Below, one piece after another: positions 1-32,000 of a stretch of 32,000 bases of DNA (position 1 is the stretch's first letter; every line of letters begins with the position of its first letter). The notes under the pieces were generated by a model, which saw only the letters and a program-made list of their open reading frames with translations, had not been told where the DNA came from and ran no database searches. The position numbers and the translations under genes were made by a program. The DNA comes from Ruminococcus albus 7 = DSM 20455 (GTDB taxonomy: Bacteria; Bacillota; Clostridia; Oscillospirales; Ruminococcaceae), in contig NC_014833.1 of NCBI RefSeq assembly GCF_000179635.2, forward strand, positions 1,500,001-1,532,000. The letters are read 5' to 3'.

Positions 1-591
1 CCTTCCACCACGGTGGTGCTTGACAGTACACCCAGCGATATAAAGAAATTCGCGAGGATGCTGAAATGCTCATACGAATCGGTGAGAAAGCAGAGACTGG
101 AGGCTTTCGGCATAGTACTCAGGGACATAGGTGCATCGGTGGGCAGAGCCCTCAACAGCTATATATGCACCACACTTATAACAGGTGTTACACCGTCCTC
201 GATAGAGGGTGACGAGATAACCTATGAGGACATAGCTAAATTCTGGAGCGATATGACAGATCACGATATGGACGTTATGGTGTGCAGTCCTGCGATAATG
301 GCTGAGATACTTGCACTGCCTGAGATGAAGTTCTGCATCGGTGACTTTATGACAAGCGGCAGGATAAAGACACCCTACGGTGTGACGCTGGTGAAGTGTT
401 CGCAGATGCCTGCAAACAAGGTACTGGGCGTTGACAGCACTGCGGCGGCTGAGCTGATACTCGGCAGTGATGTGACAGTGGACAGCGACAAGCTGATAAG
501 CACGCAGATGAACGAGATAAGCTGTTCACTGCTGGCAGGTGTTACAAAGGTATGCGGTGACGCGGTGGGTGTACTGCTGACGGGTATATGA
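1..591 (+). CDS. Phage major capsid protein (HK97-fold type), C-terminal part; 5' end outside the window
   Basis: The frame is open from nt 1, so the track start at 13 is an internal GTG. The C-terminal pattern YEDIAKFWSDM...MVCSPAIMAEILAL...TPYGVTLVKCSQMP...DSDKLISTQ resembles Phage_capsid family proteins. Small head-completion-sized genes follow. Confidence 0.6.
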   Translation, partial: PSTTVVLDSTPSDIKKFARMLKCSYESVRKQRLEAFGIVLRDIGASVGRALNSYICTTLITGVTPSSIEGDEITYEDIAKFWSDMTDHDMDVMVCSPAIMAEILALPEMKFCIGDFMTSGRIKTPYGVTLVKCSQMPANKVLGVDSTAAAELILGSDVTVDSDKLISTQMNEISCSLLAGVTKVCGDAVGVLLTGI

Positions 592-658
592 CAGGAAGTA
601 TTTTTGAAAAGGGGCGGTCTTCGGACTGCCTCGCCCTACGGGGCGGAAAGGAGGACTT

Positions 659-1024
659 ATGCTCGACTTTGACAGAGTGCTGCTGTACTTTCAGCAGTTG
701 AGCGGCTGCAGGGCTGAAAAGACAGATGAAGCCGCGGTGCTGGTGATGTCGGCTATGAAGTCGGTGGAGGACAGCATTGATGAGGAAAGGATGAGATACG
801 ATGCTGTGCCTGCCTGCGAATATGCGGCTGCCTGCACAGCGGTATACGACTATGTATGCCGCGAGGCAGGACGTGAACAGAACGCGGTGACAGCATCGGG
901 GAGTGCTGATATCAACAGGGATCTCAGCCACAGGATAAAGGCGGCGGAAAAGCTGAAAGATCAGGCTATGGCGAGGATAGAATGGCTGATGCCCGAGGGC
1001 GGATTCATATTCAGGACGATGTGA
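659..1024 (+). CDS. Phage head-tail connector/adaptor-like protein (assigned by position only)
   Basis: AAGGAGG RBS just upstream of the ATG. 121 aa, directly downstream of the capsid gene. No diagnostic motif recognised. Confidence 0.45.
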   Translation: MLDFDRVLLYFQQLSGCRAEKTDEAAVLVMSAMKSVEDSIDEERMRYDAVPACEYAAACTAVYDYVCREAGREQNAVTASGSADINRDLSHRIKAAEKLKDQAMARIEWLMPEGGFIFRTM

Positions 1025-1036
1025 GGAGGAATAAAT

Positions 1037-1486
1037 ATGTGCAGGATACTTACGGACAGCCTTGGGCTGACGGGGATAAAGTCGGCGCTGAATGAGGTGC
1101 TGGAAAATGCAGGATTTACGGCTTTGGAGGAATATACTGACATTGTACTCACGGATATAGAGGGGTGCAGTGCTGTGTGGGCACTGGAGGACATAAAGCT
1201 GACGGATGCAGGCAGACGCATAGACTCGGGGGATGCGGCTGTGCTGGGAGAGATAGGGTTCAGGGTGAAGCTTATGGGTAAAACGGGAATGTTCGGAGAT
1301 CATATCACCTTTGATGACAGATGCTCGGAGGCGTGTGCAGGTGCCGCTATGATACGAAACTACGGTAGTGTCAGTGTGACGCTGGGGGCTGTAAAGAATG
1401 ATACGCAGATATGGCGGCTGGTGCGTGAGATGAGGGTAGTATTCGGGGTAAGCATGAAGCAGACCCATGAGGGGAGCGCGGTGTGA
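1037..1486 (+). CDS. Phage structural/head-completion protein, function unknown
   Basis: GAGGAGG RBS; 12 nt after the previous stop; its stop overlaps the next start. Confidence 0.5.
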   Translation: MCRILTDSLGLTGIKSALNEVLENAGFTALEEYTDIVLTDIEGCSAVWALEDIKLTDAGRRIDSGDAAVLGEIGFRVKLMGKTGMFGDHITFDDRCSEACAGAAMIRNYGSVSVTLGAVKNDTQIWRLVREMRVVFGVSMKQTHEGSAV

Positions 1487-1848
1487 TGGCATTTGAGATA
1501 GCGCCGCCTGTCAGGCATACCCTTACGGTCAGCGGACATACCCTTTATCCCGATATACTGGATATATCAAGACGGGATACCGATGTTGAGCACATTAAGG
1601 TCGGGGGAGGTATAATACACAGGACGAACGGTTCCCTTGGGCTGGAGATACTGGCGGCAGGCAGGTTCTCACCCGATGAGCGCGGTGCGGTGCAGGGAGT
1701 TATTGAGAGCTTTGTATCTGACGTACAGACCATAACGGCGGACGGCAGGAACTACGGAGGCATGATACTTCTTGAAGGGGTGCTGGCTGAAAAGGCAGGT
1801 GAGTCAGGGGGAACTTACAGGCTGAGATTCAGCGGATATGAGATATGA
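1486..1848 (+). CDS. Phage structural protein, function unknown
   Basis: The ATG at 1486 shares its A with the TGA of the upstream gene (translational coupling). The track start at 1483 is a GTG one codon earlier. Confidence 0.5.
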   Translation: MAFEIAPPVRHTLTVSGHTLYPDILDISRRDTDVEHIKVGGGIIHRTNGSLGLEILAAGRFSPDERGAVQGVIESFVSDVQTITADGRNYGGMILLEGVLAEKAGESGGTYRLRFSGYEI

Positions 1849-1869
1849 TCACAGTATAAGGAGGAGAGC

Positions 1870-2823
1870 ATGATGCACTGTTATGTAACGCTGGGAGTAA
1901 AAAACGGAGACAGGGTGGTGATGAAGGGGCTGGATGAGTGTACGGCATTCGTATACGAAAAGGCGCTGTATGTGCCGTACACAAGGTTCAGCGGTACTTT
2001 TTATGAGGACGGTGAGCCTGATATATCCGCGGAGGACGTGGTGAGCGTAAGGGTGTGGATAGGCAGCAGCGAGATACATCACGGTCTGGCGGATGAGATA
2101 AGGATAGAGCATACAGGCAGGGGTCACAGCATAAGGGTGTATTCAAGAGGGTACACTCTGCTGCTGGCACAGAACCAGCCTTATCCCAGGATAAACAGCA
2201 ACGTTACGCTGAAAACTCTGTGCGAGGACAATCTTTCATCCCCGTATATAAGCTATGAAGACCCTACGCCTGAGGTGGGCAATATATATGTAAACGAGGG
2301 TTCTACAGTATGGGAGGCGGCTATAGCCTACTGCATCAAAGCCAGTGGGTATTTCCCGTTCATAAAGGGGAAGAACATGGTGAGGATGACAGCAGGTACA
2401 CAGAGGACGGTGGACTATTCGGGGGCGGTGATGCTCAGTCAGGTGAGTATGCTTGACAGCAGATATCTGCTGTCGGATGTGTACATGAAGGAACTGGGAG
2501 ACACGTATCCATACGAAGCCCATGACCCTGCGGCGGCTGAAATGGGTATAGTCCGCACAAGGTACTATCCGCTGGATATGCAGTGGCTATATGATCCGCA
2601 GGTGGGGCTTCAGCACAGGCTGGACTATTCTAACAAGGGAGTGAGGAAAATGGGTATAAAATACCTTGGCTGGCTTGGTGAGGATATTATGGACAAGGCT
2701 CATGGTGCGGACATGATCGAAGGAAAGAATATAAACTATATAAAGGCTGAGGGCAGCAGAAAAGGCATCACAACAACTGTGTTGTGCTATGATGACAGAT
2801 ACGGTCAGAAGGAGGTGCGCTGA
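1870..2823 (+). CDS. Phage structural protein (317 aa; possibly tail or baseplate related)
   Basis: AAGGAGGAG RBS at 1858-1866. Largest gene of the block; no motif I can name with confidence. Confidence 0.5.
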   Translation: MMHCYVTLGVKNGDRVVMKGLDECTAFVYEKALYVPYTRFSGTFYEDGEPDISAEDVVSVRVWIGSSEIHHGLADEIRIEHTGRGHSIRVYSRGYTLLLAQNQPYPRINSNVTLKTLCEDNLSSPYISYEDPTPEVGNIYVNEGSTVWEAAIAYCIKASGYFPFIKGKNMVRMTAGTQRTVDYSGAVMLSQVSMLDSRYLLSDVYMKELGDTYPYEAHDPAAAEMGIVRTRYYPLDMQWLYDPQVGLQHRLDYSNKGVRKMGIKYLGWLGEDIMDKAHGADMIEGKNINYIKAEGSRKGITTTVLCYDDRYGQKEVR

Positions 2824-3140
2824 TGCTGATAGCTGTAAATGACTGCGGAAGGGTATCTCTGCCGCGGGGGAATGTGCTGGGTCATACCGATGAGAACAGG
2901 CTGAGGGTGCACAGGATCATCCACCCGAAGTTTGAAAACGCTTACTATAACCTGATACTCGAATCGGGCGGTGTACAGAAGGTGCTGCAGATAGTTGACG
3001 GTACAGTGACGGTGGAAAGATCTGCAATTGCCGCGGCAGGTGAGGTAAATGCTCAGTTCCGCGCAGTGGTTATGGACGGCGTTGAAGTTTGCGTGTTCAG
3101 ATCGGATATATTCAAACTCAAAGTTCTCCCGTCCCTTTAG
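2823..3140 (+). CDS. Phage protein (105 aa); weak resemblance to the N-terminal domain of baseplate-upper/tail-fibre proteins, possibly truncated
   Basis: ATG overlaps the preceding TGA. The segment GHTDENRLRVHRII...LQIVDGTVTVE...GEVNAQFRAV loosely recalls BppU-N-like domains. The gene is much shorter than such proteins usually are. Confidence 0.35.
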   Translation: MLIAVNDCGRVSLPRGNVLGHTDENRLRVHRIIHPKFENAYYNLILESGGVQKVLQIVDGTVTVERSAIAAAGEVNAQFRAVVMDGVEVCVFRSDIFKLKVLPSL

Positions 3141-3253
3141 GCAGATAAGTAATAAAGCCCGAACGTCAGGCGGGTGATTCCCCAAACCCCGAAAACTTCT
3201 ATTTCTTTTGGGCAGTGGGCAGCTTATTTATATAAATAAAAACAAAAGGCAGG

Positions 3254-3283
3254 GGGTAGCTATGATCGCAAACATAGCTACCC
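3254..3283 (-). terminator. Hairpin with an 11-bp stem followed by a T-rich tract on the minus strand
   Basis: gggtagctatg (3254-3264) pairs with catagctaccc (3273-3283). The minus-strand downstream sequence reads ctgccttttgttttt. Confidence 0.45.
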
Positions 3284-3346
3284 TCTGCACAAAAGAGTTA
3301 AAAGTCTGTTTGGAACTGCAAAGGCAAAGCTTTTGCAGACGGATCT

Positions 3347-3380
3347 GTTGGATAACTTTTCTTCAGAAAAGTTATCCAAC
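3347..3380. repeat. Perfect 15-bp inverted repeat with a 4-nt loop
   Basis: gttggataacttttc-ttca-gaaaagttatccaac, 33 nt downstream of the lipoprotein stop. No U-tract on either strand. Confidence 0.8.
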
Positions 3381-3412
3381 GATAAATAATATAACGTTCT
3401 ATATTTTGGTTA

Positions 3413-4810
3413 TTAATATGGCGCTTCGATGTTGGGGTCGGTATAATCGGGGGCGGGAGTTACTACTGGATCCTGGATGCCGGGATCGGGGGTGTTGGGA
3501 TCGTATGGATCGACGTTGCCGCCCTGATCGGAAATATCGGTATCAATAATGCCGGGGTCGGTATTATCGGGGATACCGGTATCTATAACTGAGGGGTCGC
3601 TCCAGGTGGTATCACTTGTCACGGGGTTGCCGTTTGCATCGGTGACGATATCAGCCCAGTCGGTAGATCCTGCCTGACTGGTTGAAGCTTCGGTAGTAGT
3701 CCAGTAGACTGTACCTGAGGTAGTGGTAGTCAACTGAGAAGATGAATCATCCTTGGGACGTTCCTCCTCGATGATATCGCCTACCTGTATAACGCCCCAG
3801 AAGTCATTCTGTTTTACCCATGCTCTGCCGTTGTTTATGGGACGTGCCTGAGAGAACTCACCTGCACGTACTACCTGTTCGCCTGAGAAATCGTAGTAGC
3901 TGTAATAGCCGTCTTTGTAAACGGGCACATAGTCATCACAGAAAAGGTATGGGTGAACAACGTTGGGGTCATCGGTCATCATGCCGTTGTATGCGTTGGG
4001 GTCGCCGTCGCAGATGAAATCAATAACGGTATTGCCGTCGGCATCGAGGTAGCCCCACTTGTCCTCCTCGTTCCTGAAAGCGATGAGGGTAGAGCCTGCG
4101 CCCTTGTATAAAGGAGCGTAGCTGGCGGTATATATCATCTCGGTAAGGAGCTCACCGTTTTTGGCAAGACCGCATAAAGCATCCTCGGGAACGGAAACTT
4201 CAGGATTGCCGTAGTCATCCATTTCCACATTTGCCTCAGTAACGGCTACTGCCTTTTTGCCTGTATACTCAGTAACATTTTTGCTTCCGAGTTTGCCCTC
4301 GAATACCTTCTGTGACTTTATATCAAGGTAGTAAACAGGGGTGGTGTAATCGGTGTGGGCAGGATAAGAGGTCACCTTTTTATCCTTATCCAGAGTGCAG
4401 TACTCGTATTCATTGTTGCGTTCATCGATTATGTTCACAAGTACTATCTCACCGCAGGGGCAAATATAGTAGTCATCGTAGGCAGGCTTTACCACGTAGT
4501 TGCCTGCGTAGTCGATAAGACCGTACTTGCTGTTATACCTGACAACTGAGTAGTTGAGGTATGTACGGTTATCGGCAGTATCGGGGTCTATCCTGCTGGC
4601 ATCGAATGAGATTATATTATCAGCCTGTATAGACGGCTTTATCAGCCAGCTGTATATCTGTTCGGTATCGTTATTTTCGGTGATGTTGAAGTTGTAGGTG
4701 TTTGACATATCGTCGCTGCCGCTGTTTTTGGTTGAACCCGGGAAAGTGCAGCCTGTGAATATCAATGCTGATGCTGCCGCAGCTATGGCACTGCGAAATA
4801 ATTTGTTCAT
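3413..4810 (-). CDS. WG-repeat (KWG/WG_beta_rep-like) lipoprotein with an Asp/Pro/Thr-rich C-terminal tail
   Basis: Start trimmed to the ATG at 4810 behind AGGAGG. Signal peptide plus lipobox MNKLFRSAIAAAASALIFTGC. Repeated motifs KYGLIDYAGNYVVKPAYDD, KWGYLDADGNTVIDF and FWGVIQVGD. The last 100 aa or so are low-complexity D/P/T. Confidence 0.7.
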   Translation of the reverse strand: MNKLFRSAIAAAASALIFTGCTFPGSTKNSGSDDMSNTYNFNITENNDTEQIYSWLIKPSIQADNIISFDASRIDPDTADNRTYLNYSVVRYNSKYGLIDYAGNYVVKPAYDDYYICPCGEIVLVNIIDERNNEYEYCTLDKDKKVTSYPAHTDYTTPVYYLDIKSQKVFEGKLGSKNVTEYTGKKAVAVTEANVEMDDYGNPEVSVPEDALCGLAKNGELLTEMIYTASYAPLYKGAGSTLIAFRNEEDKWGYLDADGNTVIDFICDGDPNAYNGMMTDDPNVVHPYLFCDDYVPVYKDGYYSYYDFSGEQVVRAGEFSQARPINNGRAWVKQNDFWGVIQVGDIIEEERPKDDSSSQLTTTTSGTVYWTTTEASTSQAGSTDWADIVTDANGNPVTSDTTWSDPSVIDTGIPDNTDPGIIDTDISDQGGNVDPYDPNTPDPGIQDPVVTPAPDYTDPNIEAPY

Positions 4811-4929
4811 TTTATATCCTCCTAACGTTCTGTACACGGGTAATATATATCTGTGCGCAGATCGCCGCCTTTGATTATCAAAGGCGACTGTCCATATTTA
4901 TGTATTTCATAATAAAACATCCACATTTA

Positions 4930-4958
4930 ATTATATACCATTACACCATTTATGTCAA
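4930..4958 (-). promoter_or_regulatory. SigA-type promoter (TTGACA-17-TATAAT) for the WG-repeat lipoprotein gene
   Basis: The minus strand reads TTGACAtaaatggtgtaatggtaTATAAT. This leaves a leader of roughly 115 nt that contains a 9-bp hairpin (cgcctttga-tta-tcaaaggcg, about 4863-4883). Confidence 0.5.
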
Positions 4959-5124
4959 TATTTCGGGGGCGGTATGCAAGATGAAATTTTTATCACATTA
5001 TGGATAGATTTTAAGGTTTTTTGCACAAATGACTTTTGTAAAACAAAATACGGTCATCACGGTAGCTTACCGCGCTATACCCCCTTTGATGAGGGGGATG
5101 ACATTCAACAGAATATCCCTACAA

Positions 5125-5162
5125 CAAAAAAAGGACGCTGCCGCGTGAGTGCGGTAACGTCC
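5125..5162 (-). terminator. Rho-independent terminator of the XRE/S24-like gene
   Basis: GC-rich stem ggacgctgccgc/gcggtaacgtcc followed on the minus strand by T8 (A-run 5125-5132 on the plus strand). Confidence 0.8.
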
Positions 5163-5172
5163 GTAATATCTG

Positions 5173-5712
5173 TCAGGTCATTTTTCTGCGTATCTCACAT
5201 ACCCTGCCGATGATGCGAAGACCAAGTTCGGCGGAGTCCTTGCGTGGGTCGGAGAACTCACGGAAATACACCCTGTCGGGAGTACCCTCTTTAACAACGG
5301 CATAGAGTCCTGCTGTGCTTATCTCATCTATACTTACAAGCAGATAATCACCGAACATTACGAACGGACGGTTCTTATCATCGCGGCATATATAGAAACG
5401 GTAGCTGCCGTGTTCGGTATTGGCATATTCCTCGCCCCACTGATTGGAGGGGTCATCGGCACTGAAAACGGGCACCTTATGGATATCGTTATCATTGCTG
5501 CTGCTGCCTGTGCTTTCGTATCCCAGCAGTGCGCCCTTGGTAGTGCCCAGCGCCTGTGCGAGTATGGAAAGCTTATCCTCACGGGGCTTGAATTTACCCG
5601 AAAGATACTGACTTATAAATGATTTTGAAATACCAGTACGCTTGCTGAGCTCAGCCTGAGTGAGGGAGCGTTCAGCCATGGCGGTACGGAGATTTTCAGC
5701 AAATGAACTCAT
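5173..5712 (-). CDS. XRE-family HTH regulator with a LexA/cI-like (S24-like) C-terminal domain
   Basis: N-terminal HTH LTQAELSKRTGISKSFISQYLSGK. The C-terminal VPVF...FGDYLLV...IIGRV lines up with the LexA/cI beta-domain. Confidence 0.75.
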   Translation of the reverse strand: MSSFAENLRTAMAERSLTQAELSKRTGISKSFISQYLSGKFKPREDKLSILAQALGTTKGALLGYESTGSSSNDNDIHKVPVFSADDPSNQWGEEYANTEHGSYRFYICRDDKNRPFVMFGDYLLVSIDEISTAGLYAVVKEGTPDRVYFREFSDPRKDSAELGLRIIGRVCEIRRKMT

Positions 5713-5761
5713 ATTTCTGTACCCCCTTATATATTTATGTTCAGAAAATCTTATCAGATAT

Positions 5762-5790
5762 ATTATACCATATTATGAAAAAAAGGTCAA
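5762..5790 (-). promoter_or_regulatory. SigA-type promoter (TTGACC-17-TATAAT with TG extension) for the XRE/S24-like gene
   Basis: The minus strand reads TTGACCtttttttcataatatggTATAAT. Confidence 0.5.
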
Positions 5791-5824
5791 GTAGATAATT
5801 GCTTAATATTAACCGATCATTTAA

Positions 5825-5858
5825 CAAAAAAGCAGTATAGTCGTGGGGCTATACTGCT
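5825..5858 (-). terminator. Rho-independent terminator of the secreted-protein (pseudo)gene
   Basis: Stem agcagtatag/ctatactgct followed on the minus strand by a T-run. Confidence 0.8.
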
Positions 5859-5876
5859 ATGGTTTCAGGGGTGGTG

Positions 5877-6673
5877 TCAGGGTATCCAGGAAATCTCAAA
5901 TTTGTAAAGTCCTTCTTCATTATCGATTCCGAAAACATATCCGCTGTCATACTTAGGTGTTTTCTCGGATACGATTGTATAATGATAGCCTGCATCATCA
6001 TAATTAGGTTCACCACTGTTTGCTACCAGTGAATCATAGGTGAGTGAACGGTCGAAAGCAAACTCAAATTCCTGTGGAATATCACGGACACCGTTAACGA
6101 GTACTGCGTGCAGACGTACTTCAATCCTTGCAAGTGTACAATCTCTCAGTTTTATTGAAGCTCCATTGGGAGTTATAAAGTACAAATCTACTAATACATA
6201 CTGATCTGAACTTTTTAATCTATAAATAGCGCACCCATAAGGGAACTGACCTCTGAAATGGTCATCAAACTGAGCATCAAAATTCATACCTGCGTGTGAA
6301 AAATCGCTGGTCTCATCTAATTCAGCGCCTGCATCGAGAAAATCCTGCAAGGTTGATACACCGACAGTCATAAGCTTGCCGTTATACTTGAAGCTTCTGT
6401 TATCAAGGTCGGCGTACTTATCGCTGAGTTCGGTGTGAACGACAGGTTCGGGTTCGGTAGTTGTGGTGGTAGTTGCCTCGGTGACAGGTGGGAGTGTGGT
6501 TACTGAAGTAGTCGTTTCCTCAGTGACGGGGGCAGTGGTGTCCTGTGTGGTTATTTCCTCAGTGAGAGCGTGCTCGGTAGCGGCAGTTGTTGTGGTATCT
6601 GCCTTACTTTCGGTAGAAGTCTTTGTGTCAGCATAGCCGCGATGACTGCGGCTGTAAGTATTTTTATCTTCAT
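5877..6673 (-). pseudogene. Secreted/anchored protein gene interrupted by a frameshift. It has a signal-peptide start, a Thr/Glu-rich linker and a 164-aa C-terminal domain of unknown function
   Basis: GAAAGGAA RBS plus an ATG at 6673 encoding MKIKILTAAVIAAML. That frame stops after 37 codons. The long frame ending at 5877 is open back to 6692 but has no ATG/GTG/TTG upstream of 6371. The two frames differ (6673 mod 3 = 1; 6371 mod 3 = 2). Confidence 0.6.
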
Positions 6674-7056
6674 TGAAGTTCGTTCCTTTCGATTAAATAA
6701 TAGTCGCGGTTAAGCGACATTTAACAGTGTGAATTATATCACCAAAAACTGTCAAAGTCAATCGTTGTACGGCAGTATCATAGCTTTATCCAGTATTTTG
6801 TGGATATCGTACAGGTTCTTGTTTATAGTGCTTATCATTTTTTGCGGCTGATTTCCGTTTATTGCGGTCAGAGGCTGATATGTCTGCAAAATTGAGATCT
6901 GAGATGATTACAAAATTAAACGAAAAGTTAATTAGCAAGATTGTTAAGTTAATATTAGTTAATGGTATAAATTTTTGTGGGCGGTGGTATAATATATAAA
7001 TAGTGTGATTAAAATAGCCCGGCAATTGTACATTTTACAGAAATATTAATAAACTA

Positions 7057-7085
7057 TTGAAATATATGAACTTATAGTGTATAAT
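7057..7085 (+). promoter_or_regulatory. SigA-type promoter (TTGAAA-17-TATAAT) for the Hpt gene
   Basis: TTGAAAtatatgaacttatagtgTATAAT, 35 nt upstream of the start codon. Confidence 0.55.
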
Positions 7086-7119
7086 ATAATAAGATAGATA
7101 TCAGAAGGAGGTGCTTTCA

Positions 7120-7518
7120 ATGACAGAAAATGATATGCAGGAGCTTATAAAATGTGGTATTGACTATCGTGACGGACTGGAAAAGTTCATGGACGAGGAA
7201 AAACTGTATTGCGGTCTGCTGGTGAATTTTCTGACAGAGAACACTTTCGATGAAGCTGAGAGGTGCATGAAGAGCGGTGACGATGAGGGTGTCATGCGTG
7301 CTGTGCATTCTATGAAATCTGTAACGGGCACGCTTTCGATGTATGAACTTTATACACTCTGCTATGATACGGTGGATGCCCTGCGCGGCGGCGACAGGGA
7401 GAGTGCGCTTGACAGTTTCGGCAGGGCTTATGAACTCTACAAGCGGACGATAGAGTGTATAAAACGTGTAATAGTTGACGGCGGTCTGGAGTATGATAAG
7501 ATACAGGATGATGTGTGA
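7120..7518 (+). CDS. Stand-alone Hpt (histidine phosphotransfer) domain protein
   Basis: Start moved to the ATG at 7120 behind AGAAGGAGG. Phospho-His motif AVHSMKSVTGTLSM (H-x-x-K-[GS]). The length fits a four-helix bundle. Confidence 0.7.
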   Translation: MTENDMQELIKCGIDYRDGLEKFMDEEKLYCGLLVNFLTENTFDEAERCMKSGDDEGVMRAVHSMKSVTGTLSMYELYTLCYDTVDALRGGDRESALDSFGRAYELYKRTIECIKRVIVDGGLEYDKIQDDV

Positions 7519-7580
7519 TGTCATCATGCGGATAAAATGCCGGTGCTGCTGATCGCTGTATTATTTTTAGCAGATAGAAA

Positions 7581-7620
7581 GAGCGTATGCATGAGATTTT
7601 GCATACGCTCGGTTTTTATT
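7581..7620 (+). terminator. Rho-independent terminator of the Hpt gene
   Basis: Stem gagcgtatgca/tgcatacgctc followed by ggttttta. Confidence 0.8.
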
Positions 7621-7830
7621 TATCATGGTCATCCCTTTAACATACCATTACAAAGTGCTTATAACAATGAATCATCGTGTTACCGCCGAGTATTTCCGGT
7701 TCTGATATTACACCAAATTAATTGGTGTGTAAACGGGATGATCAGATTATTTATTGTTGCATTCTGATGAGATGTCGCTGTCACTAAAAGTCAGCTTTGA
7801 TGCTTAGCGGTTTAGTGGTAGTTGGTATCG

Positions 7831-8595
7831 TCAGATATTCTTGTTATAAATAACGTTCAGACCTTTGAGCAGCAGGTCATCATCGAGGATGATATCTCTG
7901 CGGCAGAGGGGGACTACTGTTCCTGCCAGTCCGCCTGTGGCTATTACTGTGCATTTCTGTCCCAGTTCTTCCTCGATGCGCTCTATCATGCCGTCTATCG
8001 CACCTGCATTGGAGTACATGAGTCCGCTTTTAAGGCAGTCAACTGTATTGGTGCCTATAACGTGCTTTGGCTTTTCAAAGGCGAATTTCGGGAGCTGTGC
8101 GGTACGGGATATCAGTGCTTCGGAGGATACCGCCATACCTGTTACTATCATTCCGCCGAGGTAGCGCTTTTTCTCGTCGATGACGGAGAGGGTGGTGGCT
8201 GTGCCCATGTCTATTATTATCATGGGGGCAGGGTACTCATTGATACCTGCCACTGCATCCACAACTAAGTCACTGCCCAGCTGTGCGGGGTTATCTATGA
8301 CTATTGAAAGCCCTGTTTTCAGCCCGGGGCCAATGACCATGGATTTAACGCCTATCAGCTTGCGTACAGCCGCGGAAAAAGTCGCGGTTATGGTGGGTAC
8401 GACGGAAGATATAATAGCGCCGTCTATCTTATCGGGGTGGATATCGTGCATCTCCATGGCGGTCTTGATATTTGCGGCATATTCAAGGTCGGTAGCGAGC
8501 TGATTTGTGTATATCCTCTCGCGGAAAAGTATATTGTCATTCTCGATACAGCCGAGAACTATATTTGTATTGCCTACGTCTATTGCTAAAAGCAT
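7831..8595 (-). CDS. coaX: Type III pantothenate kinase
   Basis: N-terminus MLLAIDVGNTNIVLG and later IIIDMGTATT, with ASKHA-fold motifs typical of CoaX. GGAGG RBS. Confidence 0.9.
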   Translation of the reverse strand: MLLAIDVGNTNIVLGCIENDNILFRERIYTNQLATDLEYAANIKTAMEMHDIHPDKIDGAIISSVVPTITATFSAAVRKLIGVKSMVIGPGLKTGLSIVIDNPAQLGSDLVVDAVAGINEYPAPMIIIDMGTATTLSVIDEKKRYLGGMIVTGMAVSSEALISRTAQLPKFAFEKPKHVIGTNTVDCLKSGLMYSNAGAIDGMIERIEEELGQKCTVIATGGLAGTVVPLCRRDIILDDDLLLKGLNVIYNKNI

Positions 8596-8641
8596 TGGTA
8601 TGCCTCCTTGTTATCATTTATAAAGCGGTTCTGCCATAAAC

Positions 8642-8670
8642 ATTTTAGCACAAATGTAAAGATAAGTCAA
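8642..8670 (-). promoter_or_regulatory. SigA-type promoter (TTGACT-17-TAAAAT with TG extension) for coaX
   Basis: The minus strand reads TTGACTtatctttacatttgtgcTAAAAT. Confidence 0.5.
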
Positions 8671-8673
8671 CAT

Positions 8674-8700
8674 AAAAAAGGACGGCTCAGTGCCGTCCTT
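8674..8700 (-). terminator. Rho-independent terminator of the ECF S-component gene
   Basis: Stem ggacggc/gccgtcc followed by T6 on the minus strand. Confidence 0.8.
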
Positions 8701-8707
8701 TGATATA

Positions 8708-9334
8708 TCAGTGTGCTGATGCTTTTTTCTTGGGTGTGCTGATAAATCCTGCTTTTGAAAGTGCAAGCGCAACGGCTGAAGTAATAACTGTGCAGGATAT
8801 CCACTCGATAGCCACATTCAGTGTAACAACAGCTATTATGAACAGCACAAGGTTCTGATGACCCTCCATGCCCTTTACAGTTTCGGAATCACCGAACATC
8901 ATCAGCAGTGTGCTCATGAAGAATATGGTGTTCAGAAATGCAACGCTGAAACCTGTGATGCCGCCGGATATGGGCGCGGGTACCTTTATGGTCTTCAGAA
9001 CTTGGGCGATAGTACCTGCGAGAAGTCCTACAAGAATTCTGGGGACTACACAGAGTATCACAGTTCTGACAGCGCTTATACTAACGAGTGGTGCCAAAAA
9101 CGCACCAGGGGTTGTAAAAGCAGCGATAGCACTGGTTATGCCGAAAGAAAGTCCTGCCAGTGCACCGCCCTTGGGTCCCAGTGCGAAAGCTGCAATGCTT
9201 ACGGGGATAGTGACGAGTGCAATTTTAAGAGTAGCTGTTTGGATATAGCCTAAGGGGCTAAGACCCATAATGAATATGATAGCGGTCATGACACCCATGA
9301 GTACCAGATTATTAGTCTTGTTTGTTCTTTTCAT
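8708..9334 (-). CDS. ECF-transporter substrate-specific (S) component. A pantothenate-specific PanT is plausible because coaX is adjacent
   Basis: Six-TM profile with LGPKGGALAGLSFGITS, typical of ECF_trnsprt family proteins. GGAGG RBS. It has its own terminator, so it is not co-transcribed with coaX. Confidence 0.65.
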   Translation of the reverse strand: MKRTNKTNNLVLMGVMTAIIFIMGLSPLGYIQTATLKIALVTIPVSIAAFALGPKGGALAGLSFGITSAIAAFTTPGAFLAPLVSISAVRTVILCVVPRILVGLLAGTIAQVLKTIKVPAPISGGITGFSVAFLNTIFFMSTLLMMFGDSETVKGMEGHQNLVLFIIAVVTLNVAIEWISCTVITSAVALALSKAGFISTPKKKASAH

Positions 9335-9523
9335 ATTGATTTCCTCCTTGTTAATATCCCGCTATGTGGGGCGGGTACATTACAAACGGGTGAAGGCTCT
9401 TCCTTTCACCGATGATATTATAGCACATATCCCCCGAAAAAGCTACTGTTTTTAGTGCGATATTCTTTACGAATTTTGATGACGGGGCGGTTACAGCCTT
9501 GTGCATATTGTCGGTGGAGGTGG

Positions 9524-9552
9524 TTGAAATTTCAGGCAGGATGTGGTATTAT
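9524..9552 (+). promoter_or_regulatory. SigA-type promoter (TTGAAA-17-TATTAT) pointing into the repeat region and the GH43 gene
   Basis: TTGAAAtttcaggcaggatgtggTATTAT. The predicted start is a few nt before the first repeat unit at 9563. Confidence 0.5.
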
Positions 9553-9562
9553 ATGAGAAACG

Positions 9563-9927
9563 GTCACTGCTAAAGCCCCTTGACCGTAGTGAACAAAAAA
9601 TAAGCTTAGTAAATATGGCAAACAGTGACCCGCGGCGCGTTGGTGCGAGAGTGAACACAGCACAAACTGATGATTAGGGAGTTTTTAATTCAGACTAAAA
9701 GTAAGCAAACACCACAGCAAGGCAATAAGCACGCAGTCGACACTGTCACTGCTCAGTCGACGCTGTCACTGCTAAAGCCCCTTGACCGTAGTGAACAAAA
9801 AATAAGTTTAGTAAATCTGGCAAACAGCGACCCGCGGCGCGTTGGTGCGAGAGTGAACGCAGCACAAACTGATGATTCGGGAGTTTTTAATTCAGACTAA
9901 AAGTAAGCAAACACCACAGCAAGGCAA
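9563..9927. repeat. Tandem direct repeat: two 163-nt units with a 202-nt period, joined by a linker that carries a 21-nt sub-repeat
   Basis: Units 9563-9725 and 9765-9927 differ at 5 positions. The linker carries cagtcgacRctgtcactgct twice. A third copy of the 17-mer ccccttgaccgtagtga lies at 9939-9955. Confidence 0.9.
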
Positions 9928-10016
9928 GAGCCTGAGCACCCCTTGACCGTAGTGAGAGAGCGAGGAACGAGCGAACGAACGCAGGTCAAGCCCCTCAAGG
10001 GTGCGAAGGTCTTGCC
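9923..10016. repeat. Long imperfect hairpin / palindromic element
   Basis: GGCAAGA (9923-9929) pairs with TCTTGCC (10010-10016). GCACCCCTTGA (9936-9946) pairs with TCAAGGGTGC (9995-10004). An alternative pairing is CTTGACC/GGTCAAG. Confidence 0.6.
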
Positions 10017-10029
10017 GCGCAGAGGGGGT

Positions 10030-10050
10030 ATGGGGGACTTCGTCCCCCAT
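10030..10050 (+). repeat. Perfect 9-bp GC-rich hairpin immediately upstream of the GH43 RBS
   Basis: atgggggac-ttc-gtcccccat. Only two T residues follow, so it is not a classical terminator. Confidence 0.7.
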
Positions 10051-10069
10051 TTAGATAGGAGGAATAAAT

Positions 10070-11398
10070 ATGGCTAATCCGATACTGCCTTTATGGGAAT
10101 ATATTCCCGATGGAGAACCGAGAATTTTCGGGGACAGAGTGTATCTTTACGGGTCGCATGACAGGGCGGCTTGTGATAAGTTTTGCGACTACAAGCTGAA
10201 AGTGTGGTCGGCATCACTTGATGATCTTAACAAATGGGTGTGTCACGGTGACAGTTTCAGGACTAAGGACGGCGGTGAACGTCCTGCGGATACAGACTGG
10301 ACGAGGGACGAGTGCTATGCACCCGATGTTATCGAAAAGGACGGAAAGTACTATCTGTATTCGTATATATTCGGATCTAAGGGGGCTGTGGGAGTATCCG
10401 ACAAGCCCGAGGGACCTTTTAAGGCGCTGGGACAGTATATCTACGGTGAAGATGTTGAAGTCGGGGACGACGGCATATTCAACGATGCGGGTGTGCTTGT
10501 TGACGATGACGGTAAGGTTTATGTGTACTACGGCTTTGAGGGTTCCCACATGAACGAACTCGACCCTGCGGATATGAGGACTGTAATAAAGGGAAGCTAT
10601 ATGCACCCTGTTATGCCCGATACTCAGGATATACCCGAGGAGCGGAGATTTTATGAGGCAAGTTCACCGAGGAAGATAAATGGGCGGTACTATCTTATAT
10701 ATTCGCCCCGAATGGGCAGCAGGCTTGCTTATGCAATAAGCGATTCACCGAAGGGACCTTTTGAGTACAAGGGGTACATCATCGACAACGGCGTTGACTA
10801 TCCTGAGGGCAACAATCACGGTTCGGTGGCTTGCATAAAAGGTCAGTGGTATGTTTTCTATCACAGGATGACCAACAATACCATTATGTCCCGACGTGCC
10901 TGTGTGGAGAAGATAGAGATACTCGAAGACGGCACTATACCGCCTGTTGAGATGACTTCGCTGGGATTTGAGGAATCGCTTGATCCGTATAAAATAGTAC
11001 CTGCGGAGATAGCCTGCGTGCTTAAAGGCGGATGCTTCATCACGGAGAAGGATATATTCACGAGGGTGATAACGAACATCATGGACGGTGCTGTGTTCGG
11101 ATACAAGTATTTTGATTTTGGCGAGGACTACACGGGGGACAGTATGACTATTGCCATGAAGGTGCGCGGCATGGGAGTTAACTGCAGGGTGAAAGTACTT
11201 CTGGACAGTGAGGACGGCGAAGAGATAGGCGAACTGGCTGTCGGTACGGCGGACGGAGTATACAGGTGCAAGGTGAAGAATGTTACAGGAAGGCACGCAC
11301 TGTATTTCAAGGCATACCACGGTGTTGAGGGCTGGATCAAGCCGCAGTTCGACGGCAGGTGTATGTTTGAGGCAGAGAGTTTTTGCGTGATGAAGTAG
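10070..11398 (+). CDS. Glycoside hydrolase family 43 protein (beta-xylosidase/alpha-L-arabinofuranosidase type) with a C-terminal beta-sandwich domain
   Basis: N-terminus MANPILPLWEYIPDGEPRIFGDRVYLYGSHD is characteristic of cytoplasmic GH43 enzymes. Further five-bladed propeller motifs (YAPDV, GKYYLY, FYEASSPRKINGRYYLIYS). No signal peptide. Confidence 0.8.
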   Translation: MANPILPLWEYIPDGEPRIFGDRVYLYGSHDRAACDKFCDYKLKVWSASLDDLNKWVCHGDSFRTKDGGERPADTDWTRDECYAPDVIEKDGKYYLYSYIFGSKGAVGVSDKPEGPFKALGQYIYGEDVEVGDDGIFNDAGVLVDDDGKVYVYYGFEGSHMNELDPADMRTVIKGSYMHPVMPDTQDIPEERRFYEASSPRKINGRYYLIYSPRMGSRLAYAISDSPKGPFEYKGYIIDNGVDYPEGNNHGSVACIKGQWYVFYHRMTNNTIMSRRACVEKIEILEDGTIPPVEMTSLGFEESLDPYKIVPAEIACVLKGGCFITEKDIFTRVITNIMDGAVFGYKYFDFGEDYTGDSMTIAMKVRGMGVNCRVKVLLDSEDGEEIGELAVGTADGVYRCKVKNVTGRHALYFKAYHGVEGWIKPQFDGRCMFEAESFCVMK

Positions 11399-11482
11399 GG
11401 AGCGGATTTAATTCATAATTGTTGGCAGGAAGATAACGCAGCTGTACTGAGGATAAGAATGCCAAGGAGAGGAGCTTTTGGC

Positions 11483-11534
11483 GCAAGCCTTTCGCGAAAG
11501 GCTTGCGGGGAGCCACAGTCAGCTTAGCTGACTG
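11483..11534. repeat. Two adjacent perfect palindromes (REP-like element) downstream of GH43
   Basis: A 24-bp perfect palindrome gcaagcctttcgcgaaaggcttgc (11483-11506) and the hairpin cagtcagc-tta-gctgactg (11516-11534). Confidence 0.8.
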
Positions 11535-11629
11535 TTAGGGGCGGAGTCCCTCAATAACCGAAGCATAAAACCAAAATGCAAAGCGAACTACCCGCCCGCC
11601 AAAAGGTCGGCGCTGATATAGAAGTTTTT

Positions 11630-11678
11630 CGCTGTAGTATTTTTGATGTCAGGTCAGAAGTACTACGGCGTTTGTATT
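11630..11678 (+). terminator. Probable terminator of the GH43 transcript
   Basis: Long stem cgctgtagta.../...tactacggcg with G-U pairs, followed by tttgtatt. Confidence 0.55.
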
Positions 11679-11705
11679 GACAACACTTCGATGTTATGAT
11701 ATAAT
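11677..11705 (+). promoter_or_regulatory. Consensus SigA promoter (TTGACA-17-TATAAT) for the CPBP protease gene
   Basis: TTGACAacacttcgatgttatgaTATAAT. Confidence 0.55.
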
Positions 11706-11821
11706 TGCTACTACACAAATTGAGATGAATATTGGAACTTTATATTTCAGTTCTGCCGAGGGAGAAATGTTAAAGTTTTTAGCAATTTATCCCTGAAGAT
11801 ACAGCGAGAAAGGTAAAACAA

Positions 11822-12652
11822 GTGAAAAATTACAATAAACAGACCGTAGCGCAGATCAGGAAACCGATAGTTCAGGCAGCGATCATAATGCTGGTGTTCT
11901 ATGCGATAGAGATACCAATGGTGCATTTCAATGTATTTCCCGATGTAAACACGCTTTATATAGCAGACACTATAATAAGAGTAGCAGGCGGAACTGCCGG
12001 ACTGATACTTTTGAATGGGTATTCCAAACGCGGCGAGAGTAAATGTACGCTGAAGCAGCTATTCACAAATAGGATTTCAGGAAAGACATGGCTTATCATG
12101 ATCCCACAGATTATCTATATTTTGCTTCCTTTCCTGAATATATTTAATGCAACCGTTTTTACAACAAGATATATTGTAACGCTCAGCATATTGATCGTTC
12201 AGCAGTTTGCAACCGGGTTCTATGAAGAAAGCGTTCAGAGAGGACTCATGATGAACGGTCTTATCAAACTTAATATAAGCACAGTAAAAAGAAGGCTGTT
12301 CACTGTTTTGGTTACAGGTCTGTTCTTCGGTCTGGGACATGCTCCCAACATCGCTTTTGGCGACAATCCTCTGATCCAGGTTCCGTCTGCAATGTGTATT
12401 GGAATGTTTTGGGCGGCGGTATATTTGCTGTCAGATAATCTGCTTCTCGTAATGCTTCTGCACGCTTTCACCGACAGCACGTTCAGGATCGTCCACGGAT
12501 TGTTCGGTTATGCTCGCGAAGGCTTTCTTTATCAGGCAATTGAGTGTTCGAGAGATATCATAGAGTATGTGATACTGCCTGCTTTGGCGATCTGTATCTG
12601 CATATGGTTTGATAAGCTCAAGAATAATGCCCCTGAGGGCAGGTCAACTTAA
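11822..12652 (+). CDS. CPBP-family intramembrane glutamic endopeptidase (CAAX protease/Abi family)
   Basis: Motifs EExxxR (FYEESVQRG), FxxxH (FFGLGHAPN) and HxxxD (LLHAFTDS) in a multi-TM protein. GTG start taken from the track, so the true start is uncertain. Confidence 0.8.
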   Translation: MKNYNKQTVAQIRKPIVQAAIIMLVFYAIEIPMVHFNVFPDVNTLYIADTIIRVAGGTAGLILLNGYSKRGESKCTLKQLFTNRISGKTWLIMIPQIIYILLPFLNIFNATVFTTRYIVTLSILIVQQFATGFYEESVQRGLMMNGLIKLNISTVKRRLFTVLVTGLFFGLGHAPNIAFGDNPLIQVPSAMCIGMFWAAVYLLSDNLLLVMLLHAFTDSTFRIVHGLFGYAREGFLYQAIECSRDIIEYVILPALAICICIWFDKLKNNAPEGRST

Positions 12653-12750
12653 AATGATAAATCGGAAGATAATATACAAATCATGGTAATGAAGATCCGA
12701 ATTTGAGATCCACAAATTCAGATCTATATTAGCGCCGAAAAAATCACAAT

Positions 12751-12780
12751 GCCCCTTAGTGTTATGAAACACTAAGGGGC
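12751..12780. terminator. Perfect 13-bp stem hairpin between convergent genes
   Basis: gccccttagtgtt-atga-aacactaaggggc. On the minus strand a T-run starts 7 nt after the stem. Confidence 0.4.
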
Positions 12781-12841
12781 AAAACTTCTATATGGGTATC
12801 TTTTTAAATAAAGGCGCGGCAATAATTATACGGATGCAGAA

Positions 12842-12882
12842 AGAGCGTGGACATCAGATCTGTCCACGCTCTGAGTTTTTTT
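12842..12882 (+). terminator. Rho-independent terminator of the CPBP gene
   Basis: Stem agagcgtggaca/tgtccacgctct followed by gagttttttt. The T-tract abuts the stop codon of the convergent gene. Confidence 0.8.
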
Positions 12883-13354
12883 ATTTCAGGAAGATGTTAT
12901 ACACTATTATGGCATTGATGATGCCCATGAGACTGCCTGCAACTACCTGTGAATGGGTGTGTCCCACGAATTCCTTCAGTTTGACCTCGGGCATTTTTTC
13001 TGAGGTCAGCAGTTCGAGGGTCTTTTGTATCTCGTTGAGGACGGTGGTCTGTTTTCCTGTTTCAAGGCGGACACCGCTTGCATCGTGGCAGACTACTACT
13101 GCAACTATGCCTGCTATGGCGAATTCTACGGAATCAAAGCCTTCTACAAGACCTATGCAGGTGGCAAGTGAAGTGACTGTGGCGGAGTGTCCGCTGGGCA
13201 TACCGCCGTCACCGAAAAGGCGGGTGATATCAAATTTTTTATTGACGATGGCATGGATCATGGTCTTCAGCACCTGAGCCTCAGCCCATGATGCTATGGC
13301 GGTTATTACAAAAACGTTTGATAGTAAGTCGGTAAAGTATTTCATAAGTATCAT
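12881..13354 (-). CDS. Divergent PAP2 family protein (DUF212; acid phosphatase/vanadium-haloperoxidase related)
   Basis: Signature GDGGMPSGHSATVTSLA and HDASGVR. The second ATG at 13345 has better spacing from GAAGG and may be the true start. Confidence 0.85.
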   Translation of the reverse strand: MILMKYFTDLLSNVFVITAIASWAEAQVLKTMIHAIVNKKFDITRLFGDGGMPSGHSATVTSLATCIGLVEGFDSVEFAIAGIVAVVVCHDASGVRLETGKQTTVLNEIQKTLELLTSEKMPEVKLKEFVGHTHSQVVAGSLMGIINAIIVYNIFLK

Positions 13355-13503
13355 CCTTCAAAAAAATCTTTATTTAGTATACCATTTATCAGCTGATAAT
13401 TCAATTGGAGATTCCTATATTTCGATCAGAAAAGTTTGAAAAGTTTTTGTGTATATTTTTGAGGTATTATATCCCTGAAAAACATATCATAACAGTCGGC
13501 AGC

Positions 13504-13530
13504 CATATTTTTTTATATCCGGCATATAAT
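13504..13530 (+). promoter_or_regulatory. Candidate sporulation (SigE-like) promoter upstream of cwlD
   Basis: CATATT-13 nt-CATATAAT resembles the -35 ATATT / -10 CATACAnT pattern as I remember it. Judged by eye only. Confidence 0.3.
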
Positions 13531-13558
13531 CAAGTAAACAACATCGGGAGGTACTTAT

Positions 13559-14314
13559 ATGGACATATCAAGGAAAAAGAGGATAATTATCAGCTGCGGG
13601 GCATTTGCAGTAATATGCGGATCATTATGGGCAGGAGATATCCTTGGGGCTGCGGCACAGGAAAGAGTGACAGGGGCATCGGCAGATAGAGGTATGGAAC
13701 GTCCGCAGGTGGTGCTTGACCCGGGACACGGCGGTGCAGACGGTGGCTGTGTATCGGTGAATGGTGCGGCTGAAAAGGGGATAAACCTGGATATCGCGCT
13801 TACGGAACGGGATATGCTGGAGATAATGGGATATGAGGTGACTATGACCAGGGAGGATGACCGTTCGATATACGATGAGGGTACAGAAGGGCTTTCAAAG
13901 CAGAAGCAGTCGGATATGAAAAACAGGCTGGCACTTTTTGACAGCTGCGGCGGAATTGCTTTATCAATACATCAGAACCAGTTCACGGACAGCAGATACA
14001 GCGGAGCGCAGGTGTTCTATTCACGGAGAAACAGCGAGGGCGGCAGATTGGCAGAGGCGGTGCAGCGGCAGTTCGTTTCCCTTTTGCAGCCCGATAACGA
14101 AAGGGAGACAAAGGCGGTGGATGACGAGCTTTATCTGCTTGACAAAACTGAAACACCTGCGGTGATGGTGGAATGCGGATTTCTTTCAAACCCCGAAGAA
14201 GCGGCAAAGCTGGAGGATGCAGGATACCGTAAGAAGGTCGCTTTTGCCATAATGTCGGGGGTGATGGAGTACCGAAGCGGTATGGCGGCTGAAAGCACAG
14301 AGGCAGGGGGATAG
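13559..14314 (+). CDS. cwlD: Germination-specific N-acetylmuramoyl-L-alanine amidase (Amidase_3)
   Basis: LDPGHGGADGG, MTREDD, SKQKQSDMKNR, SIHQNQF...SGAQVFY and ECGFLSNPEEA align closely with B. subtilis CwlD as I recall it. N-terminal membrane anchor. Confidence 0.78.
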   Translation: MDISRKKRIIISCGAFAVICGSLWAGDILGAAAQERVTGASADRGMERPQVVLDPGHGGADGGCVSVNGAAEKGINLDIALTERDMLEIMGYEVTMTREDDRSIYDEGTEGLSKQKQSDMKNRLALFDSCGGIALSIHQNQFTDSRYSGAQVFYSRRNSEGGRLAEAVQRQFVSLLQPDNERETKAVDDELYLLDKTETPAVMVECGFLSNPEEAAKLEDAGYRKKVAFAIMSGVMEYRSGMAAESTEAGG

Positions 14315-14520
14315 TACACTGAGATATATGCTGTCCTGAAATGTCAGAAATTGTCGGAATATGCTTTACTTTTTTAGAAATCTATGGTATAATATTTTTA
14401 TATAGCTTTTGAGGTGTCTCTTTTGCATATCGATATAGCGACTATGACTGAGGTACATAGCCTCATATTTTAACAATGCCGTATAACTTTCATAAAGCGG
14501 CATATTAAGGCAGGTTATTT

Positions 14521-15618
14521 ATGTATATCAAAAGGATAGGCGCGGCTGCCTGCGGGTATATGCTGGCGTTTGTGCTGGCTGGATGCGGTACGGCTGTAAA
14601 TGTTGATACGGCACAGAGCAAAAATGATAAGGATATATCATCGGCGGCGGAGACCTCTGTGCAGATAATATCGGAGGCTGAGCCTGAGGTACTGACCCCT
14701 GTTGCGGTCGAGGATACTGAAAGCAAGCAGGAAGACAGTTCGTCCGAAGCACCAAAAAAGCCCAGGAAAGCTGAGGAATGCACCGTGGGCGGAGGCTACG
14801 GCTTTACGGTGAGCGATATAGATATGGTGTATTCAAACGATGAGCTGGAGAAGTGCTTTGACAGGCTGCAGGAGATATGCAACGAGTCATACTTCCCGCT
14901 ATCGTTTTCATACAAGAATATGGATACGGGTGCATATATAGGTTACAGGCAGTACGATCAGTACATGACCTGCAGCTGCGTTAAAGCGCCCTATGTGAAA
15001 TCACTGCTGGCTAAGGGCATAGACCTTAAAGAGAAGATACCGCTGAGCACCAAGTGGGAAGGTGACTATGAGGGCATCGTGAATGAGGAGTACGGCAAGG
15101 AATTCACGGCGAAGAAACTTATAGAGTACACAATTCTGGACAGTGATAATACAGCCTATCAGCTTTTATGCCTGAGATACGGCGCAGGGGATTTCAATAA
15201 TCATCAGTATGAGATAGGTTCAAACTATACTCTGGGGTACAATGCGGAGTGGATATTCACCTTCTGCAATACGGATGATATGATGAAGGATTATGAGGAC
15301 ATATACCGTTTTGCGAAGAAGGACAAGAACGGCAAGTGGCTCATAAAGCTTATGAAGAATGCAAAGCTGAACATACAGATAGGTGCGGCGCTGGGGGACA
15401 AGTACACGGTGGCGCAGAAGTACGGTTCGGACTATCAGGAGGAAGCTTTCAACGACTGTGCCATAGTTTATGCGGATTCCCCTTTTGTACTTTGCATAAT
15501 GACAAAGCAGTATCCCGAAACGGAGGAGAGCTGCAAGGTGTTCAAGGATCTGGCGGTGGTGTTTGATGATATCAATTCACTGATAGCGAAGGCACCTGAA
15601 AATGAAGAGAAGGAATGA
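14521..15618 (+). CDS. Lipoprotein with a class-A beta-lactamase-like serine hydrolase domain
   Basis: Lipobox FVLAGC. S-x-x-K (SCVK), S-D-N (DSDNTAY) and a K-[ST]-G-like KYG, in the order expected for the beta-lactamase enzyme family. Confidence 0.55.
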   Translation: MYIKRIGAAACGYMLAFVLAGCGTAVNVDTAQSKNDKDISSAAETSVQIISEAEPEVLTPVAVEDTESKQEDSSSEAPKKPRKAEECTVGGGYGFTVSDIDMVYSNDELEKCFDRLQEICNESYFPLSFSYKNMDTGAYIGYRQYDQYMTCSCVKAPYVKSLLAKGIDLKEKIPLSTKWEGDYEGIVNEEYGKEFTAKKLIEYTILDSDNTAYQLLCLRYGAGDFNNHQYEIGSNYTLGYNAEWIFTFCNTDDMMKDYEDIYRFAKKDKNGKWLIKLMKNAKLNIQIGAALGDKYTVAQKYGSDYQEEAFNDCAIVYADSPFVLCIMTKQYPETEESCKVFKDLAVVFDDINSLIAKAPENEEKE

Positions 15619-15680
15619 TGAAGGCAAGTAACTTCATCAGTTGAAATATATACCACGGACTGGTGGAATGGAGGATTTTT

Positions 15681-17123
15681 ATGAACGAATACAAGGTATA
15701 TTCGGTCCACATGGGAAAGGCTAAATGTGCTTTGGATCTGGGTGACGGTTCGGAGAGAGGAGAGTATGTAGATCAGGATTACATACTTCACAAGCTGGGC
15801 AGACCTCACAGGAGCATAAGCCTGATGTACTGCTATTATCCGCTGGACAAGGAGTTTCCCGGCAGGATATCGGAAGTGATGAAGGATGCGGAAGTCAAGT
15901 TCCAGTGGGACTACCCTTATGATGATTACTTCACCTACAAGGGCGGACTTGAGGGCAACAGGGAGGGTGAACCTTTCACCTGCATGAGGGATATAAGGCG
16001 ACACGGTCAGGACGTTACTCTCACACTGACTGCCGATCCTAATATATCCGATGAACAGATAAGGGCTATCGCTGAGGATCTGAAGACCTTCGGAAGAGTG
16101 TTCCTGAGAGTGAATCACGAGAATACGGGCAACTGGTTCAGCTTTACAAAAAGGACTACCTATCAGGGCGTTGCGGATTTTTACTGCAAGTTCGTGAAGA
16201 TAGTACATGAGATAGCGCCAAATGTACTGATGGTGCTTTGCACAGGCGGTATCGAGGATCCGAAAGCGGAAGAGATAGTCATGGAAAAGGAGTTCGCACA
16301 GTCTGTAAAGGATACGGATATATGGTCGGTGGACAAGTACATGGCACTGCACTGGGGCTGGCCTTTTGATGTGGCGCTGAAAGATCAGAAAGTCAAGAGC
16401 TACAAGCGCGACAAGGTAGCACTGACCTACGATATGACCAAGAGGAGCTATGAGCGCTTCAAGGTGATAAACGGCGGTGTCAGCAAGCCCATGGTAATGA
16501 GCGAGTTCAACGCTGACGGCGATGTTACGGGAGCTTACGATCAGGCGGTCATGGTAAAGGGCTTCTGCGATATGCTGAAAGAAGATCCCGATGAATGGTT
16601 CAGCGGATTTACTTTCTATCAGTTCCGTGACAGAGGCAGACTGGGTCTGGAGATAGAAGACCCCAACAATCAGAATGTGGGTATCGAACAGCCTGTGATG
16701 AAGACCTACAGGGAGATATTACATGATGATTTCTTCAAGCCCGAGATGAAGAGGGGCGGAGAGGTAAGTTTTCCTGCGAAGCTCAGATGGGGAAATTCCG
16801 AGGACGCTGAAGGTCTGGAGATACCGATACACTTTGAGGGCGACCCACATTTCTGTGAGCTGACCTTTGAGGATGAGAGCAATCTGATGATCGAGATAAA
16901 CGGAAAGTGGTTCTACAAATCACCGAAAGCGAAGGTCATAGATCTGATGAGCGCATTCTACGATAACAGACTTGAGGGTGAGGCTGACCTGACACTGAGG
17001 ATATTCGCCCCCCCTGCAAGCGGTGAAAATGATCTCGGTGCGGAGGACGGAATGTTCAACAGCTATCAGACCATTGAGAAGCTGCCTAAGATAAGGATAG
17101 AGTATGAGCCTGTGGTGCTCTGA
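15681..17123 (+). CDS. Cytoplasmic clan GH-A (GH26-like) TIM-barrel glycoside-hydrolase-like protein
   Basis: Start moved to the ATG at 15681 behind GGAGG. RVNHENTGNWFSF resembles the GH26 HEMNGxWFWWG acid/base motif. VMSEFN is a possible nucleophile strand. No signal peptide. Confidence 0.45.
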   Translation: MNEYKVYSVHMGKAKCALDLGDGSERGEYVDQDYILHKLGRPHRSISLMYCYYPLDKEFPGRISEVMKDAEVKFQWDYPYDDYFTYKGGLEGNREGEPFTCMRDIRRHGQDVTLTLTADPNISDEQIRAIAEDLKTFGRVFLRVNHENTGNWFSFTKRTTYQGVADFYCKFVKIVHEIAPNVLMVLCTGGIEDPKAEEIVMEKEFAQSVKDTDIWSVDKYMALHWGWPFDVALKDQKVKSYKRDKVALTYDMTKRSYERFKVINGGVSKPMVMSEFNADGDVTGAYDQAVMVKGFCDMLKEDPDEWFSGFTFYQFRDRGRLGLEIEDPNNQNVGIEQPVMKTYREILHDDFFKPEMKRGGEVSFPAKLRWGNSEDAEGLEIPIHFEGDPHFCELTFEDESNLMIEINGKWFYKSPKAKVIDLMSAFYDNRLEGEADLTLRIFAPPASGENDLGAEDGMFNSYQTIEKLPKIRIEYEPVVL

Positions 17124-17131
17124 TAAATGAT

Positions 17132-17175
17132 AGACCAAGGGGGCTGTTGTGAAGCAGCCCCCTTGGTCTGTTTAT
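17132..17175. terminator. Bidirectional terminator between convergent genes
   Basis: Perfect 15-bp stem agaccaagggggctg/cagcccccttggtct. The flank is T-rich on the plus strand. Confidence 0.8.
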
Positions 17176-17190
17176 ATGGTGTTATGTATA

Positions 17191-17970
17191 TCACCCCAGT
17201 GCAACGTCAAGCGACATCATAAGGGTGAAGCCTGCTGAGAACATCAGTACGCCTATGTTTGAATGTTCGCCTTCGGACATTTCGGGAATGAGTTCTTCTA
17301 CTACCACATACATCATGGCACCTGCTGCAAAGCTGAGCAGATAGGGCATCAGCGGAAGTATAAGTCCTGCAGATAGTATGGTCAGGACAGCGCCTGCAGG
17401 TTCTACCGCACCCGAAAGCACACCCAGTACGAAAGCCTTGCCGCGTGATTTGCCCTCGGCATGGAGGGGCATGGAGATTATGGCACCTTCGGGGAAATTC
17501 TGTATGGCGATACCCAGCGCGAGCGCCAGTGCGCCGCCTGCTGTCATTTCGGCTGTGCCAGACATAAGACCTGCGTAGACTATACCAACTGCCATGCCCT
17601 CGGGGATGTTGTGGAGAGTCACCGCCAGTACCATCATAGTTGTACGTGCCAGATGCGAAGGCAGACCCTCTGCCTTGTCGGCATTCATGTGCAGATGAGG
17701 TATCACGCAGTCAAGCAGCAGCAGGAAAAGCACTCCTGCCCAGAAGCCTGCAGCGGCAGGTACAAAGGACAGTTTGCCTTTATCAGAAGACATATCCATA
17801 GCGGGTATTATAAGGCTCCATATCGAGGCGGCGGTCATAACTCCTGCCGCAAATCCTGTAAGAGCGCGGCTGACATTTCTGCTGAGCTGCTTTTTCATGA
17901 AGAATACTCCCCCCGAGCCGAGGGCAGTACCCATAAACGGCAGCAGCAGACCGATAGTAACATCCTTCAT
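17191..17970 (-). CDS. ZIP-family divalent metal transporter (ZupT-like)
   Basis: Start trimmed to MKDVTIG (ATG at 17970). Signature HNIPEGMAVG and IAIQNFPEGAIIS. Eight-TM profile. Confidence 0.85.
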   Translation of the reverse strand: MKDVTIGLLLPFMGTALGSGGVFFMKKQLSRNVSRALTGFAAGVMTAASIWSLIIPAMDMSSDKGKLSFVPAAAGFWAGVLFLLLLDCVIPHLHMNADKAEGLPSHLARTTMMVLAVTLHNIPEGMAVGIVYAGLMSGTAEMTAGGALALALGIAIQNFPEGAIISMPLHAEGKSRGKAFVLGVLSGAVEPAGAVLTILSAGLILPLMPYLLSFAAGAMMYVVVEELIPEMSEGEHSNIGVLMFSAGFTLMMSLDVALG

Positions 17971-18038
17971 AATATCACCCGTCCTTATATTGTATATTAT
18001 GGTTATACGACTGACATACCAAATCAAATAGTGTTGTA

Positions 18039-18296
18039 TCACTTGTGGAGTCTGCCGAATATTCCTTTTTTGACGTATGGGACACATACGAAGCCTGTTG
18101 CGCTGTATCCGCTGTCTGCAAGGGCGGAAGTTATATCATCAAGAGTAATGGGGTCTTCGCTTATGATAACAGCTTCGCCTGCTTTATGGGATGAGGAAAC
18201 TTTATCAACGGAGAGCTTATTTCGCAAAGCATCATTGATATGGGCTTCACACATTGAGCACATCATTCCGTCTATCTTCACGGTAGTCTTATACAT
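18039..18296 (-). CDS. Heavy-metal-associated (HMA) domain protein, CopZ-like fold
   Basis: GMMCSMCE metal-binding loop at residues 10-17. GGAGG RBS overlaps the end of the upstream regulator gene. Confidence 0.8.
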   Translation of the reverse strand: MYKTTVKIDGMMCSMCEAHINDALRNKLSVDKVSSSHKAGEAVIISEDPITLDDITSALADSGYSATGFVCVPYVKKGIFGRLHK

Positions 18297-18310
18297 ACCG
18301 CCACCTCCTG

Positions 18311-18679
18311 CTATTTTTGTGAAAGTGCATAGCTTACGATCTGTTCTACGGTCTCTTCATCTGCACAGGAAGCTATCAGCATACTTATCTCGCCTGCCTT
18401 TTCGGCTGTGAGCCCGATCTTTGATACGAGATGTTCCTGAATGATGACACAGGGTGTAAAAAGACCGTTTGCTTCGGATACTCCTTTCTGGGTAAGGGTT
18501 ATCTGTCTGTAGGGCTCTTTTATTATAAGTTCTTCTGCGATGAGCTTTTTGCACATTTTAACGGCGCTTGCCTTGGCAACATGGAGATAATCCGCAATAT
18601 CCGTGGTGCGTACACGTTCACCGTTCTGTCCTAAAAGATATATGGTTATAAGGTATTTTTTCTGTGGTTCTGTGAGCAT
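18311..18679 (-). CDS. DtxR/MntR-family metal-dependent transcriptional regulator, short form (122 aa, no SH3-like domain)
   Basis: The winged-helix region YLITIYLL...VRTTDIADYLHVAKASAVKMCKKL...ITLTQKG aligns with the DtxR N-terminus, followed by a short helical domain. First gene of a regulator-HMA-ZIP operon. Confidence 0.78.
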   Translation of the reverse strand: MLTEPQKKYLITIYLLGQNGERVRTTDIADYLHVAKASAVKMCKKLIAEELIIKEPYRQITLTQKGVSEANGLFTPCVIIQEHLVSKIGLTAEKAGEISMLIASCADEETVEQIVSYALSQK

Positions 18680-18717
18680 ATATACTTCTCCTTCGGGGAT
18701 TCATTATCGACGGATAT

Positions 18718-18746
18718 ATCATATCACCCTTAAAAAAAGATGTCAA
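18718..18746 (-). promoter_or_regulatory. SigA-type promoter (TTGACA-17-TATGAT) of the regulator-HMA-ZIP operon
   Basis: The minus strand reads TTGACAtctttttttaagggtgaTATGAT. Confidence 0.55.
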
Positions 18747-18763
18747 CGTTTTTGAAAGAGGTA

Positions 18764-18779
18764 GTTAGTAAAATCTAAC
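18764..18779. promoter_or_regulatory. Perfect GTTAG-N6-CTAAC palindrome (candidate operator), 17 nt upstream of the -35 of the regulator operon
   Basis: tAGTTAGtaaaatCTAACTa. The arms extend to 7 bp. Confidence 0.5.
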
Positions 18780-18857
18780 TATTGCACAAAATCAATGGTT
18801 AGTTTAAACAAACGCTTTGTCATTCCTACGAAAATCATGATAATGCGAATAATATCC

Positions 18858-18886
18858 TTGACTTTGGGTAAGATAGAGGGTATAAT
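18858..18886 (+). promoter_or_regulatory. SigA-type promoter (TTGACT-17-TATAAT) of the DUF3793-flavodoxin operon
   Basis: TTGACTttgggtaagatagagggTATAAT. Confidence 0.6.
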
Positions 18887-18897
18887 AAATGCAACAG

Positions 18898-18918
18898 GTT
18901 AGGTTAAGCTAACCTAAC
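18898..18918. promoter_or_regulatory. Near-consensus DtxR/IdeR-type iron box (9-3-9 perfect dyad containing two overlapping GTTAR-N6-CTAAC units)
   Basis: GTTAGGTTA-AGC-TAACCTAAC. The inner 19 nt TTAGGTTAAGCTAACCTAA match the remembered consensus TTAGGTTAG(G/C)CTAACCTAA at 18 of 19 positions. It starts 11 nt after the -10 hexamer. Confidence 0.7.
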
Positions 18919-18937
18919 GCAAGGGAAGGAGAACAAG

Positions 18938-19519
18938 ATGTCTGCTAAGGAAAGAAGAAAAATAGAGAGCCTTATGGCGTTCCATGCAGCGCCTACACTT
19001 ATGGGTATCAAGTGCGGAAGTCTGCCTGCGTTCAATGCTAAAGAATACGACCTTCATGAGGTTGAACGTCTTTTTGCGGACGGATATTTCGGCAGCAGGA
19101 TAAATGCCAGATCGGTCACAAGATCATCGGGACGTATGCTTGTATACGTGTACGATAAGGTACTGCTGGAGAAGACACTTTCCGACAGGGATATAAGAGA
19201 TTTTCTGGCGGGATGCGGTTATGCTGATTCGTGGGATACCGTACAGTGCATCGACAGGCTTTGCAGCAGGCTTGGTGAGAAGGATTTCCCGCATGAGATA
19301 GGTATATTCCTCGGATATCCCCTGGAGGATGTCAAGGGCTTCATCGCTAACTGCGGACAAGGCTGCAAGCTTTGCGGAACATGGAAGGTATACGGCGATG
19401 TTGAAAAAGCCAAGGAGATGTTTGAACGCTTCGAGAATTGCAGGCTTCACCTTTGCAGAGAACTGAGAAATGGAAAAAAGCTGCGTAACTGCGCAGCTGA
19501 TGTCACTGCGGTGGCATAG
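18938..19519 (+). CDS. DUF3793 family protein
   Basis: Conserved core FPHEIGIFLGYPLEDVKGFI...CKLCGTWKVYGD, as in DUF3793 proteins. AAGGAG RBS. Flavodoxin follows 19 nt downstream. Confidence 0.72.
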   Translation: MSAKERRKIESLMAFHAAPTLMGIKCGSLPAFNAKEYDLHEVERLFADGYFGSRINARSVTRSSGRMLVYVYDKVLLEKTLSDRDIRDFLAGCGYADSWDTVQCIDRLCSRLGEKDFPHEIGIFLGYPLEDVKGFIANCGQGCKLCGTWKVYGDVEKAKEMFERFENCRLHLCRELRNGKKLRNCAADVTAVA

Positions 19520-19538
19520 ATCAAGGAGGTACTATACA

Positions 19539-19943
19539 ATGAAAACAGCAGTAATTTATTGGTCCGGAACAGGTAATACAGAGGCTATGGCAAATGCCGT
19601 TGCTGAGGGCGCAGGAGTATCCGCAGTGCAGGTATCTGCATTTGACGGTGATGTTTCTGAGTATGATGCACTTGCACTGGGCTGCCCTGCTATGGGTGCA
19701 GAAGAACTGGAGGATACTGAGTTCGAGCCTTTCTTCGCAGGTATCGAGGGTAAGATTAGCGGCAAGAAGCTTGCTTTGTTTGGTTCCTATGACTGGGGCG
19801 ACGGCGAATGGATGCGTCTGTGGGCGGACAGAGTAAAGGCTGCAGGTGCGGAGATCGTAGACGGCGAGGGTCTTATCTGCAACAATACCCCTGATGAGGA
19901 TGCACTTGCAAAGTGCCGCGAGCTGGGCAAAAAGCTTGCTTAA
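19539..19943 (+). CDS. fldA: Short-chain flavodoxin
   Basis: Start trimmed to MKTAVIYWSGTGNTEAMA (FMN phosphate loop T/S-x-T-G-x-T) behind AAGGAGG. 134 aa. GSYDWGDGEWM isoalloxazine loop. Confidence 0.9.
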   Translation: MKTAVIYWSGTGNTEAMANAVAEGAGVSAVQVSAFDGDVSEYDALALGCPAMGAEELEDTEFEPFFAGIEGKISGKKLALFGSYDWGDGEWMRLWADRVKAAGAEIVDGEGLICNNTPDEDALAKCRELGKKLA

Positions 19944-19981
19944 AGCATACACTCAAACCTTTTTATAGATACTGATGTGAG

Positions 19982-20013
19982 GGCTGCCGTGATATTGCGG
20001 CAGCCTTTGCAGT
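19982..20013 (+). terminator. Terminator of the flavodoxin operon
   Basis: Stem ggctgccg/cggcagcc followed by tttgcagttt. Confidence 0.7.
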
Positions 20014-20104
20014 TTGATATACTGTGTTATACCGCACAATGTCCGGAATGCGGCAGGGTATGACGGCGGTATATCTAAATTATATAGATTGACAAAAAGC
20101 AAAG

Positions 20105-20120
20105 GTTATACTCGGCTAAC
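20105..20120. promoter_or_regulatory. One-mismatch copy of the GTTAG-N6-CTAAC palindrome upstream of the feo promoter
   Basis: GTTATactcggCTAAC. Confidence 0.25.
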
Positions 20121-20155
20121 TTCTTTGTTATTCCGACAAAATCTGTTTATAAGTA

Positions 20156-20184
20156 TTGACATTGAGTTGCCGAAGATGTATCAT
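20156..20184 (+). promoter_or_regulatory. SigA-type promoter (TTGACA-17-TATCAT) of the feo operon
   Basis: TTGACAttgagttgccgaagatgTATCAT. Confidence 0.55.
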
Positions 20185-20194
20185 ATTATATGGA

Positions 20195-20210
20195 GTTAGC
20201 GACTCCTAAC
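20195..20210. promoter_or_regulatory. Perfect GTTAG-N6-CTAAC palindrome 10 nt after the feo -10 hexamer (candidate operator)
   Basis: GTTAGcgactcCTAAC. Confidence 0.55.
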
Positions 20211-20228
20211 AAAAATGGGGAGGTAAAG

Positions 20229-20441
20229 ATGATGCCATTATTATCTGCGAATGCAGGCGAAAGTTACACTATTTCACGCATAGGCGGTACTGCCGAAGTG
20301 CGCAGGCACCTTGAAGATCTGGGATTTGCTGTGGGAGGAAAAGTAACGGTCATCTCTGTGATGAGCGGAAATCTCATAGTGAACGTCAAGGAAACAAGGG
20401 TGGCAGTCAGCCGCGAACTGGCAATGAAGATCATGGTGTAA
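20229..20441 (+). CDS. feoA: FeoA-domain protein (first of two)
   Basis: Start trimmed to MMPLLSANAGESYTISRIGG behind GGGGAGG. SH3-like FeoA pattern (RRHLEDLGFAVGGKVTV). Confidence 0.85.
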   Translation: MMPLLSANAGESYTISRIGGTAEVRRHLEDLGFAVGGKVTVISVMSGNLIVNVKETRVAVSRELAMKIMV

Positions 20442-20454
20442 GGAGGAAGAGAAA

Positions 20455-20673
20455 ATGACGCTGAAAGAAGCAAAGATCGGTGATACCGTTACCGTTAAAA
20501 AGCTGACGGGTGAGGGCGCTGTAAAGCGCAGGATAATGGACATGGGTCTTACTAAGGGCGCTTCTGTGACGGTGCGCAAGGTAGCACCTCTGGGTGATCC
20601 CATAGAAGTCACGGTACGCGGTTATGAGCTTTCTATCCGCAAGGCAGATGCCGAAATGATAGAAGTGCTCTGA
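20455..20673 (+). CDS. feoA: FeoA-domain protein (second of two)
   Basis: LKEAKIGDTVTVKKL...KRRIMDMGLTKGASVTV is a typical FeoA pattern. AGGAGG RBS. Confidence 0.85.
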   Translation: MTLKEAKIGDTVTVKKLTGEGAVKRRIMDMGLTKGASVTVRKVAPLGDPIEVTVRGYELSIRKADAEMIEVL

Positions 20674-20688
20674 TTTTTTTGTATATAA

Positions 20689-20704
20689 GTTAGCCCGAGC
20701 TAAC
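20689..20704. promoter_or_regulatory. Perfect GTTAG-N6-CTAAC palindrome in the feoA2-feoB spacer (operator or RNA hairpin)
   Basis: GTTAGCccgaGCTAAC. 6-bp arms if read as a hairpin. Confidence 0.4.
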
Positions 20705-20722
20705 ACTAATGGAGGAATAAGT

Positions 20723-23137
20723 ATGAGCATAAAAATTGCGCTGGCGGGCAATCCCAACTGCGGAAAGACCACGCTGTTCAACGCATTGACAGGCTCTAAC
20801 CAGTTTGTGGGAAACTGGCCCGGAGTTACTGTTGAGAAAAAAGAAGGAAAACTGAAAAAACACAATGATGTCATAGTTACTGACCTGCCGGGAATATATT
20901 CCCTTTCACCGTACACACTTGAAGAAGTGGTAGCGCGTAACTATCTGATAGACGAGCATCCCGACGTGATACTCAATATCATCGACGGCACTAATCTTGA
21001 GAGAAATCTTTACCTGACAACTCAGCTTACCGAGATAGGTATACCCGTGGTATGTGCTGTTAATATGATGGATATCGTAAACAAGAACGGTGATAAGATA
21101 AACCTTACAAAGCTGAGCGAGGCACTGGGCTGCAAGGTCATGGAGATATCTGCACTGAAAGGCGACGGCATATCCGCGGCGGCTGAAGCTGCTGTATCGG
21201 CTGCCGAAACAAAACACGGCGGACCTGTACACCGTTTCAATGCTGCTATCGAGCACGCTATCGCACATATCGAAGAAGCCTGCGTTCATGAACTTCCCGA
21301 GGAACAGCAGAGATGGTACGCCATAAAGCTTTTCGAGCGTGATGATAAGGTCATAGAGAAGCTGGGCATAAAGGGCGAAAAGCTGGCTCACATCAACAAG
21401 GATATCGAAAAGGTGGAAAAGGAGCTTGATGATGACAGCGAATCCCTGATAACCAACGAGAGATACAATTATATAACAAGTATCATCGGCGGATGCTACA
21501 ATAAGAAGAACAAGGGCGCACTTTCCACTTCGGACAAGATAGACAAGGTAGTTACGAACAGGTGGCTGGGTCTGCCTATATTCGCAGCGATAATGTTCGC
21601 TGTGTACTGGATAGCCATGGTAGGTGTGGGCGCACCTCTGACGGATTTCACCAATGATAATATTTTCGGTGAGGACGGATTCCATCTGTTCGGCAGGGGT
21701 ACGGCTGAGTATGAGGCTGATGCGGAGGAGTACGCAAATGCTCAGCTTATCATAGACGGTTATGACGCTTATGTTGAAGCAAACGGCACAGCCCCCGAAG
21801 GTGAATTCACTTACGAAGTTGAAGACGAGGAAACACTGGAGATCTCCGAGGAGACCGCTGCTATTGCCGACTATGAAGATGCGCTGGCAAGTGTAGAAAA
21901 GATCGGTGATGAGCCCGATCCTGCTGATTACGGTACTTACATCCCCCCGATACCTGCACTGGCTGAAAAAGCTCTTGACAAAGCAGGTGCAGCCGACTGG
22001 CTCAAGGGTCTTATCATAGACGGTATCATCGCAGGTGTTGGTGCGGTGCTGGGATTTGTTCCTCAGATGCTGGTACTCTTCCTGATGCTGGCATTCCTTG
22101 AAGCCTGCGGATATATGTCACGTATAGCATTTGTACTTGACAGGATATTCCGTAAGTTCGGTCTTTCGGGAAAATCCTTCATACCCATGCTTGTAGGTGT
22201 AGGCTGCGGCGTGCCCGGTATCATGGCGAGCCGTACTATCGAAAACGAGCGTGACAGACGTATGACCATAATGACAACGACTTTCATTCCCTGCGGCGCG
22301 AAGGTACCTTTCATCGCTATGGTAGCAGGTGCTATATTCGGCGGTGCTGCATGGGTAGCTACCTCGGCGTACTTCGTTGGTATGGCGGCTATAATCGTAT
22401 CAGGCATAATGCTGAAAAAGACAAAGATGTTCGCAGGCGACCCTGCACCCTTCGTTATGGAGCTTCCTGCATATCATCTCCCTTCCTTCAAGAACGTTCT
22501 TCGTTCCATGTGGGAGCGCGGCTGGTCTTTCATCAAGAAGGCAGGTACAGTAATACTCATCTCGCAGGTAATTGTATGGTTCACAAGCCGCTTCGGTTTT
22601 GTTGACGGCAGCTTCGGTATGCTGGAGGAAGAAGAACTCAGCTCATCTATCCTGGCAAAACTCGGCAGTGTTATAGCATGGATATTCGTGCCTCTTGGCT
22701 GGGGCAACTGGCAGGCAGCTGTGGCTTCTGTTACAGGTCTTGTGGCTAAGGAGAATATCGTCGGAACAATGGGTACACTTTACGGCGGAGGAGACAGGAC
22801 TGTATGGCAGGAACTGGCAGTACAGTTCACAAGCATCACAGGATATTCCTTCCTTGTATTCAACCTGCTGTGCGCACCCTGCTTTGCAGCTATCGGTGCT
22901 ATCAAGCGTGAGATGAACAATGCAAAGTGGACATGGTTCGCTATCGGCTATCAGTGCGGATTTGCTTATGCTGCTGCATTTATGATAAATCAGTTCGGCG
23001 GTCTGTTCACAGGAAACGGCAATATCATCGGAGTAATATTTGCAGCAGCTGTTCTCGGCTGCATGGTATATATGCTGCTCCGTCCATACAAAGAGGCTTC
23101 AAAACTCGACAGCAAGCTTGCTGCTGCAGGTTCCTGA
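20723..23137 (+). CDS. feoB: Ferrous iron transporter FeoB (804 aa, with an acidic loop insertion)
   Basis: G-domain IALAGNPNCGKTTLFNALTG, DLPGIYSL and NMMD, followed by the polytopic gate-motif region (FVPQMLVLFL, FIPCGAKVP). Confidence 0.95.
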   Translation: MSIKIALAGNPNCGKTTLFNALTGSNQFVGNWPGVTVEKKEGKLKKHNDVIVTDLPGIYSLSPYTLEEVVARNYLIDEHPDVILNIIDGTNLERNLYLTTQLTEIGIPVVCAVNMMDIVNKNGDKINLTKLSEALGCKVMEISALKGDGISAAAEAAVSAAETKHGGPVHRFNAAIEHAIAHIEEACVHELPEEQQRWYAIKLFERDDKVIEKLGIKGEKLAHINKDIEKVEKELDDDSESLITNERYNYITSIIGGCYNKKNKGALSTSDKIDKVVTNRWLGLPIFAAIMFAVYWIAMVGVGAPLTDFTNDNIFGEDGFHLFGRGTAEYEADAEEYANAQLIIDGYDAYVEANGTAPEGEFTYEVEDEETLEISEETAAIADYEDALASVEKIGDEPDPADYGTYIPPIPALAEKALDKAGAADWLKGLIIDGIIAGVGAVLGFVPQMLVLFLMLAFLEACGYMSRIAFVLDRIFRKFGLSGKSFIPMLVGVGCGVPGIMASRTIENERDRRMTIMTTTFIPCGAKVPFIAMVAGAIFGGAAWVATSAYFVGMAAIIVSGIMLKKTKMFAGDPAPFVMELPAYHLPSFKNVLRSMWERGWSFIKKAGTVILISQVIVWFTSRFGFVDGSFGMLEEEELSSSILAKLGSVIAWIFVPLGWGNWQAAVASVTGLVAKENIVGTMGTLYGGGDRTVWQELAVQFTSITGYSFLVFNLLCAPCFAAIGAIKREMNNAKWTWFAIGYQCGFAYAAAFMINQFGGLFTGNGNIIGVIFAAAVLGCMVYMLLRPYKEASKLDSKLAAAGS

Positions 23138-23152
23138 TAAGGAGGAATAATA

Positions 23153-23329
23153 ATGACGGCATGGTTAAGCGCAAATATTGGAAACATAATCGTTATCATA
23201 ATACTTGCTGCAGTGATAGCTGCAGCAGTGCGCAGTGTGATAAAGGATAAAAGGTCCGGAAAGAGCAGCTGCGGCAGCGGCTGTGCGCACTGTGCACTTC
23301 ACGATAAGTGCCATGCCGGCAGGAAATAA
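23153..23329 (+). CDS. FeoB-associated Cys-rich membrane peptide (58 aa; not in the ORF track)
   Basis: AAGGAGG RBS. One TM helix (IGNIIVIIILAAVIAAAV) followed by SSCGSGCAHCALHDKCH. Starts 15 nt after the feoB stop. Confidence 0.75.
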   Translation: MTAWLSANIGNIIVIIILAAVIAAAVRSVIKDKRSGKSSCGSGCAHCALHDKCHAGRK

Positions 23330-23361
23330 GCCAAAATATGATCTCCCATATTCTGCAGAGT

Positions 23362-23396
23362 ACCCCCGTATCCTGATCGTGGATACGGGGGTTCTT
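23362..23396 (+). terminator. Probable terminator of the feo operon
   Basis: 12-bp stem acccccgtatcc/ggatacgggggt. The U-tract is weak (tctt). Confidence 0.5.
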
Positions 23397-23401
23397 ACAT
23401 A

Positions 23402-23437
23402 CAAAAAAATGCTGCACAGCTTACCGCCGTGCAGCAT
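23402..23437 (-). terminator. Rho-independent terminator of the DUF2325 gene
   Basis: Stem atgctgcac/gtgcagcat followed by T7 on the minus strand. Confidence 0.75.
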
Positions 23438-23447
23438 TTGTATGTTG

Positions 23448-23729
23448 TCAGCTTCTGTATTCGCTGAGAAGGTTCTTCAGTGCGCTTGCACTTGATGAAT
23501 GAAGATGTCTTACAGGTGTGCCCGACTTTTCTGTGTGCTTTTTCACACCGCCGAGCATTTTATGTGAACACGTTCCCGTGAATACAATAACAAGATCGGG
23601 TTTGCCTATCTTGTTTTCAAAATCGGCAGGCATCTGGGTGAATACTTTTGACTTGCATTTGTATGAACTGCATATATCCTTGTATCGTCCTGCCATACGG
23701 TCGTTGCCGCCTACTATAACTACGCTCAT
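23448..23729 (-). CDS. DUF2325 domain protein
   Basis: MSVVIVGGNDRM...PDLVIVFTGTCSHKM...HLHSSSASALKNLL matches my memory of the DUF2325 pattern (GG...D-x-V-I-x-F-T-x-x-x-S-H...SSS). AAAGGAG RBS. Confidence 0.65.
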   Translation of the reverse strand: MSVVIVGGNDRMAGRYKDICSSYKCKSKVFTQMPADFENKIGKPDLVIVFTGTCSHKMLGGVKKHTEKSGTPVRHLHSSSASALKNLLSEYRS

Positions 23730-23749
23730 TTTATACTCCTTTCGTTGTG

Positions 23750-23765
23750 GTTATATAAGACTAAC
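23750..23765. promoter_or_regulatory. One-mismatch palindrome copy in the DUF2325 leader
   Basis: GTTATataagaCTAAC. Confidence 0.35.
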
Positions 23766-23783
23766 TAAGTACTTCTAAAAACG

Positions 23784-23799
23784 GTTAGCAGTAACTAAC
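23784..23799. promoter_or_regulatory. Perfect GTTAG-N6-CTAAC palindrome 7 nt after the DUF2325 -10 hexamer (candidate operator)
   Basis: cGGTTAGcagtaaCTAACCg. The arms extend to 7 bp. Confidence 0.55.
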
Positions 23800-23806
23800 C
23801 GACAAT

Positions 23807-23835
23807 ATTATAACATAGAGCATCTGATTTGTCAA
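23807..23835 (-). promoter_or_regulatory. Consensus SigA promoter (TTGACA-17-TATAAT) of the DUF2325 gene
   Basis: The minus strand reads TTGACAaatcagatgctctatgtTATAAT. Confidence 0.6.
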
Positions 23836-23880
23836 GAGTTTTATTCAAATTATTTAATCAGCCCGCTGACACGATACATC

Positions 23881-23897
23881 TGTACTGTAACAGTACA
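23881..23897. promoter_or_regulatory. Perfect 17-bp palindrome TGTACTGTAACAGTACA in the DUF2325/iorA intergenic region
   Basis: 8-bp arms around a central A. It lies 45 nt beyond the DUF2325 -35 and about 100 nt upstream of the iorA -35. Confidence 0.4.
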
Positions 23898-23999
23898 TCT
23901 CTTTAAAAGCGTACTTATCAAACTGCATCAAATGATTATCGGAGCGTCATTCAATACCGATATGGAATTTTATGGTCTAAAAAACTTATATCATACCTC

Positions 24000-24028
24000 T
24001 TGCAATTCGCGGCTGAGTATGATATAAT
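24000..24028 (+). promoter_or_regulatory. SigA-type promoter (TTGCAA-17-TATAAT) of the ior operon
   Basis: TTGCAAttcgcggctgagtatgaTATAAT. Confidence 0.55.
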
Positions 24029-24121
24029 AAATTTATGTATCTATAAGGTATAATTTATCTTTGACGTATCACACGAAATGAAGGCTGCATAAAGCAGTCC
24101 TGCATGAAAGGAAAGAGAGCT

Positions 24122-25858
24122 ATGAAAAAACTGATGCTTGGTAATGAGGCATTTGCCAGAGGTCTTTATGAGGCGGGCTGTAAGGTCGTTTCTTCTTACC
24201 CGGGTACACCCTCTACCGAGATAACCGAGGCTGCTGCTAAGTATGATGAGATATATGCTGAGTGGGCACCGAATGAGAAAGTCGCTATGGAGGTGGCACT
24301 GGGCGCTTCCATCGCAGGTGTAAGAAGCTTCTGCGGAATGAAGCACGTTGGTCTTAACGTTGCTGCCGATCCGCTGTATACCGCAGGCTATACAGGCGTT
24401 ACAGGCGGTATGGTCATCGCTGTTGCTGATGACCCCGGTATGCATTCTTCACAGAACGAACAGGATTCCCGTCATCACGCTGCGGCTTCAAAGACAATGA
24501 TGATCGAACCCTCCGATTCTGCTGAGTGCAAGGAGTACACAAAGATGGCATTCGAGCTTTCCGAAAAGTTCGATGTGCCTGTTATAGTAAGAATGTCCAC
24601 AAGAGTGGCACATTCACAGTCTGCAGTTGAACTCTGCGACAGGGAAGAGCGCGAGCCTATACCTTACGAGAAGAACGCTGCCAAGTACGTTATGATGCCC
24701 GGCAACGCTATCCGCAGACACCCGATCGTTGAGGACAGGATGAGAGCTATCGCTGAGTACGGCGAGAACTGCCCCCTCAATACAGTTGAGTATAATGATA
24801 CCGAGATCGGTGTTGTTACCGCAGGTATCTGCTACCAGTACGCAAAGGAAGCACTGGGCAACAAGGTAAGCTACCTGAAGCTGGGTATCGTTAACCCCAT
24901 GCCTGTGAATATCATCAAGGACTTCGCTTCAAAGTGCAAGAAGATAATCGTTATCGAGGAACTCGACGACGTTATCGAAACACACTGCAAGAAGAACGGT
25001 ATCGAATGTCAGGGTAAGGAACTCTTCGGCTGGCTGGGTGAGATCAATCAGGTCATCATCAGGGATAAGGTACTGGGTATCAAGCCAGAGTTCGATACAT
25101 TCGAGGACACTGTTCCCGTTAGACCCCCCGTTATGTGTGCAGGCTGCCCTCACAGAGGTTTGTTCTACTGCCTGAGCAAGCTGAAAGTGACTGTATCGGG
25201 CGATATCGGATGCTATACACTGGGTGCTACCGCTCCTCTGTGCGCTATGGATTCCACTATATGCATGGGCGCTTCCATATCCGCACTCCACGGCTACAAC
25301 AAGGCACTGGGCGCTGATGCTGAGAAGAAGTCTGTTGCTGTTATCGGTGATTCCACTTTCATGCACAGCGGTATGACAGGTCTTGTTAATATAGCTTACA
25401 ACGCTACAAATTCCACAGTTATCATACTGGATAACTCCATAACAGGTATGACAGGTCATCAGCAGAACCCCACCACAGGCAAGAACCTCAAGGGCGACCC
25501 TGCTGCTGCTGTAAATCTTGAAGAACTCTGCCACGCTATCGGCATCAAGAGCGTACGCGTAGTTGATCCTTATCACATGGCTGAAACCGAAGCAGTCATC
25601 AAGGAAGAACTTGCAAAGGAAGAACCTTCCGTTATCATTTCAAGAAGACCCTGCGCTCTGCTGAAATACGTTAAGCACAAGCCCGCACTCCACTGCGATC
25701 AGGACAAGTGCGTAGGCTGCAAGCAGTGTCTGAAGATCGGATGTCCGGCAATATCTATCCACGACGGCAAGATGGTCATAGACCATACTCAGTGCGTAGG
25801 CTGCGGTATCTGCACCGAGATGTGCAAGCTGGGCGCTATCAAGGGAAATGAAGAATAA
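24122..25858 (+). CDS. iorA: Indolepyruvate:ferredoxin oxidoreductase, alpha subunit
   Basis: Start trimmed to MKKLMLGNEAFARGLYEAGCKVVSSYPGTPSTEI. TPP-binding GDSTFMHSG. C-terminal 2x[4Fe-4S] CVGCKQCLKIGCP / CVGCGICTEMC. Confidence 0.9.
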   Translation: MKKLMLGNEAFARGLYEAGCKVVSSYPGTPSTEITEAAAKYDEIYAEWAPNEKVAMEVALGASIAGVRSFCGMKHVGLNVAADPLYTAGYTGVTGGMVIAVADDPGMHSSQNEQDSRHHAAASKTMMIEPSDSAECKEYTKMAFELSEKFDVPVIVRMSTRVAHSQSAVELCDREEREPIPYEKNAAKYVMMPGNAIRRHPIVEDRMRAIAEYGENCPLNTVEYNDTEIGVVTAGICYQYAKEALGNKVSYLKLGIVNPMPVNIIKDFASKCKKIIVIEELDDVIETHCKKNGIECQGKELFGWLGEINQVIIRDKVLGIKPEFDTFEDTVPVRPPVMCAGCPHRGLFYCLSKLKVTVSGDIGCYTLGATAPLCAMDSTICMGASISALHGYNKALGADAEKKSVAVIGDSTFMHSGMTGLVNIAYNATNSTVIILDNSITGMTGHQQNPTTGKNLKGDPAAAVNLEELCHAIGIKSVRVVDPYHMAETEAVIKEELAKEEPSVIISRRPCALLKYVKHKPALHCDQDKCVGCKQCLKIGCPAISIHDGKMVIDHTQCVGCGICTEMCKLGAIKGNEE

Positions 25859-25873
25859 CAGTGAGGTAAATAT

Positions 25874-26290
25874 ATGGATTTTGATAATGATGACAGCAAG
25901 GTAGCCGGTACCGTCGGTGCTTTGATAGGTGCAGCACTTGCAATAGGTCTGTGGTGTCTTATAGGGCTTCTTGGCAGAGTGGCTGTGATCGGTGGTGTTG
26001 CACTGTTTTTAGGTGCTTACGGCGGATATTATCTGCTTGGGAAAGGTATGAGCAAGGTAGGACTTATAATCTCGACAGTAATAGTTTTGATATCTGTGTA
26101 CGTGGCTACAAGACTTAACTGGGCTATATCCATTTCAAGAGCAACCGATATGTCGGTCTCAGAGTGCTACAAGATGCTTCCGAAGCTTATCAAATTGGCT
26201 GCAGCATCCGGATCTTTCTATAAGGATCTTGTTGTTGGATACCTGATAACCTTTTTCGGCGGAGTCGTTTTGATGGCAAAGATGAGATGA
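25874..26290 (+). CDS. Small 4-TM membrane protein, paralog 1 (unknown family)
   Basis: GAGG RBS, 15 nt after the iorA stop. Four predicted hydrophobic helices. Shares GALIGA..G.WCLIG.LG...GY.LLG.GMS..G...TR.NWAI...FY.DL.VGY with the next gene. Confidence 0.7.
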   Translation: MDFDNDDSKVAGTVGALIGAALAIGLWCLIGLLGRVAVIGGVALFLGAYGGYYLLGKGMSKVGLIISTVIVLISVYVATRLNWAISISRATDMSVSECYKMLPKLIKLAAASGSFYKDLVVGYLITFFGGVVLMAKMR

Positions 26291-26465
26291 ACTTAAATAC
26301 TGTTACCGGAATTAAGAGTGAATGATGTATATGATCTATACTGCAGTATCCGGATCGGTACCTATGGGCAGTCATTGATATAAATGTCTGCTTTGCGGGA
26401 TCTGAATGTATTTCGGCGATACATACAGAACGGATCTGCATTGGAAAAAATATGAGGATATTAAA

Positions 26466-26879
26466 ATGTATGATAATAAAATAAAAGGGACGATAGGCGC
26501 ACTTATAGGTGCATTCCTTGGAATGGGTGTTTGGTGTCTTATCGGTGCCCTCGGCATTATGGCTGGTCTTGGCGGAGCAGCTATATGTATATGTACCATA
26601 ATGGGGTACAAGCTGCTGGGCGAAGGTATGAGCAGGATAGGTGCAGCAATTGTATTCGTGATAATAGTTGCCACGGTGTATTTTTCCACACGTATGAACT
26701 GGGCGATAGAGCTCCATAAGCTTGCACCCCAGTATTCTCTTGGCAAGTGCTTCAATAAGGTGCTGCGTCTGCTGAAGATGTTCGGCATTGAAGGACGTTT
26801 CTATCTTGACCTGCTCGTAGGTTACATACTTACGATATTAGGTTTCTTCTGGGCAAGAAGAAAATTCCCGAGTCTGTGA
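26466..26879 (+). CDS. Small 4-TM membrane protein, paralog 2 (unknown family)
   Basis: Start trimmed to the ATG at 26466 behind GAGGA. Roughly half of the first 77 aligned residues are identical to paralog 1, counted by eye. Confidence 0.7.
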   Translation: MYDNKIKGTIGALIGAFLGMGVWCLIGALGIMAGLGGAAICICTIMGYKLLGEGMSRIGAAIVFVIIVATVYFSTRMNWAIELHKLAPQYSLGKCFNKVLRLLKMFGIEGRFYLDLLVGYILTILGFFWARRKFPSL

Positions 26880-26940
26880 TATGCGGAACCAAGACGGCGA
26901 TATTAAGATAATATACGTTAACTATAAGGAGTTGTAATAA

Positions 26941-27516
26941 ATGGAAACTAAGTCTATTATGATAGTCGGCGTAGGCGGACAGGGTTCGCTGCTGGCTTCA
27001 AGGATATTAGGTAATGTACTGCTCTCGCAGGGCTTTGATGTAAAGGTCAGCGAGGTACACGGCATGAGCCAGCGCGGCGGCTCGGTAGTTACCTATGTAA
27101 AATACGGCGATAAGGTGTATTCACCAGTTGTTGAAAAGGGCGAGGCTGATATCATCATCAGCTTTGAGACACTTGAGGCTGCAAGATATGTGCAGTACCT
27201 GAAAAAGGGCGGTCATATAGTAACCTCTACCCAGCAGATAGACCCAATGCCCGTTATCAACGGTACTGCTGTATATCCCGATGATATCATCGGCAAGCTG
27301 AAAAAGCAGGGTATCAGCGTTGTTGACGTTGATGCGCTGACACTGGCTGAACAGGCAGGTACAGCTAAGGCTTCAAACGTTGTGCTCATGGGTGTTGTGT
27401 CCATGAAAATGGACTTTTCCGAGGACGTATGGCAGGCAGCACTGGAAAGCTGCGTTCCTGCTAAGTTCCTGGAGCTTAACAAGAAGGCTTTTGCTCTCGG
27501 CAGAGCAGCAGTCTGA
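26941..27516 (+). CDS. iorB: Indolepyruvate:ferredoxin oxidoreductase, beta subunit
   Basis: IMIVGVGGQGSLLASRILG...HGMSQRGGSV is a typical IorB/POR-gamma-like motif. Confidence 0.9.
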   Translation: METKSIMIVGVGGQGSLLASRILGNVLLSQGFDVKVSEVHGMSQRGGSVVTYVKYGDKVYSPVVEKGEADIIISFETLEAARYVQYLKKGGHIVTSTQQIDPMPVINGTAVYPDDIIGKLKKQGISVVDVDALTLAEQAGTAKASNVVLMGVVSMKMDFSEDVWQAALESCVPAKFLELNKKAFALGRAAV

Positions 27517-27742
27517 AAATAATCTATCGGATAAGTGCAGCCGTTGCACGTAACGGCTGTCAGAGTGAACGGCATAAGTTTCATGAGATCAGACCGTCTG
27601 GCTGAACTATAGGGATTATGTCGTTTACTAAAAACCAAAGCGATTTAGCGGTTTAAAATATCAAATTTACAAAGGAAAATATCGGTAATATATGGTATGG
27701 AATGGATATTCGTACATATCTTACCAGAAGGAGTGTGAGCCA

Positions 27743-29056
27743 ATGGCTGAGAAGATCTATTGGAACAAGGATATCGAGACTATGGAACTCGATAAGATGA
27801 AAGCTCTCCAGAGTGAGAGGCTTGTCAAGCAGGTAAGACACGTATGGGATAACGTTCCTTACTACCGTCATCTGATGGAGGAAAAGGGAGTTACTCCCGA
27901 TGATATCAAGGGTATCGACGATCTCCACAAGCTGCCTTTTATCTCTAAGGCTGACCTGAGAGACAATTATCCTGACGGTCTGCTGGCAGTGCCTAAGTCA
28001 GAATGCGTTCGCATACACGCTACCAGCGGTACTACAGGCAAGAGAGCGATTGCTTTCTATACCCAGAACGATGTTGATCTGTGGGAGAACTGCGTTGCCC
28101 GCGCTATCACAGCAGCAGGCGGTACAAAGGATGACGTTGTACACGTAGCATACGGCTACGGACTTTTCACAGGCGGTCTGGGAGTTCACGGAGGTTCTCA
28201 TAAGGTGGGATGTCTGACACTGCCTGTATCCTCAGGCAATACCGAAAGACAGATACAGTTCATGCAGGATCTTGGTTCTACCATACTCTGCTGTACACCT
28301 TCCTATGCGGCATACATAGGCGAAACACTGCAGGAAATGGGACTTACTCCCGATGATATCAAGCTCAAGGCAGGTATCTTCGGTGCTGAGCCCTGGACAG
28401 AGGAGATGCGCAAGCAGATCGAGCAGAGCCTGGGCATAAAGGCTTATGATATCTATGGTCTTACAGAGACTTCCGGTCCCGGTGTGGCTTTTGAATGTGA
28501 AGAGCAGACAGGTATGCATATAAACGAGGATCACTTCATCGCTGAGATAATAGATCCCGAAACCGGTGAAGTTCTTCCCGAGGGCGAAAAGGGCGAGCTG
28601 GTGTTCACAAGTATCACCAAGGAAGCATTCCCCCTGCTTAGATACCGCACAAGGGATATATGCATACTCAACCGCAAAAAATGTTCCTGCGGCAGAACAC
28701 TCATCAAGATGTGTAAGCCTATGGGCAGAAGCGATGATATGCTGATAATCAAGGGCGTAAATGTATTCCCGTCCCAGATAGAAACTGTACTGCTGAAGGA
28801 CTTCAAGGCACAGCCCAACTATCAGATCGTAGTTGACAGAATAGGTAATGCTGATACCTTTGAGATCAAGGTAGAACTGACAGACGATATGATCGGTGAT
28901 ACCATAAAGTCCGTATCCGAGCTTGAAAAGAAGCTAAGCGCTGATATCGTACAGATACTCGGCATAAAGGCTAAGATAAGCCTTGTTGAGCCTAAGAGCA
29001 TCCCGCGTTCCGAGGGCAAGGCTGTAAGAGTTATCGACAAGAGGAAACTGGTATGA
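27743..29056 (+). CDS. paaK: Phenylacetate-CoA ligase family protein
   Basis: Start trimmed to MAEKIYWNKDIETM behind GAAGGAG. AMP-binding HATSGTTGK and YGLTE. C-terminal PaaK-type domain. Confidence 0.9.
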   Translation: MAEKIYWNKDIETMELDKMKALQSERLVKQVRHVWDNVPYYRHLMEEKGVTPDDIKGIDDLHKLPFISKADLRDNYPDGLLAVPKSECVRIHATSGTTGKRAIAFYTQNDVDLWENCVARAITAAGGTKDDVVHVAYGYGLFTGGLGVHGGSHKVGCLTLPVSSGNTERQIQFMQDLGSTILCCTPSYAAYIGETLQEMGLTPDDIKLKAGIFGAEPWTEEMRKQIEQSLGIKAYDIYGLTETSGPGVAFECEEQTGMHINEDHFIAEIIDPETGEVLPEGEKGELVFTSITKEAFPLLRYRTRDICILNRKKCSCGRTLIKMCKPMGRSDDMLIIKGVNVFPSQIETVLLKDFKAQPNYQIVVDRIGNADTFEIKVELTDDMIGDTIKSVSELEKKLSADIVQILGIKAKISLVEPKSIPRSEGKAVRVIDKRKLV

Positions 29057-29556
29057 GTTGTCTTGGTGTGCTTTTTGCAGTTCCCGAAGATGTTGTCAGA
29101 AAACTCGGAGATATGCCGCTGGAAGAACGTCCCGGATATATATCCGAGGAACTGGAAGATGAGTATTTTGAGGAATATCCCGAGCGCACATACGAACTTG
29201 ACAAGTCATGGGACGCTATGCACCGCCTGCTGACAGACGGTACGCTTTGCTTTGGCGGTGAAGGACCTCTGGCAAAGGCTGTTCTCGGCGGTGAGGTGCT
29301 GTACTTCGATGATGACCACGATGATTACATCATAACAGCGAAAACTCCGGACGAAGTCAGAAAAGTCTATGAAGCTTTACTTGGTCTTGAAGACAGTGAT
29401 ATCAAGCGCAGGTACTTTGCTATACCTGCCGATGAGTACGAAGACAAGGGCGAAGAAGACTTTGAGTATACTCTGGAATATCTGCAGGATAGTCTGAGTT
29501 TCTGGAGATATGCGGCTGAACATGGTCTGTGGGTGCTTTTTACGGCCGACCAATAG
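29053..29556 (+). CDS. yfbM: YfbM (DUF1877) family protein
   Basis: 167 aa. ELDKSWDAMHRLLTDG, PLAKAVLGG and a C-terminal LWVLFTAD line up with E. coli YfbM as I recall it. ATG overlaps the paaK TGA (ATGA). Confidence 0.75.
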   Translation: MSCLGVLFAVPEDVVRKLGDMPLEERPGYISEELEDEYFEEYPERTYELDKSWDAMHRLLTDGTLCFGGEGPLAKAVLGGEVLYFDDDHDDYIITAKTPDEVRKVYEALLGLEDSDIKRRYFAIPADEYEDKGEEDFEYTLEYLQDSLSFWRYAAEHGLWVLFTADQ

Positions 29557-29605
29557 AAAGAGATACTTACACAAGTAAACGATAAATAAGAAAGAAGGTC
29601 AGAAA

Positions 29606-30040
29606 ATGACAATAAAGCAGTTATCTATATTTGTTGAAAACAAGCCCGGCAGAATGTCGGACGTTACACATACACTTAAAGACGGCAATATAAATATACG
29701 TGCGATAACTACTGCTGACAGCAGTGATTTCGGTATTTTAAGACTTATCGTTGACGATACCGACAAGGCTATCGAGTGCCTGAAAAAAGCAGATTATCTC
29801 GTCAAGATGACAAACGTTATAGCCGTTACTGCTGAGGACAAGCCCGGCGGAATGGCAGCTATAATGAAGACCCTCTACAAGGCTAACATAAGCGTTGAGT
29901 ATATGTACTCCGCATTCCTTAATCCCTCTGATGTTACAGCCTGCCTGATACTTCGCGTTGACAGCAACGAAAATGCTATCGAGGCGCTGACCGATGCAGG
30001 TTTCAAGCTGCTTTCTGCTGATGATCTGGCAAAGTTCTGA
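29606..30040 (+). CDS. Tandem ACT-domain protein (the type commonly encoded next to paaK)
   Basis: QLSIFVENKPGRMSDVT... and a second VIAVTAEDKPGGMAAIM... ACT beta-alpha-beta starts. Confidence 0.85.
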   Translation: MTIKQLSIFVENKPGRMSDVTHTLKDGNINIRAITTADSSDFGILRLIVDDTDKAIECLKKADYLVKMTNVIAVTAEDKPGGMAAIMKTLYKANISVEYMYSAFLNPSDVTACLILRVDSNENAIEALTDAGFKLLSADDLAKF

Positions 30041-30054
30041 TAAATAGACGATAT

Positions 30055-30101
30055 GCGCTGCTGATACTGCTTATAATAGCAGCTTTGGCAGCGCTGTTTT
30101 C
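30055..30101 (+). terminator. Probable terminator of the ior-paaK operon
   Basis: Outer stem gcgctgc/gcagcgc with inner stem ctgct/agcag, followed by tgttttc. Confidence 0.55.
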
Positions 30102-30119
30102 ATATAACGGAGACAAAAA

Positions 30120-31085
30120 ATGAGAGACAGAAAACTTGATAAAGCCTGCGCCATAAGTGCACTGGCTGTAATGCCGTTTGTTATGTTGCTGTTTATCGCA
30201 GAGTCCGTTGTTAAGGACAAATTTGCACCCAAAACACTGATAGGTGCAGATGGTCTTTTACAGATGAAAAAGTACTGCGTAACGCTGATAGAATATCATG
30301 CAGCAGGCGCGGTGTTTATCTTCATACTTACTATGCTTGCGGCATGGTTATTTCGCAAGTTAAGCGGCAGCAAGAACAATTCGCGGCGCAAAAGTATTAT
30401 CGCAGCAGTTCTGCTTGCGGTGGGTTGGCTGCTTTTATTCCCGATTTATACGGGCTGTGATGTTCAGGCAGAATCCGCAGGCTGCAAGGGCGTTCCTATA
30501 TTTCGTGTGGCAGATCTGCTTACGAAGCTGAACGCAGATATAGATTCTGAGGAAGTTGAAATCGGGTATACGGGTAAGCCCATGTTCGCAAATTATTCCT
30601 ATAGATACTCAAGAAACCAATGGCCCGAAAACGAATACGCCTTTGTTACCCTATCCAAGAAGACCATTGGTCAGATATCACATGAGGACATGAAAAAACT
30701 CAACAATGGTATCTACCGCTATGCCGATCACGAATTCAAGGTCTACAGTAATTCCAGAATTATCGCAAATATTGACGGTGTCGGAAATGTGGATGATATA
30801 TCGCAGGAGGTCATAACTCTGGAGTTCGATCCCGAAACACGTATGATATACCGTGATCTCATCTGTGATGACGAATCCGAATTGCCTATGATGTACTATA
30901 TTTTCAGAAAAAACGGCAGGTTTGTAGCGGAATGTCCTGCTAATAACGATACCGATTGTTATGTATCGGGTGCATACAATAGCAATTTGGAGATATGGAT
31001 AGAAGCACGCGACCTTGTACGCGACAAGACGGTCCGTGTCAGTAATGTCATCACCTGTGAACATACCGAACACATTGAGGAATAA
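30120..31085 (+). CDS. Membrane-anchored hypothetical protein (3 N-terminal TM helices plus a soluble domain of about 200 aa)
   Basis: Long ORF with a GGAG-like RBS and hydrophobic N-terminal segments. No recognisable motif. Confidence 0.55.
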   Translation: MRDRKLDKACAISALAVMPFVMLLFIAESVVKDKFAPKTLIGADGLLQMKKYCVTLIEYHAAGAVFIFILTMLAAWLFRKLSGSKNNSRRKSIIAAVLLAVGWLLLFPIYTGCDVQAESAGCKGVPIFRVADLLTKLNADIDSEEVEIGYTGKPMFANYSYRYSRNQWPENEYAFVTLSKKTIGQISHEDMKKLNNGIYRYADHEFKVYSNSRIIANIDGVGNVDDISQEVITLEFDPETRMIYRDLICDDESELPMMYYIFRKNGRFVAECPANNDTDCYVSGAYNSNLEIWIEARDLVRDKTVRVSNVITCEHTEHIEE

Positions 31086-31112
31086 TAGTACTCGGAAGTC
31101 TGTGAATAAAAT

Positions 31113-31128
31113 GTTAACCAAGGCTAAC
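31113..31128. promoter_or_regulatory. One-mismatch palindrome copy far upstream of the ferredoxin gene
   Basis: GTTAAccaaggCTAAC. Confidence 0.25.
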
Positions 31129-31294
31129 AACAAAGCTTGCCATATACCCTATATCCGACAGGATATATAGGTCAATGAAAAATATACATCAAATCGGAAT
31201 AAGTAAAAAACAACGTATTTACTGACTATTTCTTACATTCACAGGTGAAATGCGGAAGAGGGAAAACAATTAGTGAAGACTAACTGTTGAATTA

Positions 31295-31310
31295 GTTAGT
31301 TGTAACTAAT
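31295..31310. promoter_or_regulatory. One-mismatch palindrome copy 37 nt upstream of the ferredoxin -35
   Basis: aTTAGTTAGttgtaaCTAATcg. It can also be read as 8-bp arms ATTAGTTA/TAACTAAT. Confidence 0.4.
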
Positions 31311-31347
31311 CGTTTATTAATATTTCATTAAATTTTCATAAAAGCCC

Positions 31348-31375
31348 TTGACTATTTGTGAAAATGTGCTATTAT
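31348..31375 (+). promoter_or_regulatory. SigA-type promoter (TTGACT-16-TATTAT with TG extension) of the ferredoxin gene
   Basis: TTGACTatttgtgaaaatgtgcTATTAT. Confidence 0.55.
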
Positions 31376-31445
31376 AGAATACGGAGAGAACGAACCGCAT
31401 CAGCGGTCAGTATCTCTTTCAAGGACTATAAGGAGGTATTTTACT

Positions 31446-31616
31446 ATGGCTTATAAGATTAGTGACGATTGCATCGGTTGCGGCGCTTGCGCTGCTGAGT
31501 GCCCTGTAGGTGCTATTTCCGAGGGTGACGGCAAGTACGTTATCGACGCTTCTGCTTGTCTGGATTGCGGTGCTTGTGCAGGTACATGTCCTGTTGGCGC
31601 TCCTCAGGCTGAATAA
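31446..31616 (+). CDS. fdx: Clostridial-type 2x[4Fe-4S] ferredoxin (56 aa; not in the ORF track)
   Basis: Hand translation: MAYKISDDCIGCGACAAECPVGAISEGDGKYVIDASACLDCGACAGTCPVGAPQAE, with two CxxCxxCxxxCP motifs. AAGGAGG RBS. Confidence 0.92.
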   Translation: MAYKISDDCIGCGACAAECPVGAISEGDGKYVIDASACLDCGACAGTCPVGAPQAE

Positions 31617-31631
31617 TTTTTAGCAGACACG

Positions 31632-31667
31632 ATATCCGTTCCTTTATGGGGACGGATATTTTTTTGC
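31632..31667 (+). terminator. Rho-independent terminator of the ferredoxin gene
   Basis: Stem atatccgt(t)cc/ggacggatat followed by T7. Confidence 0.85.
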
Positions 31668-31800
31668 CTTCGTACTGAATGCTATGTTTTGTATATCAAT
31701 AAAAGTACCGGCTTATACAGTCGCATCAAGTGATATGCTGAAGGAACTGCCATGTAATAAAATATACTAATTTCAGAAATAAAATATATAAAAAACAATA

Positions 31801-31829
31801 TTGACAAAGCTGCTGCTATGAGGTATAAT
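31801..31829 (+). promoter_or_regulatory. Consensus SigA promoter (TTGACA-17-TATAAT) with a leader running off the window
   Basis: TTGACAaagctgctgctatgaggTATAAT. No start codon with an RBS appears in the remaining 170 nt. Confidence 0.55.
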
Positions 31830-32000
31830 ATTAAGCATATTAAGCTGTATAATTATGGTAAAATAAACCAGTATACAGTTTACTAAACTGAAGAGTAAAA
31901 ATACGTTCGTTAAGTGTTGGCTGAACGGGGAGTTGTCAGTCAGATGAAAAGCATGAGCTTGCGCTTCGTATTTTGCATCCCGCTTCATAGGACAAAATAA

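What the first reader, a model, noticed from the sequence alone, without database searches (positions are those of the whole stretch)
17191..23835. A 16-bp palindrome (GTTAG-N6-CTAAC) marks a compact candidate metal regulon
Seen in sequence: five perfect copies of GTTAG-N6-CTAAC lie at 18764, 18898, 20195, 20689 and 23784. At least five one-mismatch copies lie at 18903, 20105, 23750, 31113 and 31295. Ten fixed bases predict about 0.03 perfect copies by chance in 32 kb. Every copy is in non-coding DNA next to a metal-related unit: regulator-HMA-ZIP, DUF3793-flavodoxin, feoA-feoA-feoB-Cys-rich peptide, DUF2325 and ferredoxin. In three promoters (flavodoxin, feo, DUF2325) the box starts 7-11 nt after a good -10 hexamer, which is the classical repressor geometry.

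Inference: one regulator, most simply the DtxR-family protein at 18311-18679, coordinates iron uptake, electron-carrier choice and two DUF proteins. Iron control in Firmicutes is usually assigned to Fur, and DtxR-family members there are mostly linked to manganese (MntR). An IdeR-style iron-box regulon here would therefore be unusual.
Basis: partly seen in the sequence, partly recalled or inferred. Interest (0 to 1): 0.72.

Follow-up and report, generated by a model that had tools for sequence, protein, structure and literature searches.

The report
Iron-box regulon with ligand-less DtxR paralog
The repeated 16-bp palindrome is a real DtxR/IdeR-type repressor binding site that switches off iron-uptake and flavodoxin genes in Ruminococcus, but the regulator encoded beside it has lost every classical metal-binding residue and so is unlikely to sense iron the classical way.

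Summary
Five perfect and seven one-mismatch GTTAG-N6-CTAAC sites lie in 5 of 27 intergenic regions (expected 0.07 perfect). The window is Ruminococcus albus 7, Rumal_1305-1335.

The box is an operator, not a generic repeat. In 41 related genomes there are 232 further sites. Across window and loci, 241 of 244 sites are intergenic, at the same promoters: feoA-feoA-feoB, DUF3793-flavodoxin, DUF2325 and the regulator. Half-sites are invariant and spacers vary.

TTAG-N6-CTAA is the one-dimer sub-site of the 19-bp IdeR/DtxR iron box. The ChIP-seq motif of Haloferax TroR has the same spacing. Site 18899-18917 matches the IdeR consensus at 18 of 19 positions.

Public RNA-seq shows the ten box-controlled genes nearly silent (0.85-2.8) between expressed neighbours (120 and 152). 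Ferredoxin is very high.

The 122-aa regulator has the DtxR/MntR fold but lacks all six metal ligands, with Lys at position 8. It belongs to a sizeable, apparently undescribed ligand-less clade. A motif-first metagenome scan finds the same boxes mostly beside canonical DtxR paralogs with intact Fe-type ligands.

So the regulon is supported, but "this protein is the iron sensor" is not. I could not establish whether R. albus 7 has a canonical paralog.

The parts
18764..18779 (.). Perfect box GTTAGTAAAATCTAAC. It ends 18 bp upstream of the regulator's -35 and is box 3 of the conserved divergent region.
18798..18813 (.). One-mismatch box GTTAGTTTAAACAAAC. It is box 2, which is perfect in L005, L009 and L011.
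18898..18918 (.). Composite of two 16-mers offset by 5 bp. Positions 18899-18917 (TTAGGTTAAGCTAACCTAA) match the 19-bp IdeR/DtxR two-dimer consensus at 18 of 19 positions. It starts 12 nt after the -10 of the DUF3793-flavodoxin promoter.
20105..20120 (.). One-mismatch box upstream of the feoA promoter.
20195..20210 (.). Perfect box 11 nt after the -10 (TATCAT, ends 20184) of the feoA-feoA-feoB promoter.
   Evidence: a box upstream of feoA1 is found in 32 loci
20689..20704 (.). Perfect box between the feoA2 stop codon and the feoB start codon.
   Evidence: a box in this position is found in 25 loci
23750..23799 (.). Tandem boxes at 23750 (one mismatch) and 23784 (perfect), 34 bp apart. The second starts 8 nt after the -10 of the DUF2325 promoter on the minus strand.
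   Evidence: 34-35 bp is the commonest tandem spacing
31113..31310 (.). Three one-mismatch boxes (31113, 31269, 31295) upstream of the -35 (31348) of the ferredoxin promoter. This may be an activation or anti-repression site.
   Evidence: ferredoxin Rumal_1335 is expressed at 2037-7974
18311..18679 (-). REG, a 122-aa DtxR-fold protein (Rumal_1319) that lacks all canonical metal ligands and has Lys at position 8.
18039..18296 (-). HMA-domain protein with an MxCxxC motif, starting 14 nt downstream of REG.
17191..17970 (-). ZIP (ZupT-like) metal importer, last gene of the REG-HMA-ZIP unit. Its start is probably 17970 rather than 18087.
18938..19943 (+). DUF3793 (18938-19519) and short-chain flavodoxin (19539-19943), followed by a terminator at 19976-20011.
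20229..23329 (+). feoA1 (20229-20441), feoA2 (20455-20673), feoB (20723-23137) and the FeoB-associated Cys-rich peptide (23153-23329).
23448..23729 (-). DUF2325 protein, 93 aa.
   Evidence: boxes lie upstream of it in 21 loci
31446..31616 (+). 2x[4Fe-4S] ferredoxin, 56 aa (Rumal_1335).

Best explanation
Operators. GTTAG-N6-CTAAC sites are single-dimer operators of the DtxR/IdeR type. TTAG-N6-CTAA equals repeats 1+3 of the classical 19-bp iron box.

Regulon. They define an iron-starvation regulon in Ruminococcus and Oscillospiraceae: feoA-feoA-feoB-Cys peptide, DUF3793-flavodoxin, DUF2325 and REG-HMA-ZIP. The ferredoxin gene carries sites upstream of its promoter.

Action. When iron is sufficient, DtxR-family dimers occupy the boxes. 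At three promoters the box lies 8-12 nt downstream of the -10, so it blocks RNA polymerase. Binding upstream of the ferredoxin promoter may help its expression, as IdeR does at iron-storage genes.

REG. The locally encoded 122-aa protein has the DtxR fold and very probably recognises these boxes. Its metal site is replaced by Lys8 and non-ligand residues, so I take it to be metal-independent.

Mechanism I commit to. REG is a paralog made from the regulon itself that feeds back on the same operators. The iron signal comes from a canonical Fe-type DtxR paralog, as in related bacteria where both genes sit in the same locus.

Status of each step:
- Shown: site statistics, conservation, geometry, the fold, ligand loss and co-silence of the genes in culture.
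- Inferred: who binds, iron as the signal, and the two-tier logic.

Sub-confidences: operator/regulon 0.9; iron as signal 0.8; REG binds the boxes 0.65; the two-tier model in R. albus 7 about 0.4.
For: Statistics
- 5 perfect sites against 0.07 expected, and 12 sites at up to one mismatch against 0.78 expected.
- All 12 lie in 5 of 27 intergenic regions.

Conservation
- 128 perfect and 104 one-mismatch sites occur in 589 kb from 41 species.
- 241 of 244 sites are intergenic, although intergenic DNA is only 16%.
- Sites recur upstream of feoA1 (32 loci), DUF2325 (21), REG (17) and DUF3793 (14), and between feoA2 and feoB (25).
- Among all 5-N(0-12)-5 inverted repeats, this one has 133 copies against 0.13 expected. 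The other high scorers (18 copies or more) are shifted versions of it.
- In a 7-species alignment the half-sites are invariant and the spacers vary.

Geometry
- One IdeR dimer binds CCTAA repeats 1+3, and half-site binding has a KD of 78 nM (PMC8464063).
- The Haloferax TroR ChIP-seq motif TTTAGGC-N3-CCTAAA has the same spacing, with tandem sites about 30 bp apart (PMC10783522).

Expression
- In R. albus 7 RNA-seq, Rumal_1317-1326 read 0.85-2.8. The flanking genes read 120 and 152, and ferredoxin reads 2037 (PMC6776011, supplement 8).
- In Faecalibacterium duncaniae, feoAABC is repressed by excess Fe2+ and co-induced with a flavodoxin (PMC10781979).

REG
- AF2 model pLDDT 89.5.
- TM-score 0.82 to B. 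subtilis MntR.
- The recognition helix is conserved across the subfamily.
- All six ligand positions are substituted.

Canonical paralogs
- A motif-first metagenome scan returned 120 stretches. In the stretches that carry a DtxR-like gene there are 24 canonical genes ([D/N/M]-E-H-C-E-H) and 4 ligand-less ones.
- The commonest flanking families are FeoA, DtxR and FeoB.
- L159, L036 and L039 carry REG-like and canonical genes together.
Against: - I could not show that R. albus 7 has a canonical paralog. None is annotated among the first ~2000 genes of the RNA-seq table.
- None is on a plasmid record with detectable similarity.
- None lies on the 3.69-Mb contig among the 120 best hits of either of two searches.
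- Canonical paralogs of two Ruminococcus MAG species are orphan genes with no box within 6 kb.
- No binding or iron-shift experiment exists for this organism.
- REG mRNA is as low as that of its targets. This fits REG being a target, but it also fits tight autorepression.
- In R. albus 7 the box that follows REG's -10 in relatives has been lost.
Confidence: 0.45

Rival explanations
1. REG is the only DtxR-family regulator of R. albus 7 and the sole repressor at the boxes. It perceives iron status by a non-canonical route. Candidates are a partner protein (the co-transcribed HMA protein, FeoA as a trans-acting SH3-like domain, or the FeoB cytosolic domain, as proposed for FeoC) or an unrecognised ligand site.
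For: - REG is next to boxes in nearly all of the 41 species loci (38 of 41 carry at least one perfect box), in several different gene arrangements.
- Its promoter is flanked by boxes in relatives.
- No other enriched palindrome exists that could be its operator.
- No canonical paralog was found for R. albus 7.
- An HMA gene lies immediately downstream of REG in two divergent REG clades, with an 8-nt overlap in most loci of L027-L038.
- A FeoA1-REG operon without feoB occurs in L014, L016-L018 and L023.
- Low but non-zero expression of the whole block (1-3, against 0-0.5 for truly silent genes) fits an autorepressed steady state.
Against: - No Cys, His or carboxylate cluster is conserved across the subfamily.
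- The HMA and FeoA1 adjacencies are not universal. REG is monocistronic in L001-L007.
- Elsewhere the same box is linked to canonical sensors.
- No partner interaction was tested.
Confidence: 0.3
2. One reading: the 122-aa protein is a classical IdeR/DtxR-type repressor that binds Fe2+ in its own metal sites and then binds the boxes.
For: - Pfam Fe_dep_repress N-terminal domain.
- DtxR/MntR fold.
- Co-localisation with the boxes.
Against: - All six ligand positions are substituted: MntR D8/E11/H77/E99/E102/H103, which include the positions of the DtxR primary-site ligands M10/C102/E105/H106. In REG they read K, I, C, M, A, S.
- These substitutions vary further within the subfamily.
- Pfam PF02742 (metal-binding and dimerisation domain) is not detected.
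Confidence: 0.04
3. The regulon answers to another metal (Zn, Mn, Co or Cu) rather than iron.
For: - ZIP/ZupT-like importer and HMA protein in the REG operon.
- A P-type ATPase sits next to feoB in relatives.
- NCBIfam's nearest models for REG are MntR.
Against: - The core conserved targets are FeoAB and flavodoxin. Elsewhere they include NEAT, Shp and Shr heme proteins.
- Box-linked canonical paralogs carry the Fe-type Cys at the C102 position, and some also the Met at M10 (selectivity rule in PMC11672702).
- feoAABC is iron-repressed in F. duncaniae.
Confidence: 0.08
4. The palindromes are not protein operators. They are a generic intergenic repeat (REP) or RNA hairpins or attenuators. Alternatively they are operators of an unrelated regulator family such as Fur.
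For: - Some boxes score as terminator-like hairpins, for example 23801-23782.
- The same palindrome occurs in dense arrays of unknown nature in some metagenome contigs (L099, L121).
Against: - The stem sequence is invariant rather than covarying over 244 sites, and the spacer is free.
- Sites occur upstream of -35 boxes as well as in 5' leaders.
- Density is 0.65 per kb near core genes and 0.069 per kb elsewhere. The distant sites again precede metal or heme genes.
- There is no Rfam family at the boxes.
- There is no Fur-like box in these promoters.
Confidence: 0.03

Closest known systems
IdeR/DtxR iron box of Actinobacteria (19-bp TTAGGTTAGSCTAACCTAA)
   Same: - CTAA/TTAG half-sites.
- TTAG-N6-CTAA spacing equals repeats 1+3, which one dimer binds.
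- One window site (18899-18917) matches the full two-dimer box at 18 of 19 positions.
- It represses iron uptake, and upstream sites lie at an iron-using or storage-type gene.
   Different: - Here the unit is mostly a single-dimer 16-bp palindrome, often in tandem 34-35 bp apart.
- The conserved extra base is 3' of CTAA (CTAAC), not 5' (CCTAA).
- The proteins are two-domain, without the SH3-like domain.
- The hosts are Clostridia.
- The local regulator lacks metal ligands.
Haloferax volcanii TroR (DtxR family, ChIP-seq defined)
   Same: - The motif TTTAGGC-N3-CCTAAA has the same TTAG-N6-CTAA spacing.
- Tandem motifs lie about 30 bp apart.
- It represses uptake and induces storage when iron is sufficient (PMC10783522).
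   Different: TroR is an archaeal protein. Sequence relatedness between TroR and REG was not examined here.
Bacillus subtilis MntR, including the engineered E11K mutant (PDB 4hx4, 4hx8)
   Same: - Closest solved fold (TM-score 0.82, 28% identity).
- Two-domain architecture.
- The engineered mutant puts a Lys at a metal-ligand position. REG has a natural Lys at position 8.
   Different: - The Mn ligand set D8/E11/H77/E99/E102/H103 is absent from REG.
- The regulon is Feo and flavodoxin, not mntH/mntABC.
Fur regulons of Clostridia (for example C. difficile: feo and flavodoxin induced by iron limitation)
   Same: Same physiological output: Feo uptake and the ferredoxin-to-flavodoxin switch (PMC6311696 abstract).
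   Different: A different regulator family and box. No Fur-like box is found in these promoters.
FeoC of gamma-proteobacteria
   Same: A small winged-helix protein encoded at the end of a feo operon. REG is the last or second-to-last gene of feoA-feoA-feoB-(Cys peptide)-REG in L020-L038. The F. duncaniae operon is called feoAABC by its authors.
   Different: REG has the DtxR fold, not the FeoC fold. A true FeoC-like protein (PF09012, weak hit) exists separately in L039. Whether the F. duncaniae 'FeoC' is REG-like was not checked.

Membership tests
DtxR/MntR protein family (REG, 18311-18679) | N-terminal winged-helix DNA-binding domain (PF01325) | tested here: met
   Pfam E=1.3e-10 over residues 1-58. 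The AF2 model shows helices a1-a3 and a wing.
DtxR/MntR protein family (REG, 18311-18679) | Three-helix dimerisation domain following the wHTH | tested here: met
   Helices at 63-87, 91-104 and 107-119. Foldseek TM-score 0.82 to MntR 1on2, and 0.76-0.79 to DtxR and IdeR. The Pfam sequence model PF02742 is not detected.
DtxR/MntR protein family (REG, 18311-18679) | Metal-site ligands (DtxR M10, C102, E105, H106 with H79, E83, H98; MntR D8, E11, H77, E99, E102, H103) | tested here: not met
   REG reads K, I, C, M, A, S at the six MntR positions. The whole subfamily lacks them.
DtxR/MntR protein family (REG, 18311-18679) | Metal-dependent DNA binding | not testable with these tools
   Needs EMSA or footprinting with and without metals.
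IdeR/DtxR-type iron box (the DNA sites) | Inverted CTAA-containing pentamers, one helical turn centre to centre (TTAG-N6-CTAA) | tested here: met
   The geometry is taken from PMC8464063.
IdeR/DtxR-type iron box (the DNA sites) | Full 19-bp palindrome of four repeats that binds two dimers | tested here: inconclusive
   Met at 18899-18917 (18 of 19). The other eleven sites are single-dimer units.
IdeR/DtxR-type iron box (the DNA sites) | Sites overlap promoters of iron-acquisition genes and are conserved in orthologous promoters | tested here: met
IdeR/DtxR-type iron box (the DNA sites) | Iron-dependent occupancy and repression | not testable with these tools
   The support is indirect. The block Rumal_1317-1326 is silent in standard medium, and feoAABC is iron-repressed in F. 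duncaniae.
Fur regulon | Fur box (7-1-7 TGATAATNATTATCA-like) in the regulated promoters | tested here: not met
   No match with up to 3 mismatches in 18680-18937, 19944-20228, 23730-24121 or 31086-31445.
REP-type intergenic repeat | Many copies spread without regard to neighbouring gene function | tested here: not met
   Density is ten times higher within 3 kb of core genes. The remaining sites precede metal or heme genes. Six control loci totalling 72 kb have no perfect box. The whole R. albus 7 genome was not scanned.

The most novel reading that the evidence does not exclude
REG represents a sizeable, apparently uncharacterised clade of DtxR-fold proteins. About 50 of the 118 nearest 50%-identity clusters belong to it. 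In this clade the metal pocket is filled by Lys or Arg at position 8 plus non-ligand, mostly hydrophobic, residues.

These proteins are encoded inside iron-box regulons: at the end of feo operons, next to HMA or ZIP genes, and sometimes translationally coupled to a canonical DtxR gene.

They may act as metal-independent operators' occupants. Possible roles are a built-in feedback brake, an antagonist or heterodimer partner of the true Fe sensor, or a DNA-binding module that receives the iron signal from a separate protein. Either role would be a regulatory logic not described for metalloregulators.
Probability: 0.4. Interest if true: 0.75.

Novelty: new variant of a known kind. Interest (0 to 1): 0.62.

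Why it matters
Iron control in Firmicutes is usually explained by Fur. Here a DtxR/IdeR-type box organises Feo uptake and the flavodoxin/ferredoxin choice in cellulolytic rumen and gut Clostridia. A motif-first scan suggests the same box is widespread in anaerobes.

The regulon gives a testable functional context, the iron-starvation response, to DUF2325, DUF3793 and the FeoB-associated peptide.

The ligand-less paralog raises a concrete question: how can a metalloregulator fold work without its metal? The mutations to test are obvious (position 8 Lys/Arg).

The box also gives a simple sequence marker for predicting iron-responsive genes in metagenomes.

Tried and rejected
1. Search for a canonical DtxR paralog in R. 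albus 7. All of the following were negative or uninformative:
- two protein searches, where no cluster on the 3,685,408-bp contig appeared among the best 120 hits;
- tblastn against PLSDB plasmids;
- names of cluster members;
- the supplement of PMC4300822, which had no hits;
- the RNA-seq table of PMC6776011, which is cut at about Rumal_1999.

2. My first naive longest-ORF gene caller picked wrong-strand ORFs. I replaced it with a codon-usage caller that reproduces the Pfam-supported genes.

3. Known RNA families: only a THF riboswitch elsewhere in the window.

4. Fur box: absent from the regulon promoters.

5. Differences between the box logos of REG-lineage and canonical-lineage loci: none that could assign the binder.

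6. HMA or FeoA1 as an obligatory partner: the adjacency is recurrent but not universal.

7. Literature: no description of this regulon, of DUF2325 or DUF3793 in iron control, or of a ligand-less DtxR clade was found in the held library. This is not proof of absence.

8. Only 150 of the 238 ORFs flanking motif-first boxes were scanned against Pfam.

Full report
**1. Observation**

The pattern GTTAG-N6-CTAAC occurs five times perfectly in the window, at 18764, 18898, 20195, 20689 and 23784. Dinucleotide-preserving shuffles expect 0.07, and none of 100 shuffles reaches five.

With one mismatch allowed there are twelve sites against 0.78 expected.

My gene model gives 27 intergenic regions of at least 40 bp. 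All twelve sites fall in five of them.

Pfam confirms the gene assignments:
- ZIP, HMA and a protein with the DtxR N-terminal domain, on the minus strand;
- DUF3793 and a short-chain flavodoxin;
- FeoA, FeoA, FeoB and the FeoB-associated Cys-rich peptide;
- DUF2325 on the minus strand;
- 12 kb further on, a 2x[4Fe-4S] ferredoxin.

Consensus promoters are found in front of these units:
- DUF3793 (TTGACT-17-TATAAT): the box starts 12 nt after the -10.
- feoA (TTGACA-17-TATCAT): the box starts 11 nt after the -10.
- DUF2325 (TTGACA-17-TATAAT): the box starts 8 nt after the -10.
- The regulator (TTGACA-17-TATGAT) and ferredoxin: the boxes lie upstream of the -35.

**2. Organism and expression**

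The regulator is 100% identical to a Ruminococcus protein found on a 3,685,408-bp contig.

The order of Pfam annotations in the window matches Rumal_1305 to Rumal_1335 of Ruminococcus albus 7 in a published RNA-seq table (PMC6776011, supplement 8). That experiment used mid-exponential cultures in modified Balch medium. I did not read the medium composition; I assume it was not iron-limited.

| Genes | Normalised expression |
|---|---|
| Rumal_1317-1326 (ZIP, HMA, regulator, DUF3793, flavodoxin, FeoA, FeoA, FeoB, Cys peptide, DUF2325) | 0.85-2.8 |
| Rumal_1316 (flank) | 120 |
| Rumal_1327 (flank, indolepyruvate oxidoreductase) | 152 |
| Rumal_1335 (ferredoxin), pure culture | 2037 |
| Rumal_1335 (ferredoxin), co-culture | 7974 |

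The silent block coincides exactly with the transcription units that carry boxes at their promoters. The ferredoxin gene, whose boxes lie upstream of its promoter, is one of the strongest genes.

**3. The box is a conserved operator, not a generic repeat**

A scan of one genome per species with an alignment of the regulator's relatives returned 41 loci from Ruminococcus, Oscillospiraceae and Eubacterium sp. CAG:786. The relatives are 30-80% identical.

- These 589 kb hold 128 perfect and 104 one-mismatch boxes.
- With a codon-usage gene caller, 241 of 244 sites (window included) are intergenic, although intergenic DNA is only 16%.
- The sites sit in the same places as in the window: upstream of feoA1 (32 loci), between feoA2 and feoB (25), upstream of DUF2325 (21), of the regulator (17) and of DUF3793 (14).

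I enumerated every 5-N(0-12)-5 inverted repeat in the intergenic DNA. GTTAG-6-CTAAC comes first with 133 copies against 0.13 expected. The next five (18-51 copies) are shifted versions of the same motif, and the remaining entries have 13 copies or fewer.

In an alignment of the regulator-DUF3793 intergenic region of seven species, the half-sites and the -35 and -10 hexamers are invariant. The six-base spacers and the rest of the region vary.

Site density is 0.65 per kb within 3 kb of the core genes and 0.069 per kb in the other 277 kb. The 19 distant sites again lie before metal or heme genes: a MacB/FtsX ABC system, a Trep_Strep membrane protein, a Shr-like heme-binding protein, enolase and ferredoxin.

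Further checks:
- Six control loci (72 kb) around unrelated Ruminococcus genes have no perfect box.
- No Rfam family covers the boxes.
- The invariance of the stem sequence, without compensatory changes, argues against an RNA structure.

**4. What kind of operator**

[quoted passage not shown] A half site for one dimer is bound with a KD of 78 nM (PMC8464063).

Repeats 1 and 3 are TTAG-N6-CTAA, which is the spacing found here.

The flavodoxin-promoter site consists of two 16-mers offset by 5 bp. It reads TTAGGTTAAGCTAACCTAA (18899-18917), 18 of 19 matches to the IdeR consensus. The other sites are single-dimer units.

These units are often in tandem; the commonest start-to-start distance is 34-35 bp. 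The ChIP-seq motif of the haloarchaeal iron regulator TroR, TTTAGGC-N3-CCTAAA, has the same spacing and also occurs in tandem about 30 bp apart (PMC10783522).

No Fur-like box with up to three mismatches lies in the regulon promoters.

**5. The regulator next door lacks its metal site**

The 122-aa protein (REG) folds confidently (pLDDT 89.5) into a winged helix plus three dimerisation helices. Its best structural match is B. subtilis MntR (TM-score 0.82), followed by DR2539, DtxR and IdeR.

Sequence alignments to ScaR, SloR and MntR, to its own subfamily and to box-linked homologs show that all six metal-ligand positions are substituted:

| MntR position | 8 | 11 | 77 | 99 | 102 | 103 |
|---|---|---|---|---|---|---|
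| MntR residue | D | E | H | E | E | H |
| REG residue | K | I | C | M | A | S |

Positions 8, 99, 102 and 103 correspond to the DtxR primary-site ligands M10, C102, E105 and H106.

- No Cys or His is conserved across the subfamily.
- The recognition helix (V-S/A-K-A-S-T/A-V-K-M) and many basic residues are conserved. DNA binding is therefore very probably retained.
- Position 8 is nearly always Lys (Arg in L024, Asn in P0032).
- The PDB holds an engineered MntR E11K mutant, with a Lys at a metal-ligand position. REG looks like a natural analogue. This is inference.

An exhaustive profile search with the REG alignment gave 9 representatives at E<=1e-30 and 1353 at E<=1e-10. Of 118 aligned best representatives:
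- about 50 are ligand-less, with K/R at position 8, non-ligand (mostly hydrophobic) residues at 11, 99 and 102, often Cys at 103, and a '..S.VKM' helix;
- most of the rest are canonical (DEHCEH, NEHCEH and the like).

**6. The same box belongs to canonical paralogs elsewhere**

Two of the 41 loci (L036, L039) carry, next to REG, a second two-domain DtxR paralog with intact ligands. This canonical family is very large, with at least 7972 hits.

In two Ruminococcus MAG species it is an orphan gene in a housekeeping context, with no box nearby.

I then searched the metagenome collection motif-first, for two perfect boxes 4-30 bp apart.
- 53 of the stretches encode homologs of the window's regulon genes.
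- DtxR-like genes were found in 27 of the stretches, 28 genes in all. 24 are canonical, with [D/N/M]-E-H-C-E-H and the helix S-K-P-S-V-S. Four are ligand-less.
- Among 150 flanking ORFs the commonest Pfam families are FeoA (14), the DtxR domains (10), FeoB (8), a methyltransferase (7) and DUF3793 (5). ABC transporters, enolase and NEAT/Shp heme proteins also occur.

Locus L159 has the window's gene set plus a canonical regulator: ZIP, REG-like, flavodoxin, DUF3793, boxes, canonical DtxR, boxes, FeoA, FeoA, FeoB.

In L036 the REG-like and canonical genes overlap by 14 nt.

The box logos of REG-lineage and canonical-lineage loci do not differ in a way that assigns the binder.

**7. Mechanism**

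*Shown:*
- the sites, their conservation and their promoter geometry;
- the DtxR-type spacing;
- the fold and ligand loss of REG;
- the co-silence of the block and the high expression of ferredoxin in culture.

*Inferred from regulon content and from a related organism:* the signal is iron. In Faecalibacterium duncaniae, feoAABC is repressed by excess ferrous iron and co-induced with a flavodoxin (PMC10781979).

*Inferred:* DtxR-family dimers occupy the boxes when iron is sufficient. They block initiation at the fld, feo and DUF2325 promoters. Upstream binding at ferredoxin may activate it, as reported for IdeR at storage genes (PMC11672702).

*The open step is who carries the iron signal in R. 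albus 7.*

My preferred model (about 0.4) is two-tier. A canonical Fe-type paralog senses iron. REG, made from the regulon itself, is a metal-independent occupant of the same operators, acting as a feedback brake or modulator.

The main rival (about 0.3) is that REG is the only DtxR-type protein of this strain and receives the signal from a partner or an unrecognised site.

I could not decide between them because I could not establish whether R. albus 7 has a canonical paralog:
- none is annotated in the first ~2000 genes of the RNA-seq table;
- none is on PLSDB plasmids;
- none is among the best 120 hits of two searches;
- the cluster member names are uninformative.

**8. Comparison with known systems and novelty**

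The operator and the regulon logic are those of IdeR/DtxR and TroR. The protein fold is that of MntR. The physiological output is what Fur does in C. difficile.

The differences are:
- the host group (Clostridia);
- the dominance of single-dimer palindromes in tandem;
- the conserved membership of DUF2325, DUF3793 and the FeoB-associated peptide;
- the ligand-less paralog clade embedded in the regulon.

In the held literature I found no description of this regulon or of that clade.

I rate it a new variant of a known kind. Interest is 0.62: the regulon itself is solid but of a familiar type, and the ligand-less paralog is the surprising and testable part.

Noticed in passing
window 31889-31987 (+): THF (tetrahydrofolate) riboswitch, 80.9 bits. 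It follows a consensus promoter at 31801-31829 and precedes the gene annotated FolC (Rumal_1336) just beyond the window.
   Followed up: partly
L099:376-9861; also L124, L054, L104: Rumen metagenome contigs with very dense GTTAG-N6-CTAAC boxes. L099 has 25 in 9.9 kb. In L099 many follow 'cgcccgggca'; in L124, L054 and L104 GC-rich 'ccgggc'/'ggccggc'-type motifs lie next to the boxes, on either side. They lie in front of many short ORFs, and no Feo or DtxR homologs were found. This looks like a different system that uses the same palindrome.
   Followed up: partly
L121:612-773 and 1864-1959: Iteron-like arrays of six and three copies of GTTAGCATAGGCTAAC-type boxes, 20-40 bp apart, on a 2.3-kb rumen contig.
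   Followed up: no
L006:23-262, L007:8989-9159; three further loci in alignment A2: Boxes lie upstream of enolase genes in two REG-lineage genomes. Enolase also appears three times among genes flanking motif-first boxes. It is an unexpected recurrent target of an iron box.
   Followed up: partly
window 18680-18717, compared with L001:9964-9979: In relatives a fourth box lies just after the -10 of the regulator's own promoter. In R. albus 7 this box has decayed, leaving only boxes upstream of the -35.
   Followed up: partly
L036:4498-4890 and 4877-5263: A ligand-less REG-like gene and a canonical DtxR gene overlap by 14 nt in one operon, divergent from feoA-feoA-feoB. This suggests they work together.
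   Followed up: partly
L027-L038, immediately 3' of REG (for example L030:10368-10739): In most of these loci REG overlaps by 8 nt a 123-aa protein. That protein has an N-terminal membrane helix, a GCCG motif like the FeoB-associated peptide, and an HMA domain with CxxC. In the window, L010, L011 and L039 a soluble 83-97-aa HMA protein follows REG.
   Followed up: partly
L041:9942-10010: In Ruminococcus sp. YE71 a second locus has three boxes followed by what looks like an N-terminal remnant of a REG gene (MLPEQQKKYLITIY...). It lies upstream of a MacB/FtsX-type ABC transporter.
   Followed up: no
L014, L016, L017 (R. albus 8), L018, L023: A two-gene unit, boxes-FeoA1-REG, occurs with no feoB next to it and is preceded by DUF2325-DUF3793. 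The FeoA fold is the same as the third (SH3-like) domain of full-length DtxR.
   Followed up: partly
window 31446-31616 (Rumal_1335): In the public RNA-seq the ferredoxin gene rises 3.9-fold (2037 to 7974) in co-culture with Wolinella succinogenes, while the box-controlled block stays silent.
   Followed up: no
window 24104-31085: An indolepyruvate:ferredoxin oxidoreductase (IorA/IorB), phenylacetate-CoA ligase, DUF1877 and ACT gene cluster lies between DUF2325 and ferredoxin. It is well expressed (27-484), so the DUF2325 boxes 200 bp upstream of its promoter apparently do not control it.
   Followed up: partly

Follow-up and report, generated by a model that had tools for sequence, protein, structure and literature searches.

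In the genome of Ruminococcus albus 7, the genes for the two subunits of indolepyruvate:ferredoxin oxidoreductase (IOR), iorA and iorB, are separated by 1,082 nt, and two genes for small membrane proteins, here called TM1 and TM2, are located inside this interval (Table 1; all positions refer to the analysed window, the whole stretch of 32,000 nucleotides). Both open reading frames had been pointed out in an earlier note, made from the sequence without database searches, and both are confirmed, as is the observation that the first of them begins 15 nt past the iorA stop codon. GAGG-type ribosome-binding sites are present 8-9 nt upstream of TM1 as well as TM2. For TM2 a longer frame of 157 aa, starting from 26406, also exists; the start at 26466 is backed by an ortholog of 137 aa, P0182, with 74% identity. 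The true start of Rumal_1331 is probably the ATG at 27743, because alignments with its homologs begin at residue 17-18.

Table 1. Features of the ior-paaK operon of R. albus 7, with positions in the window
Feature	Position	Strand	Evidence
Promoter-like site TTGCAA-17-TATAAT with TG extension, upstream of iorA	24000..24028	+	10/12 hexamer matches
iorA, IOR alpha subunit, Rumal_1327	24104..25858	+	TIGR03336 700 bits (cut-off 651); Pfam POR_N, TPP_enzyme_C, Fer4
TM1, Rumal_1328, 138-aa four-TM glycine-rich membrane protein (predicted); TM1-type member of the ior-linked clade	25874..26290	+	
TM1-TM2 spacer, 175 nt, no recognised element	26291..26465	+	
TM2, Rumal_1329, 137-aa paralog; separate TM2-type lineage	26466..26879	+	
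iorB, IOR beta subunit, Rumal_1330	26941..27516	+	NF005325 277 bits (cut-off 230); Pfam POR
Phenylacetate-CoA ligase family gene, Rumal_1331	27692..29056	+	TIGR02155 559 bits, below the 646-bit cut-off; AMP-binding, AMP-binding_C_2
DUF1877/YfbM-like gene, Rumal_1332	29053..29556	+	PF08974, E 3e-29
ACT-domain pair protein, Rumal_1333, last operon gene	29606..30040	+	PF19571, E 6e-28

The genes flanking the insert (iorA, iorB, the phenylacetate-CoA ligase family gene and the ACT-pair gene) are ordinary for the canonical iorAB and iorAB-paaK-ACT operons of anaerobes, but the usual spacing of the subunit genes in these operons is 13-37 nt. That iorA and iorB are normally adjacent, as the earlier note had stated, is borne out by a second iorAB pair in the R. 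albus 7 genome, which has a gap of 13 nt and no insert, and by one member of the genus (G420, with 87% IorB identity), in which the gap is 37 nt. The Rumal_1332-type gene represents a second accessory insertion, which only some relatives have and which is missing between paaK and the ACT gene in L035, L039, L043 and L045; a literature search found no support for DUF1877 as an immunity protein.

Between positions 25859 and 26940 no convincing terminator was found, only weak stems of 3 GC pairs within coding sequences, in agreement with the earlier reading that no obvious terminator precedes iorB. A search for RNA elements in the 175-nt spacer gave no Rfam match, no terminator and a folding z-score of -1.37, and around the insert no meaningful direct or inverted repeats, sought as signatures of mobile elements, were detected. 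In the published RNA-seq of R. albus 7 (PMC6776011 Table S7; normalised units, monoculture/co-culture), iorA reads 152/191, TM1 127.5/168.3, TM2 125.3/160.2 and iorB 302/334, and the upstream genes Rumal_1325 and Rumal_1326 read only 1-2. TM1 and TM2 are thus expressed at approximately 0.8 times the level of iorA, and the published table supports that they are co-expressed with iorA and embedded in its operon; nothing in it points to genes that are silent or separately transcribed, an outcome that the earlier note had allowed for. TM1 and TM2 do not appear in the text supplement of a transcriptome paper on R. albus 7 from 2014.

The two proteins and their domain family

TM1 and TM2 are intact paralogs. 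They are identical in 58 of 124 residues (47%), a similarity far beyond chance (BLASTP, E 6e-38), and all four motifs quoted in the earlier note as common to both are found. The AlphaFold2 model of TM1 (pLDDT 83, pTM 0.75) has helices at residues 9-32, 37-56, 61-90 and 112-137 and an additional short helix at 95-108, and on the strength of this model each protein is predicted to have four TM helices. The N-terminus would be located in the cytoplasm, because the zinc-ribbon fusions of relatives imply this orientation, in which the cytoplasmic face of TM1 and TM2 would consist of only some 8 N-terminal residues, a loop of 5 residues and a short tail. The earlier note had failed to recognise the family, and my searches agree with this: neither protein scores above threshold against the Pfam, NCBIfam, PHROG or PADLOC models, and Foldseek with the TM1 model gave no better E-value than 1.1 in the PDB and 0.42 among viral structures.

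Judged from sequence profiles, TM1 and TM2 belong to an undescribed, glycine-rich 4-TM domain family of Clostridia, for which no Pfam or NCBIfam model exists. The family profile retrieves 1,427 representative clusters (50% identity) at E<=1e-3 and 685 at E<=1e-10, and TM1 and TM2 match it significantly across the whole domain of about 135 residues; against PDB sequences the profile gave 0 matches at E<=10. The residues G15, A16, G19, G41 and G51 are invariant, and almost all conserved residues are glycines or small residues on the first two helices, with no conserved charge inside the membrane. The domain is found alone, C-terminally in proteins of about 315 aa, and N-terminally in proteins of 370-740 aa. 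Outside ior loci it is encoded by stand-alone genes and usually forms a fusion with a cytoplasmic zinc ribbon, ahead of which a secretion-chaperone-like domain is often found; Pfam zinc ribbons match 25 of 74 family members. Distant members are stand-alone genes without link to ior, and neither the clustering of flanking ORFs nor a reading of annotated contigs gave any recurrent neighbours of the long and mid forms.

The AlphaFold2 model of a long-form relative shows the same helix pattern as TM1, with four TM helices and a short helix between the third and the fourth. Its N-terminal domain of about 115 residues resembles the fold of type III secretion class I chaperones and YbjN (ExsC, SicP, SycE, CesT, YbjN; TM-score 0.53-0.58 on the target, probability 1.0, E 3e-3), a likeness which bears only on the use of the TM module elsewhere, as this domain is missing from TM1 and TM2. 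The zinc-ribbon membrane proteins of Clostridia, with PF13240/PF13248 at the N-terminus and an unnamed 4-TM C-terminus, have a homologous 4-TM domain (profile E down to 1e-23) with the same conserved glycines, whereas TM1 and TM2 are devoid of both zinc ribbon and chaperone-like domain, and are operon-embedded instead of monocistronic.

Two known groups were tried as identities and rejected. The aromatic acid exporter family FUSC_2 (PF13515) has the glycine-rich helix motif K/R-x-x-G-T-x-G-x-x-x-G in common with the family and gives sub-threshold matches in 29 of the 74 members. However, TM1 reaches 16 bits where the cut-off is 25.6, a value that no FUSC_2 score attains (best member E 2.9e-4), and hhalign, with a FUSC_2 alignment built from 16 Clostridia proteins, yields a probability of 17% over 30 columns, corresponding to one glycine-rich helix. 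Helix number and protein size differ as well, and Foldseek matched no ALMT/FUSC-type structure in the PDB (best E 1.1). The paired SMR transporters are tandem 4-TM genes of which the products, of about 110 aa, form heterodimers, and TM1 and TM2 are similar in being small four-TM proteins from tandem paralogous genes. In contrast to SMR pairs, a count on the sequences shows a balanced Lys/Arg pattern in both proteins and not opposite biases, and the membrane-embedded glutamate of the first helix is lacking; the first helices contain no acidic residue, and there was no match to Pfam Multi_Drug_Res or, in Foldseek, to EmrE-type structures.

The iorA-iorB junction in relatives

The insert arrangement recurs in many relatives, as a survey of the kind proposed in the earlier note reveals, but among relatives with 87-98% identical IorB the contents of this slot vary, and they differ even between species with 93-98% identical IorB. 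Where R. albus 7 has TM1 and TM2, the slot of R. albus 8 contains a 4-TM gene and genes for membrane proteins of 198 and 158 aa, that of KH2T6 a 4-TM gene and a gene for a 215-aa membrane protein, that of AR67 a 4-TM gene and a gene for an acidic protein of 142 aa, and that of another Ruminococcus population (L069) a TM2-type gene alone. No 4-TM gene is present in the slots of G450 (an acidic protein and a 228-aa membrane protein) and G451 (only a 198-aa membrane protein), of which IorB is 93-95% identical, and the slot of G420 is empty. The other cargo in the slot of relatives amounts to up to about 2.4 kb, and the 158-aa cassettes are tandemly amplified.

The 4-TM gene is located immediately upstream of iorB in 16 of the 18 other genus species that carry it, and several GTDB genera, with IorA identities as low as about 72%, keep it in this position. 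An additional IOR subunit should co-occur with this type of iorAB, yet IorB is found in 37 of 39 species of the genus and the 4-TM gene in only 19 of 39.

In the phylogenetic tree, a branch with support 91/80 separates all ior-linked genes and four relocated orthologs from the rest (99/97 for the core clade), as would fit one ancient event of capture into the operon. As the ior-linked genes form one clade, their recurrence across genera reflects inheritance and not repeated recruitment. The four orthologs are nested in this clade and reside in unrelated gene strings: after argH, between holA and rnmV, before hslO-ddl, and after a radical-SAM gene. Scattered homologs without ior linkage, which the earlier note had regarded as a potential argument against recruitment, are encountered in part, as relocated orthologs and stand-alone distant members. 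The 4-TM genes also evolve far faster than iorAB, with dN/dS of 0.10-0.22 and dS of 1.0-1.7; in the same genome pairs, the flanking iorAB give 0.025 and 0.43-0.59.

Origin and possible role of the inserted genes

To my knowledge, the subunit genes of heterodimeric enzymes are rarely split by kilobases of strain-variable cargo. I consider it reasonably probable that TM1 and TM2 are a promoterless accessory membrane module, a self-associating membrane domain which was captured into the iorA-iorB junction by the ancestor of the R. albus group, and that they are passengers of the ior-paaK transcript and neither IOR subunits nor obligatory partners. This ancestor would have acquired a short form of the family, without cytoplasmic domain, and the junction would have become a promoterless cargo slot of which the genes are transcribed from the ior promoter. 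Slot genes may subsequently have been duplicated, swapped, joined by unrelated genes for small membrane proteins, lost, or moved to other intra-operon junctions. In most relatives the self-associating 4-TM domain would serve as the membrane anchor of a zinc ribbon in the cytoplasm and of a chaperone-like peptide-binding domain; TM1 and TM2, as bare short forms, would represent the membrane part alone, probably forming homo- or hetero-oligomers with a general role in the envelope, independent of IOR. A functional link to IOR is weak because the slot contents vary, one slot is empty, the gene is missing from about half of the genus, four orthologs have been relocated, and the genes evolve faster than iorAB, and the proposal of the earlier note that a membrane component was recruited for IOR function, be it as channel, tether or coupling subunit, is left unsupported by the same observations.

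It is unlikely, for instance, that TM1 and TM2 oligomerise as a glycine-zipper pore for phenylacetate, indoleacetate or phenylpropionate, feeding or draining the PaaK-IOR route, which is able to work in the reductive direction, converting arylacetate to aromatic amino acid. Such a channel would fit the co-transcription with iorA, iorB and the phenylacetate-CoA ligase gene, the position kept in 16 genus members and several other genera, the sub-threshold matches to the aromatic-acid exporter clan, and the abundance of glycine in the first two helices, as glycine-rich helices are typical of channel-forming helices. Uptake would moreover be physiologically sensible, since external phenylacetate (PAA) and phenylpropionate (PPA) affect growth and cellulolysis of R. 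albus (Stack 1983; Hungate & Stack 1982, as cited in PMC6368962). However, the FUSC_2 similarity shrinks to a single helix, no transporter or channel structure was matched, the membrane helices have no conserved polar or charged residue, and most family members have no metabolic neighbours and are fusions with zinc-ribbon or chaperone-like domains of the cytoplasm. The gene is also missing in species with 87-95% identical IorB, and the nested orthologs sit in arg, holA and hslO contexts. These last points also weigh on a membrane tether or coupling subunit, docking IorAB or its ferredoxin at the membrane, which I regard as very improbable even though the genes separate those of the two subunits, are expressed near the iorA level, and have long-form relatives in which the TM domain anchors a cytoplasmic domain of protein-binding type; the short forms lack that domain and expose few residues to the cytoplasm, and the paralogous iorAB pair of R. 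albus 7 does without an insert.

Alternatively, the slot may hold strain-specific protective cargo, i.e. small membrane proteins of the immunity or exclusion type, for example against bacteriocins or phages, that make use of a steadily transcribed operon. This would account for the rapid turnover of the slot and its fast evolution: contents are hypervariable between near-identical flanks, dN/dS and dS are raised compared to these flanks, small multi-TM proteins are mixed with a small acidic soluble protein, and one type of cassette is amplified in tandem. Nevertheless I find it rather doubtful, as PADLOC and PHROG models matched neither TM1 and TM2 nor the other slot proteins, the surroundings in R. 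albus 7 contain no toxin, bacteriocin or phage gene, dN/dS stays well below 1, and in the wider family the genes are conserved, stand alone and lie among housekeeping genes.

Some observations speak against the passenger interpretation. The long retention beside iorB could reflect a benefit tied to the pathway, and the predominance of membrane proteins among the slot cargo could be the result of in-situ replacement by functional analogues instead of random cargo. More tentatively, the junction in the R. albus group might be a promoterless slot dedicated to expression, in which cassettes for small membrane proteins are captured and shuffled. At least one type of cassette would have been installed by means of a duplicated iorB ribosome-binding site and first 9 or so codons; the slot would then act like a miniature, recombinase-free gene-cassette array in a metabolic operon, serving strain-specific envelope functions.

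If TM1 and TM2 did form an arylacetate channel, they would constitute an uptake route for the growth factors phenylacetate and phenylpropionate in a major rumen cellulose degrader. For annotation, however, location in an ior-paaK operon should not be taken as evidence for an arylacetate transporter or an IOR subunit. I know of no member of the 4-TM domain family that has been studied so far, and in the family flagged here, with about 1,400 clusters, the combination of chaperone-like domain, zinc ribbon and 4-TM domain recurs. The locus in the R. albus group suggests that a junction inside an operon can be a place where genes for small membrane proteins land stably and are expressed.

Two paralogous genes within the ior operon

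The earlier note had placed two paralogous genes between iorA and iorB, the genes of the IOR enzyme, and the sequence agrees: TM1 and TM2, each coding for a four-helix (4-TM) membrane protein, agree at 47% of 124 aligned residues (E 6e-38), and all shared motifs quoted in the note occur in both. TM1 starts 15 nt past the iorA stop, as noted before, and no convincing terminator was found between iorA and iorB. Both genes have GAGG-type ribosome-binding sites, and their nucleotide sequences are well diverged, so the duplication is not a recent one. The genome comprises 4,482,087 bases in 5 contigs, and its closest named relatives are Ruminococcus albus strains.

Features of the operon and of related loci, with normalised expression in monoculture/co-culture (PMC6776011)
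Feature	Position	Strand	Basis	Expression
Promoter-like site	24000-24028		upstream of iorA	
iorA	24104-25858	+	NCBIfam equivalog TIGR03336, 700 bits; Pfam domains concordant	152/191
TM1, 138-aa ORF	25874-26290	+	ORF list and sequence	127.5/168
TM2, 137-aa ORF	26466-26879	+	ORF list and sequence	125/160
iorB	26941-27516	+	NF005325, 277 bits; Pfam domains concordant	302/334
Phenylacetate-CoA ligase family gene	27692-29056	+	ORF list; Pfam domains concordant	289/284
DUF1877 gene	29053-29556	+	ORF list; Pfam domains concordant	345/322
ACT-pair gene	29606-30040	+	ORF list; Pfam domains concordant	484/422
iorB-start duplicate at 158-aa gene, R. albus 8	L043:7060-7115			
iorB-start duplicates at 158-aa genes, related MAG	L035:3870-3925, 4460-4515			

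All homolog alignments of the ligase begin at residue 17-18 of the listed ORF, whose extra 5' part spans 27692-27742; the true start is probably the ATG at 27743, and the listed ORF too early.

The transcript evidence consists of per-gene values from one published table (Greening et al. 2019, PMC6776011 Table S7), and TM1 and TM2 were assigned to Rumal_1328 and Rumal_1329 by a gene-for-gene order match. That order is flavodoxin, two FeoA, FeoB, two hypotheticals, IorA, two hypotheticals, "pyruvate/ketoisovalerate oxidoreductase catalytic domain", phenylacetate-CoA ligase, hypothetical, ACT, hypothetical, ferredoxin and FolC. The inserted genes are not silent, a possibility the earlier note had raised, as both stand at about 0.8 times the iorA level in this table, and they shift together with iorA in co-culture (fold change 1.26 for iorA, 1.32 for TM1 and 1.28 for TM2); the two genes 5' of iorA reach only 1-2 normalised units (PMC6776011). 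From iorB to the ACT gene (26941-30040) the values are about 2-3 times those of iorA, TM1 and TM2 (24104-26879), with fold changes of 0.87-1.11 versus 1.26-1.32, which hints that near the TM2-iorB junction transcription starts anew, the RNA is processed or its stability changes.

The 4-TM protein family

Neither protein scores above threshold against Pfam and NCBIfam models, and the close homologs are "hypothetical proteins" from Ruminococcus and Oscillospiraceae. A 14-sequence profile, searched against 1.84 billion representative proteins, matches 1,427 clusters at E<=1e-3, of which 685 reach E<=1e-10; the family is undescribed. The domain occurs alone in proteins of 138-200 aa (the short form), most commonly at the C-terminus of proteins of about 315 aa, and at the N-terminus of proteins of 370-740 aa without Pfam domains; the mid-length proteins have a zinc ribbon (PF13240 or PF13248) at the N-terminus.

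The structure checks proposed earlier were run on TM1 and gave a helical AlphaFold2 model (pLDDT 83, pTM 0.75; helices 9-32, 37-56, 61-90, 95-108 and 112-137), which resembles neither solved structures (best Foldseek E 1.1) nor viral models; the family profile likewise finds nothing among PDB sequences. In the model of a long form (pLDDT 85) a zinc ribbon and then this 4-TM bundle come after a first segment of about 115 residues, which matches YbjN and class I chaperones of type III secretion (ExsC, SchA, SicP, SycE, CesT; TM-score 0.53-0.58 on target, probability 1.0, E from 3e-3). The residues invariant across the family are glycines and an alanine on the first two transmembrane helices, and no charge within the membrane is conserved family-wide. 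The domain would be a membrane module that associates with itself, and its N-terminus would lie in the cytoplasm, as zinc ribbons do; it looks unlike a carrier-type transporter.

One ior-linked member (G266, locus L014, 1081-2025) has 314 aa, with a low-complexity N-terminus rich in Q, G, Y and N and a big acidic insertion in the loop between the third and fourth helices, where its sister in G081 also has an insertion. Sub-threshold matches to FUSC_2 (PF13515) were seen in 29 of 74 family members; hhalign against a profile of 16 true FUSC_2 domains, taken from genomes of Clostridia, gave a probability of 17% over 30 columns, amounting to one glycine-rich helix. As there was no structural match either, kinship to these aromatic-acid exporters was rejected.

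The iorA-iorB slot among relatives

Homologous inserts recur in the relatives. Among 300 genomes sampled from the same family, 40 have a 4-TM homolog and 174 have IorB; the homolog lies directly 5' of iorB in seven (G183, G207, G037, G081, G266, G033, G068). The order iorA-4TM-iorB-ligase-(DUF1877)-ACT is found in 9 of 17 loci of named genomes. Across all 39 species of the genus, this IorB is present in 37 and a 4-TM gene in 19; in 16 of the 18 carriers other than the window's the gene precedes iorB by 46-1,816 nt in the same orientation, one further copy sits at a contig edge, and G454 has a frameshifted remnant elsewhere. Two copies occur within the genus in the window genome only, and also in G037 of another genus.

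In a maximum-likelihood tree of the domain, one side of a branch (support 91/80) holds every ior-linked gene together with four nested non-linked ones; the core clade has support 99/97. This is consistent with one ancient capture into the operon, and the genera share the arrangement by inheritance, not by repeated recruitment. P0182, with which TM2 groups (74% identity), fills the slot alone in another Ruminococcus population, and IorB there is 98% identical to that of the window. As the sister of this TM2-type lineage is the crown group containing TM1, either the duplication is old or the second copy was acquired through recombination.

Contents of the slot, with IorB identity relative to the window
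Genome or locus	IorB	Slot
Window	100%	TM1 + TM2
KH2T6	98%	4-TM + 215-aa multi-TM protein
AR67	98%	4-TM + 142-aa acidic soluble protein
L069	98%	TM2-type only
RUI259	97%	4-TM only
G450	95%	acidic protein + 228-aa multi-TM protein, no 4-TM
R. albus 8	94%	4-TM + 198-aa + 158-aa membrane proteins
G439	~94%	4-TM + 215-aa protein + two 158-aa genes + iorB fragment
G451	93%	198-aa membrane protein only
G444	89%	221-aa membrane protein only
G420	87%	empty, 37 nt

At the start of the 158-aa genes of R. albus 8 and G439, the ribosome-binding site and first ~9 codons of iorB recur almost exactly (common sequence AAGGAGTTGTAATATAAATGGAAAC.A.ATCTGTAAT), and both tandem copies in G439 have this junction; at least this type of cassette was therefore installed or amplified via duplication of the iorB translation start. 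An iorB fragment lies between the tandem copies. No comparable repeat was found around TM1 or TM2 in the window.

The 215-aa protein of KH2T6 (L034:6454-7101) matches Pfam Sulfate_transp at 24.8 bits (cut-off 23.2) over just 100 of 380 model positions, probably a hydrophobic-segment artefact. For the acidic protein (~140 aa) of AR67 and G450, which has no Pfam match, this genome encodes a paralog of 44% identity outside the window (G000:C1:130445-130804). The DUF1877/YfbM gene, between ligase and ACT genes, forms a second variable insertion of the operon, present in KH2T6, AR67, RUI259 and L069 and absent from R. albus 8, L035, L039 and L045; L069 has an additional 119-aa gene downstream of it.

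Relation of the inserted proteins to IOR

The proposal that a membrane component of IOR had been recruited is not borne out, as the slot varies among close relatives and is empty in G420. Several further observations oppose it. Each of the four non-linked orthologs nested in the tree (53-60% identity to TM1) belongs to a different same-strand string of genes: one comes after argH; one lies between holA and a Toprim/DUF4093 gene, with pepF next; one separates a methyltransferase gene from hslO-ddl; and one follows a radical-SAM gene. Further out in the family, the zinc-ribbon and long forms are monocistronic, and no recurrent neighbours of theirs were found. The earlier note had named scattered homologs without ior linkage as evidence against its reading, and this holds in part. 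A second iorAB pair of this genome (G000:C1:352805-355163, outside the window; Rumal_0332 and 0333, 42% and 32% identical) is canonical with a 13-nt gap and is expressed at 70-130 normalised units. In the same genome pairs, dN/dS is 0.10-0.22 and dS 1.0-1.7 for the 4-TM genes versus about 0.025 and 0.43-0.59 for iorA and iorB; the inserts are under purifying selection, and either their evolution is much faster than that of the flanks or their history differs.

A tether or coupling subunit of IOR is very improbable, since hardly any part of a short form faces the cytoplasm. An arylacetate channel is physiologically attractive, as R. albus responds to phenylacetate and phenylpropionate according to references cited in PMC6368962 and the TM genes are co-expressed with the pathway; beyond position, nothing in sequence, structure or comparison speaks for it, and I consider it unlikely. 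Slightly less likely still is a strain-specific protective role, which agrees with the turnover of the slot; no PADLOC or PHROG model matched TM1, TM2 or the other slot proteins.

It is known that operons may harbour accessory genes and that loci between conserved flanks can be hypervariable; from a limited literature search, I know of no report of such a slot inside an enzyme operon. TM1 and TM2, which are expressed and selectively maintained, are probably accessory membrane proteins whose genes ride the ior-paaK transcript as cargo, in a slot that varies between strains. The protein would be a glycine-zipper four-helix module that probably oligomerises and would act independently of IOR.
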